In this document: piece after piece, positions 1-64,000 of the stretch
Numbering within the stretch: the stretch's first letter is position 1
How the letters are laid out: every line of letters starts with the position of its first letter
Made by a program: the position numbers and the translations under genes
Source: a virus
Taxonomy: Duplodnaviria; Caudoviricetes
IMG/VR virus record: IMGVR_UViG_3300021255_003843
Location: 1-64,000 of that record
Strand: one strand, 5' to 3'
DNA length: 64,000 bases
Notes under the pieces: generated by a model
The model's database searches: none
Told to the model about the DNA's origin: nothing
The model's input: the letters and a program-made list of their open reading frames with translations, nothing else

Positions 1-609
1 GCTGATGACCTTTTCACTCTGGGTCAGCGTACCTTCGACAGCTTTACTTCGCTGCTCAGAGCTTTGCAGATGGAAACCTGCGTCAAGAAGAATCAGATTG
101 AGCTGCTGATTCGTCTTGGATACTTTTCAAATTTCGGTGGCAGCAAAAAGCTGCTGCAGATATTTAACGAGTTCAATGACGGCAAGAACAGATTAACGAA
201 AACACTTTCGGAGAAGTCTGTTACTGCCAGAACTCAGGCACTCGTCGAGATGGAATCCACCCTGGAGAACGAAGATCTTCCGATCGTCGAACGGCTCCGG
301 GCGGAACAGGATTTTATGTGCATCTGCCTCTCCTGTGATCCGTTTTCTGATTCCAACTTGTATTTCGTGCAGGAAATCGACGATCAATATGGAATTAAAA
401 TAAAGCTGTACAACTTGCGCAGAGGCAAGAGCGGCGTCGCCAAGGTCAGAAAGGACCTGTTCAAATCCAAGCCTCTGTCTGCCGGACAAATCATGTGTCT
501 GGATGGCTGGAAAGAACAGCGCCGCTGTAGCTATAAAGACGGCCAGCGCATCGAGCTGGACGTCAAAGATATCTGGGCAACATCCTATCATATTCTCAAG
601 GAGGTGTGA
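1..609 (+). CDS. dnaE: DNA polymerase III alpha-type subunit, C-terminal part (5' truncated by window)
   Basis: Frame open from base 1. 'FDSFTSLL...KKNQIELLIRLGYFSNFG' HhH-like segment followed by an OB-fold-like C-terminus, typical of phage DnaE. Confidence 0.7.
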   Translation, partial: ADDLFTLGQRTFDSFTSLLRALQMETCVKKNQIELLIRLGYFSNFGGSKKLLQIFNEFNDGKNRLTKTLSEKSVTARTQALVEMESTLENEDLPIVERLRAEQDFMCICLSCDPFSDSNLYFVQEIDDQYGIKIKLYNLRRGKSGVAKVRKDLFKSKPLSAGQIMCLDGWKEQRRCSYKDGQRIELDVKDIWATSYHILKEV

Positions 610-612
610 CCG

Positions 613-951
613 ATGTTCGATAAGCATATCTCAAGTGTTGATGGTCTCTTCGGACAGAAGATCCATTATGACGACATGGGCAATATCGTAGGCGAAAGCT
701 GGCCCGGGCTCGTCGAAGGCTCTTACGTCCACTACGGTCCTCATGGTTACGCCGGCGAGTCCATGCCCGGCGCATTCGCAGATCTTGTCCACTACAATGC
801 TGATGGTCAGTACGTTGGCGATACGTGGAGCGGCATCTGCGATGAACAGAAAGTCCACTATGGTATGAATGGTTATGCCGGAGACAGCTGGGACACGCTT
901 ATCGGCACAGACACATCCCTTGACGCTGATTTGTTCGAGCCTTTCGAATAA
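613..951 (+). CDS. Hypothetical protein with four ~20-aa HY..G...G(E/D)(S/T) repeats
   Basis: RBS GGAGGTG at 600-606; repeats visible in translation. Confidence 0.75.
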   Translation: MFDKHISSVDGLFGQKIHYDDMGNIVGESWPGLVEGSYVHYGPHGYAGESMPGAFADLVHYNADGQYVGDTWSGICDEQKVHYGMNGYAGDSWDTLIGTDTSLDADLFEPFE

Positions 952-965
952 AGAAGTGATTTCAG

Positions 966-1373
966 GTGTATCAATTACCCTTACGTTTCATTAAAGTCTC
1001 CGACGACGTGTCGATTTGTGCGACACGTATCGTCGCTATCATGTCAACCAACGCCTACCAGGCTCGTCGGACGATTAAAGACGAGAAACAAGCAGGCACG
1101 CTCATCAACGCTGCCGGCCGCGCGAAGGTCAACTCGGCGATCTTTCTGGACAATGGTTCCGTCATCGCCTCTCCGTTGACCGTCACGCGGTTGCTTTCTG
1201 CTATAGAGAAATCTAATTACAAACAAGTGAACCCGCGCAAGTTCGTCGCTCCGGCACGGATGCGCGTATACGATGTCGATGACGAGGAACCGGATCCAGA
1301 ATTGGATGAAGAGGTTGCCGAGGTCGACATCGAAACCGATGAAGATGAACCCGACGAGCGGGCAGACGAGTAA
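966..1373 (+). CDS. RemA/DUF370-family protein with acidic C-terminal tail
   Basis: 'RIVAIMS..A..RRTIKDEKQAGTLINAAG..KVNSAIFLDNGSVIAS' aligns by eye with the RemA (YlzA) pattern RIIAIVSPESAPIKR..DAR..G.LIDATYGRRTRAVII.D. Confidence 0.75.
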   Translation: MYQLPLRFIKVSDDVSICATRIVAIMSTNAYQARRTIKDEKQAGTLINAAGRAKVNSAIFLDNGSVIASPLTVTRLLSAIEKSNYKQVNPRKFVAPARMRVYDVDDEEPDPELDEEVAEVDIETDEDEPDERADE

Positions 1374-1384
1374 CGGAGGTCTCC

Positions 1385-2056
1385 TTGCTCATAATCAAAC
1401 AGTCCGCCCGCCTGCTGACACCGAAGGCGGGCGAAGGCATGCAAGTCCTGAAGGCGATCGAGTTCGCCGGCAGGAATTGCTATGCGTCACACAATAAAAT
1501 TACCGAGGACTCTTGTCTTCGATTCACAAAAGCCCTCATTTCACGCGGCCACGAAGCGCCCCTCGAGTTCGCTGATCTCACCTTTGACATCACAACATCA
1601 CGCGCAGTGCTCGCTGAAATTACCAGGCATCGCCTGTCGTCATTCTGCGTAGAGTCTCAACGCTACATACGCGAGAATGACACGGGCGATATTTCTTTTA
1701 TTCAGCCCGAGTGGTACGACCCTGAAAGTGGTGATTCCATTGTTCAGCTAAGCTCCGCTGCCTGGCGCAGCGCCATGGAGCAAGCGGAAAAAGCTTATGA
1801 ATCGCTTTCCGACCTGGGCCTGAAACCCGAGCAAGCCAGAGAAGTTTTGCCTAACTCTACGGCTTGCCGGATTATTATGAAGGCAAACGTACGCGAATGG
1901 CGTCACATCTTTGAACTGCGTTGCTCTCCTGCCGCCTATCCTCAGATGAGGTCACTGGCGCTCATGATGCTCAGGCTCTCTGCTGACGCCGTTCCTGTTG
2001 CGTTTGACGATTTATATCATCAATACGTGAAGGAAGGAAGTGCATCGGATGCTTAA
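1385..2056 (+). CDS. thyX: FAD-dependent thymidylate synthase
   Basis: GHEAPLE, RHRLSSFCVESQRY (RHRxxSxxxxSxR) and EQAREVLP motifs; TTG start after GGAGG. Confidence 0.95.
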   Translation: MLIIKQSARLLTPKAGEGMQVLKAIEFAGRNCYASHNKITEDSCLRFTKALISRGHEAPLEFADLTFDITTSRAVLAEITRHRLSSFCVESQRYIRENDTGDISFIQPEWYDPESGDSIVQLSSAAWRSAMEQAEKAYESLSDLGLKPEQAREVLPNSTACRIIMKANVREWRHIFELRCSPAAYPQMRSLALMMLRLSADAVPVAFDDLYHQYVKEGSASDA

Positions 2057-2519
2057 CATCGATGAACTGAAAGCGAAAATAGAGCAGCTTGACGCTGATC
2101 GTCTGAGAATATTTACTGAGATTAACAAACGCCGCCGCGATCTCAAGCGTTTCGCGGGCCAGATAACGGAAGACATTGCCAACACAGAACGCAAAGCAAT
2201 TGAAGAACTGCAGGATGTGCTGGATGATATCGAGTTTGATCTGAACGGGTATCTTTCCCAGCTGTTTGACTTTGCCTCCGACGGCAGCTTTGAAGATCGC
2301 GACGAAGTATTTGTCGAAAGGCTGACTGAGTGCCCCGCTCCCGAAGGCACACGTGAAGCGCTCGTCCAGCGCCGCGATCAGACGGCGCATGACCTGGGGC
2401 GCTATAAGAAGGAAGCCGAGAAAACAGAACATCAGCTTCAAGAGCTGCAAGATCTGATTGACGCGACCGAAAACGAGCTCGACGAGCTGATCGTTGAGCT
2501 TGCCGACCTTCCTGACTAA
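2049..2519 (+). CDS. Acidic coiled-coil hypothetical protein
   Basis: Overlaps thyX stop; purine-rich RBS; heptad pattern. Confidence 0.7.
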   Translation: MLNIDELKAKIEQLDADRLRIFTEINKRRRDLKRFAGQITEDIANTERKAIEELQDVLDDIEFDLNGYLSQLFDFASDGSFEDRDEVFVERLTECPAPEGTREALVQRRDQTAHDLGRYKKEAEKTEHQLQELQDLIDATENELDELIVELADLPD

Positions 2520-2525
2520 CTAACC

Positions 2526-2568
2526 GCCGCCGCAGGCGCGCCTCCCCAAAGGCGCGCCGCCCAGGCGG
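2526..2568 (+). terminator. GC-rich stem-loop (no clear U tract)
   Basis: GCCGCC..GGCGCGCC/GGCGCGCC..GGCGGC inverted repeat in an intergenic gap. Confidence 0.4.
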
Positions 2569-2584
2569 CTTACATCGAGGTTAT

Positions 2585-2800
2585 ATGGAAACAATCTTAT
2601 ATACTTCACCGTCCTGTCCCAAGTGTACCTTTGCAAAACAGATCCTTGACAGCAAGAATATCAAGTATTCTGTATGCATGGACGCGGAACAGGCTTTAGC
2701 GGCAGGAGTCACTACTCTGCCGACATTGTCACTCAACGGCGAACTCATGACGTTCCCCGCCATCGTCGCCTACTGCAAAGGAGGCGAGGCTGTTGTTTAA
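2585..2800 (+). CDS. Glutaredoxin/NrdH-like protein
   Basis: YTSPSCPKC (CxxC) and TLPTL cis-Pro region; directly upstream of nrdD. Confidence 0.85.
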   Translation: METILYTSPSCPKCTFAKQILDSKNIKYSVCMDAEQALAAGVTTLPTLSLNGELMTFPAIVAYCKGGEAVV

Positions 2801-4640
2801 ATACGCAGACCGTCAGCCATACCTGAACTTTATTCAAAGCTATTCCGAAGCGGCCAACGCTGCGTCCGGTTCCGAGGTGGACGCTAACGCCAACGTGGAA
2901 AAGAAATCCATCGCCACAATGGAATCGGAGATCTATAAGAAAGAAGCCATTGCCATCAACCGTCTTGCTATGCAGCAGCGCATTGCTGAAATCTATGGCG
3001 AAGACCTGGCAAAGCAATATATAGAAGACCTGGAATCCCACAGGATCTACCGCCATGATGAGACAGCTCTCGTAGGAAAAAGCTATTGCGCGTCCATCAC
3101 TATGTACCCGTTCCTTTTGAACGGGCTGAGAGATCTTGGCGGAACCTCCGCTGCGCCGAAAAACCTTTCTTCTTTCTGCGGCGCGTTTATCAATCTGGTG
3201 TTTGCAGCAGCGGCGCAACTCGCTGGCGCTGTGGCAACTCCGGAATTTCTTTCTTATCTGGATTATTTTATTCGCCAAGAATATGGCAATGATTATTACC
3301 TGCATCCAGATCAGGTAGTAGATCTGTCTGCTCGCGGTCGTTCCATTGACCGAGTCATCACAGATTGTTTTGAGCAGGTAATCTATTCCATCAACCAGCC
3401 CGCCGCCGCCCGTGGAAATCAGGCGGTGTTCTGGAATATTGCTTACTTTGATAAGTATTATTTCGCCGGCATGTTTGAAGACTTCTGCTTTCCTGACGGC
3501 ACGCCTATGCAATGGGAGTCTGTTAACTGGCTGCAAAAGCGTTTCATGGAATGGTTTAACAAAGAAAGAACAAGGAAGATCTTGACTTTTCCTGTTGAAA
3601 CCGTTAATCTTCTTGATAATGGAAGCGAATTCCTCGATGAAGAATGGGCTGATTTCACCGCAGAAATGTGGTCCCAGGGACATTCTTTCTTCCTGTATCG
3701 CTCCGACAACGTAGACAGCTTGGCTTCATGCTGCCGTCTGCGCAACGAGATCCAGGACAACCAGTTCTCTTACACGCTGGGTGCTGGCGGTATTTCCACC
3801 GGCTCCAAGTGCGTTATGACAATGAATATCAACCGGCTCGTTCAGACAAATCCTGATCAGCCGCTCACCGCTATCGCCGAACAGGTGGAGCGCGTGCATA
3901 AATACTTAAAAGCGTTCAACACGATCCTTATTGACAGGCAGAAGGCGGGCTTAATGCCGCTGTATGACGCTGGCTTTGTTGCTCCTGAACGCCAATACCT
4001 GACCGTCGGTATCAATGGTCTCGTTGAGGCCGCTGAATACCTGGGCTTGAAGATCAAAGCGGATGATGAAGGTTACGCCAGGTTTACCAATGACGTACTG
4101 AAAACCATCAGTGATCTGAACAAGCAGGATCGTGAAGAAGGCATCATGTTCAATACTGAATATGTGCCGGCTGAAAATCTTGGCGTGAAAAACGCCAAAT
4201 GGGATAAGCGCGACGGCTTGAAGGTGCCGCGCGCTTGCTATAACTCCTACTTTTATCTGGTGGAAGATCCGACCACGTCCGTGCTGGAGAAGTTTATCCT
4301 TCATGGTAAGCAGTTTACTCAATATTTGGACGGCGGTTCCGCTCTGCATTGCAACCTGGACGAGCATTTGTCCAAAGCGCAGTACAGAAAGCTGATGGAT
4401 TACGCCATCAAGACAGGCTGCCCCTATTTCACCTTCAACATTCCGAACACCGTTTGCCGGGATTGCGGACACATTAGCAAGCATAAGCTGGCGAAGTGTC
4501 CGAAGTGCGGAGGCGAGCATCTCGATTACGCGACGCGCGTTATTGGGTATCTGAAGCTCATTTCTTCCTTCTCTGAAGCCCGGCAAAAGGAAGCTGCAAA
4601 GCGTTATTACGCGGAGGTGCCCGATGAACAGACCGCTTAA
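2793..4640 (+). CDS. nrdD: Anaerobic (class III) ribonucleoside-triphosphate reductase
   Basis: IYRHD, SCCRL, EYVPAE, CRDC..CPKC zinc site, and RVIGY glycyl-radical motif. Confidence 0.95.
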   Translation: MFKYADRQPYLNFIQSYSEAANAASGSEVDANANVEKKSIATMESEIYKKEAIAINRLAMQQRIAEIYGEDLAKQYIEDLESHRIYRHDETALVGKSYCASITMYPFLLNGLRDLGGTSAAPKNLSSFCGAFINLVFAAAAQLAGAVATPEFLSYLDYFIRQEYGNDYYLHPDQVVDLSARGRSIDRVITDCFEQVIYSINQPAAARGNQAVFWNIAYFDKYYFAGMFEDFCFPDGTPMQWESVNWLQKRFMEWFNKERTRKILTFPVETVNLLDNGSEFLDEEWADFTAEMWSQGHSFFLYRSDNVDSLASCCRLRNEIQDNQFSYTLGAGGISTGSKCVMTMNINRLVQTNPDQPLTAIAEQVERVHKYLKAFNTILIDRQKAGLMPLYDAGFVAPERQYLTVGINGLVEAAEYLGLKIKADDEGYARFTNDVLKTISDLNKQDREEGIMFNTEYVPAENLGVKNAKWDKRDGLKVPRACYNSYFYLVEDPTTSVLEKFILHGKQFTQYLDGGSALHCNLDEHLSKAQYRKLMDYAIKTGCPYFTFNIPNTVCRDCGHISKHKLAKCPKCGGEHLDYATRVIGYLKLISSFSEARQKEAAKRYYAEVPDEQTA

Positions 4641-5118
4641 ATATCAGGGCTCAGCGGTCTGCATGCAGGAAGTGCCTGATGAAATTGCCGTGGCGTTCAA
4701 CATCTCCGGCTGTCCTCATAAATGTCCTGGCTGTCACTCAAAAACACTGTGGTCTTATACAGGCCAGATCCTGTATTCGATGTATCCGTATGTCCTGAAT
4801 CATCTGCTTGAACCGAAAGGCATCTCCTGTATCTGCTTTATGGGCGGCGAATGGAGGCCGCGTGAATTGATTCTCTATTCGCGCATGGCGCACCGTAAAG
4901 GCCTGAAGACATGTTTATACACCGGCGCGGATCATCTATCTCAGATCGATAACGAATTATTGAGACATTTGGATTATATCAAGTTCGGTTCATGGCAAAA
5001 TGATCGCGGACCTTTATCGGACAAGCACACAAATCAGCGTATGTTCAAACTGCGGGACGACCAAAATCGTCCCGCAATTATTGATATTACCTATAAGTTT
5101 CAGAAGGAATATATATGA
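4624..5118 (+). CDS. nrdG: Anaerobic RNR activating radical-SAM protein
   Basis: CPHKCPGC, GGE, LYTG, TNQR; adjacent to nrdD. Confidence 0.93.
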   Translation: MNRPLKYQGSAVCMQEVPDEIAVAFNISGCPHKCPGCHSKTLWSYTGQILYSMYPYVLNHLLEPKGISCICFMGGEWRPRELILYSRMAHRKGLKTCLYTGADHLSQIDNELLRHLDYIKFGSWQNDRGPLSDKHTNQRMFKLRDDQNRPAIIDITYKFQKEYI

Positions 5119-5465
5119 GCAGAATAAAACGCTACCAGTATAACGGCGCTCCGTTGCCGAAGAACATGCATCTTGACGGTGGATGGATCAAAGGCGGAGC
5201 CAATGGTTATATTGGTAAAACCTTTTACAACAAAGTCAACGATATGGAACTCAATATCTGCGTCGCCTTTGACCGGGACATGAGTGAGTGGAATGATTAT
5301 GACAACATTCTGATCACAGACGATCTCGGTTTTCCATACTCTCCGTTCTACGATTGTTGGGATGAAGAGGTTGAGGATAATTCCAGCCTCCAATATGTCA
5401 TTGAAACCTACAATGACTATATGGATAGCCTACCATTTCTGGAACCACTCGACGCAAGATTTTGA
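5115..5465 (+). CDS. Hypothetical protein
   Basis: ATGA overlap with nrdG; RBS AAGGA. Confidence 0.7.
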   Translation: MSRIKRYQYNGAPLPKNMHLDGGWIKGGANGYIGKTFYNKVNDMELNICVAFDRDMSEWNDYDNILITDDLGFPYSPFYDCWDEEVEDNSSLQYVIETYNDYMDSLPFLEPLDARF

Positions 5466-5478
5466 AAGGAGAACCACT

Positions 5479-5886
5479 ATGAAAGTTTATGTATGCTCTG
5501 ATGATGGCGAGAACAAGTATGTCTGCGCCACCGAATTCCTGGCGAAAGCTTGGCTGCTGCAACAGATTCTCAAAAGCGACTTCCAGAGATTATCCTGGGA
5601 GGAAGAGTTTGATCCTGAAAATCCTGACGCCTTTGATTGGGATAGCTGCAGCGCTTTCGATGCGTTTGAAATCTGTGCCACCTTCACGGATTACTGGCTC
5701 GACATTTTCGATCTCGATTGCACCGGCGCTGAACTGCCGAAGCTGCGCATCGAAGATATCCTGCCTTCCGAACGCCAGGTTGTCCGGCTCGCTGACGTAC
5801 TCCCCAAGGAGTACCGCATTGAGCCCTGCGAGTCTGAGTATTTCGAGTACGAGCCTGTAGAGCTTCCGCGTGTACGGCACCTGTAA
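5479..5886 (+). CDS. Hypothetical acidic protein
   Basis: AAAGGAG RBS before ATG 5479. Confidence 0.7.
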   Translation: MKVYVCSDDGENKYVCATEFLAKAWLLQQILKSDFQRLSWEEEFDPENPDAFDWDSCSAFDAFEICATFTDYWLDIFDLDCTGAELPKLRIEDILPSERQVVRLADVLPKEYRIEPCESEYFEYEPVELPRVRHL

Positions 5887-6464
5887 TGGCTAAGAAGAAA
5901 CAGAAAACAGAAGAAGCGCCTATTCAATTTCCCGATCAGTATTATGTCGTGGCGGCAGACCTGAGCCTTCGCTGCCCGGGCTTCTGCAAGATCCTCGTGA
6001 CGAAGAACGCAGACGGCGTCGACCTGTCAAAGGCGGCGACCGTCTGCGTCAACAATAAACAAAACCAGAAGACGCACGGTCAGCTGCTGGACGAGATCAT
6101 GAAGGAATTTGCATTCTTCTGTCCGGTAGATCGTGTGCCGATCTACTTCGTCCGCGAAAAAGCGTTCAATGCCAGGGCTTCTCAGAATGAGATGGCGATC
6201 TATAAGGTTGTCGGCGTCATGGATTGGATGCTCTATCGCCTATCACTGGAATGGAGCGAGATCTATCCCGTCACCGTCAAAAAGTGTATCACCGGCTCCG
6301 GCAAAGCCACTAAAGAAGAGGTCGCAAAGACCCTGGCTAAATGGCTTCCAGATATGAAGTACGATACCGATGATGAATCCGACGCTGCTGCTGTGGCTAT
6401 TTCGTTTCTGATACAGCAGGGCGTGTTGAGTACGGAAAGAAGTGAAACCGAAAATGATTCTTGA
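5886..6464 (+). CDS. RuvC-like Holliday junction resolvase
   Basis: ADLSLRCPG, VREK, YPVTVKK..TGSGKATKEEV and DDESDAAAVA catalytic pattern. Confidence 0.88.
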   Translation: MAKKKQKTEEAPIQFPDQYYVVAADLSLRCPGFCKILVTKNADGVDLSKAATVCVNNKQNQKTHGQLLDEIMKEFAFFCPVDRVPIYFVREKAFNARASQNEMAIYKVVGVMDWMLYRLSLEWSEIYPVTVKKCITGSGKATKEEVAKTLAKWLPDMKYDTDDESDAAAVAISFLIQQGVLSTERSETENDS

Positions 6465-6738
6465 AATTGAGAATGAAACAATAGACAAGTTGCCTGTTTT
6501 AACAGCGAAAATCGATACCGGCGTCGGCCTTCTGGTGAAGGCCGGCTCGCAGGGCCTGACTAAAACGGACAGAACATTCTCCTTCGTTTCCATCAGCACA
6601 GAAGGCGCAACGATCGAATGCGATACTGGCAGCGATGGTTTTGATCTACGTATATACGGCGATCTGGAACTTAAGGCGTTCGCGGAAGCATTTGATTTTA
6701 TCGCCAAAGTTCTGAAAAGCAGAATCGCAGGAGATTAA
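6454..6738 (+). CDS. Hypothetical protein
   Basis: Overlaps the preceding stop in a tightly packed operon. Confidence 0.65.
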   Translation: MILEIENETIDKLPVLTAKIDTGVGLLVKAGSQGLTKTDRTFSFVSISTEGATIECDTGSDGFDLRIYGDLELKAFAEAFDFIAKVLKSRIAGD

Positions 6739-6742
6739 AAAG

Positions 6743-6904
6743 ATGGATGTAACGAATTACCAGTCGCATGGCTGTGTAGACTGTGTACATTACACGGCCT
6801 GCCCTTGCCAGTGGGAGCTGAACTGCGCCGCCTGTCTGGTGCTGGCCGTCAAAGCGAAAGGCGATGACGAAGATGAAGCAGACCTACATCTACAGAATCA
6901 GTGA
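6743..6904 (+). CDS. Small Cys-rich protein (53 aa, not in ORF track)
   Basis: GGAG RBS; MDVTNYQSHGCVDCVHYTACPCQWELNCAAC...; fills the gap between neighbours. Confidence 0.5.
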   Translation: MDVTNYQSHGCVDCVHYTACPCQWELNCAACLVLAVKAKGDDEDEADLHLQNQ

Positions 6905-7148
6905 TCAACGCCCGGAATCTAGCGCACCGGACAGGTTCATCTACGCCATGAACAAACCCTCGGCAAAACGCTGGCAGCAAGAGAACTGTCCAGAAATCAG
7001 GGCAAAGTTTGAGTGCATTGGCATTAAAAAGGTGCCGCTCGATGTGCACGCACAGGAATTCACTCAGCTCGAATACATGGCGATCAGAAAACATATCTCC
7101 GATATGACAAACCCTGATCTGTGGAAGGAACTTCTTTCTGCAAAGTAA
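6864..7148 (+). CDS. Hypothetical protein
   Basis: ORF colinear with the operon. Confidence 0.65.
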   Translation: MTKMKQTYIYRISDQRPESSAPDRFIYAMNKPSAKRWQQENCPEIRAKFECIGIKKVPLDVHAQEFTQLEYMAIRKHISDMTNPDLWKELLSAK

Positions 7149-7163
7149 CTCTATTGCAAAGGG

Positions 7164-8024
7164 GTGGTGTTTATTAAGACACTTCCTAATGGTTATACCG
7201 GTATCCTCGCGGCTTCCGCTACCTCTGCGGAAGCCGCTCAGTTATATACAGATAAAACCACCAACGTTTTCAACCTGATCGAGAATCAGTACCTGTTTCT
7301 GACAGACGACGAAGGCCACATCGTCGACAAATACAAGTGGCAGGACGGCAAGTATAAACCCATCTGGCGCAAGCCAGTGGAAAGCTCCGCCTTCGGCAAA
7401 GTGAAAGCCAAGAACGCCGAACAGGAGTGCGCCATCGACCTGCTGCTGGATGAGACTACCACCGTCAAATGTCTGTCAGGCTCATTCGGCTCAGGCAAAA
7501 CCTTCCTGACATCAGCCTGTGCCTTCAAGCTGTTGCAGGATGGCGCGTTTGACCGTATCGTCTGGGTGCGCAACAACGTAGAGGTCAAGGACTCGAACCC
7601 TATCGGCCATCTGAAAGGCGATTACTACGATAAAATGTCTGTCTGGGCGATGCCTTTGGCGGATCACATCGGCGGTAAGGATCAGCTTGATTTCATGATC
7701 GAGCACGGCAAGATCGAGGTCGTCCACCTTGGCTTCCTGCGCGGCAGAGACATCAAAAACTCCATCATCTTCTGCACAGAAGCCGAGCATCTGACCCGCG
7801 AGCATGTGCAGCTGCTGCTTGGCCGCGTGTCCGAAGGTTCTATTCTCGTTCTCGAAGGCGATTTCAGACAGATCGATGCTAAAGCATTTGAGAAAGACAA
7901 TGGTCTTGCCGCCGCTATCGATTGTCTGAAAGGCAATCGCCTGTTTTCATATGTGCATATGCAGGAATCTGTTCGCTCTGAAACGGCAAAACTGGCAGAC
8001 CTGCTGGAGGTAAAACATGCCTGA
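7164..8024 (+). CDS. phoH: PhoH-family ATPase
   Basis: GSFGSGKT Walker A, IGHLKG, FLRGR, LLLGR, GDFRQID, VRS motifs. Confidence 0.92.
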   Translation: MVFIKTLPNGYTGILAASATSAEAAQLYTDKTTNVFNLIENQYLFLTDDEGHIVDKYKWQDGKYKPIWRKPVESSAFGKVKAKNAEQECAIDLLLDETTTVKCLSGSFGSGKTFLTSACAFKLLQDGAFDRIVWVRNNVEVKDSNPIGHLKGDYYDKMSVWAMPLADHIGGKDQLDFMIEHGKIEVVHLGFLRGRDIKNSIIFCTEAEHLTREHVQLLLGRVSEGSILVLEGDFRQIDAKAFEKDNGLAAAIDCLKGNRLFSYVHMQESVRSETAKLADLLEVKHA

Positions 8025-8661
8025 ACAAATTGGTATCACCGAAGCCCTCAGTGAAATATTGGCCGCAGTTTCCGGAGACAGTCATTTTCCTGACCCAGAT
8101 TACCTTGCGTATCATCAGCTCCTGAAAGATCGTATCGTCTATATTGAAATGCCGGTCGATGAATCCATGCTTCGTATCCAGAAGCAGATTACTCTCTGGA
8201 ATCTGGAGGATAGCGGCATCCCTGTCGAAGAACGCAAGCCGATCCGCCTGGTCATCATGTCCTATGGCGGCCTGGCTGACTATATGTGGATGGTCGTCGA
8301 CGCCATCGAGAGTTCGCAAACGCCTGTCTATACATACAACATCGGCGCAGCGCACTCTTCAGCCGGCATCATTTTCATGGCCGGCAAAAAACGCTTTATG
8401 ACTAAGAGCGCACACGTCATCATCCACGAAGGCTCCGCCGAAATCGACGGTGACGCCTGCAAAGTGATCGACGCTTCCGAGTCTTATAAGAAGATCTTGA
8501 AACGTATGCGCGACTTTATCATCGCGCATACGCGCATCCCGGCGGCTACGTTGTCCCGCAAGAAGGCCAACGATTGGGACATCCCCGCGCAGGAATGCCT
8601 GAAGCTCGGCGTTTGCGATGAGATCATCGACTCGATCGACAGTATCACGACCGCCGTATGA
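8017..8661 (+). CDS. ClpP-like serine protease
   Basis: LLKDRIVY, SYGG, GAAHSSA (Ser), IIHE (His), DWDIPAQECLKLG (Asp region). Confidence 0.88.
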   Translation: MPEQIGITEALSEILAAVSGDSHFPDPDYLAYHQLLKDRIVYIEMPVDESMLRIQKQITLWNLEDSGIPVEERKPIRLVIMSYGGLADYMWMVVDAIESSQTPVYTYNIGAAHSSAGIIFMAGKKRFMTKSAHVIIHEGSAEIDGDACKVIDASESYKKILKRMRDFIIAHTRIPAATLSRKKANDWDIPAQECLKLGVCDEIIDSIDSITTAV

Positions 8662-8876
8662 AAACCTGTGAGTGCCAGACCTGTCAAAAGGTCACACGAT
8701 ATACTGTAATCAAAAAGCGTGAAGATATCCAGCTCAACGATCTTGTTGTCACCGTGCCGCAGAAGCATGCCTATTGCCTCGTCTGCGGTACGGAAATCCA
8801 GATGGAAGATCTGAAGGATGAGAACGCCTACGCGGTACTGCACGCTTATTACATCAGAAAAAGCAAGGGTCGATAA
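8658..8876 (+). CDS. Small zinc-ribbon protein (YgiT/MqsA N-domain-like)
   Basis: CQTC...CLVCGTEI, followed by DEN...AY..RK. Confidence 0.65.
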   Translation: MKTCECQTCQKVTRYTVIKKREDIQLNDLVVTVPQKHAYCLVCGTEIQMEDLKDENAYAVLHAYYIRKSKGR

Positions 8877-9069
8877 CATATTTGGTCCGGCCGCTCTGCG
8901 GAGTCACAGGTCGGTTTGGAAAGCGGATGCATCCGCAAAATGAGAAGCTGATAAAAACACGACCGCTAACAGGCCTTAACAACGGTTGGCGCTACGAAGT
9001 CTTATATCCAAAGCAGCTTCCGGTCTTACCAGTTGGAGACGTCGTAGCTGTAAAAGAAAGGAAAACAAT

Positions 9070-17987: not shown

Positions 17988-18533
17988 ATGGCAGATAAAT
18001 CACATAAAGTTCTGATCGTCGTCGACATGCAGAATGATTTCATCAACGGTGCGCTCGGCACGAAAGAGGCTGAGGCCATCGTGCCGAGCGTCGTCAAACG
18101 CATCGAGGAATGTAAGGCGGAAGGACGCACGATCATTGTCACCCTCGATACTCATCAGGAAAATTACATGGACACCAGGGAAGGCAAGCATCTTCCGGTG
18201 CCGCACTGCATCGAAAACACAGAGGGCTGGAAGCTGCATCCCGATGTCGAGAAGGCGCTTCACGGTTACCTCCCTAAATACTATATTCCTAAACCAAGCT
18301 TTGGTACGCCAAACATTATCGATCCAATCGCCGCCATTAAGAGCGACGATGTGGAGATCGAGCTCATCGGTCTGTGCACCGACATCTGTGTCGTATCCAA
18401 TGCACTGCTGCTGAAAGCATTCTTCCCGGAAAACGAAATCAGTGTTCGCGCTTCCTGCTGCGCCGGCGTTACGCCCGCCTTGCATCAGGAAGCGCTTGAC
18501 ACGATGCGTTCCTGTCAGATCAACATTCTGTGA
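17988..18533 (+). CDS. pncA: Nicotinamidase (isochorismatase family)
   Basis: VVDMQNDF, DTH, PHC, K..FG, GLCTDICV; operon context. Confidence 0.9.
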   Translation: MADKSHKVLIVVDMQNDFINGALGTKEAEAIVPSVVKRIEECKAEGRTIIVTLDTHQENYMDTREGKHLPVPHCIENTEGWKLHPDVEKALHGYLPKYYIPKPSFGTPNIIDPIAAIKSDDVEIELIGLCTDICVVSNALLLKAFFPENEISVRASCCAGVTPALHQEALDTMRSCQINIL

Positions 18534-18540
18534 GGCATCT

Positions 18541-19347
18541 ATGAATGAGTATACGTTCGATGCGGTGAAAGCGAGAGATAATCTTGTCGCCGCAATACAA
18601 AACCTCGCGAAAGAGCAAAGCTTCTCCCGAGTCGTCATCGGCATCTCCGGCGGCAAGGATTCTACCGTTGCCGCCGCGCTGTGCGTCCGTGCCCTCGGCC
18701 CGGACAACGTGCTCGGCATTCTGATGCCTGACAGGCAGCAGCGTGAAGACGATTTTCGGGACAGCCTGCGCGTGTGTGAAAGCCTGCACATCCCGTATCG
18801 TACTGTCAGCATTTCTCAGATGCACAAAGATCTGCTCAGCGCTGTCGGCATCGAAGCCGGCGGACCGTTTAACGCTGATCTCTTCCAGAATCTTCTCGAT
18901 CAGGAAAGCAAGATATATTATAACAAGACAGCGGATATTAACGTCGGGCCCCGTCTGCGTATGACAGTGCTCCGTTATATCACGCAATCGATTGGCGGTC
19001 GCCTCGTCGGCACAGGCAATTTGTCTGAAAGCACGGTTGGCTATTGCACAAAAGACGGCGACACGTCCTGCGATTTCTCTTTGCTCGGCAAGCTCACCAG
19101 CATAGAGGTCGTCGAGATCGGTTTGACAATGGAAGAGCTGCCGCAAGATCTCGTGCTGAAAACGCCGTCCGATGGATTGTGCGGTATTTCGGACGAAGAG
19201 AAGCTGGGCGTTTCTTATGAAGCGATCCACAATTATATCCGCAATCCGATCGACATCAACGACCTGGTTAATCATAAGATCGCTCAACTCGAAGCGGCGA
19301 GCCGCCACAAGCGGGCGATGCCGCTGGTATTGGAGCCGTTTGCATGA
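18541..19347 (+). CDS. nadE: NH3-dependent NAD+ synthetase
   Basis: GISGGKDS, N..PRLRM, GTGNLSE, GYCTKDGD, PSDGL, DEEKLG; no glutaminase domain. Confidence 0.93.
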   Translation: MNEYTFDAVKARDNLVAAIQNLAKEQSFSRVVIGISGGKDSTVAAALCVRALGPDNVLGILMPDRQQREDDFRDSLRVCESLHIPYRTVSISQMHKDLLSAVGIEAGGPFNADLFQNLLDQESKIYYNKTADINVGPRLRMTVLRYITQSIGGRLVGTGNLSESTVGYCTKDGDTSCDFSLLGKLTSIEVVEIGLTMEELPQDLVLKTPSDGLCGISDEEKLGVSYEAIHNYIRNPIDINDLVNHKIAQLEAASRHKRAMPLVLEPFA

Positions 19348-20003
19348 TCAAAAACAAAATAGCATTCTATGGCGCGTTCAACCCACCAACGTGGGCGCAT
19401 GTCCACATCGCTCAGGCAGTGCAAAGACAGCTCAGCAATACGGGCAACGTCGTTGAAATCGTCTTCGTACCTTCGCGGGCTGACTACATCCTCAAAGAGC
19501 AGCATAAAAACTTGGCCTTCGAATCATATGATCGCGCGGTCATGCTGATGAGATTATGCGGCGTCATGAAAAACATGCGCGTATCTATCGTAGACATAGC
19601 TGCAGATCATCAGCCTCGCACCTATGAAAGCCTGTGCATGCTCAGAAATCGTGGGGAAAATTGCAGCCTGTTGATCGGAGCCGACCAGTTGCTTACCTTT
19701 GAAACGGGCTGGAAGAATCCAGATAAAATACTGGAAGAATTCGGCTTGGTTTGTGTATCTCGCGGCGACGTGAACGCGCATGAGATCATCGAGAAAAGCC
19801 CTCTGCTGCAAGCGCACATCGACAACATCGCAGTTGTCGATGTGCCGGAAAAAATCAAGGACATCTCGTCTACAAAAATACGTGAGATCCTCATGCGAAA
19901 GACAATAGACGAGAAGGCGATGAAGGAGCTGGAAACATTGATGCCGCCTATGCTGATCGGCTACGTGATGAACAGCTATGAACGCGCTACAAAAGGAGAA
20001 TAA
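19344..20003 (+). CDS. nadD: Nicotinate/nicotinamide mononucleotide adenylyltransferase
   Basis: GAFNPPTWAH (T/HxxH), LIGAD, W, ISSTKIRE. Confidence 0.9.
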   Translation: MIKNKIAFYGAFNPPTWAHVHIAQAVQRQLSNTGNVVEIVFVPSRADYILKEQHKNLAFESYDRAVMLMRLCGVMKNMRVSIVDIAADHQPRTYESLCMLRNRGENCSLLIGADQLLTFETGWKNPDKILEEFGLVCVSRGDVNAHEIIEKSPLLQAHIDNIAVVDVPEKIKDISSTKIREILMRKTIDEKAMKELETLMPPMLIGYVMNSYERATKGE

Positions 20004-20004
20004 T

Positions 20005-21201
20005 ATGGCATTGCCTTATATTATTGAATCACTGTTGGACACCGATTTGTATAAGTTCAATATGAATCAGGTGATCTTTCACAAACACACTGATCTGTAC
20101 GGTGAATACGATTTCAAGTGCAGAAACTCCGGCGTCATTTTTACGCCGGAGATGCTGCAGGAGATCGAACGCCAGGTAGACCACCTGTGCACGCTACGAT
20201 TCACAGAAGAAGAGCTTAACTATCTGCACACGATTCGCTTCCTAAAGCCGGATTACATTGAGTTCCTGCGGTTGTGGCACCCGATCCGTGACTACGTGTC
20301 AATGTCACTGTCTGAAGACGGCCAGCTTTCTGTCACAGTGCACGGCCCGATCTTCTCATGCATGCAGTTCGAGATCTACCTGCTGGAAATCATCAACGAA
20401 GTTTATTTCCGCATGGAATATGATTACGACAAGCTCGTCGCCTCCGCGCAGCTGCGCCTCGATAAGAAGATCGAAGCTTTCCAGAAAAGGATCTACAACT
20501 TCCGTTTCGCGGAGTTTGGCTGCCGTCGTCGCCTGTCTCGAGAGTGGGAAGACCACGTAGTCAAGACCTTTGCCGAAAAGACCACGGCCATGGTAGGCAC
20601 GTCAAACGTCTACCTCGCCATGAAGTACGGCCTGAAGCCTATCGGCACTTACGCGCATGAATATGTGCAGATGTACCAGGGCATCGACAAGATCCCGCTG
20701 GCGTATACGAACTACTACGCTCTGAAGGATTGGTACAACGAGTACCGTGGCGATAACGGAACCGCCTTAACCGACACGATCACTACCGATCTGTTCCTGC
20801 TAGACTTCGATCGCTCGATGGTTAACAACTTCACCGGCGTTCGTCATGACAGCGGCAACCCTATCACCTGGGGCGAGAAGATCATCAAGCATTATGAGAA
20901 ATACGGTGTCGATCCGAAGACGAAGACGCTGCTGTTCAGTGATAGCCTGAACTTCAAGAGAGCGCAGACGCTGTACGATTACTTCAAGGATCGCGCAAAC
21001 GTCTCCTTCGGCATCGGCACTTATGTCTCCAACGATACTGAGGTGGATCCGCTGAACATTGTCATCAAGCTGCAGCAGGTCAACGGTAATCCGGTTGCAA
21101 AGCTGTCAGACAGTGATGGTAAATCGATGTGCCGCAGCCCTGAATACCTTGAATACTTGCGCTCTGCGGTCAACTTCAGGCTTGCAAGACAGAGTCAATG
21201 A
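20005..21201 (+). CDS. pncB: Nicotinate phosphoribosyltransferase
   Basis: SLLDTDLYKF, EFGCRRR, GTSNV, GTYAHE, GVRHDSG, FSDSL, FGIGT, AKLSD. Confidence 0.95.
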   Translation: MALPYIIESLLDTDLYKFNMNQVIFHKHTDLYGEYDFKCRNSGVIFTPEMLQEIERQVDHLCTLRFTEEELNYLHTIRFLKPDYIEFLRLWHPIRDYVSMSLSEDGQLSVTVHGPIFSCMQFEIYLLEIINEVYFRMEYDYDKLVASAQLRLDKKIEAFQKRIYNFRFAEFGCRRRLSREWEDHVVKTFAEKTTAMVGTSNVYLAMKYGLKPIGTYAHEYVQMYQGIDKIPLAYTNYYALKDWYNEYRGDNGTALTDTITTDLFLLDFDRSMVNNFTGVRHDSGNPITWGEKIIKHYEKYGVDPKTKTLLFSDSLNFKRAQTLYDYFKDRANVSFGIGTYVSNDTEVDPLNIVIKLQQVNGNPVAKLSDSDGKSMCRSPEYLEYLRSAVNFRLARQSQ

Positions 21202-21479
21202 AAACTGAACACGATGCTGAGTACGCAAAAGGTGACGAGATTACAGCGATAGTTACAGGACCGGAAGATAAACAAAAGCAAGAGTATAGATTCCGCATTG
21301 TAGATAATCCGTTCGTTCTATGGAGCAGCAATCTCATCATGTATTACTGCAAAAGGCTGAGAGACGATGGATCGAACCTTCCGCCGGAACAGCTGTGGAT
21401 CATACCTGAAACTTTTATAACCGAGCTCGTCGGACCAAAGTCCAAGATCACACCTATGAACACAGAAGGACTTTTGTAA
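21198..21479 (+). CDS. Small SH3/KOW-like protein (divergent paralog)
   Basis: YAKGDEI..., WIIPETFI, C-terminus TEGLL. Confidence 0.65.
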   Translation: MKTEHDAEYAKGDEITAIVTGPEDKQKQEYRFRIVDNPFVLWSSNLIMYYCKRLRDDGSNLPPEQLWIIPETFITELVGPKSKITPMNTEGLL

Positions 21480-21488
21480 GGAGAATAT

Positions 21489-22463
21489 ATGAAACTGATA
21501 TTTCTCGATGTTGACGGCGTGCTCAATTATTCTCATTGCGAGGCGTCCGTCGGAGGCTTCTGCGGCGTTGAACCGGAGAAAGTGAAGCTGCTTAAGCAAA
21601 TCGTCGACGCCACCGGAGCGAAGCTGGTACTTAGCTCTACCTGGCGAAGGCATATCCCGGTCGGGATTCCTCTCGAAGCGCAGACAGATCCCTTCGCCTG
21701 CGAGCTGCTATCAAAGCTCGCAGACGAAGGCTTAAAGCTGTACGACATGACATCTACGGAAATCGAAGACGGCAACCGCAAGAAGCAGATCACCGCGCTG
21801 ATCGACCGGTATGTCAAGAGCGGACAGCCTGTTGAAAGCTGGGTCGTTCTTGATGACGATATCTTTGATGGATTCACTGAGAAGGATTTTAAAAAACACT
21901 TCGTCAAAACAAGCTTCTATGATCGCGGCCTGTGTGAAAGCCACGTGAAGAAAGCGATCTGCATCCTGAACGGAAGCGAAGACGAGAACAGCGGCCTGTT
22001 CTTCCTTGAGCCGATGCTCGTTCCGCAAGGCTGGGGCGCACTTGTCGAAGCTCTCGACAAGAACATCGAAGAATGGACCGAGACGGGCGACATAACCGGA
22101 TTCTCTGTTGTCGATTTCAAAGAAAAGTACGGCGAACTTCGTCTATACTATGATTGTCACTGTGCAAGCAAGAAAGTCCGCGATGATTTCGATGAAATGA
22201 TCGAGGACTATGCTTACGTCAGCGGCTTCACTTGCGCTAACTGCGGCGCGTTCCCGGTAGGCCAGACCGCCGAGGGCTGGACACTGCCGCTGTGCGAGAA
22301 ATGCGCGGATGGCAGGCCTATAGAACCAAGGGAGTTCGACGTCAAACGCCATTTTCGGCGTTATGATCCGAAGAAAGGCTGGACCGAGGAAGAGCGCAAC
22401 GTCTCCGACGTGATTCGAAGGGTTGGCCTTTGCAGAAAGGAATCGGAAGATGCAAAAATATAA
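21489..22463 (+). CDS. HAD phosphatase (RNA-repair HAD_SAK_2-like) fused to a KEKYGxLR/Zn-finger domain
   Basis: IFLDVDGVLN, VLSSTWR, VVLDDD; C-terminal KEKYGELRLY, CANC, CEKC. Confidence 0.82.
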   Translation: MKLIFLDVDGVLNYSHCEASVGGFCGVEPEKVKLLKQIVDATGAKLVLSSTWRRHIPVGIPLEAQTDPFACELLSKLADEGLKLYDMTSTEIEDGNRKKQITALIDRYVKSGQPVESWVVLDDDIFDGFTEKDFKKHFVKTSFYDRGLCESHVKKAICILNGSEDENSGLFFLEPMLVPQGWGALVEALDKNIEEWTETGDITGFSVVDFKEKYGELRLYYDCHCASKKVRDDFDEMIEDYAYVSGFTCANCGAFPVGQTAEGWTLPLCEKCADGRPIEPREFDVKRHFRRYDPKKGWTEEERNVSDVIRRVGLCRKESEDAKI

Positions 22464-22719
22464 ACGTGGAGATCGCGTCAGAATCAGAGACGAATGGGAT
22501 CCAGATGGTTTATGTTGTCAAAATTTAGATGGTTATATGGACAAATATCTCGGAACGGTTGCGACAATATACGCTTACAATGGATTAACTTATTCCATCG
22601 AAGAGGACCAGCTCGATCCACAAAGATACGGTCGCGGGTGGGTGTGGAAAGATTGCTGCTTTGTCGGCTTAGCAGAAGATGCTGATGAGTTCGGCAAAAG
22701 CTGTGCTTCGCTTTTCTAA
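22450..22719 (+). CDS. Small SH3/KOW-like protein (paralog family)
   Basis: KYKRGDRV, YSIEED, GWVWKDCCFVGL. Confidence 0.75.
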   Translation: MQKYKRGDRVRIRDEWDPDGLCCQNLDGYMDKYLGTVATIYAYNGLTYSIEEDQLDPQRYGRGWVWKDCCFVGLAEDADEFGKSCASLF

Positions 22720-22732
22720 TAACGTAGCTTAC

Positions 22733-22771
22733 GGGCCGCCTTTTCATCAAGAAAAAGGCGGCCCTATTTTT
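22733..22771 (+). terminator. Rho-independent terminator
   Basis: GGGCCGCCTTTT/AAAAGGCGGCCC stem followed by TATTTTT. Confidence 0.8.
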
Positions 22772-22817
22772 AATCAACATTTTGCCGGCGTCGGCAAAAT
22801 GTTATGTAAATTTTCCT

Positions 22818-22907
22818 GATAATTTATCTGCAAAACTCAAGCTGTATTTTTACCCTACCAAGTTATCAGGTAACAATAGACATCTTGTCTGATTCAGATA
22901 GATTATC
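22818..22907. promoter_or_regulatory. Cluster of GATAAnTTATC-like operator sites
   Basis: GATAATTTATC 22818, ACCAAGTTATC 22857, GATAGATTATC 22897; the same motifs recur at 24782-24849. Confidence 0.5.
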
Positions 22908-22949
22908 AGAAAAAATAGAGCAAAACACATACAGAAAGGAGCTCATCAA

Positions 22950-23213
22950 ATGTCCCGATTGAACCATGGAGACAAAGTAAAGGTCGATCTTGATATTGGA
23001 ATTGGATGGGCTGACAAAAAGCTAGCTCTCAATCACCAGGTCGTAACGATTGATTCATTTGTAGGCTACTGGGTAGACGACGAGCGGCGCTTAAGCAGCA
23101 CCAATGATGGAAAAAGTTTGGAAACTTACAGCATCGTCGAAGACGGTGGACAGTTTCTTTATCCATTAGATAATTTTAATATGTTGTCTCGGGAGGTTGA
23201 TCAGCTTTTATGA
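22950..23213 (+). CDS. Small SH3/KOW-like protein (paralog family)
   Basis: AAAGGAG RBS; HGDKVKV, VVTI, YSIVEDG, C-terminus VDQLL. Confidence 0.75.
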   Translation: MSRLNHGDKVKVDLDIGIGWADKKLALNHQVVTIDSFVGYWVDDERRLSSTNDGKSLETYSIVEDGGQFLYPLDNFNMLSREVDQLL

Positions 23214-23563
23214 TAGAAGGCGTAACAATACTCAATCAGGTAGAACAATGGAATCCTCAAAATATTGCAGGTTTATTCTGTTGTGCTATTTTGATTGTCA
23301 TATCAATAATCGGCTTAGTAACTATCTTTAAAGATTTTGATTCAACAACTATTGGCATGATAATAATGCAAATCGTTGCGGCAATTTTATTAGCAGCAAT
23401 ACTACTCATAACTATAGCTACCATCGTCGTAATAATCAATTTGCGCGAAACTATCGTGCAAGCTGCAATAGACGATTCCGCATCCTTTGTCAAAATCAAT
23501 GAAGTCTATAAGTTTATCAGACAAGAAGGACAGATCTACATCCTCCAGCTGAAAACGCCTTGA
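23210..23563 (+). CDS. Two-TM membrane protein
   Basis: GGAGG RBS; two hydrophobic stretches; AT-rich. Confidence 0.75.
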   Translation: MIEGVTILNQVEQWNPQNIAGLFCCAILIVISIIGLVTIFKDFDSTTIGMIIMQIVAAILLAAILLITIATIVVIINLRETIVQAAIDDSASFVKINEVYKFIRQEGQIYILQLKTP

Positions 23564-23580
23564 CTTGAATAGGAGTTTAC

Positions 23581-23805
23581 ATGTTATTCAAAAGATTCCG
23601 CAAAAAGCATGGGCTGTATGATCTCCGAAAAGAAGTAGTCGCGTGGGTCGAAAAGAACATCGGCGCTGAATACGTTGACGAAGCACTTGATAAATATGAC
23701 AAACTAAACAGCGGCACTCCAATCGGAGGGTTTCAAGAAACAATAGCATTTCTCCATATGATCGAACAAGTCAAAGCAGAGGCACTGACTAAAATAACAC
23801 TGTGA
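23581..23805 (+). CDS. Hypothetical protein
   Basis: AGGAG RBS. Confidence 0.7.
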   Translation: MLFKRFRKKHGLYDLRKEVVAWVEKNIGAEYVDEALDKYDKLNSGTPIGGFQETIAFLHMIEQVKAEALTKITL

Positions 23806-23809
23806 GTAA

Positions 23810-23918
23810 CCGACAGCCATGCTGGTGTGAGAGGGTGGTAGGATACCCGGCCTCTGAAAGCTGTCGGCGTGATAGAGGGTACGGGACCTGTCAACGGTGG
23901 CAAGTCCCAACCTCGTAC
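23810..23918 (+). ncRNA. Putative small structured RNA (two stem-loops)
   Basis: CCGACAGC/GCTGTCGG enclosing GAGG/CCTC; a second stem GAGG..GGGAC/GTCCC..CCTC. Confidence 0.4.
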
Positions 23919-23986
23919 ATCAATAAAATAGTATATTAAATCAGATCATTTTCGTAATACTACGAAAAAGATAACAAGGAGAAACA

Positions 23987-24373
23987 ATGAAGAAATTCTA
24001 CATCATCATCACGTTCTGTCTGCTCTTCGCGTGCGTTGCGATCGCTGAAGAGCAGACAGTTTCCAACATCATCAAGCCCGATCCTTCTATCGAGCTGCTT
24101 ACACCGACGCCTGCGCCTACGCCTGAACCGACACCGGTTCCGAAACGGGTAACCATCGCCACGAACCGTAAGTCCGTGATGGAAGAAGGCGCTACTGTCA
24201 CGTTGACGAGCAAACTCGAAGGTTTCGAGGGCTGCGAGGTGCACTATCAGTGGCAGCGAGACAGGGGCAACGGTTTCGAAGACATGCCAGGCGCAACCAG
24301 CGCCACGTATTCTTTTGCCGCCACAGCTGAAACATTAAGCTGGGGCTGGCGTCTTATCGTATACTACAAATAA
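23987..24373 (+). CDS. Secreted protein: signal peptide, Pro/Thr linker, Ig-like domain
   Basis: MKKFYIIITFCLLFACVAIA-; TPTPAPTPEPTP; YQWQR...GATSATYSF. Confidence 0.8.
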   Translation: MKKFYIIITFCLLFACVAIAEEQTVSNIIKPDPSIELLTPTPAPTPEPTPVPKRVTIATNRKSVMEEGATVTLTSKLEGFEGCEVHYQWQRDRGNGFEDMPGATSATYSFAATAETLSWGWRLIVYYK

Positions 24374-24431
24374 TACGTTCCTCATACGCCTCTGACGCAA
24401 GCGCACCACTTGAGGACATATGTATTGCAAT

Positions 24432-24457
24432 AGCCGCCGTGCTCGAGCACGGCGGCT
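24432..24457. terminator. Perfect 26-bp palindrome between convergent genes
   Basis: AGCCGCCGTGCTCGAGCACGGCGGCT. Confidence 0.55.
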
Positions 24458-24528
24458 TGCAAACGCGCTGTTGTTATCTTATTTGCGCTGACCCAATATT
24501 CTTCCTCCTTAAAACTCTCCTCCCGAAA

Positions 24529-24639
24529 TTAGATCTTTCGACCTAAAAGCTGAAGTGCAACGAGGATTCCTGCCAATAAATAATACAAGATACTGATGAT
24601 ATTCAGAGCAACGTCTGAAATCGTCTTAAATCTTTCCAT
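24529..24639 (-). CDS. 36-aa hydrophobic peptide, type I toxin-like
   Basis: MERFKTISDVALNIISILYYLLAGILVALQLLGRKI; AAGGAAGTG RBS; own promoter. Confidence 0.65.
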   Translation of the reverse strand: MERFKTISDVALNIISILYYLLAGILVALQLLGRKI

Positions 24640-24702
24640 CGCAGCACTTCCTTTCCGTCGGAAAGCGCGGAAGAAAATAATCAACAACGCATTTACGATA
24701 GC

Positions 24703-24731
24703 ATTATACCGCATCAGCGGCAGCAGCGCAA
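24703..24731 (-). promoter_or_regulatory. sigmaA-type promoter for the 36-aa peptide
   Basis: TTGCGC-17 nt-TATAAT on the minus strand. Confidence 0.65.
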
Positions 24732-24736
24732 TTTTA

Positions 24737-24786
24737 TAGGCCTACTTTTGTAAGAAAAATATCTACAAAAGTAGGCCTAATTTTTT
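24737..24786. terminator. 16-bp inverted repeat with T tract
   Basis: TAGGCCTACTTTTGTA/TACAAAAGTAGGCCTA followed by a T run. Confidence 0.6.
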
Positions 24787-24831
24787 ACCCACACAAGTTA
24801 TCCACCGATCTCCAACATAAAAAGTTTTTCA

Positions 24832-24871
24832 GATAACTTATCTGCAAAAGTTAGAAAGAAAGTGGTACTAT
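24832..24871 (+). promoter_or_regulatory. Candidate int promoter (extended -10) with adjacent GATAACTTATC palindrome
   Basis: TGgTACTAT at 24863-24871; palindrome at 24832-24842. Confidence 0.4.
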
Positions 24872-25055
24872 ACAGCAAGCACAAGTGTTCGATCCGGTTA
24901 CCGCCATTGACAACCATGCGCAGCACAGCTATACTGAAATTGATCTGCAGGCTCTCGTAAAGCAAACTGTACAAACTACTTTACGGGAACTCTCTTCAGC
25001 GCAGCTTGACAACGGCATAGATTGTACTTTTGATGTATCGAAAGGAGCAACCGAT

Positions 25056-26135
25056 ATGTCAAAAGAAGTCCGTCGCGTCATTGTTGGGTACAACGACGAC
25101 GGAACACCAGTTATCAAACGTCTGACGGCCGCCAATCAGTATGAGATGAACGATCGTATCGTGCAAGAATACATCAGCAATGGCCGCATCAGAGAATTTC
25201 TTGATACACAGGAGAAGCCAAAGCCCACGATTTCGTTCAAAGAGTATGCGGAGCGGTGGCTTGACACCTATATCGTCACCAGAAAGCCTAACACCATCGC
25301 CACCTACAAGAAAATCCTGCGGGCAATCCTGCCTGACTTTGGAGATCAGAACCTGGCAGACATTACAACCAACGAAATCCAGCTTTATCTCAACAAAAAC
25401 AAGGACCTGTCAAAGAAAACGCTGAAGGAACGCCTTGCCCGCATCGCTCAGATCCTCGACAGCGCAAAGGAAGACGGCTTGATCGAAGCGAACCCGGCGA
25501 AATCAAGGCGTCTTGTGATCCCGACAGACAAACAGCAGGTCCGCGAGGCAATTCCGCTTGATGTCATGCGTACAATCATACAGAAATCTGCACAGCTGGA
25601 CGAGAAAAGCAAACGCCTGCTGCTTCTTTTGATCACCACCGGCGGCCGCAGAGGAGAAGTGCTCGGTCTGCAATGGCAGGACATCGACGTAGAGAACAAT
25701 CTGATCCATATCCGCCGCAATGTGACCCACGCTAACGGCAACGTACCCGTCATCGGCACGCCAAAAACCAAAGCCGGAATCAGAGATGTGCCCTATGAAG
25801 TCGCCATCAGATCTATTGTTGATCCAACAGGCCGTCAGCCAGACGCTTTCATCCTTGAAGGCGGCGAACCAACGCAGCCCATGACCATGACCATGTACAA
25901 CAACACCTGGCATCGGATTCTGAAACAAATTCCAGAGCTCAAACCATACTCGGCCCACTACTTTAGGCACACCTACACGACACTGCTGAGTGAGTACACC
26001 GACGCCACACCGAAAACCATCCAGGCCCTTGCCGGTCACAAAGACATACGCACAACAATGTCCATTTATGAACATTCACGCAAGGAAAATCTGGAAAAAG
26101 CGAACGCTGATATGCACAATCTGTTATTTGCATAA
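25056..26135 (+). CDS. int: Tyrosine integrase
   Basis: AAAGGAG RBS before ATG 25056; catalytic R (TGGRRGE), K (TPKT), HYFRH, AGH, Y (TMSIY). Confidence 0.95.
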   Translation: MSKEVRRVIVGYNDDGTPVIKRLTAANQYEMNDRIVQEYISNGRIREFLDTQEKPKPTISFKEYAERWLDTYIVTRKPNTIATYKKILRAILPDFGDQNLADITTNEIQLYLNKNKDLSKKTLKERLARIAQILDSAKEDGLIEANPAKSRRLVIPTDKQQVREAIPLDVMRTIIQKSAQLDEKSKRLLLLLITTGGRRGEVLGLQWQDIDVENNLIHIRRNVTHANGNVPVIGTPKTKAGIRDVPYEVAIRSIVDPTGRQPDAFILEGGEPTQPMTMTMYNNTWHRILKQIPELKPYSAHYFRHTYTTLLSEYTDATPKTIQALAGHKDIRTTMSIYEHSRKENLEKANADMHNLLFA

Positions 26136-26348
26136 ATGTCACTGAAATGTCACTGATAACGCGCGACAAAATACCTTGTTGTATCAGCACATTTAGCATC
26201 AGCATCTTAGCACTCTTTACACCAAAATGTCACTAAACCAGGGAAAAGTGAACATTGGTCTCCGCACAAAATAAGAGAACCCTTGCTCTGCAAAGGTTCT
26301 CAAAAAATGGAGCATAGGAGACTCGAACTACATTGAAAGTACAATCTA
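26134..26348. mobile_element. attP: arm-type repeats plus tRNA-Ala 3'-end core
   Basis: AAATGTCACT three times (26134, 26145, ~26225); reverse complement of 26308-26329 = AGTTCGAGTCTCCTATGCTCCA, a T-arm plus acceptor 3' strand consistent with G3-U70/A73 of tRNA-Ala. Confidence 0.82.
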
Positions 26349-26423
26349 AAGCCTTGTCATGTCTTGATATAAGCATAATTAAATGTTGAACAATTGGTGT
26401 GTTTATATCAACACATGCGCTAT

Positions 26424-26466
26424 AAAATAGGGGCACCGGTAATTGAAACCGGTGCCCCTATTTTTT
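26424..26466. terminator. Bidirectional terminator at the convergence of the two genome arms
   Basis: AAAATAGGGGCACCGGT/ACCGGTGCCCCTATTTT. Confidence 0.88.
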
Positions 26467-26468
26467 CG

Positions 26469-26834
26469 TCAAATCTTTTCTGTCAGGTAATCGTCCAATG
26501 CGCCAGCGGCGCGTTGCATTTCTTCCGTGTTGCCGTCGTGTATCGCATGATTTAGTAAAGCCCGAACAGCTTGACATTGGATCCTGTTCGTATGCCTGAT
26601 GTCGTCGATCTCAGCAGAGTGAGAACCGACGACATCTTCTATACGATCCACCTGTTTTTTAAGACCTGTAAACTGAGCCTTCAGATCTTCTCTTGATTGA
26701 TCTTTAGGCCTCTTAATTTCTCTAAAAGTTTTTATCACGTTGCCGACAAGGACGAACAAGCCCATCATGGCAATCAAGACAATCAGAAATATCAGAAGGT
26801 TATTGCCTTCAAACATTACCTTGATATTGTCCAT
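26469..26834 (-). CDS. Holin-associated membrane protein (1 TM plus coiled coil)
   Basis: Hydrophobic N-terminus; position at the end of the late operon. Confidence 0.6.
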   Translation of the reverse strand: MDNIKVMFEGNNLLIFLIVLIAMMGLFVLVGNVIKTFREIKRPKDQSREDLKAQFTGLKKQVDRIEDVVGSHSAEIDDIRHTNRIQCQAVRALLNHAIHDGNTEEMQRAAGALDDYLTEKI

Positions 26835-26878
26835 GGTATTACTCCTTTCCGTCAGCAACCTGAACGGTTACTGACTTA

Positions 26879-27205
26879 TCACTCGGCGTCGCCCTCGTCT
26901 TTGTATTCAGTTTCGGCGTCTGTCTTCTTACCGAACGCACGATTCAGAGCGTCGAAGCCGCCGTTGGCAGCAAGAGAAACAACAGCGGCGTTGACAAGAT
27001 CAAGAACCGCAACGTCCCAGGAAGCCAGGTTGTCTGTAGCAAGCTGGCCGACAAGCATAATAATAACAGCAAACATGTAACTGACAAGCTGCGTCGGAAA
27101 CTTCTTAAACAGCGGCTTAGTAAATTCAGTTAAGAGACCGGTGCCGATAACGCAGCCAGCGAAAGAGAGCAGATATTCCCAGGTAAAGAAAGTATCAATC
27201 TTCAT
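26879..27205 (-). CDS. Putative holin (3 TM, charged tail)
   Basis: Three hydrophobic segments, NAAVVSLAANGGFD, acidic C-terminus. Confidence 0.7.
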   Translation of the reverse strand: MKIDTFFTWEYLLSFAGCVIGTGLLTEFTKPLFKKFPTQLVSYMFAVIIMLVGQLATDNLASWDVAVLDLVNAAVVSLAANGGFDALNRAFGKKTDAETEYKDEGDAE

Positions 27206-27268
27206 ATAAATTCCACCTTTCAATTATGTTTCGTCCCGGCGCGCTCAAAGCGCCGGGATGAGTATCAA

Positions 27269-27529
27269 TTATTCACCTTCGGTAGGTTCAACTTCTTCTT
27301 CGGGTGTAGGTTCGGGCTCGACCTTCGGATGATGATACACAAAGCCATCGATGAACCGGCCTTCGCTTGTCGTAAGCGTGCAAGCGTGAACAGGCAGCGT
27401 GCTTACAGCGGCAGAACTGCGGATCGCATAATACTTAGAGTCAGCAGCAAGACGATCATCGTAAGCATAGGTCGGAGTAGAGATAGTGCCGCCTTCAAAG
27501 GTTTGAATTTCAGTTACTAAATACTTCAT
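27269..27529 (-). CDS. Small tail-associated hypothetical protein
   Basis: AGGAGG RBS. Confidence 0.7.
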   Translation of the reverse strand: MKYLVTEIQTFEGGTISTPTYAYDDRLAADSKYYAIRSSAAVSTLPVHACTLTTSEGRFIDGFVYHHPKVEPEPTPEEEVEPTEGE

Positions 27530-27552
27530 AATAAGTACCTCCTAAATATTTC

Positions 27553-29451
27553 TTAACCATTGTTTTGTTGTTTCAAATATTCCTGCATTTTCACAGAGTT
27601 AAAAGCTGCAATACGTTTCTTCGCCGTCTGAATCATAGCAGAATCATGTATAGCATAAGATACTTCGGTGATATTGTTCATATCAGACCATATCCTGTTT
27701 AACCCCAAATTGGTTTTAAGCGACATTGGCTCTATATGGTACGTTTCATGCGTCTGGCACGGATACCAAATGTCAACATCGTATTCTTTCCCATCTGCTG
27801 GCAAATATAAATATACCGTTCCTGTCCCCAACCAGAATCTGATTGGCTCAGTTGTCTGCTGACTGTATGGCGCGAGATTACATAAAGCCTGGTCTCGTTT
27901 ACTAGTATCAACTAAATATTTTGACGGCAAGTTAAACGCTATATACCTGTAATCTTCTGAATAAGTTCCTGTTCCACCAGGTGTGCCCATGTCGCCGGTT
28001 ATATGTTTCGTTTCGTGATACCATTCTTCAACAACATCGCCAGTAATTACGTCTACATAACCGCCTAATACTTTTTTGCATGGCTCATACTCTGTCGCGG
28101 TCGAACCAAGTTCAAGCTGATAGTTGTAAGACAACAATTGTTCCTGTGTTACATTTTCAACATAATATATAATTCTTATTTCAGTTTCTATGCTTAATGT
28201 AAACGTAGCAGAATTTACATCAAATTTATTAAATATCGGTAATCCATCTTTTCGCGCCACAGTTAAAGATCTCGCAGGAGCGTTTGAAGAAACAGTATAT
28301 GTCCCCGGTTTTAAAATTAAAGACCCATCTGTCTTTCCGTTTTTGCCACCAAACGTTATTGAGGTGTTGCCGTTAGGATAAGCCTTGTTCATGTCGATCA
28401 GATTTTTTCCGGTTACAGGAAGTTCAACTGTTTCTGTAGTTCCACTATACGCTTCATAAGTCGTGCTATTATCAAAAGCAGGAGTAATCAAAAAGCTTTG
28501 AATAAAACAAGATATACCACAATTCCTTATTTCTATTACGCATCTGTCTGTATCTCCAGAATATGGTTTCCAAATTACGTTTTTAAAAACTACTCTATAC
28601 GCATTATAGTAATTAAAAACTTCACCGTAAGTTGTCGAACCATCATAATTAACCAATCTCATTGTAGTGTTCAAAGGATTCGTATTATTGATCACATAGA
28701 ATGAAATGTTGTATGGTTGATCTAATGTTAAATTATCTACAACTATATAGAATACTCCATTTGTCCGTGATTCTCTTTGTGAACTTGAGTAATTATTCTG
28801 TGTTATTGTTACAACAGAAGATGGAGATTTATAATCAATCTGTGTACCGTATTCATTGGAAGAAGTCAATTCATCAGTAGCACTATTTACCTTTGTAGCG
28901 CTGTATCCAACAACATGTCCGATGTTCTTTTTGGCATGACGAATATTTACACTATCGTATAGATCAACAGAACAATTGTTTTCGTATGGCTGAAATAATC
29001 CAGCCATTTTACCTTTTACAAGCATAGCTGTTTCAACTTTGCTTGCAATAGATAAACGGACATAATAAGCATTTTCCGGCGCGACGAGAGTTGTATTTGT
29101 TGCCTCTATAGATGATACAAAAACCTTATCTTTTGAATAAAAAGCATGATATACTAGATTTGTTCTTGTGCCACTAAACGTATATGTTTCACCGGGAACA
29201 ATCGCTATGTAATCAGAACAATATTGACCAGTCCAGTGTATTACACTTCCTTGACTTGAAATAGCACTATCCGCTATAGCCGTTTTATAATCAAACAAAT
29301 TTTTCCCAGTGCCGCCGGGCCAGGGTTTATCGTATCCATTGAGATTTTGCTTTGGTCTAAAATGTGCTTTTAAATTTTTAATGGGCACTCTTGCTACACT
29401 CTTAAAACTCGCTACATTATTATCTCCAACTGTATAAGTCATACCGGCCAT
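27553..29451 (-). CDS. Tail fibre/receptor-binding protein with carbohydrate-binding-like modules
   Basis: GKNL repeats, 'QLELGSTATEYEP' module ends; AT-rich. Confidence 0.7.
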   Translation of the reverse strand: MAGMTYTVGDNNVASFKSVARVPIKNLKAHFRPKQNLNGYDKPWPGGTGKNLFDYKTAIADSAISSQGSVIHWTGQYCSDYIAIVPGETYTFSGTRTNLVYHAFYSKDKVFVSSIEATNTTLVAPENAYYVRLSIASKVETAMLVKGKMAGLFQPYENNCSVDLYDSVNIRHAKKNIGHVVGYSATKVNSATDELTSSNEYGTQIDYKSPSSVVTITQNNYSSSQRESRTNGVFYIVVDNLTLDQPYNISFYVINNTNPLNTTMRLVNYDGSTTYGEVFNYYNAYRVVFKNVIWKPYSGDTDRCVIEIRNCGISCFIQSFLITPAFDNSTTYEAYSGTTETVELPVTGKNLIDMNKAYPNGNTSITFGGKNGKTDGSLILKPGTYTVSSNAPARSLTVARKDGLPIFNKFDVNSATFTLSIETEIRIIYYVENVTQEQLLSYNYQLELGSTATEYEPCKKVLGGYVDVITGDVVEEWYHETKHITGDMGTPGGTGTYSEDYRYIAFNLPSKYLVDTSKRDQALCNLAPYSQQTTEPIRFWLGTGTVYLYLPADGKEYDVDIWYPCQTHETYHIEPMSLKTNLGLNRIWSDMNNITEVSYAIHDSAMIQTAKKRIAAFNSVKMQEYLKQQNNG

Positions 29452-30386
29452 GTCATCACGCTCCCATATACACCATCTGTGATAAGTATCTCGTATATGG
29501 TATTCGTTTCCAATGAAGCTGCGTTAAACCATTGCGGCATTTTTACATTAGCTGGCAAAGTAAGAGCGGTGGCGGTAGAACCACTTTTAAAAATAACATC
29601 AGTGCTTCCTGATGAAGGCGGCGTTATAGATATAGACGACACTTCACCGCATACATATCTAACATTTGGTTCGCAATTAATTGTTACATCTGTCCCAGAA
29701 ATATTTTCAACGATAGGAATTTCGACATATGAAGCGATAACTTCTGGATCGATACCAAGCATAGTTTGTATATATTTTTTTGCTGTATCGGTATATGTGC
29801 CTATCGGGTTAGATGATTGAGATTGGCTGGCTCCCGCCGCTTTAGCCAAACCATAAAAGGCAATAGCAGATATTTGCGAAGGTGTAAGAAAGTTTGATTG
29901 ACTAATACCTTCTTTTATGCTTGCGGCAGAAGAAGCTCTAACACCAAACTCACCGTTAGAATACATCTCAAGTCCATAACCAGGTTTAACTAAACCGGGA
30001 GCAGAAGATGTTGCATAGTCTGTTTTCCCAACGGCGTCGATCATTGAACGTATCGAAGCTTTTGTGTCGTCATAATAATATCCTACATTGTAATTTGAAT
30101 GATCACGTGTATCACCAGCCGCGTCTGCAAGACCATAAAATGCGATTTCCGCACTGTCTAAATCGGCAACACCGTTTTCAACTATAGAAGTTTCATCTAC
30201 TTGTATGTCCTGCACGCCGCCAGTTTCGTCTGCCCAGCCTACATCATAGTTCTTATTCGATCTCTTTTTTAAAACCTGGCCCTTCTTACCGCCGCGAGGC
30301 GTAGTCTGTTTATTGTCGATCCTTTCACGAAGATCATTATACAACAGCTGACCGTCTGCATAATTAAGAAGTTTATCTTCTGTCAT
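29439..30386 (-). CDS. Tail fibre-related protein
   Basis: Shares VQDxQV..GVA and AFYGLAxAAG modules with the 1184-aa neighbour. Confidence 0.7.
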   Translation of the reverse strand: MTEDKLLNYADGQLLYNDLRERIDNKQTTPRGGKKGQVLKKRSNKNYDVGWADETGGVQDIQVDETSIVENGVADLDSAEIAFYGLADAAGDTRDHSNYNVGYYYDDTKASIRSMIDAVGKTDYATSSAPGLVKPGYGLEMYSNGEFGVRASSAASIKEGISQSNFLTPSQISAIAFYGLAKAAGASQSQSSNPIGTYTDTAKKYIQTMLGIDPEVIASYVEIPIVENISGTDVTINCEPNVRYVCGEVSSISITPPSSGSTDVIFKSGSTATALTLPANVKMPQWFNAASLETNTIYEILITDGVYGSVMTWPV

Positions 30387-30401
30387 AAGACCACCTTCTT
30401 A

Positions 30402-33400
30402 TTAATACACAGGATCTGTATTTTCAGGCTCATAATCTACCATAAAATAGACTTTGTTATTGACGCATATCCAATCTTTTATGCGGTCTGCGGCGTTTGC
30501 TTCCATATCCGACGCTTTGCTTGGCGCAAAAGTAAACCGCGGCAATACAGGATAAACAACTTGTTCTCCGCTGCTGTTATGAGCGTTTTTAATATCTTCA
30601 ATAGTTGTATCAAACCCGTCGCCTTCTTCAAAACCGACAAGCTGCATATAGATGTCGTCATATATTCCGTATTCTTCTTCAGTTGCCGGCAGTTTGAATA
30701 TAAGGCTCTTTCCCATTTTATACGCGGCAGCAATATCTGAAGCATCCATATCAGTTTCGTAATATACATAACCCTCGTCGACAATACCAGAAGAGCCATC
30801 AGATACATAAAACGCAGTTTCTACTAACATTGAGTCATCATCTCCCATTCCGTAGTTATTTATAATTTCAGCAGTTTCTTCCAGCGTCGCAACTTCCATA
30901 TCACTCCACTCGGTATCGTAGTCACCATCGCTGATTTTTCTTAACACTTGCCCAACTGTACCGCCAGTTGGAACTCCTTCACCTTTTAACGATATATTTG
31001 CAACACCATCATTTCCAACAATACTCGTCCCATTAACTTGTACATCTTTAATCTTCCCACCTGCTTCCGCCATAGTGGTCTCAACACAATTTGTATCAGG
31101 AATAATCGCTTCATCCTTTGCAATCGCGGCGGTAGCCTTGTATAAGTGGCCGTTCGCGGCAAAGGCTTCACCGATGGAGTAAGGTTGGGATGCGACTAAG
31201 TTTGGGTTAGTAGGTGCAAGCATTTGAGATATGCCAAGCATGGATTGGATTGCTTCTTTTTGAGCATCGGGGTAGGTGCCAACTGTTGTGTTGGCAATGT
31301 CTTTCATATCGGCTCCGGCTGCCTTTGCCATGCCGTAGAAAGTGGCAGAGTGTTGATTACCAGGTGAGATTACCGGGCCTGTCATAACACCGCTCTTAAT
31401 TTGGCTTTCGAGCGGAGCGGCCGTAGATAAGAAACCCGGTTTTCCGCTCCAGCTTCTGATCGTCACGCCCAGCATGTTTGTGTCTAACGCTCTGAGCACA
31501 CCGAGTGCGCCATTACCGTCACCAGCGATTGCCACAGGAACATTTGCAACGCCCTGCGCGTCAAGCACCGACACACCATTTACTTGCACATCTTGAACAG
31601 GAACTTCCGGTATATCTTCAACATCAGCTTTTCCCGCAAGCGCTTCGTTCATATCCTCAACCGTAGGAATCTGTACAGGTGCGTCAGCAGTCTCAGATAT
31701 CCAGATTTTCGTATCAGGATCCGTCGGTTCTTCGTCCTGTACAGCAACAACGTTCTCGCTTGTAGCACCGATCATGTTACGGATAGCTGTTTTCGCGGTA
31801 TCAGTGTATTGACCGACAGGAAGCATGCTATCTTTCTCGTCAGCTCCTGCTGCTTTAGCGAGACCATAGAAAGTAGCTTCATGCTGACGTTTAGGAACAA
31901 TGGGTTTATAAGCATCTTCTCCTGACTTAATAACAGGTGATGAAGCAGTTGTTAATTGTATAGAGCCGGCGTTGCTTATTCCTATTCCACGACCATCTGG
32001 AATTTTCATTAGTCCATATGCATTGGGGCCGGTAGCAATTGGTACATTAGCGACACCGTCGCTCACGATACTCGTTCCATCAATCTGTACATCTTGTACT
32101 GGCGCTTCGTGTATATCTTCTAACGCCGGCGCTCCGATCATATTTCTGATAGCTGCTTTAGCTTCATCTGTGTAAGTACCAACAGCGTTATCTGATTGAG
32201 ATTGCGTAATATCGCCAGCGGCCTTGGCTAAACCGTAGAAAGCTGATTCGTGTTGTCTACCAGCGATAATAGGTCTGAAAACATCTGTGCCTTGTTTTAT
32301 AATTATTGAATTGGCTCCTGCAATTGCTAGCTGTTCAGTATTAAGCATTACTATGCCATTGCTTCCAACTACTTTGACAACACCGGCTTTATTCGTCGTA
32401 GCGTAATCATCAAACTGTACATAATTACTCAAATCAATTGTCGCACTGCCGAACTGTTCCCACTTATTGTTCAGATATACCCATTCAATATACAGGTTGT
32501 CTCCTTCACCACCTGGAACTAAATAGAAATAATTCCTGTCAGGTTCTGCGATCGTCGGTATACCGGTAGCGCTGTCGTATTCAGAAGCAGAGCAGATATG
32601 GATCTTCATATTATCTACTAACGTAGCGATCTCTGCTTTATCGTCTTCTGTCAGATTATACGCATCGCCTTGCGGGCCTTGCGCTTCTACACCACTGTCT
32701 ACATACGCATTTGTCTGCTGATTCCAGACATGCCACATACCGTTCTCGATCTTCGGACTGTGTGCTACAGCGGCTACTGCTGTATCTTTTGCGGCTTCAG
32801 CATTACGCTGCGCCGTCTCTGCTGCCGTCTTTGCTGCGACGGCGTTATCTGCCGCCGTCGCAGCAGCAACAGCGCTGTCTTTAATATTATCGGCGTAGCT
32901 CTTTGCTTCTGTCGCCGATCTCTCAGCGTTTGCCTGAGCGCTTATCGCTTTATTCGCCGACAAGCCAGCAGCTTCTTCACTATCTTGTGCGTCATCTGCG
33001 CTTTGCTTTGCCGACGTCATCGCGACCTCAGCTCGCTGAGCATAATTAAGCGCATCATCTTTCGCATCTAAAGCCGCCAACTTCGCTTGATCTGCTTTTT
33101 CAGCAGATTGCGCGGCTTCATTTGCTTTGTTCACTGCCGCCTGCTTTGCAGCTTCGGCGGCTTCCTTACTTTGCTGCGCAGCCGCCGCGTTCGAAGCGGC
33201 GGTCTGCGCGCTCGTAGCAGATTCTGTCGCGCTGTTAAGGCTTAACTGTGCCGCGTTGATAGATGTCTGAGCTGACGCTTTCGCCGCGTCTCGCGCAGTT
33301 TCAGCAGCAGCCTGTGCGTCTTCTGCTTTATCCTGCGCGGCTTCAGATTTAGCCTGAGCTTCTTCTGCCTTACGTTGCGCAAGCTCCGCCGCGTTCTTAT

Positions 33401-33956
33401 AATTCAAAGCGTCTTCAGCAGAATTGTTCGAAGACTCGGCAGACAACTGTGCGTTGTCTCTCGCAGCTTCGGCTTTGTTTTGCGCATCCTCGGCAGCTTC
33501 CTTTGCGGCAACAGCTTCAGATAAAGCTGTTGCCGTAGCTTCTACGTCTTCGCCGGTCTGCTTTACAGCTTTGTTTAGTTCGACGATTGCTTCTGCGATC
33601 GCCGTTTGTTCTTCAGGTAAAGGTTCTTCGTCGGTAATCGTAGCGCGGTTAGAGATCGGAATAATAATCTGCGCTACAGTTTCACCGCTTGTTTCTGTCG
33701 CATGCAGATAAAGCCATGCATATATTTCTTTGCCTGGCTGAAAGTATTCTCTTGGTATTAGTACACCATCAGCATTGCCGATCTGGGTTTTCGATTCGCC
33801 GTTGATCTCGTTGCTGAAATGTACCTCATATGCAGGCGGCAGGTCTACGCCGACAAGTTTCAGTATCTGGCCGTAGTTAAAACGGAACAGTGTTCGCGTT
33901 TTACAAAAGCTTGATTTGCCTATGTCGGCAACAACAATGTTATCCAACGCCGTCAC
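30402..33956 (-). CDS. Long tail fibre: BppU-like N-terminus, Ala-rich coiled coil, repeated modules
   Basis: NYGQILKLVGVDLPPAYEVHFSN; ~300-aa Ala-rich stretch; three FYGxAKAAG modules. Confidence 0.75.
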   Translation of the reverse strand: MTALDNIVVADIGKSSFCKTRTLFRFNYGQILKLVGVDLPPAYEVHFSNEINGESKTQIGNADGVLIPREYFQPGKEIYAWLYLHATETSGETVAQIIIPISNRATITDEEPLPEEQTAIAEAIVELNKAVKQTGEDVEATATALSEAVAAKEAAEDAQNKAEAARDNAQLSAESSNNSAEDALNYKNAAELAQRKAEEAQAKSEAAQDKAEDAQAAAETARDAAKASAQTSINAAQLSLNSATESATSAQTAASNAAAAQQSKEAAEAAKQAAVNKANEAAQSAEKADQAKLAALDAKDDALNYAQRAEVAMTSAKQSADDAQDSEEAAGLSANKAISAQANAERSATEAKSYADNIKDSAVAAATAADNAVAAKTAAETAQRNAEAAKDTAVAAVAHSPKIENGMWHVWNQQTNAYVDSGVEAQGPQGDAYNLTEDDKAEIATLVDNMKIHICSASEYDSATGIPTIAEPDRNYFYLVPGGEGDNLYIEWVYLNNKWEQFGSATIDLSNYVQFDDYATTNKAGVVKVVGSNGIVMLNTEQLAIAGANSIIIKQGTDVFRPIIAGRQHESAFYGLAKAAGDITQSQSDNAVGTYTDEAKAAIRNMIGAPALEDIHEAPVQDVQIDGTSIVSDGVANVPIATGPNAYGLMKIPDGRGIGISNAGSIQLTTASSPVIKSGEDAYKPIVPKRQHEATFYGLAKAAGADEKDSMLPVGQYTDTAKTAIRNMIGATSENVVAVQDEEPTDPDTKIWISETADAPVQIPTVEDMNEALAGKADVEDIPEVPVQDVQVNGVSVLDAQGVANVPVAIAGDGNGALGVLRALDTNMLGVTIRSWSGKPGFLSTAAPLESQIKSGVMTGPVISPGNQHSATFYGMAKAAGADMKDIANTTVGTYPDAQKEAIQSMLGISQMLAPTNPNLVASQPYSIGEAFAANGHLYKATAAIAKDEAIIPDTNCVETTMAEAGGKIKDVQVNGTSIVGNDGVANISLKGEGVPTGGTVGQVLRKISDGDYDTEWSDMEVATLEETAEIINNYGMGDDDSMLVETAFYVSDGSSGIVDEGYVYYETDMDASDIAAAYKMGKSLIFKLPATEEEYGIYDDIYMQLVGFEEGDGFDTTIEDIKNAHNSSGEQVVYPVLPRFTFAPSKASDMEANAADRIKDWICVNNKVYFMVDYEPENTDPVY

Positions 33957-33965
33957 CTCTTTCGT

Positions 33966-34178
33966 TTATAAACCTAAAAGTATCCTTGCCGCTACAGCAA
34001 GTTCTGATTCTTCGGAGCTTTCTTCCTGCTCCGGTATTTCTGTTTCCGGTATCTCGTGCCAGTATTCAGGCTTGTCTAATTTAGCGAGCCATACTTCGGT
34101 AGAGTATGTCTGCCCGTCTGTCAGCACCATGCCTTCTTCAGCGATAAGATGTACCGGATCCTCATTGATAATGCGCAT
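33966..34178 (-). CDS. Small tail-fibre-associated protein
   Basis: AAGGTG RBS; LIAEEGMVLTDG...W.EI. Confidence 0.7.
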   Translation of the reverse strand: MRIINEDPVHLIAEEGMVLTDGQTYSTEVWLAKLDKPEYWHEIPETEIPEQEESSEESELAVAARILLGL

Positions 34179-34188
34179 AGCTATCACC

Positions 34189-34281
34189 TTAAATTGTGTT
34201 CACGTCAGTGTCGAGCTCAGATAAAACAAGATCAAATGCGTAGGTGTCACCTCGCACCATGCTGATGTTTTCTTTGACCAA
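34189..34281 (-). pseudogene. Truncated 30-codon gene remnant
   Basis: TTG-start MVKENISMVRGDTYAFDLVLSELDTDVNTI*; IxMxRGDT is a typical start of phage baseplate/tail proteins. Confidence 0.45.
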
Positions 34282-34286
34282 TATTC

Positions 34287-35117
34287 TCACCCCGCATAAA
34301 TATCTTTGTATACATCGTTCAGTTTCGTCCACGTCTGTCTGCCAACAATGCCGTCAGCTTTCAGGCCGTAAGCTTTCTGAAACTTAACAACGGCATCTTT
34401 GGTCTTCTTGCCAAAGATGCCGTCCACACTGCCGCAATAGTAATCGACAGTATTCAGCATATTCTGTAAAGCCGCCACGTCTGTGCCGGTGCTGCCTTTT
34501 TTAATCGTCCTGCGTACAACAACGTCAGGATCGATATCAGGCTTTGCCGGTTGATAGCCTTGCTTCTCTAATTCTTCCGCTACTTCTTTGCGAAGCCGCG
34601 CCATCGTGTACTGCTCCCAAGCTGTACCTTTCTTCCCCCACCAATGATTCACATCAGCGTGGTTGCTGGCACATTTCATTCTGTGCAGCTCAGCATGACA
34701 ACGTATATTCTCAGGATCGATGCCGAACTTCTTGCACAGCTCTACGCAGAGCCAACGTACGCAGCAATACAGGTAGGCCGCTGCAACGTCGGTGTCTTTG
34801 CTTTTCGAAGGCTCGCAGATTTCAAACCCGACGCACCAATCGTTTGCGTTGCCTTTGCTTCCTTTGCCTGATAACCAGGGCCGCACATTCCAATCAAGGG
34901 TCTGCATAATGCCGTTCGTATCGATAATGGCGTTCGCACATTTCTCGATTGTGCTGTTGTTCCACCTGCGCCATCTGTCACGGTTCGTGCCCTTGCAGCC
35001 TACGCTGTGAACCTGAATGCCCGTCGGTGTCCTGCGCCTGTCCGCCTTGTAGCAACGGTTCTTTGTCATAAAGTATTCTTCTATAGGATATAACTCGTTT
35101 GGTTCAAAGTCTCCCAT
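34287..35117 (-). CDS. N-acetylmuramoyl-L-alanine amidase endolysin with PG-binding domain
   Basis: IQVHSVG, GFEICE, CHAE...SNHAD; C-terminal PG_binding_1 pattern. Confidence 0.88.
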   Translation of the reverse strand: MGDFEPNELYPIEEYFMTKNRCYKADRRRTPTGIQVHSVGCKGTNRDRWRRWNNSTIEKCANAIIDTNGIMQTLDWNVRPWLSGKGSKGNANDWCVGFEICEPSKSKDTDVAAAYLYCCVRWLCVELCKKFGIDPENIRCHAELHRMKCASNHADVNHWWGKKGTAWEQYTMARLRKEVAEELEKQGYQPAKPDIDPDVVVRRTIKKGSTGTDVAALQNMLNTVDYYCGSVDGIFGKKTKDAVVKFQKAYGLKADGIVGRQTWTKLNDVYKDIYAG

Positions 35118-35122
35118 TGGGA

Positions 35123-35548
35123 TCACTCCTCGATCCAATACTGCGGCGTCACATTAGGCGACCACACAACCGGGAAGTTATCAGGTGCGGAGCATGTATA
35201 CACCTTGCCTTCAAACGTCACCTTATCGCCGTCGTAATACCACTTGCCTTCTACATATTCGGCAAGCGCTTCGTCTTCTTCATCCTCAGGATCCTTCTGA
35301 AGCTCCGCAACTGCCGCCTCTAAAGCAGAGATACGCTTGCCAAAGGCGGCAAGCGTATCTGCTACGTTGATTATTTCTGCAATGCTGTCCGTTGCTTTCG
35401 CCCTCGCTTCCGCGTAAAGCGTAGCCCTTTCTTCGTCGGTCAACTTGCCTCGTATATGATAAATGTCGATCTTATGCAGCATCTCTTCCAAAGAGGTGAA
35501 CCCCTCATCGATTGCTGCAGAGAAATCGGCCTTTACTATATCGCTCAT
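35123..35548 (-). CDS. Hypothetical virion protein with C-terminal CBM5/12-like domain
   Basis: Y..GDKVTFEGKVYTC...WSP...W. Confidence 0.65.
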   Translation of the reverse strand: MSDIVKADFSAAIDEGFTSLEEMLHKIDIYHIRGKLTDEERATLYAEARAKATDSIAEIINVADTLAAFGKRISALEAAVAELQKDPEDEEDEALAEYVEGKWYYDGDKVTFEGKVYTCSAPDNFPVVWSPNVTPQYWIEE

Positions 35549-35560
35549 ATTGTTCACCCC

Positions 35561-37816
35561 TTAAGAGAATGTTATTGTCGCACCAGTGCTAAAGCTTATA
35601 ACATGTGGTGTATTGTTTGTCGTGCTGTAACTACCAACATAACTAATGTTGACGATGCCGGCATCAGCCTTAATCCCATATGATGCAGAACCAAGACCAG
35701 TGATGTTACCGCCATCTATTAGCTTGCCGCCAGGCCCAAGAACATAACATTTTGTAGCTGTGATATGTGCGCTGCTTGCATGAATAGGACGTCCTAAAGA
35801 CAGCGATGCCTGGAAATTCTTTTTTGAGTTAGTAACCCAACCAGGAATATTAACACCAGAAATATCTATAACGTCGCCAGCCTCAATGCATTTCGGTACA
35901 TTTAACGCAGTTCTCGCGCCTGCCGCTGTCGTTTGGCCGGTGCCACCTTTGCCGATCGGCAGCGAACCGCTGAAGTTCGCTGCCGTAATATCGCTTGTGA
36001 AAGCCAACTGTTTCCACGCGCTGAATGTCGGCGAACCGGATGTGTTATACGTATGCATGTACCTGATATATATACCGCTTAGATTATAAGTGATATACAT
36101 CTGGTACATGTAACAGTTCGTGCTCTGCGCAATCGTCACAGAGATCTCGTCTTTAGCCGCAGATCCGACAACAAGCTTACCTGTCAGATCGCACGGCCTG
36201 TTAGCCAGTGAAGCCGCGATTGTATTAGACTCAATAGTATACTCACCAGGAACAGTGTAGCTGTTTAGGTTAGCGCCAGACGGAATCTTGCCAATCATCA
36301 CACTGTGAGGTTGCAGCAATCCGCCGTACGCTCTGATACGCCACGAATCGTTGACAGCAAAGATGTTCTCTTCGTCAAGCGCCGCTCGGCCTACGGCAAC
36401 AGAAGTGCCGCCATCTCTGAAGTGCATAACGTATGTCGCTGTAGGGATAGAAGTAATTGCCGTCGCCGTATTGCCAACCTTGTCATCTACAGTTACCTTG
36501 ATGTTGTAGGAAATATCAGGGCTAAACGAGATTGTGTCACCATTACCGATTAGGAAAGACGTATTACTCGTAAACGTTTTGCCGGCATTCTGATAAGCGA
36601 CATCACTCAGCTCCTTGAAGTAGCTAGCGGTTGTTACACCATTCAGATTGTTGACATCGGCAAATGTATATGTAACTGTTACCAGAGCATACTGGCCCTG
36701 ATCGTTCATTGTTTTATCTTCATTGCAGCGCTTCGCTGTAAGCGAAGAAATCGTCGGCTTAGCGTACGCGTATACGGTGATATTAGTGGTTTTAGTTACT
36801 GTCCTGCCGCGAGAGTCCGTGACAAGAGCCTGCAGCGTTATCGTGCCACTCGATGTAAGCGTCGACGTCTGCGCGGTATAGGTAGTGCCACTGGCTGTTC
36901 CGTTCGCTGTAGATCCCCAGCCAGAGAACACGACGCTCGTAATCGTACTACCGTACGCACCGGCAACGTTAGCTAAAGATAAGTTTGCTGTGCTGTAGCC
37001 TTGAACAAACGTACTCGCCATAGAAGCATCAGCACCGGTTGTTACCGCAGTAGCAGATAACGTTCCGGCGGTAGGCACAACCGACGCCGGAACGTTGATC
37101 GTAAACGTGTATTCATTTGAACCCATCAACGTTGAACCATTGTAGGTTTGAAGAACAACCTTGCCAGTTCCGCTCGTCGCATTTGTAATGTATTGACAAA
37201 CAGACAATGGATAGCTGCAGCTTGCCGTGGTTGTACCAGCGGCAAGCGTCGTTGGGCCAGATATAACCGTATTGTTTACGTACCACGTGACCTTATGGGT
37301 ATAAGATGCATTACTTGGATTTATGTTTAATGTTACGGATCCAGAGCCGGCATCAATAGATGTAACGCTCGTTGTACCAGATGAAGCCGGTAGCTCATAC
37401 GTGATCGTAAGAGATATGCTTGACATATAGCAAGACATACTTCCAGATGACGACGAGCTTGAACTCGCGGGGCTTGCGCATTGAAACGAAAATACAATAG
37501 ACAAAGATGTGCCTATTGTTGAAAACCATGATAAGACATTGACGCCTGACTGATGGTTTCCATTAACAACATACGTTACACCATTGGCTTTAACTTTAGA
37601 TGTCGATTGCGCTGTTGTTATTTTGAAAGTAGCTGCCGTAGCTCTGCTGCCGGATGGTATGTCGGATAAATCAATTAAAACTGTTTTTGTCGCAGTAGAC
37701 GGTGTAGATGGATTAGTCCATGTTACAGCATCTGTATCAGGATCTACATTGCCTCTATTGTATTTCCATGTAGATTTTAATGTAAAACTATCTATTTTCT
37801 TAGTTACGCTTGGCAT
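35561..37816 (-). CDS. Minor tail protein (DUF859-like)
   Basis: Ser/Thr-rich beta modules; VTDSRGR..YAKP..RC; GVAxG-like region. Confidence 0.7.
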   Translation of the reverse strand: MPSVTKKIDSFTLKSTWKYNRGNVDPDTDAVTWTNPSTPSTATKTVLIDLSDIPSGSRATAATFKITTAQSTSKVKANGVTYVVNGNHQSGVNVLSWFSTIGTSLSIVFSFQCASPASSSSSSSGSMSCYMSSISLTITYELPASSGTTSVTSIDAGSGSVTLNINPSNASYTHKVTWYVNNTVISGPTTLAAGTTTASCSYPLSVCQYITNATSGTGKVVLQTYNGSTLMGSNEYTFTINVPASVVPTAGTLSATAVTTGADASMASTFVQGYSTANLSLANVAGAYGSTITSVVFSGWGSTANGTASGTTYTAQTSTLTSSGTITLQALVTDSRGRTVTKTTNITVYAYAKPTISSLTAKRCNEDKTMNDQGQYALVTVTYTFADVNNLNGVTTASYFKELSDVAYQNAGKTFTSNTSFLIGNGDTISFSPDISYNIKVTVDDKVGNTATAITSIPTATYVMHFRDGGTSVAVGRAALDEENIFAVNDSWRIRAYGGLLQPHSVMIGKIPSGANLNSYTVPGEYTIESNTIAASLANRPCDLTGKLVVGSAAKDEISVTIAQSTNCYMYQMYITYNLSGIYIRYMHTYNTSGSPTFSAWKQLAFTSDITAANFSGSLPIGKGGTGQTTAAGARTALNVPKCIEAGDVIDISGVNIPGWVTNSKKNFQASLSLGRPIHASSAHITATKCYVLGPGGKLIDGGNITGLGSASYGIKADAGIVNISYVGSYSTTNNTPHVISFSTGATITFS

Positions 37817-37825
37817 TTAATCACC

Positions 37826-38830
37826 TCAATTCTGATCGCCGACATAGATTAATGCCATGCCTGTATCCGTAGGAACAAACGCAAATTTACCAATTCTGAA
37901 TCGCGTCTGGATAACAGCTTCTGTTATTTGCAAAGCCTGATTGCTGATCGATGCAACCGGTGTACCATTCTCGTTAAAAGCAAGCTGTTCATTGGAAAGG
38001 TCCATTGTAAATGGGCTATTGCTTTTACCCATATGAATACCGTTCTGGTCAAACGTTTGCCATGAACTTGCTTTATCGGTATATTCCTTTGCACCAGCGT
38101 ATGTATTTGTAATGTTGTCAAACTGAATTTGCACAGAATCATTATACTGTGAAATGCTTGTCGATATTTCCTGGGTCATTGTATCTTTGACGCCAGCCAA
38201 ATCGCTTTTATATTTCGTACTTTCTGTAACCGTTGTAATCAGCGCGTTTGGTTCCGTAATTGTTTCAGTTCGCGACACACGCTCCGCAAGCAGCATTGTT
38301 TCTTCATCGCTGTCTTCAGGCGCTGGACTCCAGTCAGACGCTACGTCGCCAAGCTCAAGCATACTTCTGTACAATAACAGATCTCCTGCAGAACCGCTGC
38401 CACTGTACGTTGGCGTAATCGTAATATATTTTGTTGTCGGATTAGGATTGGCAATTTCTATCTTTACCCAGCCGTCGTCTGAATCAAGCTGCTGTGTTTT
38501 AGACAGGCCAAGCATATTAATATTAAGCGACATGTCTGTCAGTGCTTTTGCCCAGACAGTATAAATATATTTGTCTTCAACGTGTGGCAACGTACCTAAA
38601 CTGTACGTTGCCCCGCTGAACTTACTCAACTGTAAAACAGAATCTTCTGAACCGTCAGGCACTTCTGTACCAAGCCGAGCGTATTGCGCGTTTGGAAAAT
38701 CTGTAGAGTTTGCAATACCATGGTAGTTATCGTTGATCATATCAGAAGAGTTGCGTATATAGTTTCTGCCGCCAGAACTACCGTCCTGCAAATCAGTAAT
38801 TGTAATCGAACCAGTGGCAATGATCGCCAT
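37826..38830 (-). CDS. Minor tail protein
   Basis: GGRNYIRNS...LELGDVASDWSPAPED; C-terminal beta region. Confidence 0.7.
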   Translation of the reverse strand: MAIIATGSITITDLQDGSSGGRNYIRNSSDMINDNYHGIANSTDFPNAQYARLGTEVPDGSEDSVLQLSKFSGATYSLGTLPHVEDKYIYTVWAKALTDMSLNINMLGLSKTQQLDSDDGWVKIEIANPNPTTKYITITPTYSGSGSAGDLLLYRSMLELGDVASDWSPAPEDSDEETMLLAERVSRTETITEPNALITTVTESTKYKSDLAGVKDTMTQEISTSISQYNDSVQIQFDNITNTYAGAKEYTDKASSWQTFDQNGIHMGKSNSPFTMDLSNEQLAFNENGTPVASISNQALQITEAVIQTRFRIGKFAFVPTDTGMALIYVGDQN

Positions 38831-38842
38831 ATGATCACCGCC

Positions 38843-40690
38843 TTACTCTGCTTCGCACACAAATACTGTCTTATTTGTCACATCGGCGTCTGTAACATAG
38901 ATTACTTTACCAGTAGCCCAGGCAGCGCCATCATCCATGGCGTTGCCATCCTTGTCACGCCGATACCATTTATAGGTTTTTGTGTGTTTATAGGTTGCAT
39001 TACTTGTGACATCAGCCCAAGTGGAACCACTATATCTCATCAGTTTGGTTGTAGCTCCAGTGCTTTGGATCTGATAGTAATAATCTCCAGTAGCGGCGGA
39101 AGACGGATTCGTTTTCGAGTAGGTTGTGCTCTTAGGAGCGTCAACCTCCTGTCCATTCTGCCACAACCTGGCAATCAGAACAGTGGTTCCAATAGCGTTC
39201 TTGAACACATCGCCAGCAGTAGAATCAACTTCAAGCTGATAGTTATCCGTCTTATCAATCAGCGTAATAATATCAGTATAAGTTTTGGACTTATACGTCA
39301 TCTCACACTTGAAGCTGGCTTGACCTGTAACGCTCGCACCAGACACAGATAAAGAAGAACCAGTTTGTCCGCTGATAACAGTCCAAGAGCCGCTGGAATA
39401 CTGATACCATTTATAGGATGCGCCGGATGTAATTGCCGTAGATCCATCGTAAGCCTGGGTCTGAATCGTCTTAGTGCCAGTCTGGTTCGTAAACACTGTG
39501 CCATTAGGCGCATATAAAGAGAATACGATAGCGTTTTGCCCTGCATTGCCGGTAGCACCAGTATTGACCTTGCTCCAATGAATAATCAAATTGGTTTTCA
39601 CGGGAGCGGTGACGGGTACAACGAGCTCTCCGTTTTGCTCCGCGCTGCCGCCAAGTTCGGCGTTCGCGCTCACAGTAATTGTCAAAGGTATTTCGCTAGA
39701 AGCTGCGCTGCCTGCAGTAACTGTCATGCCAGAAGGCGCGCCAGTTACTATGCCAACAGTAGGTGTTACCTTGGTAGTTCCAGTATAAGCCACAACATTG
39801 CAGTTGGCAGTAGTTGCAGCTACCTTGCCTTGATAATTAGCCGCAAAGGTAATTGACTCGTTGGTTAAGAAGACGGTAGAAGCAGACGCGCCAGGATTGC
39901 CGTTGGTGCCATTGGTACCGTCTTTAACTTTGTAAATACTGATGACGTCATATACATTAGCGTCAGTAGTAGAAGCTTTGATTGTAGCAACGTTGCCGTT
40001 AAATACAGCGTGGCCCGGCTTCACATACAACGTACTTGTAGTGATAGAAGTGTTGCCGTCGCCGGTGGGATAAGAAACGAAGTTGCCAGAAGAATTCTTG
40101 TACTGCCAAGTGATTGTACCAACACTGCCTTGTGTATTGGCGGTTAGCTGAATCTGCGTAGGCGTCGGAGTATCAGGAGTTGCCTGCTCATACTTGAACG
40201 TCTGTTCACCGCTGATTGTCACAAGCTTAGCGTTAGTCCCGTTTGTTCCGTTAGTACCAGTTCGCACCAGTGCGAAAGTAATATCTGCAGAGGCCGTCGT
40301 ACTCAGACCAGTATCAGGATCTTGATAGGTAACATTTGCAATATAGGTTAACAGGTTGCTCGTAATGCCACTAAGCTTGTTGGCGGTAACAGTCAATACG
40401 TTTCCGGATGCAGTTTCGCCAGTGGTCAGTCCAGTGTCAGCACTCGTTCCTTCTTTGCGCCGCCACTCAACAGATAGGTGCTCGTTATCTACAGAAATAG
40501 CTTCATTGTTCGCGTAGACAGTAGGCGTTAACACCAGATTAGTAGAGGCCCAGTTAGGAGAAAACTGATTAGAAGAAGCATTTACATCATAGATCTGGGT
40601 GCGAGGAAGGTTGCTGCCAATATATACTGATATGGATTTACCATCAGAAAGGTCAATAATCGTTTTTGAACCAGTTGCTATTATAGCCAT
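38843..40690 (-). CDS. Tail protein with short collagen-like GxxGxx linkers
   Basis: GTNGTNG repeats separating Ig-like segments. Confidence 0.7.
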   Translation of the reverse strand: MAIIATGSKTIIDLSDGKSISVYIGSNLPRTQIYDVNASSNQFSPNWASTNLVLTPTVYANNEAISVDNEHLSVEWRRKEGTSADTGLTTGETASGNVLTVTANKLSGITSNLLTYIANVTYQDPDTGLSTTASADITFALVRTGTNGTNGTNAKLVTISGEQTFKYEQATPDTPTPTQIQLTANTQGSVGTITWQYKNSSGNFVSYPTGDGNTSITTSTLYVKPGHAVFNGNVATIKASTTDANVYDVISIYKVKDGTNGTNGNPGASASTVFLTNESITFAANYQGKVAATTANCNVVAYTGTTKVTPTVGIVTGAPSGMTVTAGSAASSEIPLTITVSANAELGGSAEQNGELVVPVTAPVKTNLIIHWSKVNTGATGNAGQNAIVFSLYAPNGTVFTNQTGTKTIQTQAYDGSTAITSGASYKWYQYSSGSWTVISGQTGSSLSVSGASVTGQASFKCEMTYKSKTYTDIITLIDKTDNYQLEVDSTAGDVFKNAIGTTVLIARLWQNGQEVDAPKSTTYSKTNPSSAATGDYYYQIQSTGATTKLMRYSGSTWADVTSNATYKHTKTYKWYRRDKDGNAMDDGAAWATGKVIYVTDADVTNKTVFVCEAE

Positions 40691-40694
40691 ATAA

Positions 40695-43600
40695 TCACTC
40701 CTCGGAAGTTAATTCGCAATCATATGTGGCACTATAATACACATCGAGTGTCGTTACGGTGATTGACTTCACACCATTATGATTGCTGTTCCAAATGTCA
40801 TCGGCCATACTGTCAGCCGATTTACGTTTCCATTGAAAACGTGACGCCGGTAAATCGGCTGTCACGTTTTGATTGCCGTGCCACACTCTGGCACTTAATG
40901 TAGTTGACGTCACATTAGAAGATAGAACATCAGATGTAGATATAATCTCTATCCTATAGCCGATCATATCATCTACGTCGTCTTTTGTTGCGTAATTCTG
41001 AGCATCGTCTTTTGTAACGAAGTGCTCCGTCTTCTCGACGGCGGCAATGATCTGATCGTCTGTAATAACAATAGAAGCAATCTTGTCGTTGATCTCGTCT
41101 TCGAGATTCTGCACGACAATGTTGATTGATTTGTTTGAAGATATATCAAGCTCTTCGCCGAAGCCGGGAGCAATGTGATTGGTAGTAATGGAGCCAGCTT
41201 CGATACGTTCAGCAGAAAGATAGCCTGTCGTGATCTCGTCGGCCGTGAATCCGTTGCCGTCGCCGAACGTACGCCAGGCCCAATCTCCCCACTCGTCTTT
41301 ACTCGACGCAATAGCAAATCCATTGCCCGTTAGCGTCATTGCGCTGTTGCCATCGGCAGACACGAATACCATGTTGCCTCGATCATCGGTGTACCATGTA
41401 GACGAGCCGCCTGTAATCAACAGTTTGTTTGCGTCGATCTTGCCTTCAAGCCTCTGCGCCGCGATTGCGCCTGTCTCTGTGATAGCGCTCGCTCGCTCAT
41501 ACAGACCCATACGGCCCTTCGCTTCGCTTGACACTTCCGCAATATGTGTCATTACGTCAGTGAAGCTATGCTGTGTAATCGTCGTCAAGTTTGTGTTGAT
41601 GGAGATTTTAGTTTTCCATGGCAGGTCATAACACTTCTGGATCTTGTCTACAAAAGCCCAACAGTTAATATTAATGTCAGGATCAACAAGGTGCGCCGCA
41701 CTTTGTGTAGAAATATCCGGCCACAAGATCTTGTATTGCTCGCCAGTGACACTATCCTCAAAGCCGTCCATGTTGCTGCCATACAGATCAACATAGTTGA
41801 TGTCATACTTCGCCTCAGGCTTCGACAGCTTTTCTAAATTATCTAAGGCATCGTCATACAGCTTCTGCTCGTCGCCGTCAACGTAATCATTCTTCTGCCA
41901 GTAGCCTTCACGATAAAGATCGCCAAGCTCTGTCTTCAGAGCGTTCTCTAATTCCTTTACGTCATCCTGCGCTGATTTGAGCGCGGGATAACATACGCCG
42001 TAAGCTTCGTCGGCGAGGTCTGCAAACTTCTTTGTCAGCGGCGTAATGCCTTTCAGCTCGCCGCTCGGTACAACGTTCTGCAAAACGACATACGTCTCAT
42101 CTTCTTTTGTGATGATCTTGTTCGCCACGTTCGGCGTCGAAATCGTCACAGCATCAGCAGTGATTACTCTGTCGCTGACGATACGTATATACTTCGTGCC
42201 GCCAACAACCAGATCACCGACCTCAGTCACATGTGTCTGTCCGTAGGGAGTGACGACGCTGCCACCCATTCCATATACTGTTTCATAACCAAGATACCTG
42301 CGCTCTTCGTCATAGTAGTAGACATCGAGATCGCCGTTGTATCCGTTGAAAACATACTCTGTATTCACGTATGCTCTGATAAAACCGGTACGGTGTTTAG
42401 CGTTGTCTTCAACATCGCCGCCGCTGCTCTTGTCGATTGTGCCAACTTCTTGAGCAGACATGCCGGCCAGAATGTTATCCGCATGATAGTTGACGTTATC
42501 GAAACGATACGCTTTCGTTTCGATAACGGTTTCAGCGTCTTTGACCTTCTGCGTGATTGTGCTGACGGTTGAATCATAGGTCAGTGTGTCGCCGGCATTC
42601 AACGTATCTTTTGTCGTGAACACCCAATAATTGCCGTAACCATTTTCAAAAGCGTAGTTACCGCTCGGTAATTCAGCGTCCGCAGTATAGGTATAGTTCT
42701 GATAGATACCTTTGATGTATTTATCTCTCGTCTGCCCGGCGGCATACACCGTACCAAACAGAGCAGACATGCGCTTGTCGGCCACAGTTTCCTTCTTGGC
42801 AGACCACGCGCCGCTCTCTTTGCGATACAGTAAAGATTTTTTCCAGTTGAACCAATAATCGCCAGGCGAATCCGCAGGATCCACGCTGTCTACGATGACA
42901 CGTTTCCATGCGGTATCGCCCTTGTCCGCCCAGCAGAAATAAAGTTCGGAAGGTGTCGTGTTGCCTTCGTACCACTTCCACCACCAGCCATAGCCGTTAA
43001 GCGACAGCGCAGAATGAGACGGTTCATCCTTCTCGTAGTACAGAGGATGTTTCACCGTCACTACTTTCACAGCTGTCTCGGCGGCTTGCTGCGTCGCCTC
43101 GTCAGCTGTTTCGTATGCGCCAAGCAAACCATTGACATTATGCTGTGCAAATAAATATACGCGATAAGGAACTGATTGTATATATTTACAATCATTAGAT
43201 GTCAGCCAGAGCGTCAGCACGCTCGGGTTCTCCTCATCGTCTATTTCTTTTAAGTAGGACTTTTCATACTTCAACGGTTCGCCGTTGTAAGGTTCATATA
43301 CAATATAAACAACCGATGCAATATCGTGCACCGGATCGCCATTGCCTTTTAATTCCGTGGCTACCCGCCACTTGAATTGTTTGTCTTCCTTCTTCGTGTA
43401 ATCTGTCCTGTACATGACACCTTTTGAGTAATCGTTCGTGTTCAGGTTCAGCTTTACATGCCCGTCCTGCTCTTTCACGATCGTGCAATCAAGCTTGCAG
43501 AAATCAACGGAGCCAATCGTCTCAGACAGCGATGTGATCGCGTTGGCAAACTCCGTCGCCTTTGTATTGACGATCTCCATATACTCCGGCGCTTTCATCT

Positions 43601-44792
43601 GGTAATTCGCGATGCGCTGCAACATGCCGTCTGTCAGCAGACCGATGTCGCGGTAGTAATGGAAGTCCATCAGAAAGGAGAACCAGTTCGTTACTTCTTT
43701 GCGCTGAGACTCGTCTTCTGTGAAGAAGGCTTCGCTTTGCGTTTTTTGCTGACTTTCGTACAGAAAATAGGCACGTTCGTTGGCCTCGTCCCAGACGTAC
43801 ATACGAGAAGCAGGGTCTAAATCGGACCAGACAACTTTAGATATTTTCTGCAGAGAATCTGAGCTATTTCCGAAGGTAAAATATCGTACAATATTGATGC
43901 CATTCTTGTCGGTCAGGTTGACCTGGCATTCGGTGCCAGGGTCAACCGCCTCACCAATGACGAGAGTGTACACGGTATGTGTGCACTCATCAATGCCGCA
44001 GTAGCCGTTTGTCTTGTCGCCATACGCGCCATAGGCGTACAGCTTCGTGATCATGTTCTCCTCATTCAGCGTGCGCGTAACGTTGCTGACGTTCGTGCCA
44101 TAGTGCAACTCGATTACACCTTCGTTCATAACGTCGGGCAGCGCACCATCCTCTGGTTGAGAGAACGGGTTCAGTGGCACAATGTCAACCGTCTTCGTGT
44201 CGCCGTTATAGATCGGTTTCGCCTCGAAGAGGTCACACATGTTCGCTATTAGCTTGAAGGCCCCGGTCTTTGCAGAGGCCTTCAAGCTACGATACTTAAC
44301 AGACGTTCCATCTTTCTCATAGAAAGTGTCTACGTGGCCGGGTGTCCAACCCGTACCTTCAAGAATCGTGTCGAGCAGCATCGCCGCCGTACCGACGTTG
44401 TTGCCTTCTTCGTCGGAGAATTCAAGCTCAAGACGTTTATGCTTCAACAGCTGGCTGACATGGCCCGCTGTAATGTTTAAGGTTTTCGTATAGTTGTTAT
44501 GCGTGATCTTAGACTCAGACAGGATGAACCAATCGGTCCCGTCATCGTCGATCATTCTCAGCTTATATCCTTCGCGGATATAGGGGATGCGGAAATTAGC
44601 TTCGTCGCCATCTTCGGTGTGGATCTGCTGCGGCAGAGAAAAAGAGATCTCTTTCCACCCGTTGCGCTCCGTCGTTTTTATGACGTCGTATGCCTGACCT
44701 GATACGTCAGATGTTTGGTCGTACAGTGAGCACTGCTTGTTACCTGAGTAATCAAATACATCAAGTACAAGGTTTCGTCTGTATTTGAGCAA
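40695..44792 (-). CDS. Tal/baseplate hub (prophage tail endopeptidase family)
   Basis: Follows Dit; ILEGTGW, YGTNVSNVTRT..ITKLYAYG; C-terminal WRTFGDGNGFTAD.ITTG. Confidence 0.8.
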   Translation of the reverse strand: MLKYRRNLVLDVFDYSGNKQCSLYDQTSDVSGQAYDVIKTTERNGWKEISFSLPQQIHTEDGDEANFRIPYIREGYKLRMIDDDGTDWFILSESKITHNNYTKTLNITAGHVSQLLKHKRLELEFSDEEGNNVGTAAMLLDTILEGTGWTPGHVDTFYEKDGTSVKYRSLKASAKTGAFKLIANMCDLFEAKPIYNGDTKTVDIVPLNPFSQPEDGALPDVMNEGVIELHYGTNVSNVTRTLNEENMITKLYAYGAYGDKTNGYCGIDECTHTVYTLVIGEAVDPGTECQVNLTDKNGINIVRYFTFGNSSDSLQKISKVVWSDLDPASRMYVWDEANERAYFLYESQQKTQSEAFFTEDESQRKEVTNWFSFLMDFHYYRDIGLLTDGMLQRIANYQMKAPEYMEIVNTKATEFANAITSLSETIGSVDFCKLDCTIVKEQDGHVKLNLNTNDYSKGVMYRTDYTKKEDKQFKWRVATELKGNGDPVHDIASVVYIVYEPYNGEPLKYEKSYLKEIDDEENPSVLTLWLTSNDCKYIQSVPYRVYLFAQHNVNGLLGAYETADEATQQAAETAVKVVTVKHPLYYEKDEPSHSALSLNGYGWWWKWYEGNTTPSELYFCWADKGDTAWKRVIVDSVDPADSPGDYWFNWKKSLLYRKESGAWSAKKETVADKRMSALFGTVYAAGQTRDKYIKGIYQNYTYTADAELPSGNYAFENGYGNYWVFTTKDTLNAGDTLTYDSTVSTITQKVKDAETVIETKAYRFDNVNYHADNILAGMSAQEVGTIDKSSGGDVEDNAKHRTGFIRAYVNTEYVFNGYNGDLDVYYYDEERRYLGYETVYGMGGSVVTPYGQTHVTEVGDLVVGGTKYIRIVSDRVITADAVTISTPNVANKIITKEDETYVVLQNVVPSGELKGITPLTKKFADLADEAYGVCYPALKSAQDDVKELENALKTELGDLYREGYWQKNDYVDGDEQKLYDDALDNLEKLSKPEAKYDINYVDLYGSNMDGFEDSVTGEQYKILWPDISTQSAAHLVDPDININCWAFVDKIQKCYDLPWKTKISINTNLTTITQHSFTDVMTHIAEVSSEAKGRMGLYERASAITETGAIAAQRLEGKIDANKLLITGGSSTWYTDDRGNMVFVSADGNSAMTLTGNGFAIASSKDEWGDWAWRTFGDGNGFTADEITTGYLSAERIEAGSITTNHIAPGFGEELDISSNKSINIVVQNLEDEINDKIASIVITDDQIIAAVEKTEHFVTKDDAQNYATKDDVDDMIGYRIEIISTSDVLSSNVTSTTLSARVWHGNQNVTADLPASRFQWKRKSADSMADDIWNSNHNGVKSITVTTLDVYYSATYDCELTSEE

Positions 44793-44814
44793 AGGTGCTC
44801 ACTTCCTTTCTGTC

Positions 44815-45906
44815 TTATGCAAATGTAGGTTTATATAAAATATCGAGCTTCGTCAGATTGATAGTGCCGCCATTAGGATAAGCGCTGACATACAGCTCGT
44901 TCATTTTCAATATCTGCGCTTTGCCGTTCTTCTCATCGGTCACAGTTTTATTGATGCCAGCAGTGCTGTCGTCGGTCACGTTCACGATCTTCGCGCTCGT
45001 TCCGTCGGCGAAGTACACATACCGGTTGACCATGTCGTAATTAAACTTGCCGTCGCTCTTGAGCGTTTTACCATCTTCGCCGATCGTAATGTCGATGTTG
45101 CGGTAAGCTGGATAGCCGGGCTCAAGCTCGATGAATCCGTAATCGTGATACAGGAAGCCAGGGCTCGACACCGTGCCGTTTGTCAGGATTGTCTGCCCGT
45201 TCAGGCTATCGCACTGCACATAATGATTGTTCGCACAAACCTCTGGCGTAATTGCAACGAAGCGGCAGTTCTGTCCCGTTGTACGGTTAGAGATCATTAA
45301 GCCAGTGCCAACGTCGCCGGCAATCCGCACGGCGATCTTGGCGCGCTCAGTACCGGGGTTGTACAGCAGCAGCTCTTTGTTCTCGGTGATCGGCTCGCTT
45401 GCGGAAGCAAACGATGTTGTCATGTCGATTGTACCTTCAGGCAGCAAAGCAGAGTTCGCCAGCAGGCTTGCTTCGTCTTCGCAGCCATCAGGGATAGACA
45501 TATAGTCCGTTCTCGCGTAGGGGTAGTAGGCCCGTAATGAGATCGAGACGATGCCGTTCTGGTAGTTCGTCATCTGCCCGACATCAACGCCGGTCACTGT
45601 CGCCACGTACCAGCACCAGGGACGCTTCTTGAACACAAGCCGCCCTGTTGCGTTGCGGCGGAAGACACTGTAAATCCTAGTGAGCACGCCGTTGAGCACA
45701 TGTTGATCCTCATAAAAGCAGCGAAGAACAAAGTCCTTGGGTTGCAGTGTGCTACCGTAGTAATAGCCGCCGTCGTGACCGTCGAAAACTTGCTCATGCG
45801 GTTTATGCGTAGCAGGCTTATACACGTAGGTGTTGCTCAGGTCCGGCGCATATTCAAGCTCAAGATCTGCAATGTCGATCCCGTTAAAGGTGAATCCTCC
45901 AGTCAT
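44815..45906 (-). CDS. Distal tail protein (Dit)
   Basis: GFTFNG start, YYGS, GRLVF; directly after the TMP. Confidence 0.8.
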   Translation of the reverse strand: MTGGFTFNGIDIADLELEYAPDLSNTYVYKPATHKPHEQVFDGHDGGYYYGSTLQPKDFVLRCFYEDQHVLNGVLTRIYSVFRRNATGRLVFKKRPWCWYVATVTGVDVGQMTNYQNGIVSISLRAYYPYARTDYMSIPDGCEDEASLLANSALLPEGTIDMTTSFASASEPITENKELLLYNPGTERAKIAVRIAGDVGTGLMISNRTTGQNCRFVAITPEVCANNHYVQCDSLNGQTILTNGTVSSPGFLYHDYGFIELEPGYPAYRNIDITIGEDGKTLKSDGKFNYDMVNRYVYFADGTSAKIVNVTDDSTAGINKTVTDEKNGKAQILKMNELYVSAYPNGGTINLTKLDILYKPTFA

Positions 45907-45972
45907 AAATAACCTCCTTCTTTTCCATATATATCCATTCTCGAGTGTAATCATTATTTTACGCACTTGTAA

Positions 45973-46011
45973 GCGTGCGCCCTACCCCTTTTAAAGGGGT
46001 AGGGCGCACGC
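45973..46011. terminator. Strong stem-loop between TMP and Dit
   Basis: GCGTGCGCCCTACCCCTTT/AAAGGGGTAGGGCGCACGC. Confidence 0.7.
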
Positions 46012-46048
46012 GCTTATCTAGCATTTGTTTATTAAATATATATAATCC

Positions 46049-49000
46049 TTAGAAAGAATAGCTCATCGTATTAAAGCCTTGCTTCGAAAGCTCTTTAACA
46101 AACTTCTGTCCAACACGCTGCGCGACCTCGTCAAAGTCGGCGTCATCCTTGAACTGAGCTTCTGTGATGTTGATCACAAGCTCGCCAATGTTCTGGCTGT
46201 TTCCACTGAACGAGTTGCTGTCGATATTGCTGATTGTAGAACGATAACGCACAACCTTTGCCTCGTCTAAGAAGCTGCGTATCAGAGCGGTATCGTCGGC
46301 GCTAAGGAAAGCTTCGGGCTTAGCTTTAGTGCCGTCAACCCAGGCGGGACCAGTGAAATCAACTAAACCACCGGAATCAAAGCCAAATAATTTCTTAACG
46401 TTATCGGCCAGTTTGTTGGCAGTAGCAGATATTGTTTGAGCAACTTTACTCGTTGAACCAATTTTGTCTGTGCCAGAAGAAGCAGTGTCGTAATGAAGAG
46501 CTCTGGAATTGTCAACGTAAGCGCCATTGTTATCTTGAACATTGATCCTGTCAGCGTCTGTTGTGGTATTCGCATTATTGCCAGACCCAGAACCGGATCC
46601 AGATTTCTTACTCGATCCATTTGTCCCAATCCCGCTCAGACCATTATCGCTATGACTATAGACAGCATCACGCTTTTGCGCAGCAATCCAGTTATCATAC
46701 ATCTCGCCCCAATCGTAAAGCATTTGTTTCTGCTCATCCTCTGAAGCATTGATGTAATCCTGACTTGCCATCATGTAATTCAGGAACAAGTCTTTGCCGC
46801 TCAAGATATCAGCGATTTCTTCCCAGTAAGTGTGCGTATAACCAATCATTTGCTCGTAGGTGTCGATCCAACCCTGGATCATCTGCTTCTGCGCAGCGTC
46901 CATTGCTAAGCCGTACTCTTCTACGTTAGCCTTCAACCAATCGAGCATACCTTCCTGGCTCATCTGCATTACCTGGTTTACCTCGTCAGCCAGATTGTTG
47001 GCGTCTTCAAGCCAGGCTTCAAGATCTTCGCCGCCGTAGTTAACGAAATCATCGTAAGCCTGCAGCTGGCTATCGATCTGTTCCTTTTGGTAATCAGCTT
47101 CATCTTCGGCAACATCCCATGCAATCTCTTTCTCGATCTTCGCAATCTGCTCTCTCAGCTTTGCGGCATCCTTTGTGCGGGTGCTGTCCATCTCAATCAA
47201 CGCAAGCTGTTTCTTGTACTCAGAAAGCTCTTCATACTTCTCAGCTTCGTCTTCAGCGTCTTTTCTACGCTGAAGACGTTCGTCAATCAGATTCTTTTCT
47301 TCTTCAAGCGCAGCGCGTTTCTTCTCGATGTCTTTCTCAATCAAAGCCCACTCAGCGCGATAGCGCGCACGGATCGCTTCGATGATGGCGTCTTGCATGC
47401 TGACAGTACCGGCAAGCATATCACGCTCGCGCTGGATACGGTTGTTAATCTCAGTGTCAACCTCGGTTTCAAGATCGGTATGCAGCTTCAGTATCGCCTG
47501 TTCGTTCTCTTCAATCTTCTTTGTATTCTCCTGAATCGCGATGTTTGCTTCCTCGATCGCTTCTTCATAAGCGAGTACACTGTCATACAGGCTCTTCCAA
47601 TCGTCGCTGTTCTTCTTCGTCCTTGCCATCTGCTTCTTCGTTGTTTCGATATGCTTCTCAAGCGTAGCAATCAGGCGCTTCTGAGCATCGTTCTCAAGCT
47701 CGATCATCCGGTTCTGGTTGCCTATCTCGCTGGCGTTTTCATACTTTGTCTCTTGATACTGGATCATCTTAATCTCGTGATTCAGCAGAGCTTGTTCGCG
47801 CTTCAGGCGTTCAAGCAGTTTCTGAGCAGCGGACTTACCTCCGCCGCCTCCGCCGCCTCCACCACCGCTACGTCCTTTACCAAGATCGGTAGTCTGGAAC
47901 TGTAGTTTAATATTGCTGCCGTCGGATGTAACGACACCAGTTGCTTGCATACCCATTCGCGAAAGTGTTGCCATGATCTCTTGAATTTGAGCTTGCGCTG
48001 CACCAGTTGCTTCGTTGGCAAGCTGAGACAAGTCAACAGTTACTTGACCTTTATCAACCAGCAACTGAATTTGGGATCCGTCCAAACCAAGATTCTGCAG
48101 TTTCTCGTTGAACGTACCTTGCAGACCTTCTGTCAACATGGTGCCAGCAGTATTCAGATAATTGTCAATCGCTTGCTTATCTTCAGTTTCCCAATCTTTA
48201 ATTGCTTGCTGTACAGGGGTGCCGCCTTTTCTTAAATCTTTTTTATCTAAGCCAGTACCTTGCGCAATAGCAGAGAGCACGTCGTTACTTCTATCACCTT
48301 TTTTGTATTTCTCTCGATAATACTGATTGTTAGCGATAGCATTGATGCCCTGCCGGAACGATTTCATATATGCATTAGAATCTTTAATGTCTCCGCTAAG
48401 TGCTCTAACGCCGCTTGCAATATCTTTTGAAGCTTTATTAAATTTATTATACTGTTCAATCTTTCTTGCAGAGAACTCGCCGTTCAAGGCGGTCATATCA
48501 TATGTAAAATCCTCTGTTGCATTGCCGATCGCATAAAGAAGATCAGCTCCACCTTCAATATCACTCAACCATTGAGCAAAATCTTCGTGACTTGCTATAT
48601 AAGATTGAACAGTAGCAAGCTGTTCTGTGTTTAAATTTAGCGAACTGCTTGTACCAAATCCTTCACCAAATTGCTGCCTGGCAATTTCCATATTGTTATT
48701 GAATAATTGATCTCGATAAAGAGGAGCATAGCCAGTGCCTTGGATCAGGGCATTCCGCATCTGGTCATATGTCCATCCGTGCTCGCTATTATAAAAGATT
48801 TCATCAAAGCCGCTGCCAAGCATACGAGCTCCTTCGTCCTTCTTCAGATAATCTAAAAGCTCGGCGTCGCTATTGATGGCCGCTATCAGAGATTCCTGAT
48901 CTGAACTTTGCATAGCCAATCTTGCCAAACGGTTCTTATATGTCTCCGCTTCTTTTTCAGGTTCAACATTAGCTGCTGCACCTTGCGTTAAGATTTCATA

Positions 49001-52000
49001 AGCAGTTCTGTTATCAGTTATTTCGCTAATGCCAGTAATTTGTCCATCTTTCTCTGTCAGCTGTAACCCAGACATATCAAGCAGTTGTTCGACAAGCTCT
49101 CTAATTTTTTGATTGCCATCCTTAGCCAGATCTGAAAGGCTACTGAGCTCAGGGAAAGCTCCAACAATTGCTGCTTCCAAACTATCTCGTATCTTTTGTT
49201 GATCGCCTTTTAAATCTTTTGCAAGATCTTTCAGTTTTTCAGGTGTCTTTTTATATTCTTTTATTTCTTCATCTGTGAGTTGAGCTTTTGTCTGTAGGTA
49301 CTCCCAATCAGTCTCAGTAAGATTAGCTTGATTATCATACATTGTTTGAGCGATTTGAGCTGCTTGACTTGTGCGTTGAAGCTCAGAGCCTTCTGCGCTT
49401 ATTAATCTTCTCTCTTCTCTGGTGGGTCCTTTTGTACGATCAATGTCTGCAAGCCTCTGCGCAAGTTCAGCGCTACCAGCTTTCAGCTCTCCATTGCGTT
49501 CTCGCTCATAAACAGTTTGATAAGCAGACCCGGCTTTAAGCGCATCTATCTGATATTTCTCAAGCTGCTGCCCAGACATCACAGCAGAGTAAGCTTCGTT
49601 AAAGCCCTGCACGTTATTTGTCAGATAATCAAGCATCGTCGGGTTATTCTTTCTCAACTCTTCGAGCTTTGCCTTGTCGCCATTGAGAGCAGCTGTAATG
49701 TATTCAGATACACCGGACGTTGTCATCCTCGTAGCGTTCGGAGCCGTAATACCGTACGCGCCGTTCAACAGCATGGCGCGAATAGCGTCAACGTCGCCTC
49801 GCTCTATAGCCGCAAGGAAATCAGTGTTACTAAGTAGATCTGTCGCAGCGGTTGTTTTATATCCATTTGTACGCTGTACTAAATCGACATAACTTCTGAA
49901 ATCGCCTAAATTGCCATTACTCAGTTCGAAAGAATTCAGCATTGCTTGATAATCAGTGCTTTGATCTCCCTGTCCAAGCGCTGCTCTTGTATCCAGCGCT
50001 CGTGCCAATTGCTGAGCCCATGTCAACTGCGCGTCAGCTTTGCCGCCATACTGCATCTGCCATTGCCCATTCTCGCCGCGCACAATTTCACCAAGCTGAG
50101 AAGCACGAAGTCGTTGATTCACTTCAGCTACTTGAGCATCTGTCATGCCAGTAATCATATCGCTTGTAGACTTCTGCGTCCTACCAGGCTTAGACATCCC
50201 AAGCATTACCTTGATGCGCTCTAAGAAGCCTTCTGGTTGCTTAGTTTCGTATGCGGCATCACCAAGCTGATCCACCAATATTTGGTCGACAGCTGTGCTG
50301 ACAGTAGTGTTGCGAAGCTTCTCAACCTCTTCCATTGCATATCCGTAATCATTTGCTAAGCTGCGTTCACCAGACTGATATTGCGCAATAACGTTGTCGC
50401 CAATATTAAAGGCATTCTTGATCGTATTCCAATCCTCTGGCCGCTGTATTCCTTGACCAGAAGTTAAGCGTTTATAAGCCTGCTGCACCTCATCGAGGTT
50501 AGTGATCTGCTGTCCAAGCTGATTCATCTGGCTAATGCTATCAATGATATTGCCGTTAGCAATCGTCGTCAGTTGATTACTGAGACCAGATAACACTTTA
50601 CCTTCTTCTTCGAGTGCGCCGATTACCTCATTGCGTATCGCATCGGCCAAAGTCTTAGCAGCTTTGGCCGCAGCTTCGCTGTCAGAGCCATACGTCGCAA
50701 GATAATCAAATAAACCAGGGAAGCTCTTTAACTGGCTTTGAATACCATCTTCTAATCCTGCAAACATATCTTTCGCACCGTCGCCAGCTTCCATCAGCTT
50801 ACTGATTTCTTCCAGCGTTTTGGCAGTTGTCATTTGCGGAGTATAACCAACAAACGGATTATCTGTAAACGATTCCTGCGCTTTCTTTTTTAGATCGTCT
50901 AATTCCTTTTGATCAACTGTTTCTCCATTGTTTTGTTTTTCAATTAACTGCAAATATCTGAGAAGCTCAGACGATTGACCAAGCTGACCAAGATATTTTT
51001 CACCAGCCTGCTGCAAGCTCATATTATTATCAAGCACATCTTTTATCATCGCTCTATTGGAAGCGTTTGAGAAAACACCGCTTGTGTTATACAAATTTTT
51101 CCAGTTATCATACCATAAGCCTTGCAATAAACTTTCTCCATTTTTTCCGACAAGATTACCGTTTTCATCAAACGACAGCCCGAGCCCGCTCATCACGTCA
51201 GAACCTACATCCGAATTGGCCGCATTAAGCAAGCTAATAAAAGCAGGTAAATACTGATTTTGTCTTATAAGCTCTTCACCGACGGACAGTTTTAAATCAT
51301 CCCAATTGTCTGCAGTAACTTCTTTATCAAACCCAGAAAAACTCTTCATCGATTCTATAAAGCTTTGTGCTTCTGCAAAGTCATATGATTTCTCTTGTAT
51401 GTCAGACATCTGTTGAATTGTACTAACCCAGTTGTTAATACCTTCGGTGGCAGTTTTTATCTCATCATCTGTTCCGTATAAGCCAGTAATCCAACCAGCT
51501 TGATCAGAAGTGATCCGGCTTAATGCCTGCAAGCGATTTAAGTTACGAGTATTGTACGCCTTTCGATACTCAGCTTCCGCTAACTGGTATTCGTCAGCTT
51601 CTCTATTTCCTATCAATCCAGACATTGTATATACATTTGACAAGATTCCAGAACCGCTGTTGTTCTGCCATATTGCCTGTTCAGTCGGAGTTAAATTATT
51701 CTCTATATATTTACCAAACGCTTGCGGTGTCGCAAATTGATTAGAGCTTATTAATCCATAGAGCTTATTAGCCAATTCATACTGGCTGTTTTCAGATTGC
51801 ATTGCTTTATACGGATTGTACAAGCTTCTGTTCTCATAAGTCAATCCGCTTAAATCTGATAAAGTCTTGCGATCAAACAGGCCATATGCGCCGCTATAAT
51901 CACTATATCTCGCGTTTAATCCAAGCTTGTTCATAGCAGCGTCAAGAATAGGAGTTCCGTATTGCGCACCAAGATAATCATAACTGTAAGCAGCATCGTT

Positions 52001-55000
52001 CTGAGCTTGTAACAATCTCGCATTTAAGTCCGTTGAGGCCCCTGTCATCGTAATATTTCTATGCGTTACATCAGCGTTTATAAAATCATTTTTGTTAATA
52101 CCGATTAAGCTGAACAAGTTTTCGTCAATAGCATCCAGTTCTGTACCATTGTTAAGATATTGACTGATTGTATTGTATGCTACAACCCTGTCATACACAT
52201 CGTTAATATTCTGTACCATTTTATCTCTAAGCGCTTCGCGGCTTGTTGTTTGAGCTGAACCATGTCCTTCAGATAAAGCTTGAATCACCATATTCGTAAG
52301 CCCATCGGACACTTGGCCACTTCTTTCTTGTAATCTTAACCATGCTGTCTTTAAGATATCCAAAGCGTTATTTCTATCGGCGGTAATCTTGCTGCTATTC
52401 AATGTTGTAATAGCGTTTGCAACATCCGATCCATACACACTGGTTATCGCAGCCAGCTCGTCTTCTGTAAGCTGAACATTAAAATTACCGCTGTTTAATT
52501 GGGCGGCGGCTTTAAGTACAAGCTTTTGAGCCTGCTCTTCTGTTGTAGCCATCGACGCTTGGTTGATATCAAAAGCAGCGTTCGGTCTGTTGTAATTAAC
52601 AGAGTTAAACCAATTTTCTTGGAACCCTTTGCCGTTCGTAAGACCCAGCTGCTCAGCTTGCGCCTGAGTCATTAAACCGGCGTGAATCGCAGAGCCATAT
52701 GTGTTTACCAAAGCTTGTCTATAATCACTGCTGTTCAAATACGCCACATACTCTCGAGCAGCTGCGGCTTCATTGCCAAAGAAATCTTTGTCGCTCTTGC
52801 CAGCGTAAGTAGAAGATCCGGCTTTAATAAGCTCCTGATATTGAGACGGAATATTTGCCCAAGCAATAGTGCCAGAAGCTAACCGATTTGCAAACTGTCC
52901 GGCGATCGCTTGATTACGCATGGTTTCAAGTTCTGTGTTGAAAGTTGTTTGCGCCTCATGTTTCTGAATTCCATTTCTTGAAAACTGGTCAGCTAACTCA
53001 ACGAGATCCTTGATCAGCGTACCGGCTTTCAAAACTTCTTCTATGCCTTCAGACTTAAACTTGATCTTAATCTCAGTTTCTAACTCTTTCTTGCGTGCCG
53101 CATCAGTAGTGTTTATCCACTCATACAGCTCTGGATATGCACTCTTGATCTCGTTTAAATACTCTCCATATTTTTTCTTAGCTTCATCGGCATTAAGATC
53201 AAAGTTGACAATATTTGAAGCGACAGATCTCAGCTGTCTGGATGTATAAAAATTGTTGCCGTTAGCGGCCAGAGGATTTTCTTCGACATATCCTTGACCG
53301 GTATATGTTGTTGAAAATTGTTTATCTTGTCCGATAGTTGTTCTATAACCAGCAGATTTTGCGGCCTGCGTAAACTGCTGAAACTCTTGTCGAGTAGACT
53401 CGTCGGTTATACTATTCGCGTAAAGTTCCATAATTCTATCAGTAAAATCAAGGCCTTTATTTTCTTTTCTGAGCTTATTCCACTCTTCTTCATCCATTGA
53501 TTTAACGAAACCGCCAAGCAGATCTTGCATATAAACATTGAACCCGTGCGCACTTTCTTCTCTTGCTTTATTTAATCTGCTATTTTCAAGTGTCATGTAC
53601 AAACCTCTGTTTGCATCAAAGTTTGTCCTATTAACACCCCACTGTTTAGCAATTAAATCGTATTGATCCGCACTCGCAGTACCAGCATTTATAGCATTGT
53701 ATGCAGCAAGTTCTTGACCATAACTCATATTACCAGACAAAATACTGGCCGTATAATCCGTTAAAGAGCTTTGTAAAACTTTACCTTGTAAATAATCTCT
53801 GAATTGATCCAACGTATATTTGCCGGTGCCAACTTTAAGATCTTTAATCATTTTAGCAAACTCTGCGTCGTTTGTCATAACGCCCGTCAGATTAGGTATT
53901 TGTTTTTCAACATTGGATATCATATCAGCCATATCTTGATAAGAGCTGGCTTGCATGGCATATGACAACACATTTTTATATACATCTGTATATTCTTTAT
54001 CATTTAAACTATAATCATTAACAAATTGATCTAAATTTCGATAAGCATTTAATCCAGCTGAAGTTTTTATTCTATTTATGTCAAAATCATCGTAATTTAA
54101 TTCAATAATATCAGACGTTTTTTGAATTATTGATTGTTTATAATTGCGATATGCTTCTTCAGCTTTATCTAAATCGTCAAAACCAAACAATTGCTTTCCA
54201 TTTTCATCGGTGTAGAAATATTTGTATTTATTATTTGCTTTCTTAGCTGCATCCTGGAATTGTTGTGGTGCTTTATATGTATTTAAATATCTTTGTAAAG
54301 ATTCATGTAATGCATCTGGCAAATCTTCAGGCAATACTTGAGCAGTATCTTTCAATAATTGATCCTTTAAATATTTCCGCGCTTCTTCATCTCCGCCAGT
54401 TAAGCTATCTGTATCTCCAAGAATTTGACCTATAAAAGTATCAACTTCTTCTTCTCGCTGTTGTTGATAAGCGTCGGTATATAATTTCTGAATTCCTTGT
54501 CCTTTTGACCCAATTAAATAATTCCTAAACGAGTTTAAGAACTCTTTTTGATGTTCAGGATTAAGATGCGTGATCGACGTAAATACATTTTCTGAAAACC
54601 TGGCTCTCGTTTCATTTCCAAGTTTCTTTAAAAAACTGACGCCATCATCAGTATTTAAGTATATCTTAAATTTATCGTTTAATTTAGGATCATTAACATC
54701 TATGCCGAGCATTGAAAACAATGCCTTTTGATAGAATTCTTCATATGCTTTTTCAGAAGAAAGATCAATATCGTAAATACTATCAGGCATTATATCCGCA
54801 TAATCAAATGTTATTGCAGAAGTTGCATCAGCAATGTCAGAAGGCAACGTACCAGATGCCCAGTTGACCAAATATTTTTCATTTAATGAAGTACCTACAT
54901 TTTTATGTTCAACAGAATGTTGCGATGCATTATAAGCATCTCTTAATTTATCTGGTTTATACGCCGCTTCATAAGCAGCATATTTCATATCAATAGTATC

Positions 55001-58000
55001 TTCATCTATGTCTCTTTGTAATTTATCTATATGATCCTGACCTTGAGTAACAAATATTTTCCAATTTTTGCCAGCTTCTTCTGCGCTTTCAAATCCTTTC
55101 TTAACACCGTCAAGCGTACCAGCTAAATCGTTAAGAGAACCTATAAAAGCCTGTTGATCAGAAGCGGACATATTGCCCTTTGCTTTTTCCCAAGCCTCGC
55201 CATATTTCTGAACTTCATCAATTTGTTTCTGTAAAGGTTGTAAACCTTCTTTTCTGTTTTTAGAATAAGAATCAGCTAGCTTAATTTGCTGTTGAGCCTT
55301 TAATGTCGGGTCGTTTTGATCTACAAAATTTTTACGAGCGGAACCGATAGCTCCGGCAACACCAAGAACACCAGCGATCGCGACAACGGAAGCCAGTGTG
55401 CTAACCAGACCCGCCGCGCCTTTGAAAGTGTTAGAGGCAGCATTAACGATCAGCAGTTTAGTGGCTAGCGCAGCAAGCGCGCCGCCAATCACAACAGCAG
55501 CGGTAGACACAGGCCCAGCAACAGACGTGAGATCTTTCAGTCCACCGACAAAGCCAGTAACCATATCGACAGAGCTCACAAAGAACTGGTTGCTCGACAT
55601 GCTTGAAACCAAGCCATCGTAAGTAGCCTTCAATTCTTCCATCGCAGCCGTAATACTCTTCACAGCGATAGCATACTTGCTATCTGTCGTGCCTTCACTA
55701 TTCTCGGCTAAGCCAAGTAATCTGTCTAACTCAGCACCGCCGTCTTCTCCCATGCCTTCCATCAAGGTCTGGAACACGTTCGTCTGCCTGCCGCCAGCCA
55801 TTGTATACGTAATGTTATTGCGCTGAATATCATTCAGACTTCCCCAAACCTTAGACAGATCGCGAAGCACATCGAAGCTGTTTCTAAAGCTCTTGCCACC
55901 GCTTTCACGTAACTGAATGCCAGCGCCGGACAGAGCTTTTTCAACATCGTTGATTGACACGGAAGCGCCCGTCTCGTCGTTGACATAACCCTGATTCGTA
56001 ACACGATTCATGCGTGAGAAGATCGTCTGCATAGCAGTACCGATTACCTGGCCGCTCATCTGAGTTTTACTGATACCGATCGTCAGCATTGACGTTAATT
56101 CTTCGTAGCTGACACCAGCAACCTTCGCAGCGGCAGCGGACTTCTGCATACCCTTGAAGATCTCATTAGCTGTCGTAGCCGCGCTGTCGCCCAAAGCGGT
56201 CAGCGCGTCCATCGCTTCTTCAGCGGAGTTTACGAGGCCGTTCTGTATAGCAGTGGTGATTGCCTTGCCGGCGTCTGTCACCTTTGCGCCAGTAACGGTG
56301 GCGAATTTGATGATCGCGCCAGTACGGTCCTCTACCTGCTGGTCATTTAAACCCTGGCGATAAAGGTCCGACTCAACGGATGCAACGTTAGCAACGCTCG
56401 TCTTCAGCTCGATAGCGCGATCGACCGTCGCCTTTTTGACAGCCTGCATCTGCTCATCCGTCTTCATCGTAATCGCCTGGATGCCACGCATCTGGCTATC
56501 AAACTGCACAACAAAGTTCTTAGCTTCGGTAAACGCCTGACGGATCATCTTCCTGCCGAAGCTCTGCAGCAGTTTATCCGCAGCGGTTGCCGCCGTCTCT
56601 AAACCGGCAGCAAGCATATTGCCAATTGTCTTGAAGTTGCCGGCAGTGTCGCCGAACTCCTTCATTGCTTCCTTCGTGCTCTCGAGTGCCTCACGATAAT
56701 GGTCAAGACTTGCCGTAGCAGAATCATATTGAGCCTGCGCAAGGTTCCTGTCTTCGTCGGTAGCGGCATTATCAATAGCGTTCTTGGCAGCAAGCTGCTG
56801 TTCTTCCATCCGCTTGACCATCATATCGTTGTAGTTATATTGGCTACGATACTGATCATACATGTTCTGACGCTGGAGGTAAGTGCGACTCAGAGGATCA
56901 ATTGCAGTTCTCGATTGCCAGTTGCGGTTCATCTGCTCGACCTGCATCTCGGCACGCTTAGCTTGCATGATCTCTTGTTCGCCGCGAAGCTCTGCCTGCT
57001 TCTGACGCTGGCGAATACGCTCGTTGTAAGCAGCTTCTTCGCGTTTCACGTAATCATCGTTAAAGCGTTCAAGCGGCTTAAGGCGCTCATCTTTTTGTTC
57101 TTGTGTCAGATCAGACTTGCGGATTCTGTCAGCAATCTTGCGAGCATTATCTACATTTTTCTGCGCTTTATCTCTGACAGCTTCAACACCTTCAAGATAC
57201 CTCGAGACATCAATATTTTGCTCGTCGTATTTACGCTTATAATCTTCGAAGGTAGTGTTTACTATCTTCGCTTCATCTTCTGTAATAAACCCAGTCTTCT
57301 GTTTCTTCCGGTTGATCCTGGCTTGCTCTTCTCTAAAATCAAGGAAAGATTTTTCTTTATCAATATCGTATTTATCAACATCGGCCATGTAGGTGCTTAA
57401 CACCTGAGCAACGCGAGCTCTATCCTGCAGTTTAAGATGCTGCTGTTGAAACATCGTATTCTCGTCGATTTGCTGAGTAAGCACAGAATACGGTTCCATC
57501 TTCTTAGCAACTTCTTCGTCGCTCATGCCTTGATCTTTATATACTTTCTCCAACCTTTCACTCAGCTGAGAAACAACTTCTTTCGCTTCGTTTGCTCCTT
57601 GCTTCAGCTGCTGGAACGGGTCTTTGATAACAGTACCTTTTATTTTATCAAGCAGATTTGTTATATCTGCTTCTTTCATCTTGCCAGTTTCTTCTCTCGC
57701 ACCAGCAAGATAAGTGTCAGTTTCTGCTAAACGCTCTTCGTAAAGTTTTCGCTCAGCTGGGCTGAACGGATACTTCTCACGATCCTGCAAATGTTTCTGA
57801 AGTTCATTGCGATAATCTTCGACAGCCTGCAGCTGGTTGTTATACTCTTCGAACTGAACATCGAGCGCGGAAACTTTATTGGCACGCTTACGATTTGTTT
57901 TATCTAGATTCTCATATAAGCGTTTTGCTTTAAGTTCAGTGGTGTCAGCAAAGTCTTGATTCATCTGCTGCATCAAGTCTTTGCGTCCACCAACCAATTC

Positions 58001-61000
58001 TTTAAACTCCTGCTTCATGGCAGGCGGCAGCTGATCAAACTCTTCGCCATTCTTAATAAAATCTTCAAGCTGTCTATAAACAAAGCCAACGTTCGCAGCC
58101 CTGCTTCCGTAATAAGTTTCTGCTTGAGACTTACCTTCAAGCTCATTCTCTTTCTTTAGAAGACCAGACAAGAACTGCTGCTTCACGCTGTCAACACTGG
58201 ACCGCAAAGTGTTAGCATGTTCTTGAGCTTGAATGTAAGTATAAGCCTTACCAAGTTGAGCATTCTCATCTAAGATACGCTGACGTTGCGCTGTTATATC
58301 GCGATAAGCCTGCATATCAATCCCGCTGCCAGCAGCGAGTTGATCAACTTCGTCGTATACGCGCGCTACTTGAGCAGCTTCGGCCTCGGCTTTCGCGAGA
58401 TCACCGTCTACCGCGTAAATACGTTTAGAAGCTTCAATAGCCTCTTCTTTTGTCATATCCGGAGAATAGCGAGCCTGATCTTCCTGCGGCAACGTACTCT
58501 TGATCTGATTCATCTGCTCTTCGTGCTGTTTCGTCTCGATCTCAATACGCTGTAATTCAGCTTGATTCTCCTGTAGCTTTTTCTCAACTGCTTCACGCTG
58601 CAGCACGGTATCCTTGCCAGTGAAAGTAAAATCTAAACCGCCCTTCTGCCCTAAGAATAATTCTGGCAGAAGCTTCGCAGGATCGTCTGTACGGAACACA
58701 GAGCTAATATTTGGCTGGTTGATACCTCTTTCGATGAAACCCTGGGCTGCAGTAATACCATATTCGTTCATCTTCTTTTGAACATAAGAATCGAACGAAA
58801 CCTCAGAGCCATCTTCCATTTTAATCATGCCACCTTGGGCTTTTTGATATGCTTCTTCCTCGATTTCACGCTTAGATGCTATAATCATAGCCTGCATATC
58901 ATCAAGCTCTTCTGCAGACATCGGAGCCATCGGGTTAGCAATATCATACGCCTTCATTGTGCGAAGGTTCTTCATCAACGCTTGCGTTGTTTCGCCTGCT
59001 CCGCCATAACCCATATGTTCAAGAGCTTGAAGCAGAGCGTACGTGCGTTCCATATTGACGCCTTTAGACGCAACCTGAGATACAGCGCGCATTGTTCCAA
59101 CGTCTGTTGTGTTAAAAATAGAACGGAAGTTGATCTTATCAAAACCAAGATCGCGAAGTTCCTTCATGTTGATAGGAATCTCATGTCCGTTTACTGTTGC
59201 GGTGTAGATGTCCTCAGGAGAAGGAACATCCATGTTGTCGCGGCCTGTTACGTTAAACAGGCGACTAAAACGAGACGGAAGCTTAGACCATTGAGCACCA
59301 GCGTATAAAGCCTTCTTCATCTGAGGAGTTGCTTCAGTAGATGTAGCGTGCTTTAACCCGGCGGTAGCTTGGTCGTAAGTAGGTGTGCTTTGAATTGCCG
59401 CTGCTAAAAGATCTTTATTTTCAGGAGCGTATATATCAAACATTGCTGCACGACGCGCAGAAGCGTCGGCAGCACCCATTTCGTTTGTAACATCTTGACT
59501 TGTTTGAAAGAATAAACGACGATGAAGCGGATTGTCTACATTTTTAGCCGCTTCGGCAGGCATATCTACCTTCTTAATAATGGGCTCCGTACTTCCTTCA
59601 AAATCCTGAATGGCTTTTTCTTGAATGGCAACTACTTCAGCAAACGCTTCAGCTAAATCGCCATAAATCGTTTTTGCTTTATCCCCATCTAAGTCTGCGC
59701 TACCAAGCGTCGCCAAATCCGCCTCAGAAGCGAATAAGCCACTCGTAGTTTGCCCGAAAACTTTATATATATCTCTCGCTAAATTAGCATAGTTTTTGCC
59801 AACAACAAAGTTGCCAAACAGAGAAGGGCTTCTTTGAACAGCAACTTTTTTAGCATCAGGTCTGGCAAAGTCAACAAGTTGACCCTTGTTTAATGCGAAC
59901 ACACCTTCGAGATCTTCGTCACTAATGGTTAAAGCTGTGCCAGTTTTTTCTTGATATTGTTGACGGATTCTTTTCAGCAAGTCAGACCTACTAAGGCCAT
60001 TGATCGTTTCAAGACCTAGTATGGACGCCAGAGGAGACTTATTGATAGTCTGGTTAATAACAGAAGGGTTTGTACCAAAATCTATCCATTCACCAGAAGA
60101 CATGCGCTCTGTCAATGATTCAATCTCGTTCTGCACCCAGCTTTGCACGGCACTGCTGTTCACGTTTAGCTTGCCGCTTCTGATCTGCTTACCGAGATAG
60201 TTGTCAGGATCAGCAAACAAATATTCTCTGATGCCAGCCTCAGAACTTAACAGGTTGATGCGTCTATCAAATTCGTCGATTTGTTGTTGACGCATCTTCG
60301 GACTGAGGTTCATAAAGGCCATTGCTTGAGTGCCGATACCTTTTGCTCTTGTTTCAGCATCATCATATGTGCTCATACTCGACATGCCATAATGCTGAAG
60401 CATCGCCGTAAAACCTTTGCTGATCTCTTCAGGAGTGTGGAAGTTCGAGTACGCCTGCATGTTTTTAATCGTAGAAGCATCAACGAAGCCATGGTAATCG
60501 GTTAAGTCAATGTTGCCGCCAACGCCAGGCAAGATAAACCGACCGTTGGCGTCCGTTAAGCCGGCAGCTTTTGCCCATTCGCCAACAGTCTTATAACCGG
60601 AGATTTGGTGGAACGTACCCTTGCCGGCAACACCCATACGGCCCTGGAAATCTTTTTCAGGTAGAATACCATCCATGAACCAGCCGATACCATCGGCAAG
60701 CTTCTGCTTCACATTTTCATCATTGATTTGAGACAGATCAACAACAGCAAAGTTGCGATTCTTGAAATTGCCATGTGTGTCCCAGCTGTTTGACCAACCT
60801 TTACCGGTTGCATCGAAGTGTTTTCTCAAGCTTTCAATGTCTTTGAATTCATAAGCAGAATCAACGAAATCATTCCAGAAATTAGCGCCCTTACCGTCGG
60901 CAGTTACAAAGCCATGCTTCTGAGCCCATTCCTGCTCACGCTTCATGACAGCTTCATAAGCTTGCTGCTCAATCATGCGGACACCAGCATGAGTACCAGT

Positions 61001-62410
61001 GCCGTGCATATTCTGAGCAATATACCTCTTGCCGCTCGGACCAATAGGCACAGCCTTGCCACTCAGCAACTCTTCAATAAAAGCCTGCTGTTTCGGATCA
61101 TTTCGATCATAACCATCAGCGCTGACAAAGATGACCTTGTCAGTAAAATCATTATGATGGCCTTCAAGGCCGAGCATTCTCGTGTTCTGCGATTCACTGA
61201 GCATGACGCGAGAACTTTTTCCGGTATTATTAAACAGATCGCCGACAGTGTATTTAGCAATCTCATATTGCTCAAGCATATGCTTTGTAGATCTACCGAG
61301 CTTCTCAAAACCTCTGCCAAGAGATCCCGCGTCAGACCAATCTTTGTCAGAACCAATGCCGTCAATGTCACTCATGATGCTAAGCAGACGGCCGGCAGAA
61401 GAAGAGGTCATGCGGCTTACAAGCTGGCGTGCCTCTTTGCTCGTCATATCTTCTAAGCCTTTGAAAATATCAACACGCTGGCTATCTCTGCCAGAAGCTC
61501 GCTTCACGAAAGACGTGAACAGGTTACGCCTGAAATCATCAAGCATCTGCGGAGTGATTTCTCTAATCAGAGACAGTTCACCATTGTCCTCAAGTTTCGT
61601 CATGCCTTTGACGCCGTAAGCAGCTCTCGCGGCTTCATCATTGTCTCTGATTAAATCTCTGAGCTGCGTTCGATTGTAGGCAGACAGGATGCGAGAACCA
61701 CTCGGCATTGCCATAGAAGTATAGCCTTTATTCTTATAACTCTCCCTGAAACTTGCAGGAAGCAGGTCTACAGGCTGAGCAGTGGTGTTATTATTCCTGA
61801 GAATATGCCCATACCTTGCGCGCTGATATTCTGCGGTGTTAAAAGCAGGAAGAACGTTCGGGATCAGAGCTTCAACATATTTCTGATAGACATCGCTGCG
61901 AGTAATGCCGCCATGTCCCTTAGACATAAAGAACTCTTCAAAGGGTTTACTCTTCACGAACTCTCCGGCGGCCGTCTTAGCTGTCAAGCCAGCTAAGCGT
62001 GACGCCTGAGCTTTCAGCATAGAGGACAACTCGCCGGTTTCAGCGCTCAACTGCTGTCTGATCGTTTGCGAAAATCCATCAACAATGGATTTCGCAAACG
62101 ACGCTCCGAAAGCACCGTCCTGCCCAAACAGAGAGCTCATAGTCCCAAGCTCTTTCAAACCACTCTGCACATCTTGTACAAAATCCTGGTCATCGGTTCT
62201 ATTATTTAAGCGCGCCTTCGAGATTTTTTCTTGCAGCATATCTACGATCGAACTTGCGCGCTCAAGGCCTTCGTTTAATGCGCCCGTCATACTCGGCGCG
62301 TCTTCAAACGAGGTGCGAAGTTCGTTAAACTCTTGCTTAAAGTTCCGTAGTTGGCCTACAGCTTTATCAAGGTCTAACACTTCTACACTCAAAGATAGTT
62401 TGTCAGACAA
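46049..62410 (-). CDS. Tape measure protein (5453 aa) with N-terminal two-barrel RNA polymerase-like domain
   Basis: AAAGGAGG RBS and TTG start; TP901-type core around aa 1970-2250; position before Dit; DGIG, FQGR..GKG, RSPSL, ADLDGD motifs at aa ~573-910. Confidence 0.88.
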   Translation of the reverse strand: MSDKLSLSVEVLDLDKAVGQLRNFKQEFNELRTSFEDAPSMTGALNEGLERASSIVDMLQEKISKARLNNRTDDQDFVQDVQSGLKELGTMSSLFGQDGAFGASFAKSIVDGFSQTIRQQLSAETGELSSMLKAQASRLAGLTAKTAAGEFVKSKPFEEFFMSKGHGGITRSDVYQKYVEALIPNVLPAFNTAEYQRARYGHILRNNNTTAQPVDLLPASFRESYKNKGYTSMAMPSGSRILSAYNRTQLRDLIRDNDEAARAAYGVKGMTKLEDNGELSLIREITPQMLDDFRRNLFTSFVKRASGRDSQRVDIFKGLEDMTSKEARQLVSRMTSSSAGRLLSIMSDIDGIGSDKDWSDAGSLGRGFEKLGRSTKHMLEQYEIAKYTVGDLFNNTGKSSRVMLSESQNTRMLGLEGHHNDFTDKVIFVSADGYDRNDPKQQAFIEELLSGKAVPIGPSGKRYIAQNMHGTGTHAGVRMIEQQAYEAVMKREQEWAQKHGFVTADGKGANFWNDFVDSAYEFKDIESLRKHFDATGKGWSNSWDTHGNFKNRNFAVVDLSQINDENVKQKLADGIGWFMDGILPEKDFQGRMGVAGKGTFHQISGYKTVGEWAKAAGLTDANGRFILPGVGGNIDLTDYHGFVDASTIKNMQAYSNFHTPEEISKGFTAMLQHYGMSSMSTYDDAETRAKGIGTQAMAFMNLSPKMRQQQIDEFDRRINLLSSEAGIREYLFADPDNYLGKQIRSGKLNVNSSAVQSWVQNEIESLTERMSSGEWIDFGTNPSVINQTINKSPLASILGLETINGLSRSDLLKRIRQQYQEKTGTALTISDEDLEGVFALNKGQLVDFARPDAKKVAVQRSPSLFGNFVVGKNYANLARDIYKVFGQTTSGLFASEADLATLGSADLDGDKAKTIYGDLAEAFAEVVAIQEKAIQDFEGSTEPIIKKVDMPAEAAKNVDNPLHRRLFFQTSQDVTNEMGAADASARRAAMFDIYAPENKDLLAAAIQSTPTYDQATAGLKHATSTEATPQMKKALYAGAQWSKLPSRFSRLFNVTGRDNMDVPSPEDIYTATVNGHEIPINMKELRDLGFDKINFRSIFNTTDVGTMRAVSQVASKGVNMERTYALLQALEHMGYGGAGETTQALMKNLRTMKAYDIANPMAPMSAEELDDMQAMIIASKREIEEEAYQKAQGGMIKMEDGSEVSFDSYVQKKMNEYGITAAQGFIERGINQPNISSVFRTDDPAKLLPELFLGQKGGLDFTFTGKDTVLQREAVEKKLQENQAELQRIEIETKQHEEQMNQIKSTLPQEDQARYSPDMTKEEAIEASKRIYAVDGDLAKAEAEAAQVARVYDEVDQLAAGSGIDMQAYRDITAQRQRILDENAQLGKAYTYIQAQEHANTLRSSVDSVKQQFLSGLLKKENELEGKSQAETYYGSRAANVGFVYRQLEDFIKNGEEFDQLPPAMKQEFKELVGGRKDLMQQMNQDFADTTELKAKRLYENLDKTNRKRANKVSALDVQFEEYNNQLQAVEDYRNELQKHLQDREKYPFSPAERKLYEERLAETDTYLAGAREETGKMKEADITNLLDKIKGTVIKDPFQQLKQGANEAKEVVSQLSERLEKVYKDQGMSDEEVAKKMEPYSVLTQQIDENTMFQQQHLKLQDRARVAQVLSTYMADVDKYDIDKEKSFLDFREEQARINRKKQKTGFITEDEAKIVNTTFEDYKRKYDEQNIDVSRYLEGVEAVRDKAQKNVDNARKIADRIRKSDLTQEQKDERLKPLERFNDDYVKREEAAYNERIRQRQKQAELRGEQEIMQAKRAEMQVEQMNRNWQSRTAIDPLSRTYLQRQNMYDQYRSQYNYNDMMVKRMEEQQLAAKNAIDNAATDEDRNLAQAQYDSATASLDHYREALESTKEAMKEFGDTAGNFKTIGNMLAAGLETAATAADKLLQSFGRKMIRQAFTEAKNFVVQFDSQMRGIQAITMKTDEQMQAVKKATVDRAIELKTSVANVASVESDLYRQGLNDQQVEDRTGAIIKFATVTGAKVTDAGKAITTAIQNGLVNSAEEAMDALTALGDSAATTANEIFKGMQKSAAAAKVAGVSYEELTSMLTIGISKTQMSGQVIGTAMQTIFSRMNRVTNQGYVNDETGASVSINDVEKALSGAGIQLRESGGKSFRNSFDVLRDLSKVWGSLNDIQRNNITYTMAGGRQTNVFQTLMEGMGEDGGAELDRLLGLAENSEGTTDSKYAIAVKSITAAMEELKATYDGLVSSMSSNQFFVSSVDMVTGFVGGLKDLTSVAGPVSTAAVVIGGALAALATKLLIVNAASNTFKGAAGLVSTLASVVAIAGVLGVAGAIGSARKNFVDQNDPTLKAQQQIKLADSYSKNRKEGLQPLQKQIDEVQKYGEAWEKAKGNMSASDQQAFIGSLNDLAGTLDGVKKGFESAEEAGKNWKIFVTQGQDHIDKLQRDIDEDTIDMKYAAYEAAYKPDKLRDAYNASQHSVEHKNVGTSLNEKYLVNWASGTLPSDIADATSAITFDYADIMPDSIYDIDLSSEKAYEEFYQKALFSMLGIDVNDPKLNDKFKIYLNTDDGVSFLKKLGNETRARFSENVFTSITHLNPEHQKEFLNSFRNYLIGSKGQGIQKLYTDAYQQQREEEVDTFIGQILGDTDSLTGGDEEARKYLKDQLLKDTAQVLPEDLPDALHESLQRYLNTYKAPQQFQDAAKKANNKYKYFYTDENGKQLFGFDDLDKAEEAYRNYKQSIIQKTSDIIELNYDDFDINRIKTSAGLNAYRNLDQFVNDYSLNDKEYTDVYKNVLSYAMQASSYQDMADMISNVEKQIPNLTGVMTNDAEFAKMIKDLKVGTGKYTLDQFRDYLQGKVLQSSLTDYTASILSGNMSYGQELAAYNAINAGTASADQYDLIAKQWGVNRTNFDANRGLYMTLENSRLNKAREESAHGFNVYMQDLLGGFVKSMDEEEWNKLRKENKGLDFTDRIMELYANSITDESTRQEFQQFTQAAKSAGYRTTIGQDKQFSTTYTGQGYVEENPLAANGNNFYTSRQLRSVASNIVNFDLNADEAKKKYGEYLNEIKSAYPELYEWINTTDAARKKELETEIKIKFKSEGIEEVLKAGTLIKDLVELADQFSRNGIQKHEAQTTFNTELETMRNQAIAGQFANRLASGTIAWANIPSQYQELIKAGSSTYAGKSDKDFFGNEAAAAREYVAYLNSSDYRQALVNTYGSAIHAGLMTQAQAEQLGLTNGKGFQENWFNSVNYNRPNAAFDINQASMATTEEQAQKLVLKAAAQLNSGNFNVQLTEDELAAITSVYGSDVANAITTLNSSKITADRNNALDILKTAWLRLQERSGQVSDGLTNMVIQALSEGHGSAQTTSREALRDKMVQNINDVYDRVVAYNTISQYLNNGTELDAIDENLFSLIGINKNDFINADVTHRNITMTGASTDLNARLLQAQNDAAYSYDYLGAQYGTPILDAAMNKLGLNARYSDYSGAYGLFDRKTLSDLSGLTYENRSLYNPYKAMQSENSQYELANKLYGLISSNQFATPQAFGKYIENNLTPTEQAIWQNNSGSGILSNVYTMSGLIGNREADEYQLAEAEYRKAYNTRNLNRLQALSRITSDQAGWITGLYGTDDEIKTATEGINNWVSTIQQMSDIQEKSYDFAEAQSFIESMKSFSGFDKEVTADNWDDLKLSVGEELIRQNQYLPAFISLLNAANSDVGSDVMSGLGLSFDENGNLVGKNGESLLQGLWYDNWKNLYNTSGVFSNASNRAMIKDVLDNNMSLQQAGEKYLGQLGQSSELLRYLQLIEKQNNGETVDQKELDDLKKKAQESFTDNPFVGYTPQMTTAKTLEEISKLMEAGDGAKDMFAGLEDGIQSQLKSFPGLFDYLATYGSDSEAAAKAAKTLADAIRNEVIGALEEEGKVLSGLSNQLTTIANGNIIDSISQMNQLGQQITNLDEVQQAYKRLTSGQGIQRPEDWNTIKNAFNIGDNVIAQYQSGERSLANDYGYAMEEVEKLRNTTVSTAVDQILVDQLGDAAYETKQPEGFLERIKVMLGMSKPGRTQKSTSDMITGMTDAQVAEVNQRLRASQLGEIVRGENGQWQMQYGGKADAQLTWAQQLARALDTRAALGQGDQSTDYQAMLNSFELSNGNLGDFRSYVDLVQRTNGYKTTAATDLLSNTDFLAAIERGDVDAIRAMLLNGAYGITAPNATRMTTSGVSEYITAALNGDKAKLEELRKNNPTMLDYLTNNVQGFNEAYSAVMSGQQLEKYQIDALKAGSAYQTVYERERNGELKAGSAELAQRLADIDRTKGPTREERRLISAEGSELQRTSQAAQIAQTMYDNQANLTETDWEYLQTKAQLTDEEIKEYKKTPEKLKDLAKDLKGDQQKIRDSLEAAIVGAFPELSSLSDLAKDGNQKIRELVEQLLDMSGLQLTEKDGQITGISEITDNRTAYEILTQGAAANVEPEKEAETYKNRLARLAMQSSDQESLIAAINSDAELLDYLKKDEGARMLGSGFDEIFYNSEHGWTYDQMRNALIQGTGYAPLYRDQLFNNNMEIARQQFGEGFGTSSSLNLNTEQLATVQSYIASHEDFAQWLSDIEGGADLLYAIGNATEDFTYDMTALNGEFSARKIEQYNKFNKASKDIASGVRALSGDIKDSNAYMKSFRQGINAIANNQYYREKYKKGDRSNDVLSAIAQGTGLDKKDLRKGGTPVQQAIKDWETEDKQAIDNYLNTAGTMLTEGLQGTFNEKLQNLGLDGSQIQLLVDKGQVTVDLSQLANEATGAAQAQIQEIMATLSRMGMQATGVVTSDGSNIKLQFQTTDLGKGRSGGGGGGGGGGKSAAQKLLERLKREQALLNHEIKMIQYQETKYENASEIGNQNRMIELENDAQKRLIATLEKHIETTKKQMARTKKNSDDWKSLYDSVLAYEEAIEEANIAIQENTKKIEENEQAILKLHTDLETEVDTEINNRIQRERDMLAGTVSMQDAIIEAIRARYRAEWALIEKDIEKKRAALEEEKNLIDERLQRRKDAEDEAEKYEELSEYKKQLALIEMDSTRTKDAAKLREQIAKIEKEIAWDVAEDEADYQKEQIDSQLQAYDDFVNYGGEDLEAWLEDANNLADEVNQVMQMSQEGMLDWLKANVEEYGLAMDAAQKQMIQGWIDTYEQMIGYTHTYWEEIADILSGKDLFLNYMMASQDYINASEDEQKQMLYDWGEMYDNWIAAQKRDAVYSHSDNGLSGIGTNGSSKKSGSGSGSGNNANTTTDADRINVQDNNGAYVDNSRALHYDTASSGTDKIGSTSKVAQTISATANKLADNVKKLFGFDSGGLVDFTGPAWVDGTKAKPEAFLSADDTALIRSFLDEAKVVRYRSTISNIDSNSFSGNSQNIGELVINITEAQFKDDADFDEVAQRVGQKFVKELSKQGFNTMSYSF

Positions 62411-62592
62411 TTCAAACTCCTCCTTTGTATTTTATTGACGTATACTTACCGATATGCTACAGTCCGCAGGAGTATATGTCTTATGGATTTATAGTTTTTT
62501 AAAATTTGGTAAAAAAATAAGGGACAGGTATGCCGTACAATTCGCAGAGCTGATATTAAAAGATTTATTTTACGGAAGCGATTGAGTTTATC

Positions 62593-62621
62593 TTGACATC
62601 CTCCCTGTGTTTGAGTACAAT
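62593..62621 (+). promoter_or_regulatory. Near-consensus sigmaA promoter
   Basis: TTGACA-17 nt-TACAAT. Confidence 0.8.
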
Positions 62622-62649
62622 AAACGTACTAAAAACAAGGAGGTCTCCT

Positions 62650-62982
62650 ATGAACTACAATGATGACCAGGCCGACATCATGAGTATGATCGATAATTTC
62701 AACGAAGAGGAATATTTTAAAACACATGACGTTCCTAAAGCTCAGGATGATCCTAAAGTAATTCTTGCAGAATTCCTTCAGAGATTAGAGTGGGTCTACG
62801 GCGCACGCTTAGGAATCACTGATCCTCGCAAGGCAAAACTCAATGTAGCTAAGCACTTGATGTCTGTAAACAAAAACCTCAGGCCTCACGTCTTATATCC
62901 TGAGTTCTTCAACGGCAACGATTATCCAATTCAATCTGCTTTTGATAAAGAAGCAAATAAAGATACAGAGTATCCGTTCTAA
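62650..62982 (+). CDS. Moron-like hypothetical protein, opposite to the tail operon
   Basis: AAGGAGGT RBS before ATG 62650; own promoter. Confidence 0.8.
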   Translation: MNYNDDQADIMSMIDNFNEEEYFKTHDVPKAQDDPKVILAEFLQRLEWVYGARLGITDPRKAKLNVAKHLMSVNKNLRPHVLYPEFFNGNDYPIQSAFDKEANKDTEYPF

Positions 62983-62991
62983 CGGATACTC

Positions 62992-63417
62992 TTATTCATC
63001 AGCCTTCTTTTTCGCAAAATTAATATTGGAAGGCAGCGTAGCCTTCACTTCAAGTTCCTTCTCCTTGACATCAAGCTCTTCTTCCTTCTCTTTAACCTTC
63101 TTGTCGCGTTCTAAATAATTAAGCAGATTCAACATCAACTGGTTCTCTTCCTGAGTGATTGCAGGATCGATAACTTCCTCAATCGTCTTGGCAACCCAGG
63201 CAGCAATAATGTTCATCTTGTTGTTCATGATGTTTCTTTTTTCAACTTCAAGCTTAATCGCTTCAATCAACTCTTCTTCACTGATCACTTCATCATGGTC
63301 GAGCAGCCCTGCAATACGCAACGCTTCCTTATATCGCGGTTCAAGAAAACACAATCCGTTGCCGGCATCGACGACAACAAGCTCAATAGCCTGATTGATA
63401 ATATCGTAATAATTCAT
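62992..63417 (-). CDS. Hypothetical protein
   Basis: AAAGGA RBS. Confidence 0.7.
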   Translation of the reverse strand: MNYYDIINQAIELVVVDAGNGLCFLEPRYKEALRIAGLLDHDEVISEEELIEAIKLEVEKRNIMNNKMNIIAAWVAKTIEEVIDPAITQEENQLMLNLLNYLERDKKVKEKEEELDVKEKELEVKATLPSNINFAKKKADE

Positions 63418-63510
63418 AATCAATTTCCTTTCTTCCTTTTCGATTCGAAATGTACGGGTATATTATAATATTATAATGTTCCCGTACATTTCGCTAAGGG
63501 ACAATTAAAC

Positions 63511-63546
63511 GTGTCGCCTCCGCGCATTCAAACGCGGAGGCGACAC
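63511..63546 (-). terminator. Stem-loop downstream of 63553-63789
   Basis: GTGTCGCCTCCGCG/CGCGGAGGCGACAC. Confidence 0.7.
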
Positions 63547-63552
63547 ATGTTT

Positions 63553-63789
63553 TTACATTTTGCCTTCGTAAATGGCAGTAACAATGTTACCTTCATCAGG
63601 ACGCGTCGCAGCATTATCCGCCAGCTTAGCCGCCACAAAAGGATTAGGCATATTCAATTCAGCCAACGCAATTGCTGCATTAAGGAATCGACCATACGAA
63701 GACTTCTTGTCTACGCCGCCTTTCAGATATTTAGCGTAATTGAAAACCATACGATCGTAATAATAGTATGCACTGTTCTGATTATCCAT
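63553..63789 (-). CDS. Hypothetical protein
   Basis: AAAGGAG RBS. Confidence 0.65.
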   Translation of the reverse strand: MDNQNSAYYYYDRMVFNYAKYLKGGVDKKSSYGRFLNAAIALAELNMPNPFVAAKLADNAATRPDEGNIVTAIYEGKM

Positions 63790-63881
63790 AATGAAAACTC
63801 CTTTATAAAAAATATAAAGCCGCCAAGCTTTATTGTGCCTCGTCTGTCGCAGACGTACGGTAGCTCAGTAATGCGTTTGCA

Positions 63882-64000
63882 TCACTGAGCCCAAGACAAA
63901 TCTCCAAGATCTTCTACCTTCGACATGACATTGGCCTTGCCAAGCATGTCTACGAAGCTCTGATTCATCTTCTGCGGCTTTGACATCGGGTTAGCTTCCT
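63882..64000 (-). CDS. C-terminus of a gene cut by the window edge
   Basis: Open frame ...EANPMSKPQKMNQSFVDMLGKANVMSKVEDLGDLSWAQ*. Confidence 0.4.
   Translation of the reverse strand, partial: EANPMSKPQKMNQSFVDMLGKANVMSKVEDLGDLSWAQ

Follow-up and report, generated by a model that had tools for sequence, protein, structure and literature searches.

A gut phage carries a compact operon, apparently derived from Clostridia, which is predicted to encode a deamidating route from nicotinamide to NAD+, and whose likeliest use, with a probability of roughly 0.55, is to counter the NAD+ collapse brought about by bacterial defence. The phage is represented by an IMG/VR virus record (IMGVR_UViG_3300021255_003843) of 105,495 bp, about 95% complete and of animal gut origin, which encodes portal, TerL, head/capsid and tail proteins, an endolysin and an integrase. 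The first 64,000 nucleotides of this record, the window hereafter, are the stretch of DNA analysed. The four-gene cluster pncA-nadE-NadD/NMNAT-family adenylyltransferase-pncB spans positions 17988-21201 on the plus strand, is flanked by phage genes on either side, and resides within a long co-directional block of nucleotide-metabolism genes, among which NrdD/NrdG, ThyX, dUTPase and PhoH. All four ORFs are unbroken and keep their catalytic motifs. pncA and nadE are separated by a 7-nt gap, nadE and the adenylyltransferase gene overlap by ATGA, and a single nucleotide separates the latter from pncB. ORFs, spacing and motifs all match the tight packing described in the original prediction.

The first gene, pncA (+ strand, ATG at 17988 to TGA at 18533), is preceded by a GGAGGG ribosome-binding site and encodes a predicted nicotinamidase of 181 aa. 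The protein matches the Isochorismatase family (PF00857, 79 bits), and its best PDB match is the Pyrococcus horikoshii PncA (1IM5, E 7.5e-15), aligned end to end over residues 7-180, with all six residues of the Asp/Lys/Cys triad and the Asp-x-His...His metal site conserved. The NCBIfam nicotinamidase equivalog covers the N-terminus only, at 45 bits (cut-off 174), and isochorismatase-family genes adjoining pncB in rumen Clostridia encode proteins 52-60% identical to the phage one. Nicotinamidases convert nicotinamide and H2O into nicotinate and NH3. The adjacent nadE (+ strand, ATG at 18541 to 19347) encodes a predicted single-domain NAD synthetase of 268 aa, matching PF02540 (NAD_synthase, 163 bits), TIGR00552 (154.8 bits, cut-off 63.65) and the PDB entries 2E18, 3P52, 3FIU and 1XNG, in which the SGGxDS loop is present as SGGKDS. 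Since no CN-hydrolase/glutaminase domain was found by the Pfam search, NadE is, judged by its domain content, of the NH3-dependent type, and predicted to form NAD+ from NaAD, ATP and NH3. This agrees with the earlier proposal that ammonia is used rather than glutamine. NadE may, on the other hand, prefer the NMN-synthetase reaction.

The third gene (+ strand, ATG at 19344 to 20003) encodes a predicted mononucleotide adenylyltransferase of 219 aa. Assignment to the NadD/NMNAT family, suggested by the name nadD given to it at first, holds: the protein matches PF01467 (CTP_transf_like, 56.6 bits) and contains both the (H/T)xxH and ISSTxxR motifs, as GAFNPPTWAH and ISSTKIR. The name itself is less apt. 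The TIGR00482 score, 92.7 bits, falls below the NadD equivalog cut-off of 112.45, and the closest PDB relatives are dual-specificity eukaryotic NMNATs, mouse/human NMNAT3/1 (5Z9R, 1KQN) matching at about 1e-9 versus 1.7e-4 for the bacterial NadD 1KAM. The enzyme is thus closer to eukaryote-type NMNATs than to bacterial NadD, and a preference for NaMN or NMN is therefore not readable from its sequence; it may use NaMN and/or NMN with ATP, yielding NaAD and/or NAD+. It has no PHROG match, and sits on a very long tree branch, 2.5 changes per site. The assignment of pncB (+ strand, ATG at 20005 to 21201; 398 aa) as a predicted nicotinate phosphoribosyltransferase is straightforward. An AAGGAG site precedes the ATG at 20005; the longer ORF from 19978 is unnecessary. 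The protein matches PF04095 and PF17767, scores 509 bits with PRK05321 (cut-off 379) and 436 bits with TIGR01514 (cut-off 269.55), and aligns with PDB 1YIR at 3e-89, GTxAHE histidine included. It is assigned to the NAPRTase equivalog and not to Nampt, the match to a Nampt-named PHROG (5e-23) being at the superfamily level only. Enzymes of this kind convert nicotinate and PRPP (+ATP) into NaMN.

Four families with intact motifs in a real phage bear out the claim that a complete enzyme set for deamidating conversion of nicotinamide to NAD+ is present. In the proposed route, PncA would split nicotinamide into nicotinate and ammonia, PncB would make NaMN from nicotinate and PRPP, the NadD/NMNAT-family enzyme would adenylate NaMN to NaAD, and the glutaminase-less NadE would amidate NaAD to NAD+ with free ammonia. 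The last steps may be inverted, so that NMN is formed from NaMN by NadE and then turned into NAD+ by the NMNAT-like enzyme, with the same net chemistry.

The operon may extend beyond the four genes. A terminator-like hairpin (17935-17952, + strand; 7-bp stem with 4 G-C pairs and a TATTTTTTAT tail, a T-run) is located 36 nt 5' of the pncA start, and probably terminates the upstream unit. At the other end, pncB shares an ATGA overlap with a 93-aa ORF (21198-21479, + strand), which is followed by a gene encoding a 324-aa HAD_SAK_2 protein (21489-22463, + strand), the last of the unit. A strong terminator-like hairpin (22733-22764, + strand; 12-bp stem, 8 G-C pairs, T-run) closes the unit. Of the four-gene operon described at the outset the tight packing stands, but the packing runs on, and the two hairpins delimit six genes. 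The 93-aa ORF has no Pfam, NCBIfam or PHROG match, falls in unnamed Atlas clusters only, is missing after pncB in L003, a close viral relative discussed below, and lies outside the conserved cluster. The HAD_SAK_2 protein carries an N-terminal phosphatase domain of the RNA-repair type (PF18143, 77 bits, residues 3-153; phrog_1818). It has no PDB relative, Atlas structure rows span residues 1-185 only, and its C-terminal half matches no family and no named Atlas cluster. Promoters directly upstream of pncA were not found, as a sigma-70 scan gave nothing above the shuffled background, and a genome search for the hairpin-promoter tail motif gave 51 matches versus 41 expected, no enrichment, none of them upstream of pncA. 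As for timing, we infer that the operon is expressed during infection, because it lies in a co-directional nucleotide-metabolism block, and the Pfam tallies of the phage list no gene for a host NAD regulator of the NrtR/NiaR type.

A one-off capture had been named beforehand as one outcome that would refute the original prediction. The cluster recurs instead in other phages, and five other viral contigs carry it in the identical gene order. The proteins of one of them, locus L003, are 90-98% identical to those of the window; at loci L004, L005 and L007/L008 identities range from 53 to 76%, those of the NMNAT from 34 to 38%. The genome to which L005 belongs, complete at 114 kb and bearing terminal repeats, has the cluster at an internal position (approximately 32-36 kb), where Erf, exonuclease, DnaB and RNA ligase genes surround it; a homologue of the HAD_SAK_2 protein (44%) is encoded about 7 kb downstream of it. 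Beyond the contigs with this gene order, at least seven further viral lineages host the full pathway in other gene orders and with other adenylyltransferases. By our overall count, 13 distinct viral lineages, that of the window included, carry pncA, pncB, nadE and an adenylyltransferase gene, and carriers of the full pathway include complete genomes of 190-333 kb. Three adenylyltransferase solutions are found among viruses, NMNAT-like enzymes as in the window, NadD-NadE fusions and NadM-like enzymes; the iterative phmmer search for adenylyltransferases also drew NadE proteins via the fusions, and these were separated by length and coordinates. The operon gave no megablast match among GenBank phages. 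A tblastn search of the same set with PncB retrieved 19 records, none above 45% identity. The two top-ranking ones, 'Acinetobacter phage MD-2021a', were discarded as phage pncB, being bacterial chromosome (serB, psd, phoR). The match in Moraxella phage Mcat17 lies at the end of the record, and in Atu_ph07 pncB is found near a Nudix gene, with no recognisable four-gene cluster.

The same pncA-nadE-NMNAT-pncB order, in the same orientation, is found in rumen Clostridia MAGs (L046, L073, L087), whose proteins are identical to those of the window at 55-58% (PncA), 57-60% (NadE), 37-38% (NMNAT) and 74% (PncB) of positions. The context of L046 is chromosomal (Mur ligase, M29 peptidase, FMN dehydrogenase). 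The four-gene order is native to chromosomes of rumen Clostridia, hence the architecture is bacterial, and the idea of an operon distinctive of phages is weakened. Phage and bacterial copies are nevertheless set apart. In an unrooted tree of the four concatenated proteins, five viral and eight bacterial clusters separate at 100/99, phage copies lying on longer branches than bacterial operons. The PncB tree, for which the bacterial sample was limited to the best species representatives (80), groups 79 bacterial sequences in a starred clade that leaves out 32 of the 33 viral ones. The G+C content of the viral clusters follows that of their own phage genomes (0.41-0.52), versus 0.55-0.68 for bacterial operons. 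The viral/bacterial split and the G+C matched to phage genomes indicate that the capture is old. On gene order, trees and base composition, the architecture is derived from a gut/rumen Clostridia operon, and has since been kept as a separate phage lineage.

These data bear on the possibility that the cluster entered the record as host DNA through contig chimerism, or was picked up by chance not long ago and serves no purpose in the phage. PncB is indeed 72-76% identical to proteins of rumen Clostridia, and IMG/VR and GenBank phage sets do include bacterial DNA, the Acinetobacter record being a case in point. Yet both flanks of the operon are phage genes, a complete terminal-repeat genome holds the cluster internally, the ORFs are unbroken with their motifs, base composition is ameliorated to the phage, and the other genes of the phage recur at viral loci but are practically missing from bacterial ones. 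Flanks, recurrence, G+C and tree split largely refute such an origin, which we regard as extremely improbable.

The cluster could also be lysogenic-conversion cargo, a moron expressed from the prophage and providing the lysogen with extra niacin/nicotinamide salvage in the gut. A tyrosine integrase gene (24885-26135) lies 3.7 kb downstream of the operon, the integrase of L003 about 2 kb after pncB, terminator-like hairpins bound the unit, and the architecture is bacterial, all features fitting with this idea. The operon is, however, contiguous and co-directional with early/metabolic genes, and in the complete L005 genome the cluster has replication genes for neighbours, the recombinase genes being distant (60, 103 and 112 kb). 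Moreover, no integrase was found in some of the complete 190-333-kb genomes carrying the full pathway, and related bacteria often own a copy already. Cargo for the lysogen is accordingly an improbable explanation.

A less easily dismissed alternative, though in our judgement an unlikely one, is that the genes make up a general auxiliary metabolic operon, which raises the NAD+ supply in any infection, independently of defence. NAD+ would serve the NAD+-dependent ligase of the host in the replication of the 105-kb genome, and supply ThyX and ribonucleotide reduction with redox cofactors. The location in the NrdD/NrdG, ThyX, dUTPase and PhoH block is in line with this explanation. Bacterial DNA ligases are NAD+-dependent; a DNA ligase of either kind was not found in the phage, which thus plausibly relies on the host enzyme. 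A 2024 study on jumbo phages reads such clusters first as an independent NAD+ supply, and the salvage genes of Vibrio phage KVP40, cited therein, were called metabolic before NARP2 was defined (PMC11662467). A general metabolic benefit accounts equally well for the genomic facts, with two reservations. No phage NAD+-consuming enzyme was found: NAD+ ligase and Tpt1 were missing, and the Pfam tallies list no SIR2 or ART domains. The excess of pncA near pncB is left unexplained: the two genes lie within 8 kb of each other at 29 of 33 viral loci, compared to 39 of 80 bacterial loci, for which flanks of 6 kb were available. A nicotinamidase is useful only if free nicotinamide is available. The metabolic and the counter-defence readings are compatible with each other.

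Depletion of NAD+ is among the commonest outcomes of bacterial anti-phage immunity. The likeliest benefit of the operon would be to maintain the NAD+ pool, or to rebuild it upon collapse, and the clearest case would be provided by SIR2/TIR/DSR-type defences, which cleave NAD+ into ADP-ribose and nicotinamide. Rebuilding of NAD+ is a proven counter-defence principle in phages (NARP1 and NARP2, 10.1101/2024.02.11.579819; NARP3, PMC13464706), and the operon plausibly plays such a counter-defence role, with which the frequent pairing of pncA and pncB at viral loci is in line. Three ATP-consuming steps plus PRPP, with no recycling of ADP-ribose, weigh against this use, as they make the deamidating route dearer than NARP1-3. 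Further points against it are that related bacteria encode the same operon, so that the phage copy may only add capacity, that no promoter was recognised just 5' of the operon, and that the adenylyltransferase has a sub-threshold equivalog score and a very long branch. Nicotinamide, as a reaction product, inhibits sirtuin-type NADases; its removal could thus hurt the phage, because product inhibition would be relieved. More tentatively, with chances somewhat short of even, the operon may represent a fourth, deamidation-based pathway of NAD+ reconstitution, captured once from Clostridia and kept in gut phages ranging from integrase-bearing ones of ~100 kb to jumbo phages. The pathway would sustain replication despite NAD+ loss of the SIR2/TIR/DSR or aRES type, and, as only nicotinamide, PRPP and ATP are needed, would be blind to the fate of the ADP-ribose half. 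Each of NARP1, NARP2 and NARP3 altered the understanding and the engineering of phage host range. If the counter-defence reading is true, the bacterial salvage pathway that is longest and costs most ATP is open to phages for rebuilding NAD+, and the principle reaches phages of gut and rumen Clostridia. If they do no more than boost metabolism in general, the genes amount to a regular cluster of auxiliary metabolic genes. Material for tests comprises the operon itself, which is compact, its natural variants, among which three different adenylyltransferases occur, and the bacterial counterparts, which can serve as controls.

Comparison with known systems narrows what is new. The original prediction presented the route as a third NAD+ reconstitution pathway, but NARP3, made of PnuC and NadR and importing nicotinamide riboside, was published in August 2026 (PMC13464706). 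Nor is a deamidating route new to phages, since pncB-nadD-nadE Preiss-Handler clusters were described in 2024 in NAD-jumbo phages, e.g. Kuafu_71, and a counter-defence role was suggested for them without a test; the main text of that paper mentions pncA in the Discussion only (Microbiome 2024, PMC11662467). No experimental work on the deamidating route as phage NAD+ reconstitution came up in our literature search. NAD-jumbo phages and the phage of the window share a clustered deamidated route, a complete gene set for NAD+ synthesis and an origin in animal gut metagenomes, and several related loci come from complete phages of 190-333 kb that are of the NAD-jumbo kind. In contrast to NAD-jumbo phages (>200 kb), the window phage is about half that size and has an integrase. 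Unlike Kuafu_71-type clusters, its operon follows the Clostridia order, includes an NMNAT-like adenylyltransferase, and has pncA first, so that the route would start from nicotinamide, the product of NADases, and not from nicotinate.

As in NARP1 (Adps and Namat) and NARP3, a phage operon would rebuild NAD+, which is a prediction in the present case. PRPS-like, PnuC and NadR families are absent from the Pfam tallies of the phage, and there is no orthology to NARP1, NARP2 or NARP3 genes. NARP1 reuses ADP-ribose via ADPR-PP, whereas the route described here ignores ADP-ribose, and should consequently be indifferent to the aRES defence, which forms ADPR-1''-phosphate (10.64898/2026.01.28.702374). 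With respect to the Clostridia operons, the families, their order and their orientation are the same, but the phage copies lack an NrtR/NiaR-type regulator in the tallies, and have phage-like G+C, longer branches and their own side of the tree. The closest functional resemblance would be to NARP2 (Nampt and Nmnat; NadV/NatV in KVP40), whose rescue from defence is proven (10.1101/2024.02.11.579819). The window operon would take in nicotinamide, PRPP and ATP and deliver NAD+ as NARP2 does, and in both a mononucleotide adenylyltransferase acts after a type II phosphoribosyltransferase. NARP2 proceeds in two steps via NMN; the phage operon, which is not orthologous to it, would need a nicotinamidase and an NAD synthetase in addition, and reach the same product in four deamidated steps via nicotinate, NaMN and NaAD.

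The operon opens with pncA (ATG 17988 to TGA 18533, with GGAGGG in front) and continues on the same plus strand with nadE (ATG 18541 to 19347, separated from pncA by 7 nt), a gene for a NadD/NMNAT-family adenylyltransferase (ATG 19344 to 20003, in ATGA overlap with nadE) and pncB (ATG 20005 to 21201, separated from the preceding gene by 1 nt, with AAGGAG in front). The spacing given in the original prediction is exact, and the four ORFs share one strand, but the unit extends further, since two more plus-strand genes precede the next terminator-like hairpin: a 93-aa ORF (21198-21479, in ATGA overlap with pncB), and a gene for a 324-aa HAD_SAK_2 protein (21489-22463). Plus-strand terminator-like hairpins at 17935-17952 and 22733-22764 mark the left and right borders of this six-gene unit. 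The 93-aa ORF is missing from the closest relative, viral contig L003, and the conserved core is therefore represented by the four NAD genes. The 96-aa ORF directly 5' of pncA (17604-17894) has no family match.

Alignments revealed the predicted catalytic motifs in all four enzymes. The pncA product (Pfam Isochorismatase, 79 bits) aligns over its full length with its best solved relative, Pyrococcus horikoshii PncA, keeping the Asp/Lys/Cys triad and the Asp-x-His...His metal site; by all sequence tests applied, this isochorismatase-fold protein is a predicted nicotinamidase. NadE (Pfam NAD_synthase, 163 bits; NCBIfam TIGR00552, 154.8 bits, cut-off 63.65) is one 268-aa domain featuring the SGGKDS loop and lacking a glutaminase domain; its nearest solved relatives in the PDB are short NH3-dependent enzymes, among which the Francisella enzyme 3FIU, which prefers NaMN as substrate. 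The adenylyltransferase (Pfam CTP_transf_like; motifs GAFNPPTWAH and ISSTKIR) reaches 92.7 bits with NCBIfam TIGR00482, under the cut-off of 112.45, and in the PDB search matches eukaryote-type NMNAT1/3 (about 1e-9) better than B. subtilis NadD (1.7e-4). The family had thus been rightly recognized, the more specific naming had not; 'nadD' is a family label only, and amidation by NadE may come either before or after adenylylation. PncB (Pfam NAPRTase_N and NAPRTase; NCBIfam PRK05321, 509 bits, cut-off 379) matches 1YIR at 3e-89 in the PDB search, with the GTxAHE histidine aligned.

From the established chemistry of the four families, PncA would convert nicotinamide to nicotinate and NH3, PncB would form NaMN from nicotinate and PRPP, the adenylyltransferase would make NaAD from NaMN and ATP, and NadE would yield NAD+ from NaAD, ATP and NH3, with nitrogen in balance between the first step and the last. 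The route would be entered by nicotinamide, released by NADase effectors, leaving ADP-ribose aside. The counter-defence role originally proposed appears plausible, and ranks first among the readings, with a probability of roughly 55%.

The record carrying the operon is a phage. The window covers the first 64 kb of its 105,495 bp, and completeness is estimated at 95%. NrdD, PhoH, RNA ligase, three tRNAs and endolysin lie left of the operon, in an arm also hosting ThyX, dUTPase, ClpP, RuvC and a NrdG-like protein. Outside the window reside genes for a head protein, portal, large terminase, reverse transcriptase, SSB, DnaB and Toprim, and for two phrog_8308 proteins, one with a family match to PF05183, an RdRP-type polymerase. 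To the right of the operon are an integrase, tail genes and, adjoining the latter, a 5,453-aa ORF in a single frame (46049-62410, minus strand). Lysogenic conversion as the role of the operon ranks third, and is improbable.

PncB used as query against IMG/VR retrieved 33 viral loci, near-duplicates among them. The order pncA-nadE-NMNAT-pncB recurs in L003 (90-98% identity to the window cluster) and in L004, L005 and L007/L008 (53-76%; NMNAT 34-38%), so the cluster is not a one-off; that it is an artefact is ranked last among the readings. The genome that holds the L005 cluster internally is complete, with direct terminal repeats and a length of 114,344 bp. The cluster is flanked there by Erf, exonuclease, DnaB and RNA ligase genes, and the terminase and RNA polymerase of this genome are just 28% and 30% identical to those of the window phage. 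Further viral lineages carry pncA, pncB and nadE in differing orders, with differing adenylyltransferases: NadD-NadE fusions of 415-486 aa, one ORF each (L006:9578-10825, L010:8020-9342, L035:9079-10539), NadM-like enzymes (L018, L019-21, L022, L031, L032), and a different, short one (L025). By our count the full pathway occurs in 13 distinct viral lineages, among them that of the window; NAD_synthase, Isochorismatase and CTP_transf_like domains number 13 each in a Pfam tally of 148 ORFs located <=3 kb from pncB in 21 distinct viral loci. The L006, L020 and L022 records, complete genomes of 190, 233 and 333 kb in which no integrase match was found, correspond to published NAD-jumbo phages. The L006 record (G003; 189,572 bp, terminal repeats), which has pncA and pncB beside its fusion, has five in-frame TAG and zero other stop codons in its terminase match (85996-87489), a pattern suggestive of TAG recoding in this phage.

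Eight ORFs of one family (149-258 aa) were found in or beside pncA/pncB/nadE clusters in 8 of the 21 distinct loci (L014:7442-7969, L015:7447-7992, L018:3920-4474, L019:4668-5243, L022:6730-7347, L029:9710-10156, L032:5798-6313, L034:4600-5373). The family is probably DUF5662 (PF18907), counted 8 times near viral pncB in the tally, and may represent an unrecognised additional component of phage NAD+ clusters. Searches yielded no literature on DUF5662, no solved structure related to the L015 member, and no PF18907 match in the window's phage.

RNA-repair genes accompany the operon. An Rnl-type RNA ligase (9597-10724) is encoded 7 kb upstream, and the last gene of the NAD unit specifies the HAD_SAK_2 'Swiss army knife' protein, with an RNA-repair type phosphatase domain at the N-terminus and a C-terminal half for which no family was identified; the pair fits a 'damage-repair' neighbourhood. 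Neither a DNA ligase of either type nor Tpt1 was found in the phage genome. RNA ligase homologues also adjoin pncA/pncB in L014, L022, L023 and L033, so that NAD+ salvage and RNA repair seem to be repeatedly associated. Several NAD/ADP-ribose and RNA-repair genes were tallied near viral pncB, namely RNA ligase, Nudix, Tpt1, NADAR and CinA. PncA is encoded alongside pncB in 29 of 33 viral versus 39 of 80 bacterial loci, an excess that is suggestive at most because the viral set includes near-duplicates and the flanking sequence retrieved spanned 8 kb for viral but 6 kb for bacterial loci. The entry of the route at nicotinamide, the pncA frequency and the repair-gene neighbours do not separate counter-defence from general metabolic support of NAD+, the second-ranked and less probable reading.

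The bacterial comparison set comprises the best 80 PncB matches (72-76% identity), all from rumen or gut MAGs and nearly all labelled Clostridia (Bacillota). Among these, the identical four-gene order was found in three loci (L046, L073, L087), and nadE-NMNAT-pncB in three more. L046 has a chromosomal context (Mur ligase, M29 aminopeptidase, FMN-dependent dehydrogenase), and the other genes of the phage, shared with viral loci, are essentially missing in bacterial ones. The architecture is therefore that of a native bacterial operon, and the phage operon derives from one of this kind. In L046, a rumen Clostridiales MAG, the NMNAT and PncB frames open as a single 607-aa ORF (5371-7194), which could be a fusion, or simply the absence of a stop codon.

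In the unrooted PncB tree, one (starred) clade unites 79 bacterial sequences with 1 viral sequence; outside it lie one MAG contig and the remaining 32 viral sequences. The viral/bacterial split is supported at 82/93 in the unrooted NMNAT tree, and at 100/99 in an unrooted tree of the four concatenated proteins (5 viral vs 8 bacterial clusters), where end branches measure 0.5-0.7 changes per site for viral and 0.03-0.35 for bacterial clusters. G+C and GC3 of viral clusters track their own phage genome: the window cluster has G+C 0.49-0.54 and GC3 0.60-0.69 (phage gene GC3 mean 0.55 ± 0.09), the L004 cluster G+C 0.40-0.46, the bacterial operons G+C 0.55-0.68 and GC3 0.70-0.88. This argues against a capture from the sampled bacteria that was recent or happened more than once, and is consistent, the trees being unrooted and the bacterial sample limited, with a single ancient transfer and later dissemination between phages.

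NARP1 and NARP2 had been correctly described, and the corresponding paper makes no mention of PncA, PncB, NadE or a deamidated route (10.1101/2024.02.11.579819). NARP3, that is PnuC + NadR, has since been defined (PMC13464706), and the name 'third pathway' is therefore already taken. Moreover, complete salvage or Preiss-Handler pathways occur in 174 of 668 gut jumbo phages, for which countering NAD+ depletion is a role by proposal only; pncA is confined to the Discussion within the main text (Microbiome 2024, PMC11662467). Novelty is thus lower than originally claimed. No nicotinamidase-based or 'NARP4' phage countermeasure was found in the literature. New are the predicted full nicotinamide-to-NAD+ version of the route, in a ~105-kb phage with an integrase; its exact bacterial counterpart; the status of phage copies as a separate, long resident lineage; and the use of different adenylyltransferases by different phages to build what is predicted to be the same pathway.

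Two GenBank records labelled as phages deserve mention. L120 (CAKLQH020000008.1, 'Acinetobacter phage MD-2021a', in the GenBank/INPHARED set) was rejected, as serB, dtd, psd and phoR/phoB around pncB are chromosomal: it is a mislabelled bacterial contig. The gut phage Phass-1, from the 'code 15' clade (L121, OQ749652.1), has at 6998-10100 an annotated nicotinamidase gene directly followed by a PRPS-like and a Nampt-like gene. Phass-1 thus has a NARP1-like pair, yet the enzyme encoded just before it would remove the nicotinamide that NARP1 uses as substrate. As to the NAD-jumbo phages, the cluster displayed for Kuafu_71 is pncB-nadD-nadE (PMC11662467), whereas that of the window phage includes pncA.

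Follow-up and report, generated by a model that had tools for sequence, protein, structure and literature searches.

Complementary arms flanking int and attP in an uncultured phage: a possible RNA sensor of the integration state

How might an integrase message register whether the phage DNA that encodes it is integrated? The question is raised by a locus in which the stretch directly preceding the int Shine-Dalgarno (SD) sequence is complementary to a stretch situated just beyond the attachment site. To our knowledge, the way in which temperate phages match Int synthesis to their state (incoming, integrated or induced) has been worked out in very few systems (lambda sib, the P2 split operon and ICE promoter switching). 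The source is an uncultured gut/rumen phage and the DNA analysed, here called the window (64,000 nucleotides), covers the opening 64 kb of a linear viral record in IMG/VR (105.5 kb, approximately 95% complete). The plus-strand genes, with int as the last, converge on minus-strand genes at about 26.4 kb. Deposited phages provided no DNA match and, at 1e-30, no Int protein match. The window also includes a single open reading frame of 5453 aa on the minus strand (46049-62410).

A repeat search of the window identified two inverted-repeat arms of 31 nt (25007-25037 and 26329-26359), which are 81% complementary and lie 1291 nt apart. The first-pass annotation had described an 18/20 match between 25018-25037 and 26329-26348 that extends further on both sides. 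This description is accurate: the two mismatches in the 20-nt core are U.G and G.U on the plus strand, the arms reach 31 nt, and the TCGA at 25038-25041 is also able to pair with 26323-26326 by crossing a 2-nt bulge. The 20-mer of the left arm has only two sites in the whole 105.5-kb genome, namely the arms themselves. A search of shuffled sequences gave an expectation of 0.01 matches for the arm pair. Inverted repeats with 18/20 matches and a gap of 30-2000 nt occur four times in the real genome, compared with a mean of 0.2 in 25 Markov simulations. A chance origin of the inverted repeat that brackets int is excluded. The other strong long-range repeat in the genome is a 34-nt inverted repeat (17496-17529 and 17922-17955) with a gap of 392 nt.

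The locus begins with a predicted sigma-70-type promoter on the plus strand (TTGACA-17-TATACT, 24907-24935; 11/12 positions match, with a start near 24943). Of 11 lineages, 9-10 retain the hexamers and the 17-nt distance between them, and the spacer varies freely; this is likely to be the int promoter. It is followed, on the same strand, by the left arm (IR-L, 25007-25041), composed of a conserved outer TGACAAC, a variable middle and an inner part that overlaps the 5' arm of a local hairpin (25027-25065). This hairpin (14 bp, including two G.U pairs; -15 kcal/mol) carries the SD sequence AAAGGAG (25041-25047) in its loop and the AUG (25056-25058) in its stem. The int gene (25056-26135, plus strand) specifies a tyrosine recombinase that is 359 aa long when counted from the annotated ATG. 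Downstream lie the P arm (26134-26238, plus strand) with three direct repeats of AAATGTCACT (at 26134-26155 and 26224-26238), which are probably arm-type Int sites and persist in relatives as AAATGTCAC, AAATGTGAC or TTTGTACG; an intrinsic terminator predicted on the minus strand by a terminator scan (26275-26301); and the att core (26308-26329, minus strand), which consists of the last 22 nt of tRNA-Ala(GGC) from the T-loop to the 3' end. The right arm (IR-R, 26323-26359, plus strand) begins at the core edge and occupies the int 3' untranslated region (UTR). A predicted bidirectional terminator with a perfect 17-bp stem (26424-26470) separates int from the convergent minus-strand genes; its stem is followed by a T-run when read on the plus strand and by TATTTTAT when read on the minus strand. 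The geometry of ribosome-binding site, att core and terminator proposed in the first-pass annotation is correct.

A number of other features were noted in this region. A second hairpin (26358-26417, plus strand; 18-bp stem and 24-nt loop) is located in the P' arm/3' UTR directly after the right arm. By eye, its stem sequences vary and pairing is retained in four lineages (L002, L038, L042 and L043); the hairpin might function like sib or be bound by a protein within the P' arm. Approximately 60 nt upstream of the int promoter is a near-perfect palindrome, CAGATAAcTTATCTG, within TTTTTCAGATAACTTATCTGCAAAAGT (24825-24851). It recurs 2 kb further upstream (22811-22837), and related words precede int in L002 and L003. 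The palindrome at 24825-24851 looks like an operator, possibly belonging to a second, regulated promoter from which the entire open frame upstream of int (see below) would be transcribed. No excisionase was recognisable among the six small ORFs neighbouring int. In Rfam 15 there was no match at gathering score in 24900-26470, and the only matches in the window to reach threshold are three tRNAs at 11.9-12.5 kb.

The int product matches Pfam PF00589 (1.4e-18), PF14659 and PF22022, and SAM-like domains are present. In an alignment of 20 homologues, R198/R199, K237, H301, R304, H328 and Y338 are invariant. Judged by motif position, they would correspond to the catalytic residues R, K, H-x-x-R, H and Y. 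The locus thus combines the catalytic domain of a tyrosine recombinase with the 3' part of a tRNA in attP, as expected of an integrase with a tRNA target. In three integrated copies (L011, L012 and L041), int and the P arm precede the same 22 nt, which lead into a complete tRNA with G3:U70 and anticodon GGC. One of these, L012, is identical to L028 and is found in a Christensenella sp. UBA4379 metagenome-assembled genome (MAG). Prophage remnants next to tRNA-Ala(GGC) (L011, L012/L028 and L029) have lost all but the 3' part of int, which starts at residue 20, 203 or 266, and retain the P arm and core; they identify the probable hosts as Christensenellales/Clostridia. Among 401 sampled genomes of the order to which the Christensenella MAG belongs there was no intact lysogen, only the known truncated int remnant, and a scan of genome contigs for intact lysogens also returned remnants only.

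These copies define the position of the arms with respect to the crossover. Identity between phage and host stops at 26329, which places the crossover within the block from the T-loop to the 3' end, and the right arm begins exactly at this position. Since this is the last attP base shared with tRNA-Ala, integration must separate the arms. At the junctions of L011, L012 and L041 the body of the host tRNA-Ala takes the place of the right arm, which supports the proposal that the downstream copy lies beyond the att core. The minus-strand terminator at 26275-26301 would end the rebuilt tRNA-Ala after integration. It is not a plus-strand terminator because the sequence that comes next on the plus strand is A-rich.

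If the arms are important as a pair, their complementarity should be retained as their sequences diverge, and the first-pass annotation had suggested looking for covariation in related int-attP loci. We assembled Int homologues (66-96% identical) from IMG/VR, JGI, ENA and Logan contigs, all with the same tRNA-Ala core. They include eight lineages in the attP state (WIN/L037, L038, L002-4/L010, L040, L042, L043, L044 and L045). In all eight, the stretch before the SD sequence is complementary to a stretch just past the core. The middle 10-15 nt of the arms are completely different between lineages and matched within each (for example, TAGATTGTACTTT, CTGCGTC, AACTTGCT, AGAATCCCGCAGATA, ATATATCTCTC, CCAAGCCCAGTGGA and AATAAACACTGC). 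Duplex energies of cognate arms range from -39.3 to -52.2 kcal/mol compared with a non-cognate mean of -20.8 kcal/mol. Row by row, the strongest partner is always the cognate one; of 40320 permutations, the cognate assignment alone ranks first; and the cognate duplexes lie about 6-8 SD (standard deviations) below those with shuffled 3' regions. In L045, a synonymous change of GAC to GAT in the left arm is matched by a change of G to A in the right arm. The two arms differ by 13 gap columns over the eight lineages (in L038, for instance, they measure 28 and 31 nt), so that the spacing between outer and inner parts is unequal in the two arms. The right arm begins 0-7 nt past the core in every lineage. 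Complementarity is preserved by covariation. A search of IMG/VR with an Int profile for more lineages added only distant integrases.

Complementarity is absent in three instances. In the prophage copy L041, the duplex between the leader and its own 3' region (-21.9 kcal/mol) equals the shuffled mean. In the 49%-identical relative L046 it is -32.3 kcal/mol, weaker than the shuffled mean of -34.8 kcal/mol; this relative and L050 (39%) have other cores and no convincing bracket. The third is a hybrid, L039 (ENA contig NODE_470, 69.7 kb), in which the P' arm has been swapped at the core. When compared with the window (26308-27680), it is 100% identical from the core rightwards for at least 1.4 kb and 50-88% identical leftwards. 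Its arms no longer match, and the duplex energy falls to -28.8 kcal/mol. Sequence identity on either side points to the int/P-arm module having been exchanged recently, with the breakpoint precisely at the tRNA-Ala core. A chimeric assembly is unlikely, as the shared exact core is far shorter than usual assembly k-mers and this Int is found on two contigs. Exchanges at the core must keep generating mismatched arms, and the matched arms of the other eight attP-state lineages therefore argue for selection. Conversely, the existence of L039 with its mismatched arms, and with Int on two contigs, implies that pairing is not strictly needed for short-term survival. L039 also lacks a 300-bp block (24423-24723), both flanks of which align at 80-100%; this is an insertion or deletion of a small cassette between the upstream gene and int.

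Free sequence with retained complementarity, the indels, the paired change in L045 and the constant orientation of int together favour base pairing as the constrained property. A helix would tolerate differences in arm length as bulges, and the 13 gap columns fit this type of constraint. Which strand would carry the helix is suggested mainly by the predicted signals. On the plus strand a promoter lies upstream of the left arm and no terminator is predicted before 26424. A transcript including both arms is therefore expected, ending in the terminator at 26424-26470. Two terminators predicted on the minus strand would keep the arms off a single RNA of that strand. This context favours the plus strand. 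The first-pass annotation had pointed to G-U wobbles in plus-strand RNA. Both mismatches in the 20-mer are indeed G.U, but as an argument for the strand this is weak: with further lineages included, the count is nine G.U to four A.C (one-sided p of about 0.13), which is not significant. A strand reading of this kind can work, since the sole non-Watson-Crick pair of the terminator at 26275-26301 is a G.U on the minus strand both here and in relatives. By duplex energy, the plus-strand version is the more stable in six lineages and the minus-strand version in two (L044 and L045).

The outer ends of the arms behave differently from the middle. The word TTGACAAC / GTTGTCA occurs three times in the locus: at the promoter -35 (24907-24915), at the outer end of the left arm (25006-25014) and at the outer end of the right arm (26352-26359). 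Its nucleotide conservation exceeds coding or pairing needs, and the outer motif CTTGACAAC keeps its nucleotides even where it is partly unpaired. This hints at an additional, sequence-specific role. The left-arm TTGACA was considered as the -35 of a second promoter and was discarded, there being no -10 at 16-18 nt in most lineages. The arm motif is also not the same site as the P-arm repeats, as the two do not change together.

Conservation of this kind is what might be expected if both arms were bound as DNA by Int or some other protein of phage or host origin. The left arm, situated between the int promoter and start codon, would then imitate the C'/P' side of attP and serve in autoregulation or in looping to attP. 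The motif (C)TTGACAAC / GTTGTCA is conserved as sequence in nearly all lineages, with its third copy forming the promoter -35, and the right arm meets the core with its inner end, at a place where Int would be expected to have a core-type site. There is a precedent in KplE1, for which PMC2951348 documents autoregulation of Int through att-arm sites. DNA sites leave unexplained, however, a variable middle that matches within lineages and differs between them. They also sit uneasily with the spacing of outer and inner parts, which differs by 1-3 bp between the arms in most lineages, and with P-arm repeats that change (AAATGTCAC, AAATGTGAC and TTTGTACG) without corresponding changes in the arm motif. 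Int proteins that are 66-96% identical are, in addition, too similar for a wholesale change of specificity over 15 bp. The duplicated Int sites entertained in the first-pass annotation fit poorly for these reasons, and we consider an explanation by DNA sites unlikely. Gene conversion or occasional inversion of the int-attP segment might maintain the match by concerted evolution, with no function in RNA. Inverted repeats around a recombinase gene are the classic layout of an invertible segment or insertion sequence, and the block exchanged in L039 spans approximately the start of the left arm to the core, suggesting recombination boundaries. Yet int and its flanking genes have the same relative orientation in every locus whose flanks were inspected, and the repeat middles are not conserved between lineages. 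This is not the pattern of an invertible segment or an insertion sequence, the other alternative raised initially. Conversion would erase the lineage-specific mismatches and the 13 gap columns, which persist; 30 bp is short for homologous exchange; and the left arm is without a full core-like site. Concerted evolution of this type appears highly improbable.

Covariation supports equally well a pairing in trans, in which the region of the right arm would be present as a separate small plus-strand RNA, or as read-through, acting in the manner of an antisense RNA on the 5' region of int. The right arm, second hairpin and terminator (26323-26470) would indeed make a compact RNA of about 150 nt. 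Nevertheless, a promoter scan revealed no plus-strand promoter between the int stop codon and the right arm, and a trans-acting RNA would not need a constant position against the core. Moreover, nothing stops int transcription before the right arm, so that the cis RNA should exist anyway. We regard pairing in trans as very unlikely.

The interpretation that we prefer, and consider on balance probable, is that a 5'-3' helix forms in cis within the int mRNA, is broken by integration, and sets Int translation, mRNA stability or both. The repeat, its position relative to the crossover, its covariation and its loss in the prophage copy and the hybrid are observed; from these we infer action as RNA, in cis and on the plus strand, with an effect on Int output. 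The int transcript would begin at the promoter (24907-24935) and end at the terminator (26424-26470), and the arms would be the two strands of a long-range helix of approximately 27-35 bp. The 5' strand would be located directly before the int SD sequence and the 3' strand in the 3' UTR just past the tRNA-Ala att core. As the crossover occurs in the core, only unintegrated attP DNA would yield an RNA with both strands, and the helix would thereby make Int synthesis responsive to the integration state. Transcription of int in a lysogen would instead proceed into sequence antisense to the tRNA.

Predictions as to whether the helix would raise or lower Int output turn on the local hairpin (pairing of 25027-25040 with 25052-25065), which had been overlooked in the first-pass annotation and whose 5' arm overlaps the left arm. 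It has a z-score of -4.2 in the window phage; each of 11 lineages, the 49% relative among them, has an equivalent hairpin, with z-scores from -2.3 to -4.8, and the consensus exhibits compensatory changes at 5 of 10 pairs. When the 1527-nt transcript (24944-26470) is folded, the long helix has a probability of about 0.95, the AUG hairpin about 0.05, and the AUG is unpaired at 0.5-0.8. With the same RNA cut at the core, the long helix is absent, the probability of the AUG hairpin rises to about 0.99 and that of an unpaired AUG falls to 0.01. Folds of 1.5-kb RNAs are unreliable, and they take no account of ribosomes, translation or kinetics. In the five lineages folded, the predicted helix displaces the AUG hairpin in two (the window phage and L042), in which it would turn translation on in the attP state by removing the hairpin that buries the AUG. 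In the other three (L038, L002 and L040) the AUG hairpin persists beside a slightly shortened long helix, and displacement as a general rule fails. In these lineages the helix may instead be a long double-stranded target for RNase III or a clamp, with a negative, sib-like effect; RNase III could accept a duplex of the predicted length, 27-35 bp interrupted by small bulges. Anti-sequestration is therefore a good model for the window phage, as far as predicted folds can indicate, and as a general rule is unproven. The helix would change Int output, with a sign that the folds suggest could be activating or repressing according to the lineage. For the proposed integration-sensing switch as a whole, the separation of the arms, the covariation and the promoter/terminator context are in favour, and the helix predictions that bear on the direction of effect are split (displacement in 2/5 lineages).

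A further complication is that the promoter and the left arm are located within an open frame which is continuous with int (24855-25055, plus strand; 67 codons) and has a possible GTG start at 24885 with no SD sequence in the window phage. In 10 of 10 close lineages, the int frame continues without interruption over 47-93 upstream codons. Over 47 codons it contains no stops, compared with 18 and 47 in the other two frames. An SD sequence and start codon are present near the beginning of the frame in L040, L041, L042, L043 and L045. Homologues annotated in databases with lengths of 390-467 aa have NL(D/E)N ... (S/P)(E/K)G(E/D) in common before the Met; homologues P0002-P0071 are among those in which the upstream frame is fused to int, with a conserved NL(D/E)N ... 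SxG(E/D) junction. The pN/pS ratio of the upstream peptide is 0.07 and 0.18 in two pairs and about 0.6-0.96 in four others, a sign of uneven selection, and the extension belongs to no family in Pfam or PHROG. This frame is probably an N-terminal extension or an alternative long form of Int. The left arm, lying within an open frame fused to int, is thus probably translated in some transcripts. The left-arm codons CTT and GAC are kept in 11/11 and 10/11 lineages, whereas in int proper only 1 of 103 columns with an invariant residue keeps a single codon, which implies a constraint at the nucleotide level.

The region may possibly have a dual use, encoding part of a long Int in transcripts from upstream and providing a 5' UTR for those from the internal promoter. 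The initial description of the left arm as an int leader is consequently appropriate for RNA from the internal promoter and incomplete for a frame that is continuous with int in 10/10 lineages. It is conceivable, although we judge it decidedly unlikely, that the integration state would choose between two Int isoforms and so bias integration versus excision. The helix of the attP state would then block or cut transcripts encoding the long Int, leaving the short Int from the internal SD/AUG, and long Int could be made in the prophage.

If the cis helix is correct, a 5'-3' clamp of the mRNA that is broken by integration would be a simple post-transcriptional sensor of state that needs no extra protein. 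A literature search returned no description of int mRNA ends pairing across attP, and such pairing could conceivably, though this too is unlikely, be a general and undescribed form of integration sensing in phages. The int-attP lineages constitute a clean test bed, with eight natural compensatory variants, a mismatched hybrid and a prophage junction. Should the principle be general, it would supply an annotation rule for locating attP and the side of the crossover from sequence alone, as well as a design element for integrase-based genetic tools.

The proposed arrangement can be compared with several known systems. In lambda sib, a local hairpin is cut by RNase III and this leads to 3'-to-5' decay of the int message. 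The locus described here is similar in that int reads towards attP, a cis element lies beyond attP and is uncoupled by integration, and Int synthesis would depend on whether the DNA is integrated. Unlike lambda sib, whose retroregulation of int is mentioned in PMC6379469 and PMC5389636, it does not rely on a self-contained distal hairpin: the right arm would pair 1.3 kb upstream, next to the SD sequence, and the local hairpin at 26358-26417 is distinct from the right-arm element. The first-pass comparison with lambda sib, modified to long-range 5'-3' pairing, therefore captures the logic of an element distal to attP and not its form. In the split operon of P2, integration separates int from its promoter. 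There, as here, the position of attP relative to int ties Int expression to the integration state, but in the present case the int mRNA would lose a pairing partner in its 3' UTR. The transposase mRNAs of IS10 and IS200 also have their start in a hairpin, with fold-back inhibition of read-through transcripts involving local pairing only. As in these elements, the recombinase start is buried in a hairpin and upstream RNA decides its availability; the difference is that here the partner lies beyond the recombination site, and we know of no transposase mRNA with a start hairpin of this kind that uses such a partner. Finally, in ICEKp1, ICEclc and ICEEc1 the int promoter switches with the integration state, a host tRNA promoter driving int when the element is integrated and a 3'-end promoter when it is excised (PMC13023037). 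In both cases the joining or separation of the element ends changes what is linked to int. In the ICEKp1 type the control is transcriptional and the 5' end of int is at the junction, whereas in the phage locus it is the 3' end of int that faces the junction and the promoter is unchanged.

Follow-up and report, generated by a model that had tools for sequence, protein, structure and literature searches.

Residues ~396-1190 of the tape measure protein (TMP) of an uncultured, ~105-kb, SPbeta-like phage probably make up an entire RNA polymerase of the single-chain, two-barrel kind, a member of the YonO/RdRP clade that would be injected with the phage DNA; we put the probability of this reading at roughly 0.75. 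The first-pass annotation of the window (the whole 64,000-nucleotide stretch of DNA analysed here) had proposed a two-barrel RNA polymerase embedded in a 5453-aa TMP. The proposal is backed by the predicted fold, by profile homology to YonO and by strict conservation of the catalytic residues, in a protein whose identity as a tape measure is clear from its remaining domains. The gene is a single open frame on the minus strand, starting with a TTG codon at 62410, and a strong Shine-Dalgarno sequence, AAAGGAGGAG (62417-62426), is found 6 nt upstream. Its parts are listed below; the positions of the four motifs were recomputed and all agree with those first reported.

46049..62410 (-): TMP with N-terminal RNA polymerase (open frame, TTG and Shine-Dalgarno sequence, PF10145 and PHROG TMP families in mid-protein, fusion kept in ~32 metagenomic proteins)
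61226..62410 (-), aa 1-395: leader, family-specific and mostly helical (AlphaFold2 pLDDT 79.6)
58841..61225 (-), aa ~396-1190: predicted YonO-like single-chain two-barrel RNA polymerase core (hhalign, AlphaFold2, Foldseek, VIA)
60617..60700 (-): motifs of the first (beta-like) barrel, DG and Q589-x-R591-x5-K597-G598 (conservation, YonO alignment)
60683-60694 (-), aa 573-576: DGIG motif
60617-60649 (-), aa 588-598: FQGRMGVAGKG motif
59594..60067 (-), aa ~782-939: second (beta'-like) barrel, with R860-S-P862 and D906/D908/D910 (DPBB matches)
59819-59833 (-), aa 860-864: RSPSL motif
59681-59695 (-), aa 906-910: DLDGD motif
56411..58660 (-), aa ~1251-2000: coiled-coil-rich linker from the polymerase to the tape measure core (composition)
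55793..56413 (-), aa 2000-2206: PhageMin_Tail (PF10145) tape measure domain (88.6 bits, cut-off 33.2, E 6.8e-25)
55334..55525 (-), aa 2296-2359: transmembrane hairpin of two hydrophobic segments (Kyte-Doolittle)

The AlphaFold2 model of TMP aa 380-1200 reached a pLDDT of 90.1 and a pTM of 0.86, and Foldseek matched it, as had been anticipated, to two-barrel RNA polymerases only: all of the top 50 PDB matches were of this class, with QDE-1 at E 2e-12. In BFVD, the top matches (E 7e-15) were to phage proteins annotated as RNA-dependent RNA polymerase, and model residues ~395-560 aligned with isolated DPBB domains as well as with cellular RNA polymerase largest subunits (VIA Z 6-8). In its modelled overall fold, with two barrels, the TMP domain is a two-barrel polymerase. 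The first-barrel motifs lie on a beta-hairpin of the model (strands 208-213 and 217-224, model numbering). By VIA, the model scored Z 15.7 with RDR2, 15.1 with P74-26 gp62, 14.3 with QDE-1 and 11.2 with P23-45 gp96, at an identity to the structurally matched active enzymes of only 9-14%. The best structural matches, QDE-1 and RDR2 (PDB 2j7n, 7y7t, 7w84, 7eu0; Z 14.3-15.7 over 513-531 residues), share with the TMP domain a two-barrel layout in one chain as well as the DbDGD signature. They differ in being cellular RNA-silencing enzymes that copy RNA, with 11-13% identity and with a Pfam family, PF05183, that has no match here.

An exhaustive search returned 80 relatives, about 32 of which are giant proteins (3.7-6.8 thousand aa) that carry the polymerase domain at the same place and share the N-terminal ~1,150 residues; these are independent metagenomic sequences. 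When the 32 TMP N-termini were aligned by hhalign with eight YonO-family sequences, TMP aa ~396-1190 paired with positions 43-792 of the 807-position YonO profile (Prob 97.9, E 4.4e-13), and reversed and shuffled controls gave E 0.7-1.0. Shallower alignments (7 versus 4 sequences) left the register unchanged at E 0.0027 and a probability of 11%, so that by these comparisons the YonO link is significant with deep alignments only. The claim that the motifs follow the order typical of two-barrel polymerases holds in this alignment, where DG.G, R..KG, RSPHL and D.DGD of YonO match their TMP counterparts one-to-one. Language-model features from the ESM Atlas point the same way, with 24 of the 30 matches in RdRP-bearing clusters. 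No match to the polymerase domain was found in Pfam, in PHROGs, by phmmer or with the family profile against PDB sequences, using the N-terminal 1,400 aa. Likewise, the Pfam RdRP family PF05183 and phrog_8308 have no match in the TMP or in six homologs, and the TMP domain is therefore best placed as a distant sister group and not as a member by curated thresholds.

The DxDGD motif by itself is weak evidence, because a protein of this size and composition should contain about two bare DxDxD motifs by chance (three are seen, at aa 906, 2467 and 5423) and 0.15 occurrences of DxDGD. The excess over chance comes from the conservation of the motifs in the TMP homologs, which is taken up below.

The rest of the 5,453-aa protein behind the polymerase is a typical tape measure, with coiled coil, the PhageMin_Tail domain and a transmembrane hairpin, and the tail-tip genes lie downstream of it. 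The linker has a composition in which E, K, Q, R, A and L account for 0.52-0.54 and G and P together for only 0.04-0.08, and it is here that PHROG TMP families begin to match; ten such families match at the PhageMin_Tail domain, with a best E of 3e-26. The two hydrophobic segments, with 19-residue Kyte-Doolittle means of 2.1-2.2, are the only ones of their kind in the whole protein; a transmembrane hairpin is a typical TMP feature. Behind it follow ~3,000 more residues of ruler. A Pfam match to PF21867 (vRNAP_dom_2) at aa ~3575-3632 lies below the cut-off (E 0.0028) and is probably due to chance, and no metallopeptidase domain was detected in the TMP with Pfam. At the other end, the leader contains long helices at aa 14-135 and a confident alpha/beta part at aa ~210-380 in the AlphaFold2 model, and its conservation in the giant homologs starts near aa 170; aa 1-395 had no Foldseek match in the PDB (best E 0.49) and none in Pfam or PHROGs.

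Further genes of the window are the following.

44815..45966 (-): distal tail protein (Sipho_tail, PF05709, E 2.1e-5), directly downstream of the TMP gene
40695..44792 (-): tail-tip protein (Prophage_tail, PF06605, E 8e-9, and the YOMG_N domain of SPbeta YomG, PF24049, E 1.2e-6)
24885..26135 (+): tyrosine integrase (PF00589, E 1.8e-18, and SAM-like N-terminal domains)
8017-8661: ClpP-like protease

A distal tail gene also follows the TMP gene in homologous loci. The structural genes are of the YomG, YonB, YomX, YomW and YomU types, by which the lineage is judged to be SPbeta-like, and a Gram-positive anaerobe is the probable host. The phage was correctly described as integrase-carrying, and from the integrase and operator-like palindromes only it may possibly be temperate; a search for an integrated copy found none. 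The same genome encodes three YonO-type polymerases, the TMP-fused one included. The two free paralogs are of 836 and 947 aa, the latter matching both PF05183 and phrog_8308, and the true YonO ortholog of this genome is 35% identical (E 1e-121).

The precedent that had been cited for a TMP-fused virion RNA polymerase is real. In Thermus phage P23-45, the tape-measure-fused enzyme gp96 was detected in virions (Chaban et al. 2024; PMC10770324). It is the only characterised TMP fusion and transcribes the pre-early genes (PMC10770324), and polymerase delivery on a TMP has so far been shown experimentally for this phage only. The gp96 group includes P74-26, G20c and TSP4, and structures of gp96 are available (PDB 8h2m, 8h2n). 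The two TMPs are alike in length (about 5,000 residues) and in having a polymerase of the two-barrel kind close to the front (aa 327-1124 of gp96, ~396-1190 in the present protein), with a DxDGD triad and, further along the chain, a transmembrane part. Each genome also encodes one or more free two-barrel polymerases. VIA aligned model residues 26-657 with gp96 residues 327-1077 (Z 11.2 for 8h2n, over 364 residues, and 10.9 for 8h2m). However, the model is closer to RDR2, gp62 and QDE-1 than to gp96, and no sequence similarity to gp96 was found by hhalign (E 0.2-0.35) or in the profile search of PDB sequences, which returned no gp96 chain. The phages differ as well, with an SPbeta-like backbone, a probable Gram-positive anaerobic host, an integrase and two free paralogs instead of one in the present case. 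The fusion probably arose separately from that of the Thermus phages.

By analogy with gp96, the TMP polymerase would be catalytically active and would be packaged in virions within the TMP. The N-terminus is expected to face the head within the tail, so that the polymerase would be the last part out, with the DNA following directly behind, and would enter the cell as the ejected TMP forms a membrane conduit; it might also be released by proteolysis. Once inside, it would transcribe the first phage genes with no dependence on host RNA polymerase, and the two free YonO paralogs would perform later transcription. Because prophage induction brings no virion enzyme into the cell, genes relying on that enzyme would come on only through infection. 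Neither a repeat search nor an intergenic k-mer search gave a convincing recurrent promoter motif for the fused enzyme. A folded polymerase of ~90 kDa is too big for the lumen of the tail tube, and packaging would therefore need an unfolded state or another location. This problem of tail-tube packaging applies to P23-45 too.

Among the alternatives, the one that survives best, although we consider it unlikely, is that an active polymerase is cut from the TMP during tail assembly and never packaged, so that the fusion merely couples its synthesis to late gene expression and supplies the producing cell with a third, late-made polymerase. The poor fit of the folded domain to the tail tube would be explained, a ClpP-like protease is encoded in the window, a long coiled-coil linker parts the polymerase from the TMP core, and proteolytic processing is known for some TMPs. 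The TMP is a late gene, and an N-terminus cleaved before assembly would leave the enzyme to act in the producing cell. However, two free YonO paralogs are already available for intracellular use, and the fusion, with the domain in the same position, has been retained in ~32 divergent proteins. Moreover, neither a cleavage site nor a link to a protease was found, and the fused enzyme of P23-45 was detected in virions (PMC10770324).

Conservation within the family bears on whether the domain is an enzyme at all. The median pairwise identity among the 32 giant homologs is 25%, and only 17 columns are invariant (S407, K537, G574, Q589, R591, K597, G598, K649, G693, Q695, P862, N873, D906, D908, D910, Y1012 and K1020), nine of which, all three Asp of DxDxD among them, fall in the reported motifs. 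The expectation that DxDGD would be conserved in homologous TMPs stood for the Asp triad, which is invariant in all 32, but not for the strict motif, which is present in only about half, with G, A or S at the fourth position. The basic residues of the beta-like barrel, another feature of two-barrel polymerases, are present here, and Q589, R591, K597 and G598 are invariant; in the bacterial beta subunit the counterpart of this motif is GR.G.KG. One could suppose that the two-barrel fold was kept and polymerisation lost, leaving a structural role, such as plugging, adapting the tail for completion or for joining to the head, or binding the DNA end. Activity is something that we infer, identity to active enzymes is low and Pfam RdRP gives no match, all of which would allow such a role. 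Yet half of the 17 invariant positions are residues that serve catalysis only, namely the Asp triad and the first-barrel R/K pair, and they have been kept at a median identity as low as that of these homologs, whereas exapted enzymes usually lose their catalytic residues. We regard loss of activity as more improbable still than cleavage before packaging.

Least probable of all is an active nucleotidyl transferase with some other job, such as RNA-templated synthesis, the making of replication primers or transcription-driven entry of the 105-kb genome, even though the best structural matches are RNA-dependent enzymes, T7-type genome entry driven by transcription is established and a very long tail is predicted (~620-820 nm, taking 0.15 nm per residue). 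The sole characterised TMP fusion transcribes pre-early genes (PMC10770324), and DNA pulling through transcription would be an extra consequence of an injected polymerase and no true rival to it.

A tblastn search with the TMP gave no match among INPHARED phages, no close relatives of the locus were present in the viral contig or genome contig collections searched, and a word-based homolog search returned only three metagenomic proteins. Of 50 YonO-bearing bacterial genomes, only one matched the family profile, a MAG assigned to Acutalibacteraceae that encodes two distant giant members. The contig that carries them (136 kb) is phage-like at both ends and thus does not demonstrate an integrated prophage.

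Among other known systems, the nearest sequence family is that of YonO from Bacillus phage SPbeta, which also belongs to the same phage lineage and for which polymerase activity and the role of the Asp triad have been reported (Forrest et al. 2017; PMC5467207). YonO is a free 839-aa protein that transcribes the late genes once induction has taken place and is not reported to be a virion component; the TMP core, in contrast, sits in a virion structural protein and has diverged beyond the reach of HMMER, Pfam RdRP and phrog_8308. The two-barrel enzyme gp66 of the crAss-like phage phi14:2 (PDB 6vr4) matched more distantly (Foldseek E 1.8e-4, Z 6.3). Both phi14:2 gp66 and N4 gp50 resemble the scheme proposed here in that the polymerase forms part of a giant virion protein and reaches the cell together with the DNA, but neither is a TMP and both phages are short-tailed. 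N4 gp50 has a T7-like fold unrelated to the two-barrel enzymes. No description of a TMP-polymerase fusion of the YonO type, or in an integrase-carrying phage, was found in the literature searched.

A wider reading can be offered tentatively, and we hold it to be possible but doubtful as a whole: that this is a second, independent TMP/polymerase fusion, derived from a YonO-type paralog in an integrase-carrying, SPbeta-like lineage of gut Clostridia, in which a cascade of three polymerases frees the phage from host RNA polymerase and an infection-only set of genes feeds into anti-defence or the choice between lysis and lysogeny. In integrase-carrying phages, genes that rely on the virion enzyme would be on at infection and off at induction, which may bear on the lysis/lysogeny decision. 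The three related polymerases of one genome provide a family for comparison, and ~800 residues left unannotated by current family libraries can now be labelled. As of 2024, TMP-borne delivery of a polymerase was known in one small group of Thermus phages. The present locus has the same architecture with a different, YonO-like polymerase lineage, in large phages of the SPbeta-like type that infect Gram-positive anaerobes of the gut or rumen, with at least about 32 divergent relatives in metagenomes, and this suggests that fusing a polymerase to the TMP is a solution that recurs, not a mere oddity.

The 5,453-aa protein is a tape measure protein (TMP), encoded by a single open frame of 5,453 codons (46049-62410, minus strand) with a TTG start codon at 62410 and the ribosome-binding sequence AAAGGAGGAG six bases upstream. 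PhageMin_Tail (Pfam) matches aa 2000-2206 (88.6 bits, cut-off 33.2), ten PHROG tape-measure families have matches within aa ~1600-2700, and aa ~1251-2000 have coiled-coil composition. The sole strongly hydrophobic segments of the protein, two in number, form a hairpin at aa 2296-2359, as is usual in tape measure proteins. The next gene downstream encodes a distal tail protein (Sipho_tail), and after it comes a tail-tip protein with the N-terminal domain of SPbeta YomG. If each residue spans 0.15 nm, the length of the TMP ruler predicts a tail of roughly 620-820 nm. A weak match to the virion RNA polymerase domain 2 family (Pfam PF21867) in the helical region at aa ~3575-3632 (51515-51688; E 0.0028, 18.4 bits, cut-off 27) is probably due to chance. 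Directly upstream of the TMP start, and antisense in the late tail operon, lies a small plus-strand gene (62593-62982; start codon ATG near 62649, preceded by an SD of its own) with a near-consensus sigma-70 promoter (TTGACA-17-TACAAT, 62593-62621). Homologous loci likewise have opposite-strand genes there, for example LRR proteins at L001, a locus with a related TMP. A bidirectional terminator hairpin is found at 63509-63548.

The first-pass annotation had proposed a two-barrel RNA polymerase domain near the TMP N-terminus from four motifs, and their recomputed positions agree exactly with those it gave:

60683-60694, minus strand, DGIG (aa 573-576)
60617-60649, minus strand, FQGRMGVAGKG (aa 588-598)
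59819-59833, minus strand, RSPSL (aa 860-864)
59681-59695, minus strand, DLDGD (aa 906-910)

Since a protein this long should contain ~2 bare DxDxD by chance and this one has 3, the motif is by itself weak proof, and the case stands on conservation and fold. With aa 150-1340 as the query, exhaustive HMMER searching returned 80 relatives, ~32 of which are giant proteins (3,699-6,777 aa), all from metagenome assemblies and without protein names, with the homologous region at a constant place (aa ~170-1300). Their readable neighbours are SPbeta-type structural genes: YonB, YomX, YomW, the tube protein YomU and YomG. The 32 aligned N-termini have a median pairwise identity of 25% and 17 invariant columns, nine of which fall in the motifs (G574, Q589, R591, K597, G598, P862, D906, D908 and D910). 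In the homologous TMPs the aspartates of DxDGD are always kept, with DxDxD in 32/32, and the fourth position varies among G, A and S. The catalytic residues are conserved across the family, and a non-catalytic role for the domain, while possible, is less likely. An Acutalibacteraceae MAG contains two more giant ORFs (G001:C1:29000-48000 and G001:C9:60000-79999), one of 4,942 aa and the other of at least 4,910 aa, the latter reaching the end of the examined stretch. By hhalign, their N-termini are distant family members (E 2e-36 and 2e-27). DFDGD is present in one of them, at aa 976, and the other has only DADFD, at aa 960, so that its Asp triad may be altered.

The AlphaFold2 model of aa 380-1200, built from 37 aligned sequences, has a mean pLDDT of 90.1 and a pTM of 0.86, and shows a two-barrel RNA polymerase fold for this ~90-kDa domain. 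The best 50 Foldseek matches in the PDB are exclusively two-barrel polymerases. Isolated double-psi beta-barrels, the fold anticipated by the first-pass annotation, align to the model at aa ~782-939, the segment that contains RSP and DLDGD.

Structural matches of the model
Foldseek, PDB: QDE-1, E 2e-12
Foldseek, PDB: RDR2, E 2e-8
Foldseek, PDB: crAss-like phi14:2 gp66, E 1.8e-4
Foldseek, PDB: P74-26 gp62, E 6.7e-3
Foldseek, PDB: bacterial beta' chains, E 0.03-0.1
Foldseek, viral predicted structures: phage proteins named RNA-dependent RNA polymerase, E 7e-15 and 2e-12
VIA-align, all PDB representatives: maize RDR2, Z 15.7 (513 residues, rmsd 4.1)
VIA-align: P74-26 gp62, Z 15.1
VIA-align: QDE-1, Z 14.3
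VIA-align: P23-45 gp96, Z 11.2 and 10.9 (model 26-657, gp96 327-1077)
VIA-align: largest subunits of cellular polymerases, Z 7-8
VIA-align: isolated double-psi barrels, Z about 6

The model of aa 1-395 consists of long helices and a confident alpha/beta part, for which a structural search gave no match.

Sequence searches of Pfam, PHROGs and the PDB found no match to the first 1,400 TMP residues. The domain is homologous to YonO. A profile of the 32 TMP N-termini matched a profile of eight members of the YonO family (SPbeta, D-1873, Perkons, PMBT24, TR-TP1, c-st and the two paralogs from this genome) with a probability of 97.9% and E 4.4e-13, with the DG, R..KG, RSP and DxDGD motifs in register; under a more permissive setting the match covers YonO profile positions 43-792 of 807. 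Controls in which the YonO profile was reversed or column-shuffled gave E 0.7-1.0. Shallower alignments (7 vs 4 sequences, hhalign) left the register unchanged but gave only E 0.0027, and the statistical strength of the link thus varies with alignment depth. In agreement with it, 24 of 30 ESM Atlas language-model feature matches are clusters with Pfam RdRP.

The precedent of a TMP-fused virion RNA polymerase, gp96 of Thermus phage P23-45, was confirmed (PMC10770324). Our literature search found such fusions described for P23-45 alone, and the text and supplements of PMC10770324 do not mention YonO-type tape-measure fusions. Although gp96 shares its architecture with the present TMP, it has no sequence similarity to the TMP polymerase, which therefore belongs to a different family.

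The window covers the initial 64 kb of a virus record that is 105,495 bp long and has an estimated completeness of 95%. Outside the window, the same genome encodes:

genome 79478-81988 (L004:15478-17985), plus strand, 836-aa free YonO-family protein (DFDGD; phrog_8308 E 4e-58)
genome 95931-97121 (L005:11931-13118), plus strand, reverse transcriptase (Pfam RVT_1, E 8e-18), ~200 nt upstream of the following gene
genome 97324-100167 (L005:13324-16164), plus strand, 947-aa free YonO-family protein (DVDGD)

SPbeta YonO shares 35% identity (E 1e-121) with the 947-aa protein, a true YonO ortholog that scores above the threshold of Pfam RdRP and hits phrog_8308 with E 1.5e-174. The two free paralogs share a mere 24% identity (BLASTP E 1e-18). 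The TMP domain thus brings the phage's two-barrel polymerases to three. Plus-strand positions 1-22500 form a large auxiliary gene block with ThyX, anaerobic NrdD, a RuvC-like protein, PhoH, ClpP, dUTPase, NAD synthase, NAPRTase, an RNA ligase with a PHA02142 OB domain, a tail lysozyme-like protein, an RNA-repair-type HAD_SAK_2 domain and, at 11883-12472, tRNAs Leu-TAA, Thr-TGT and Trp-CCA. Three further tRNAs (Asn, Ile-TAT and Gln) lie outside the window.

A tyrosine integrase gene lies at 24885-26135. The operator-like palindrome C[AT]GATAA[CT]TTATC[TA]G occurs four times in the genome, and its copies may be where the repressor of a lysogeny switch binds:

22816-22835 and 24830-24849, on either side of the genes that immediately precede the integrase, each copy preceded by a terminator hairpin
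genome 83066-83085 and 83140-83159, outside the window, in a divergent intergenic region

The anaerobic ribonucleotide reductase, and the best YonO relative, on a 100-kb contig of the Acutalibacteraceae MAG, hint at anaerobic Clostridia as the host. A 136-kb contig of this MAG carries a tyrosine integrase too; no integrated phage copy was found in the MAG contig examined.

By analogy with P23-45 (PMC10770324), and from what is generally known of siphophage tails, the tape measure, when ejected, would carry the polymerase into the cell; lying at the head-proximal end, the polymerase would enter beside the DNA. Cleavage of the polymerase from the TMP before assembly is possible but less likely, as is another template preference. 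The injected polymerase would, by the same analogy, transcribe the first genes without the host polymerase, and the free YonO paralogs would take over afterwards; in SPbeta, YonO transcribes the late genes (PMC5467207). As the virion enzyme would be absent upon prophage induction, the genes that depend on it would be specific to infection.
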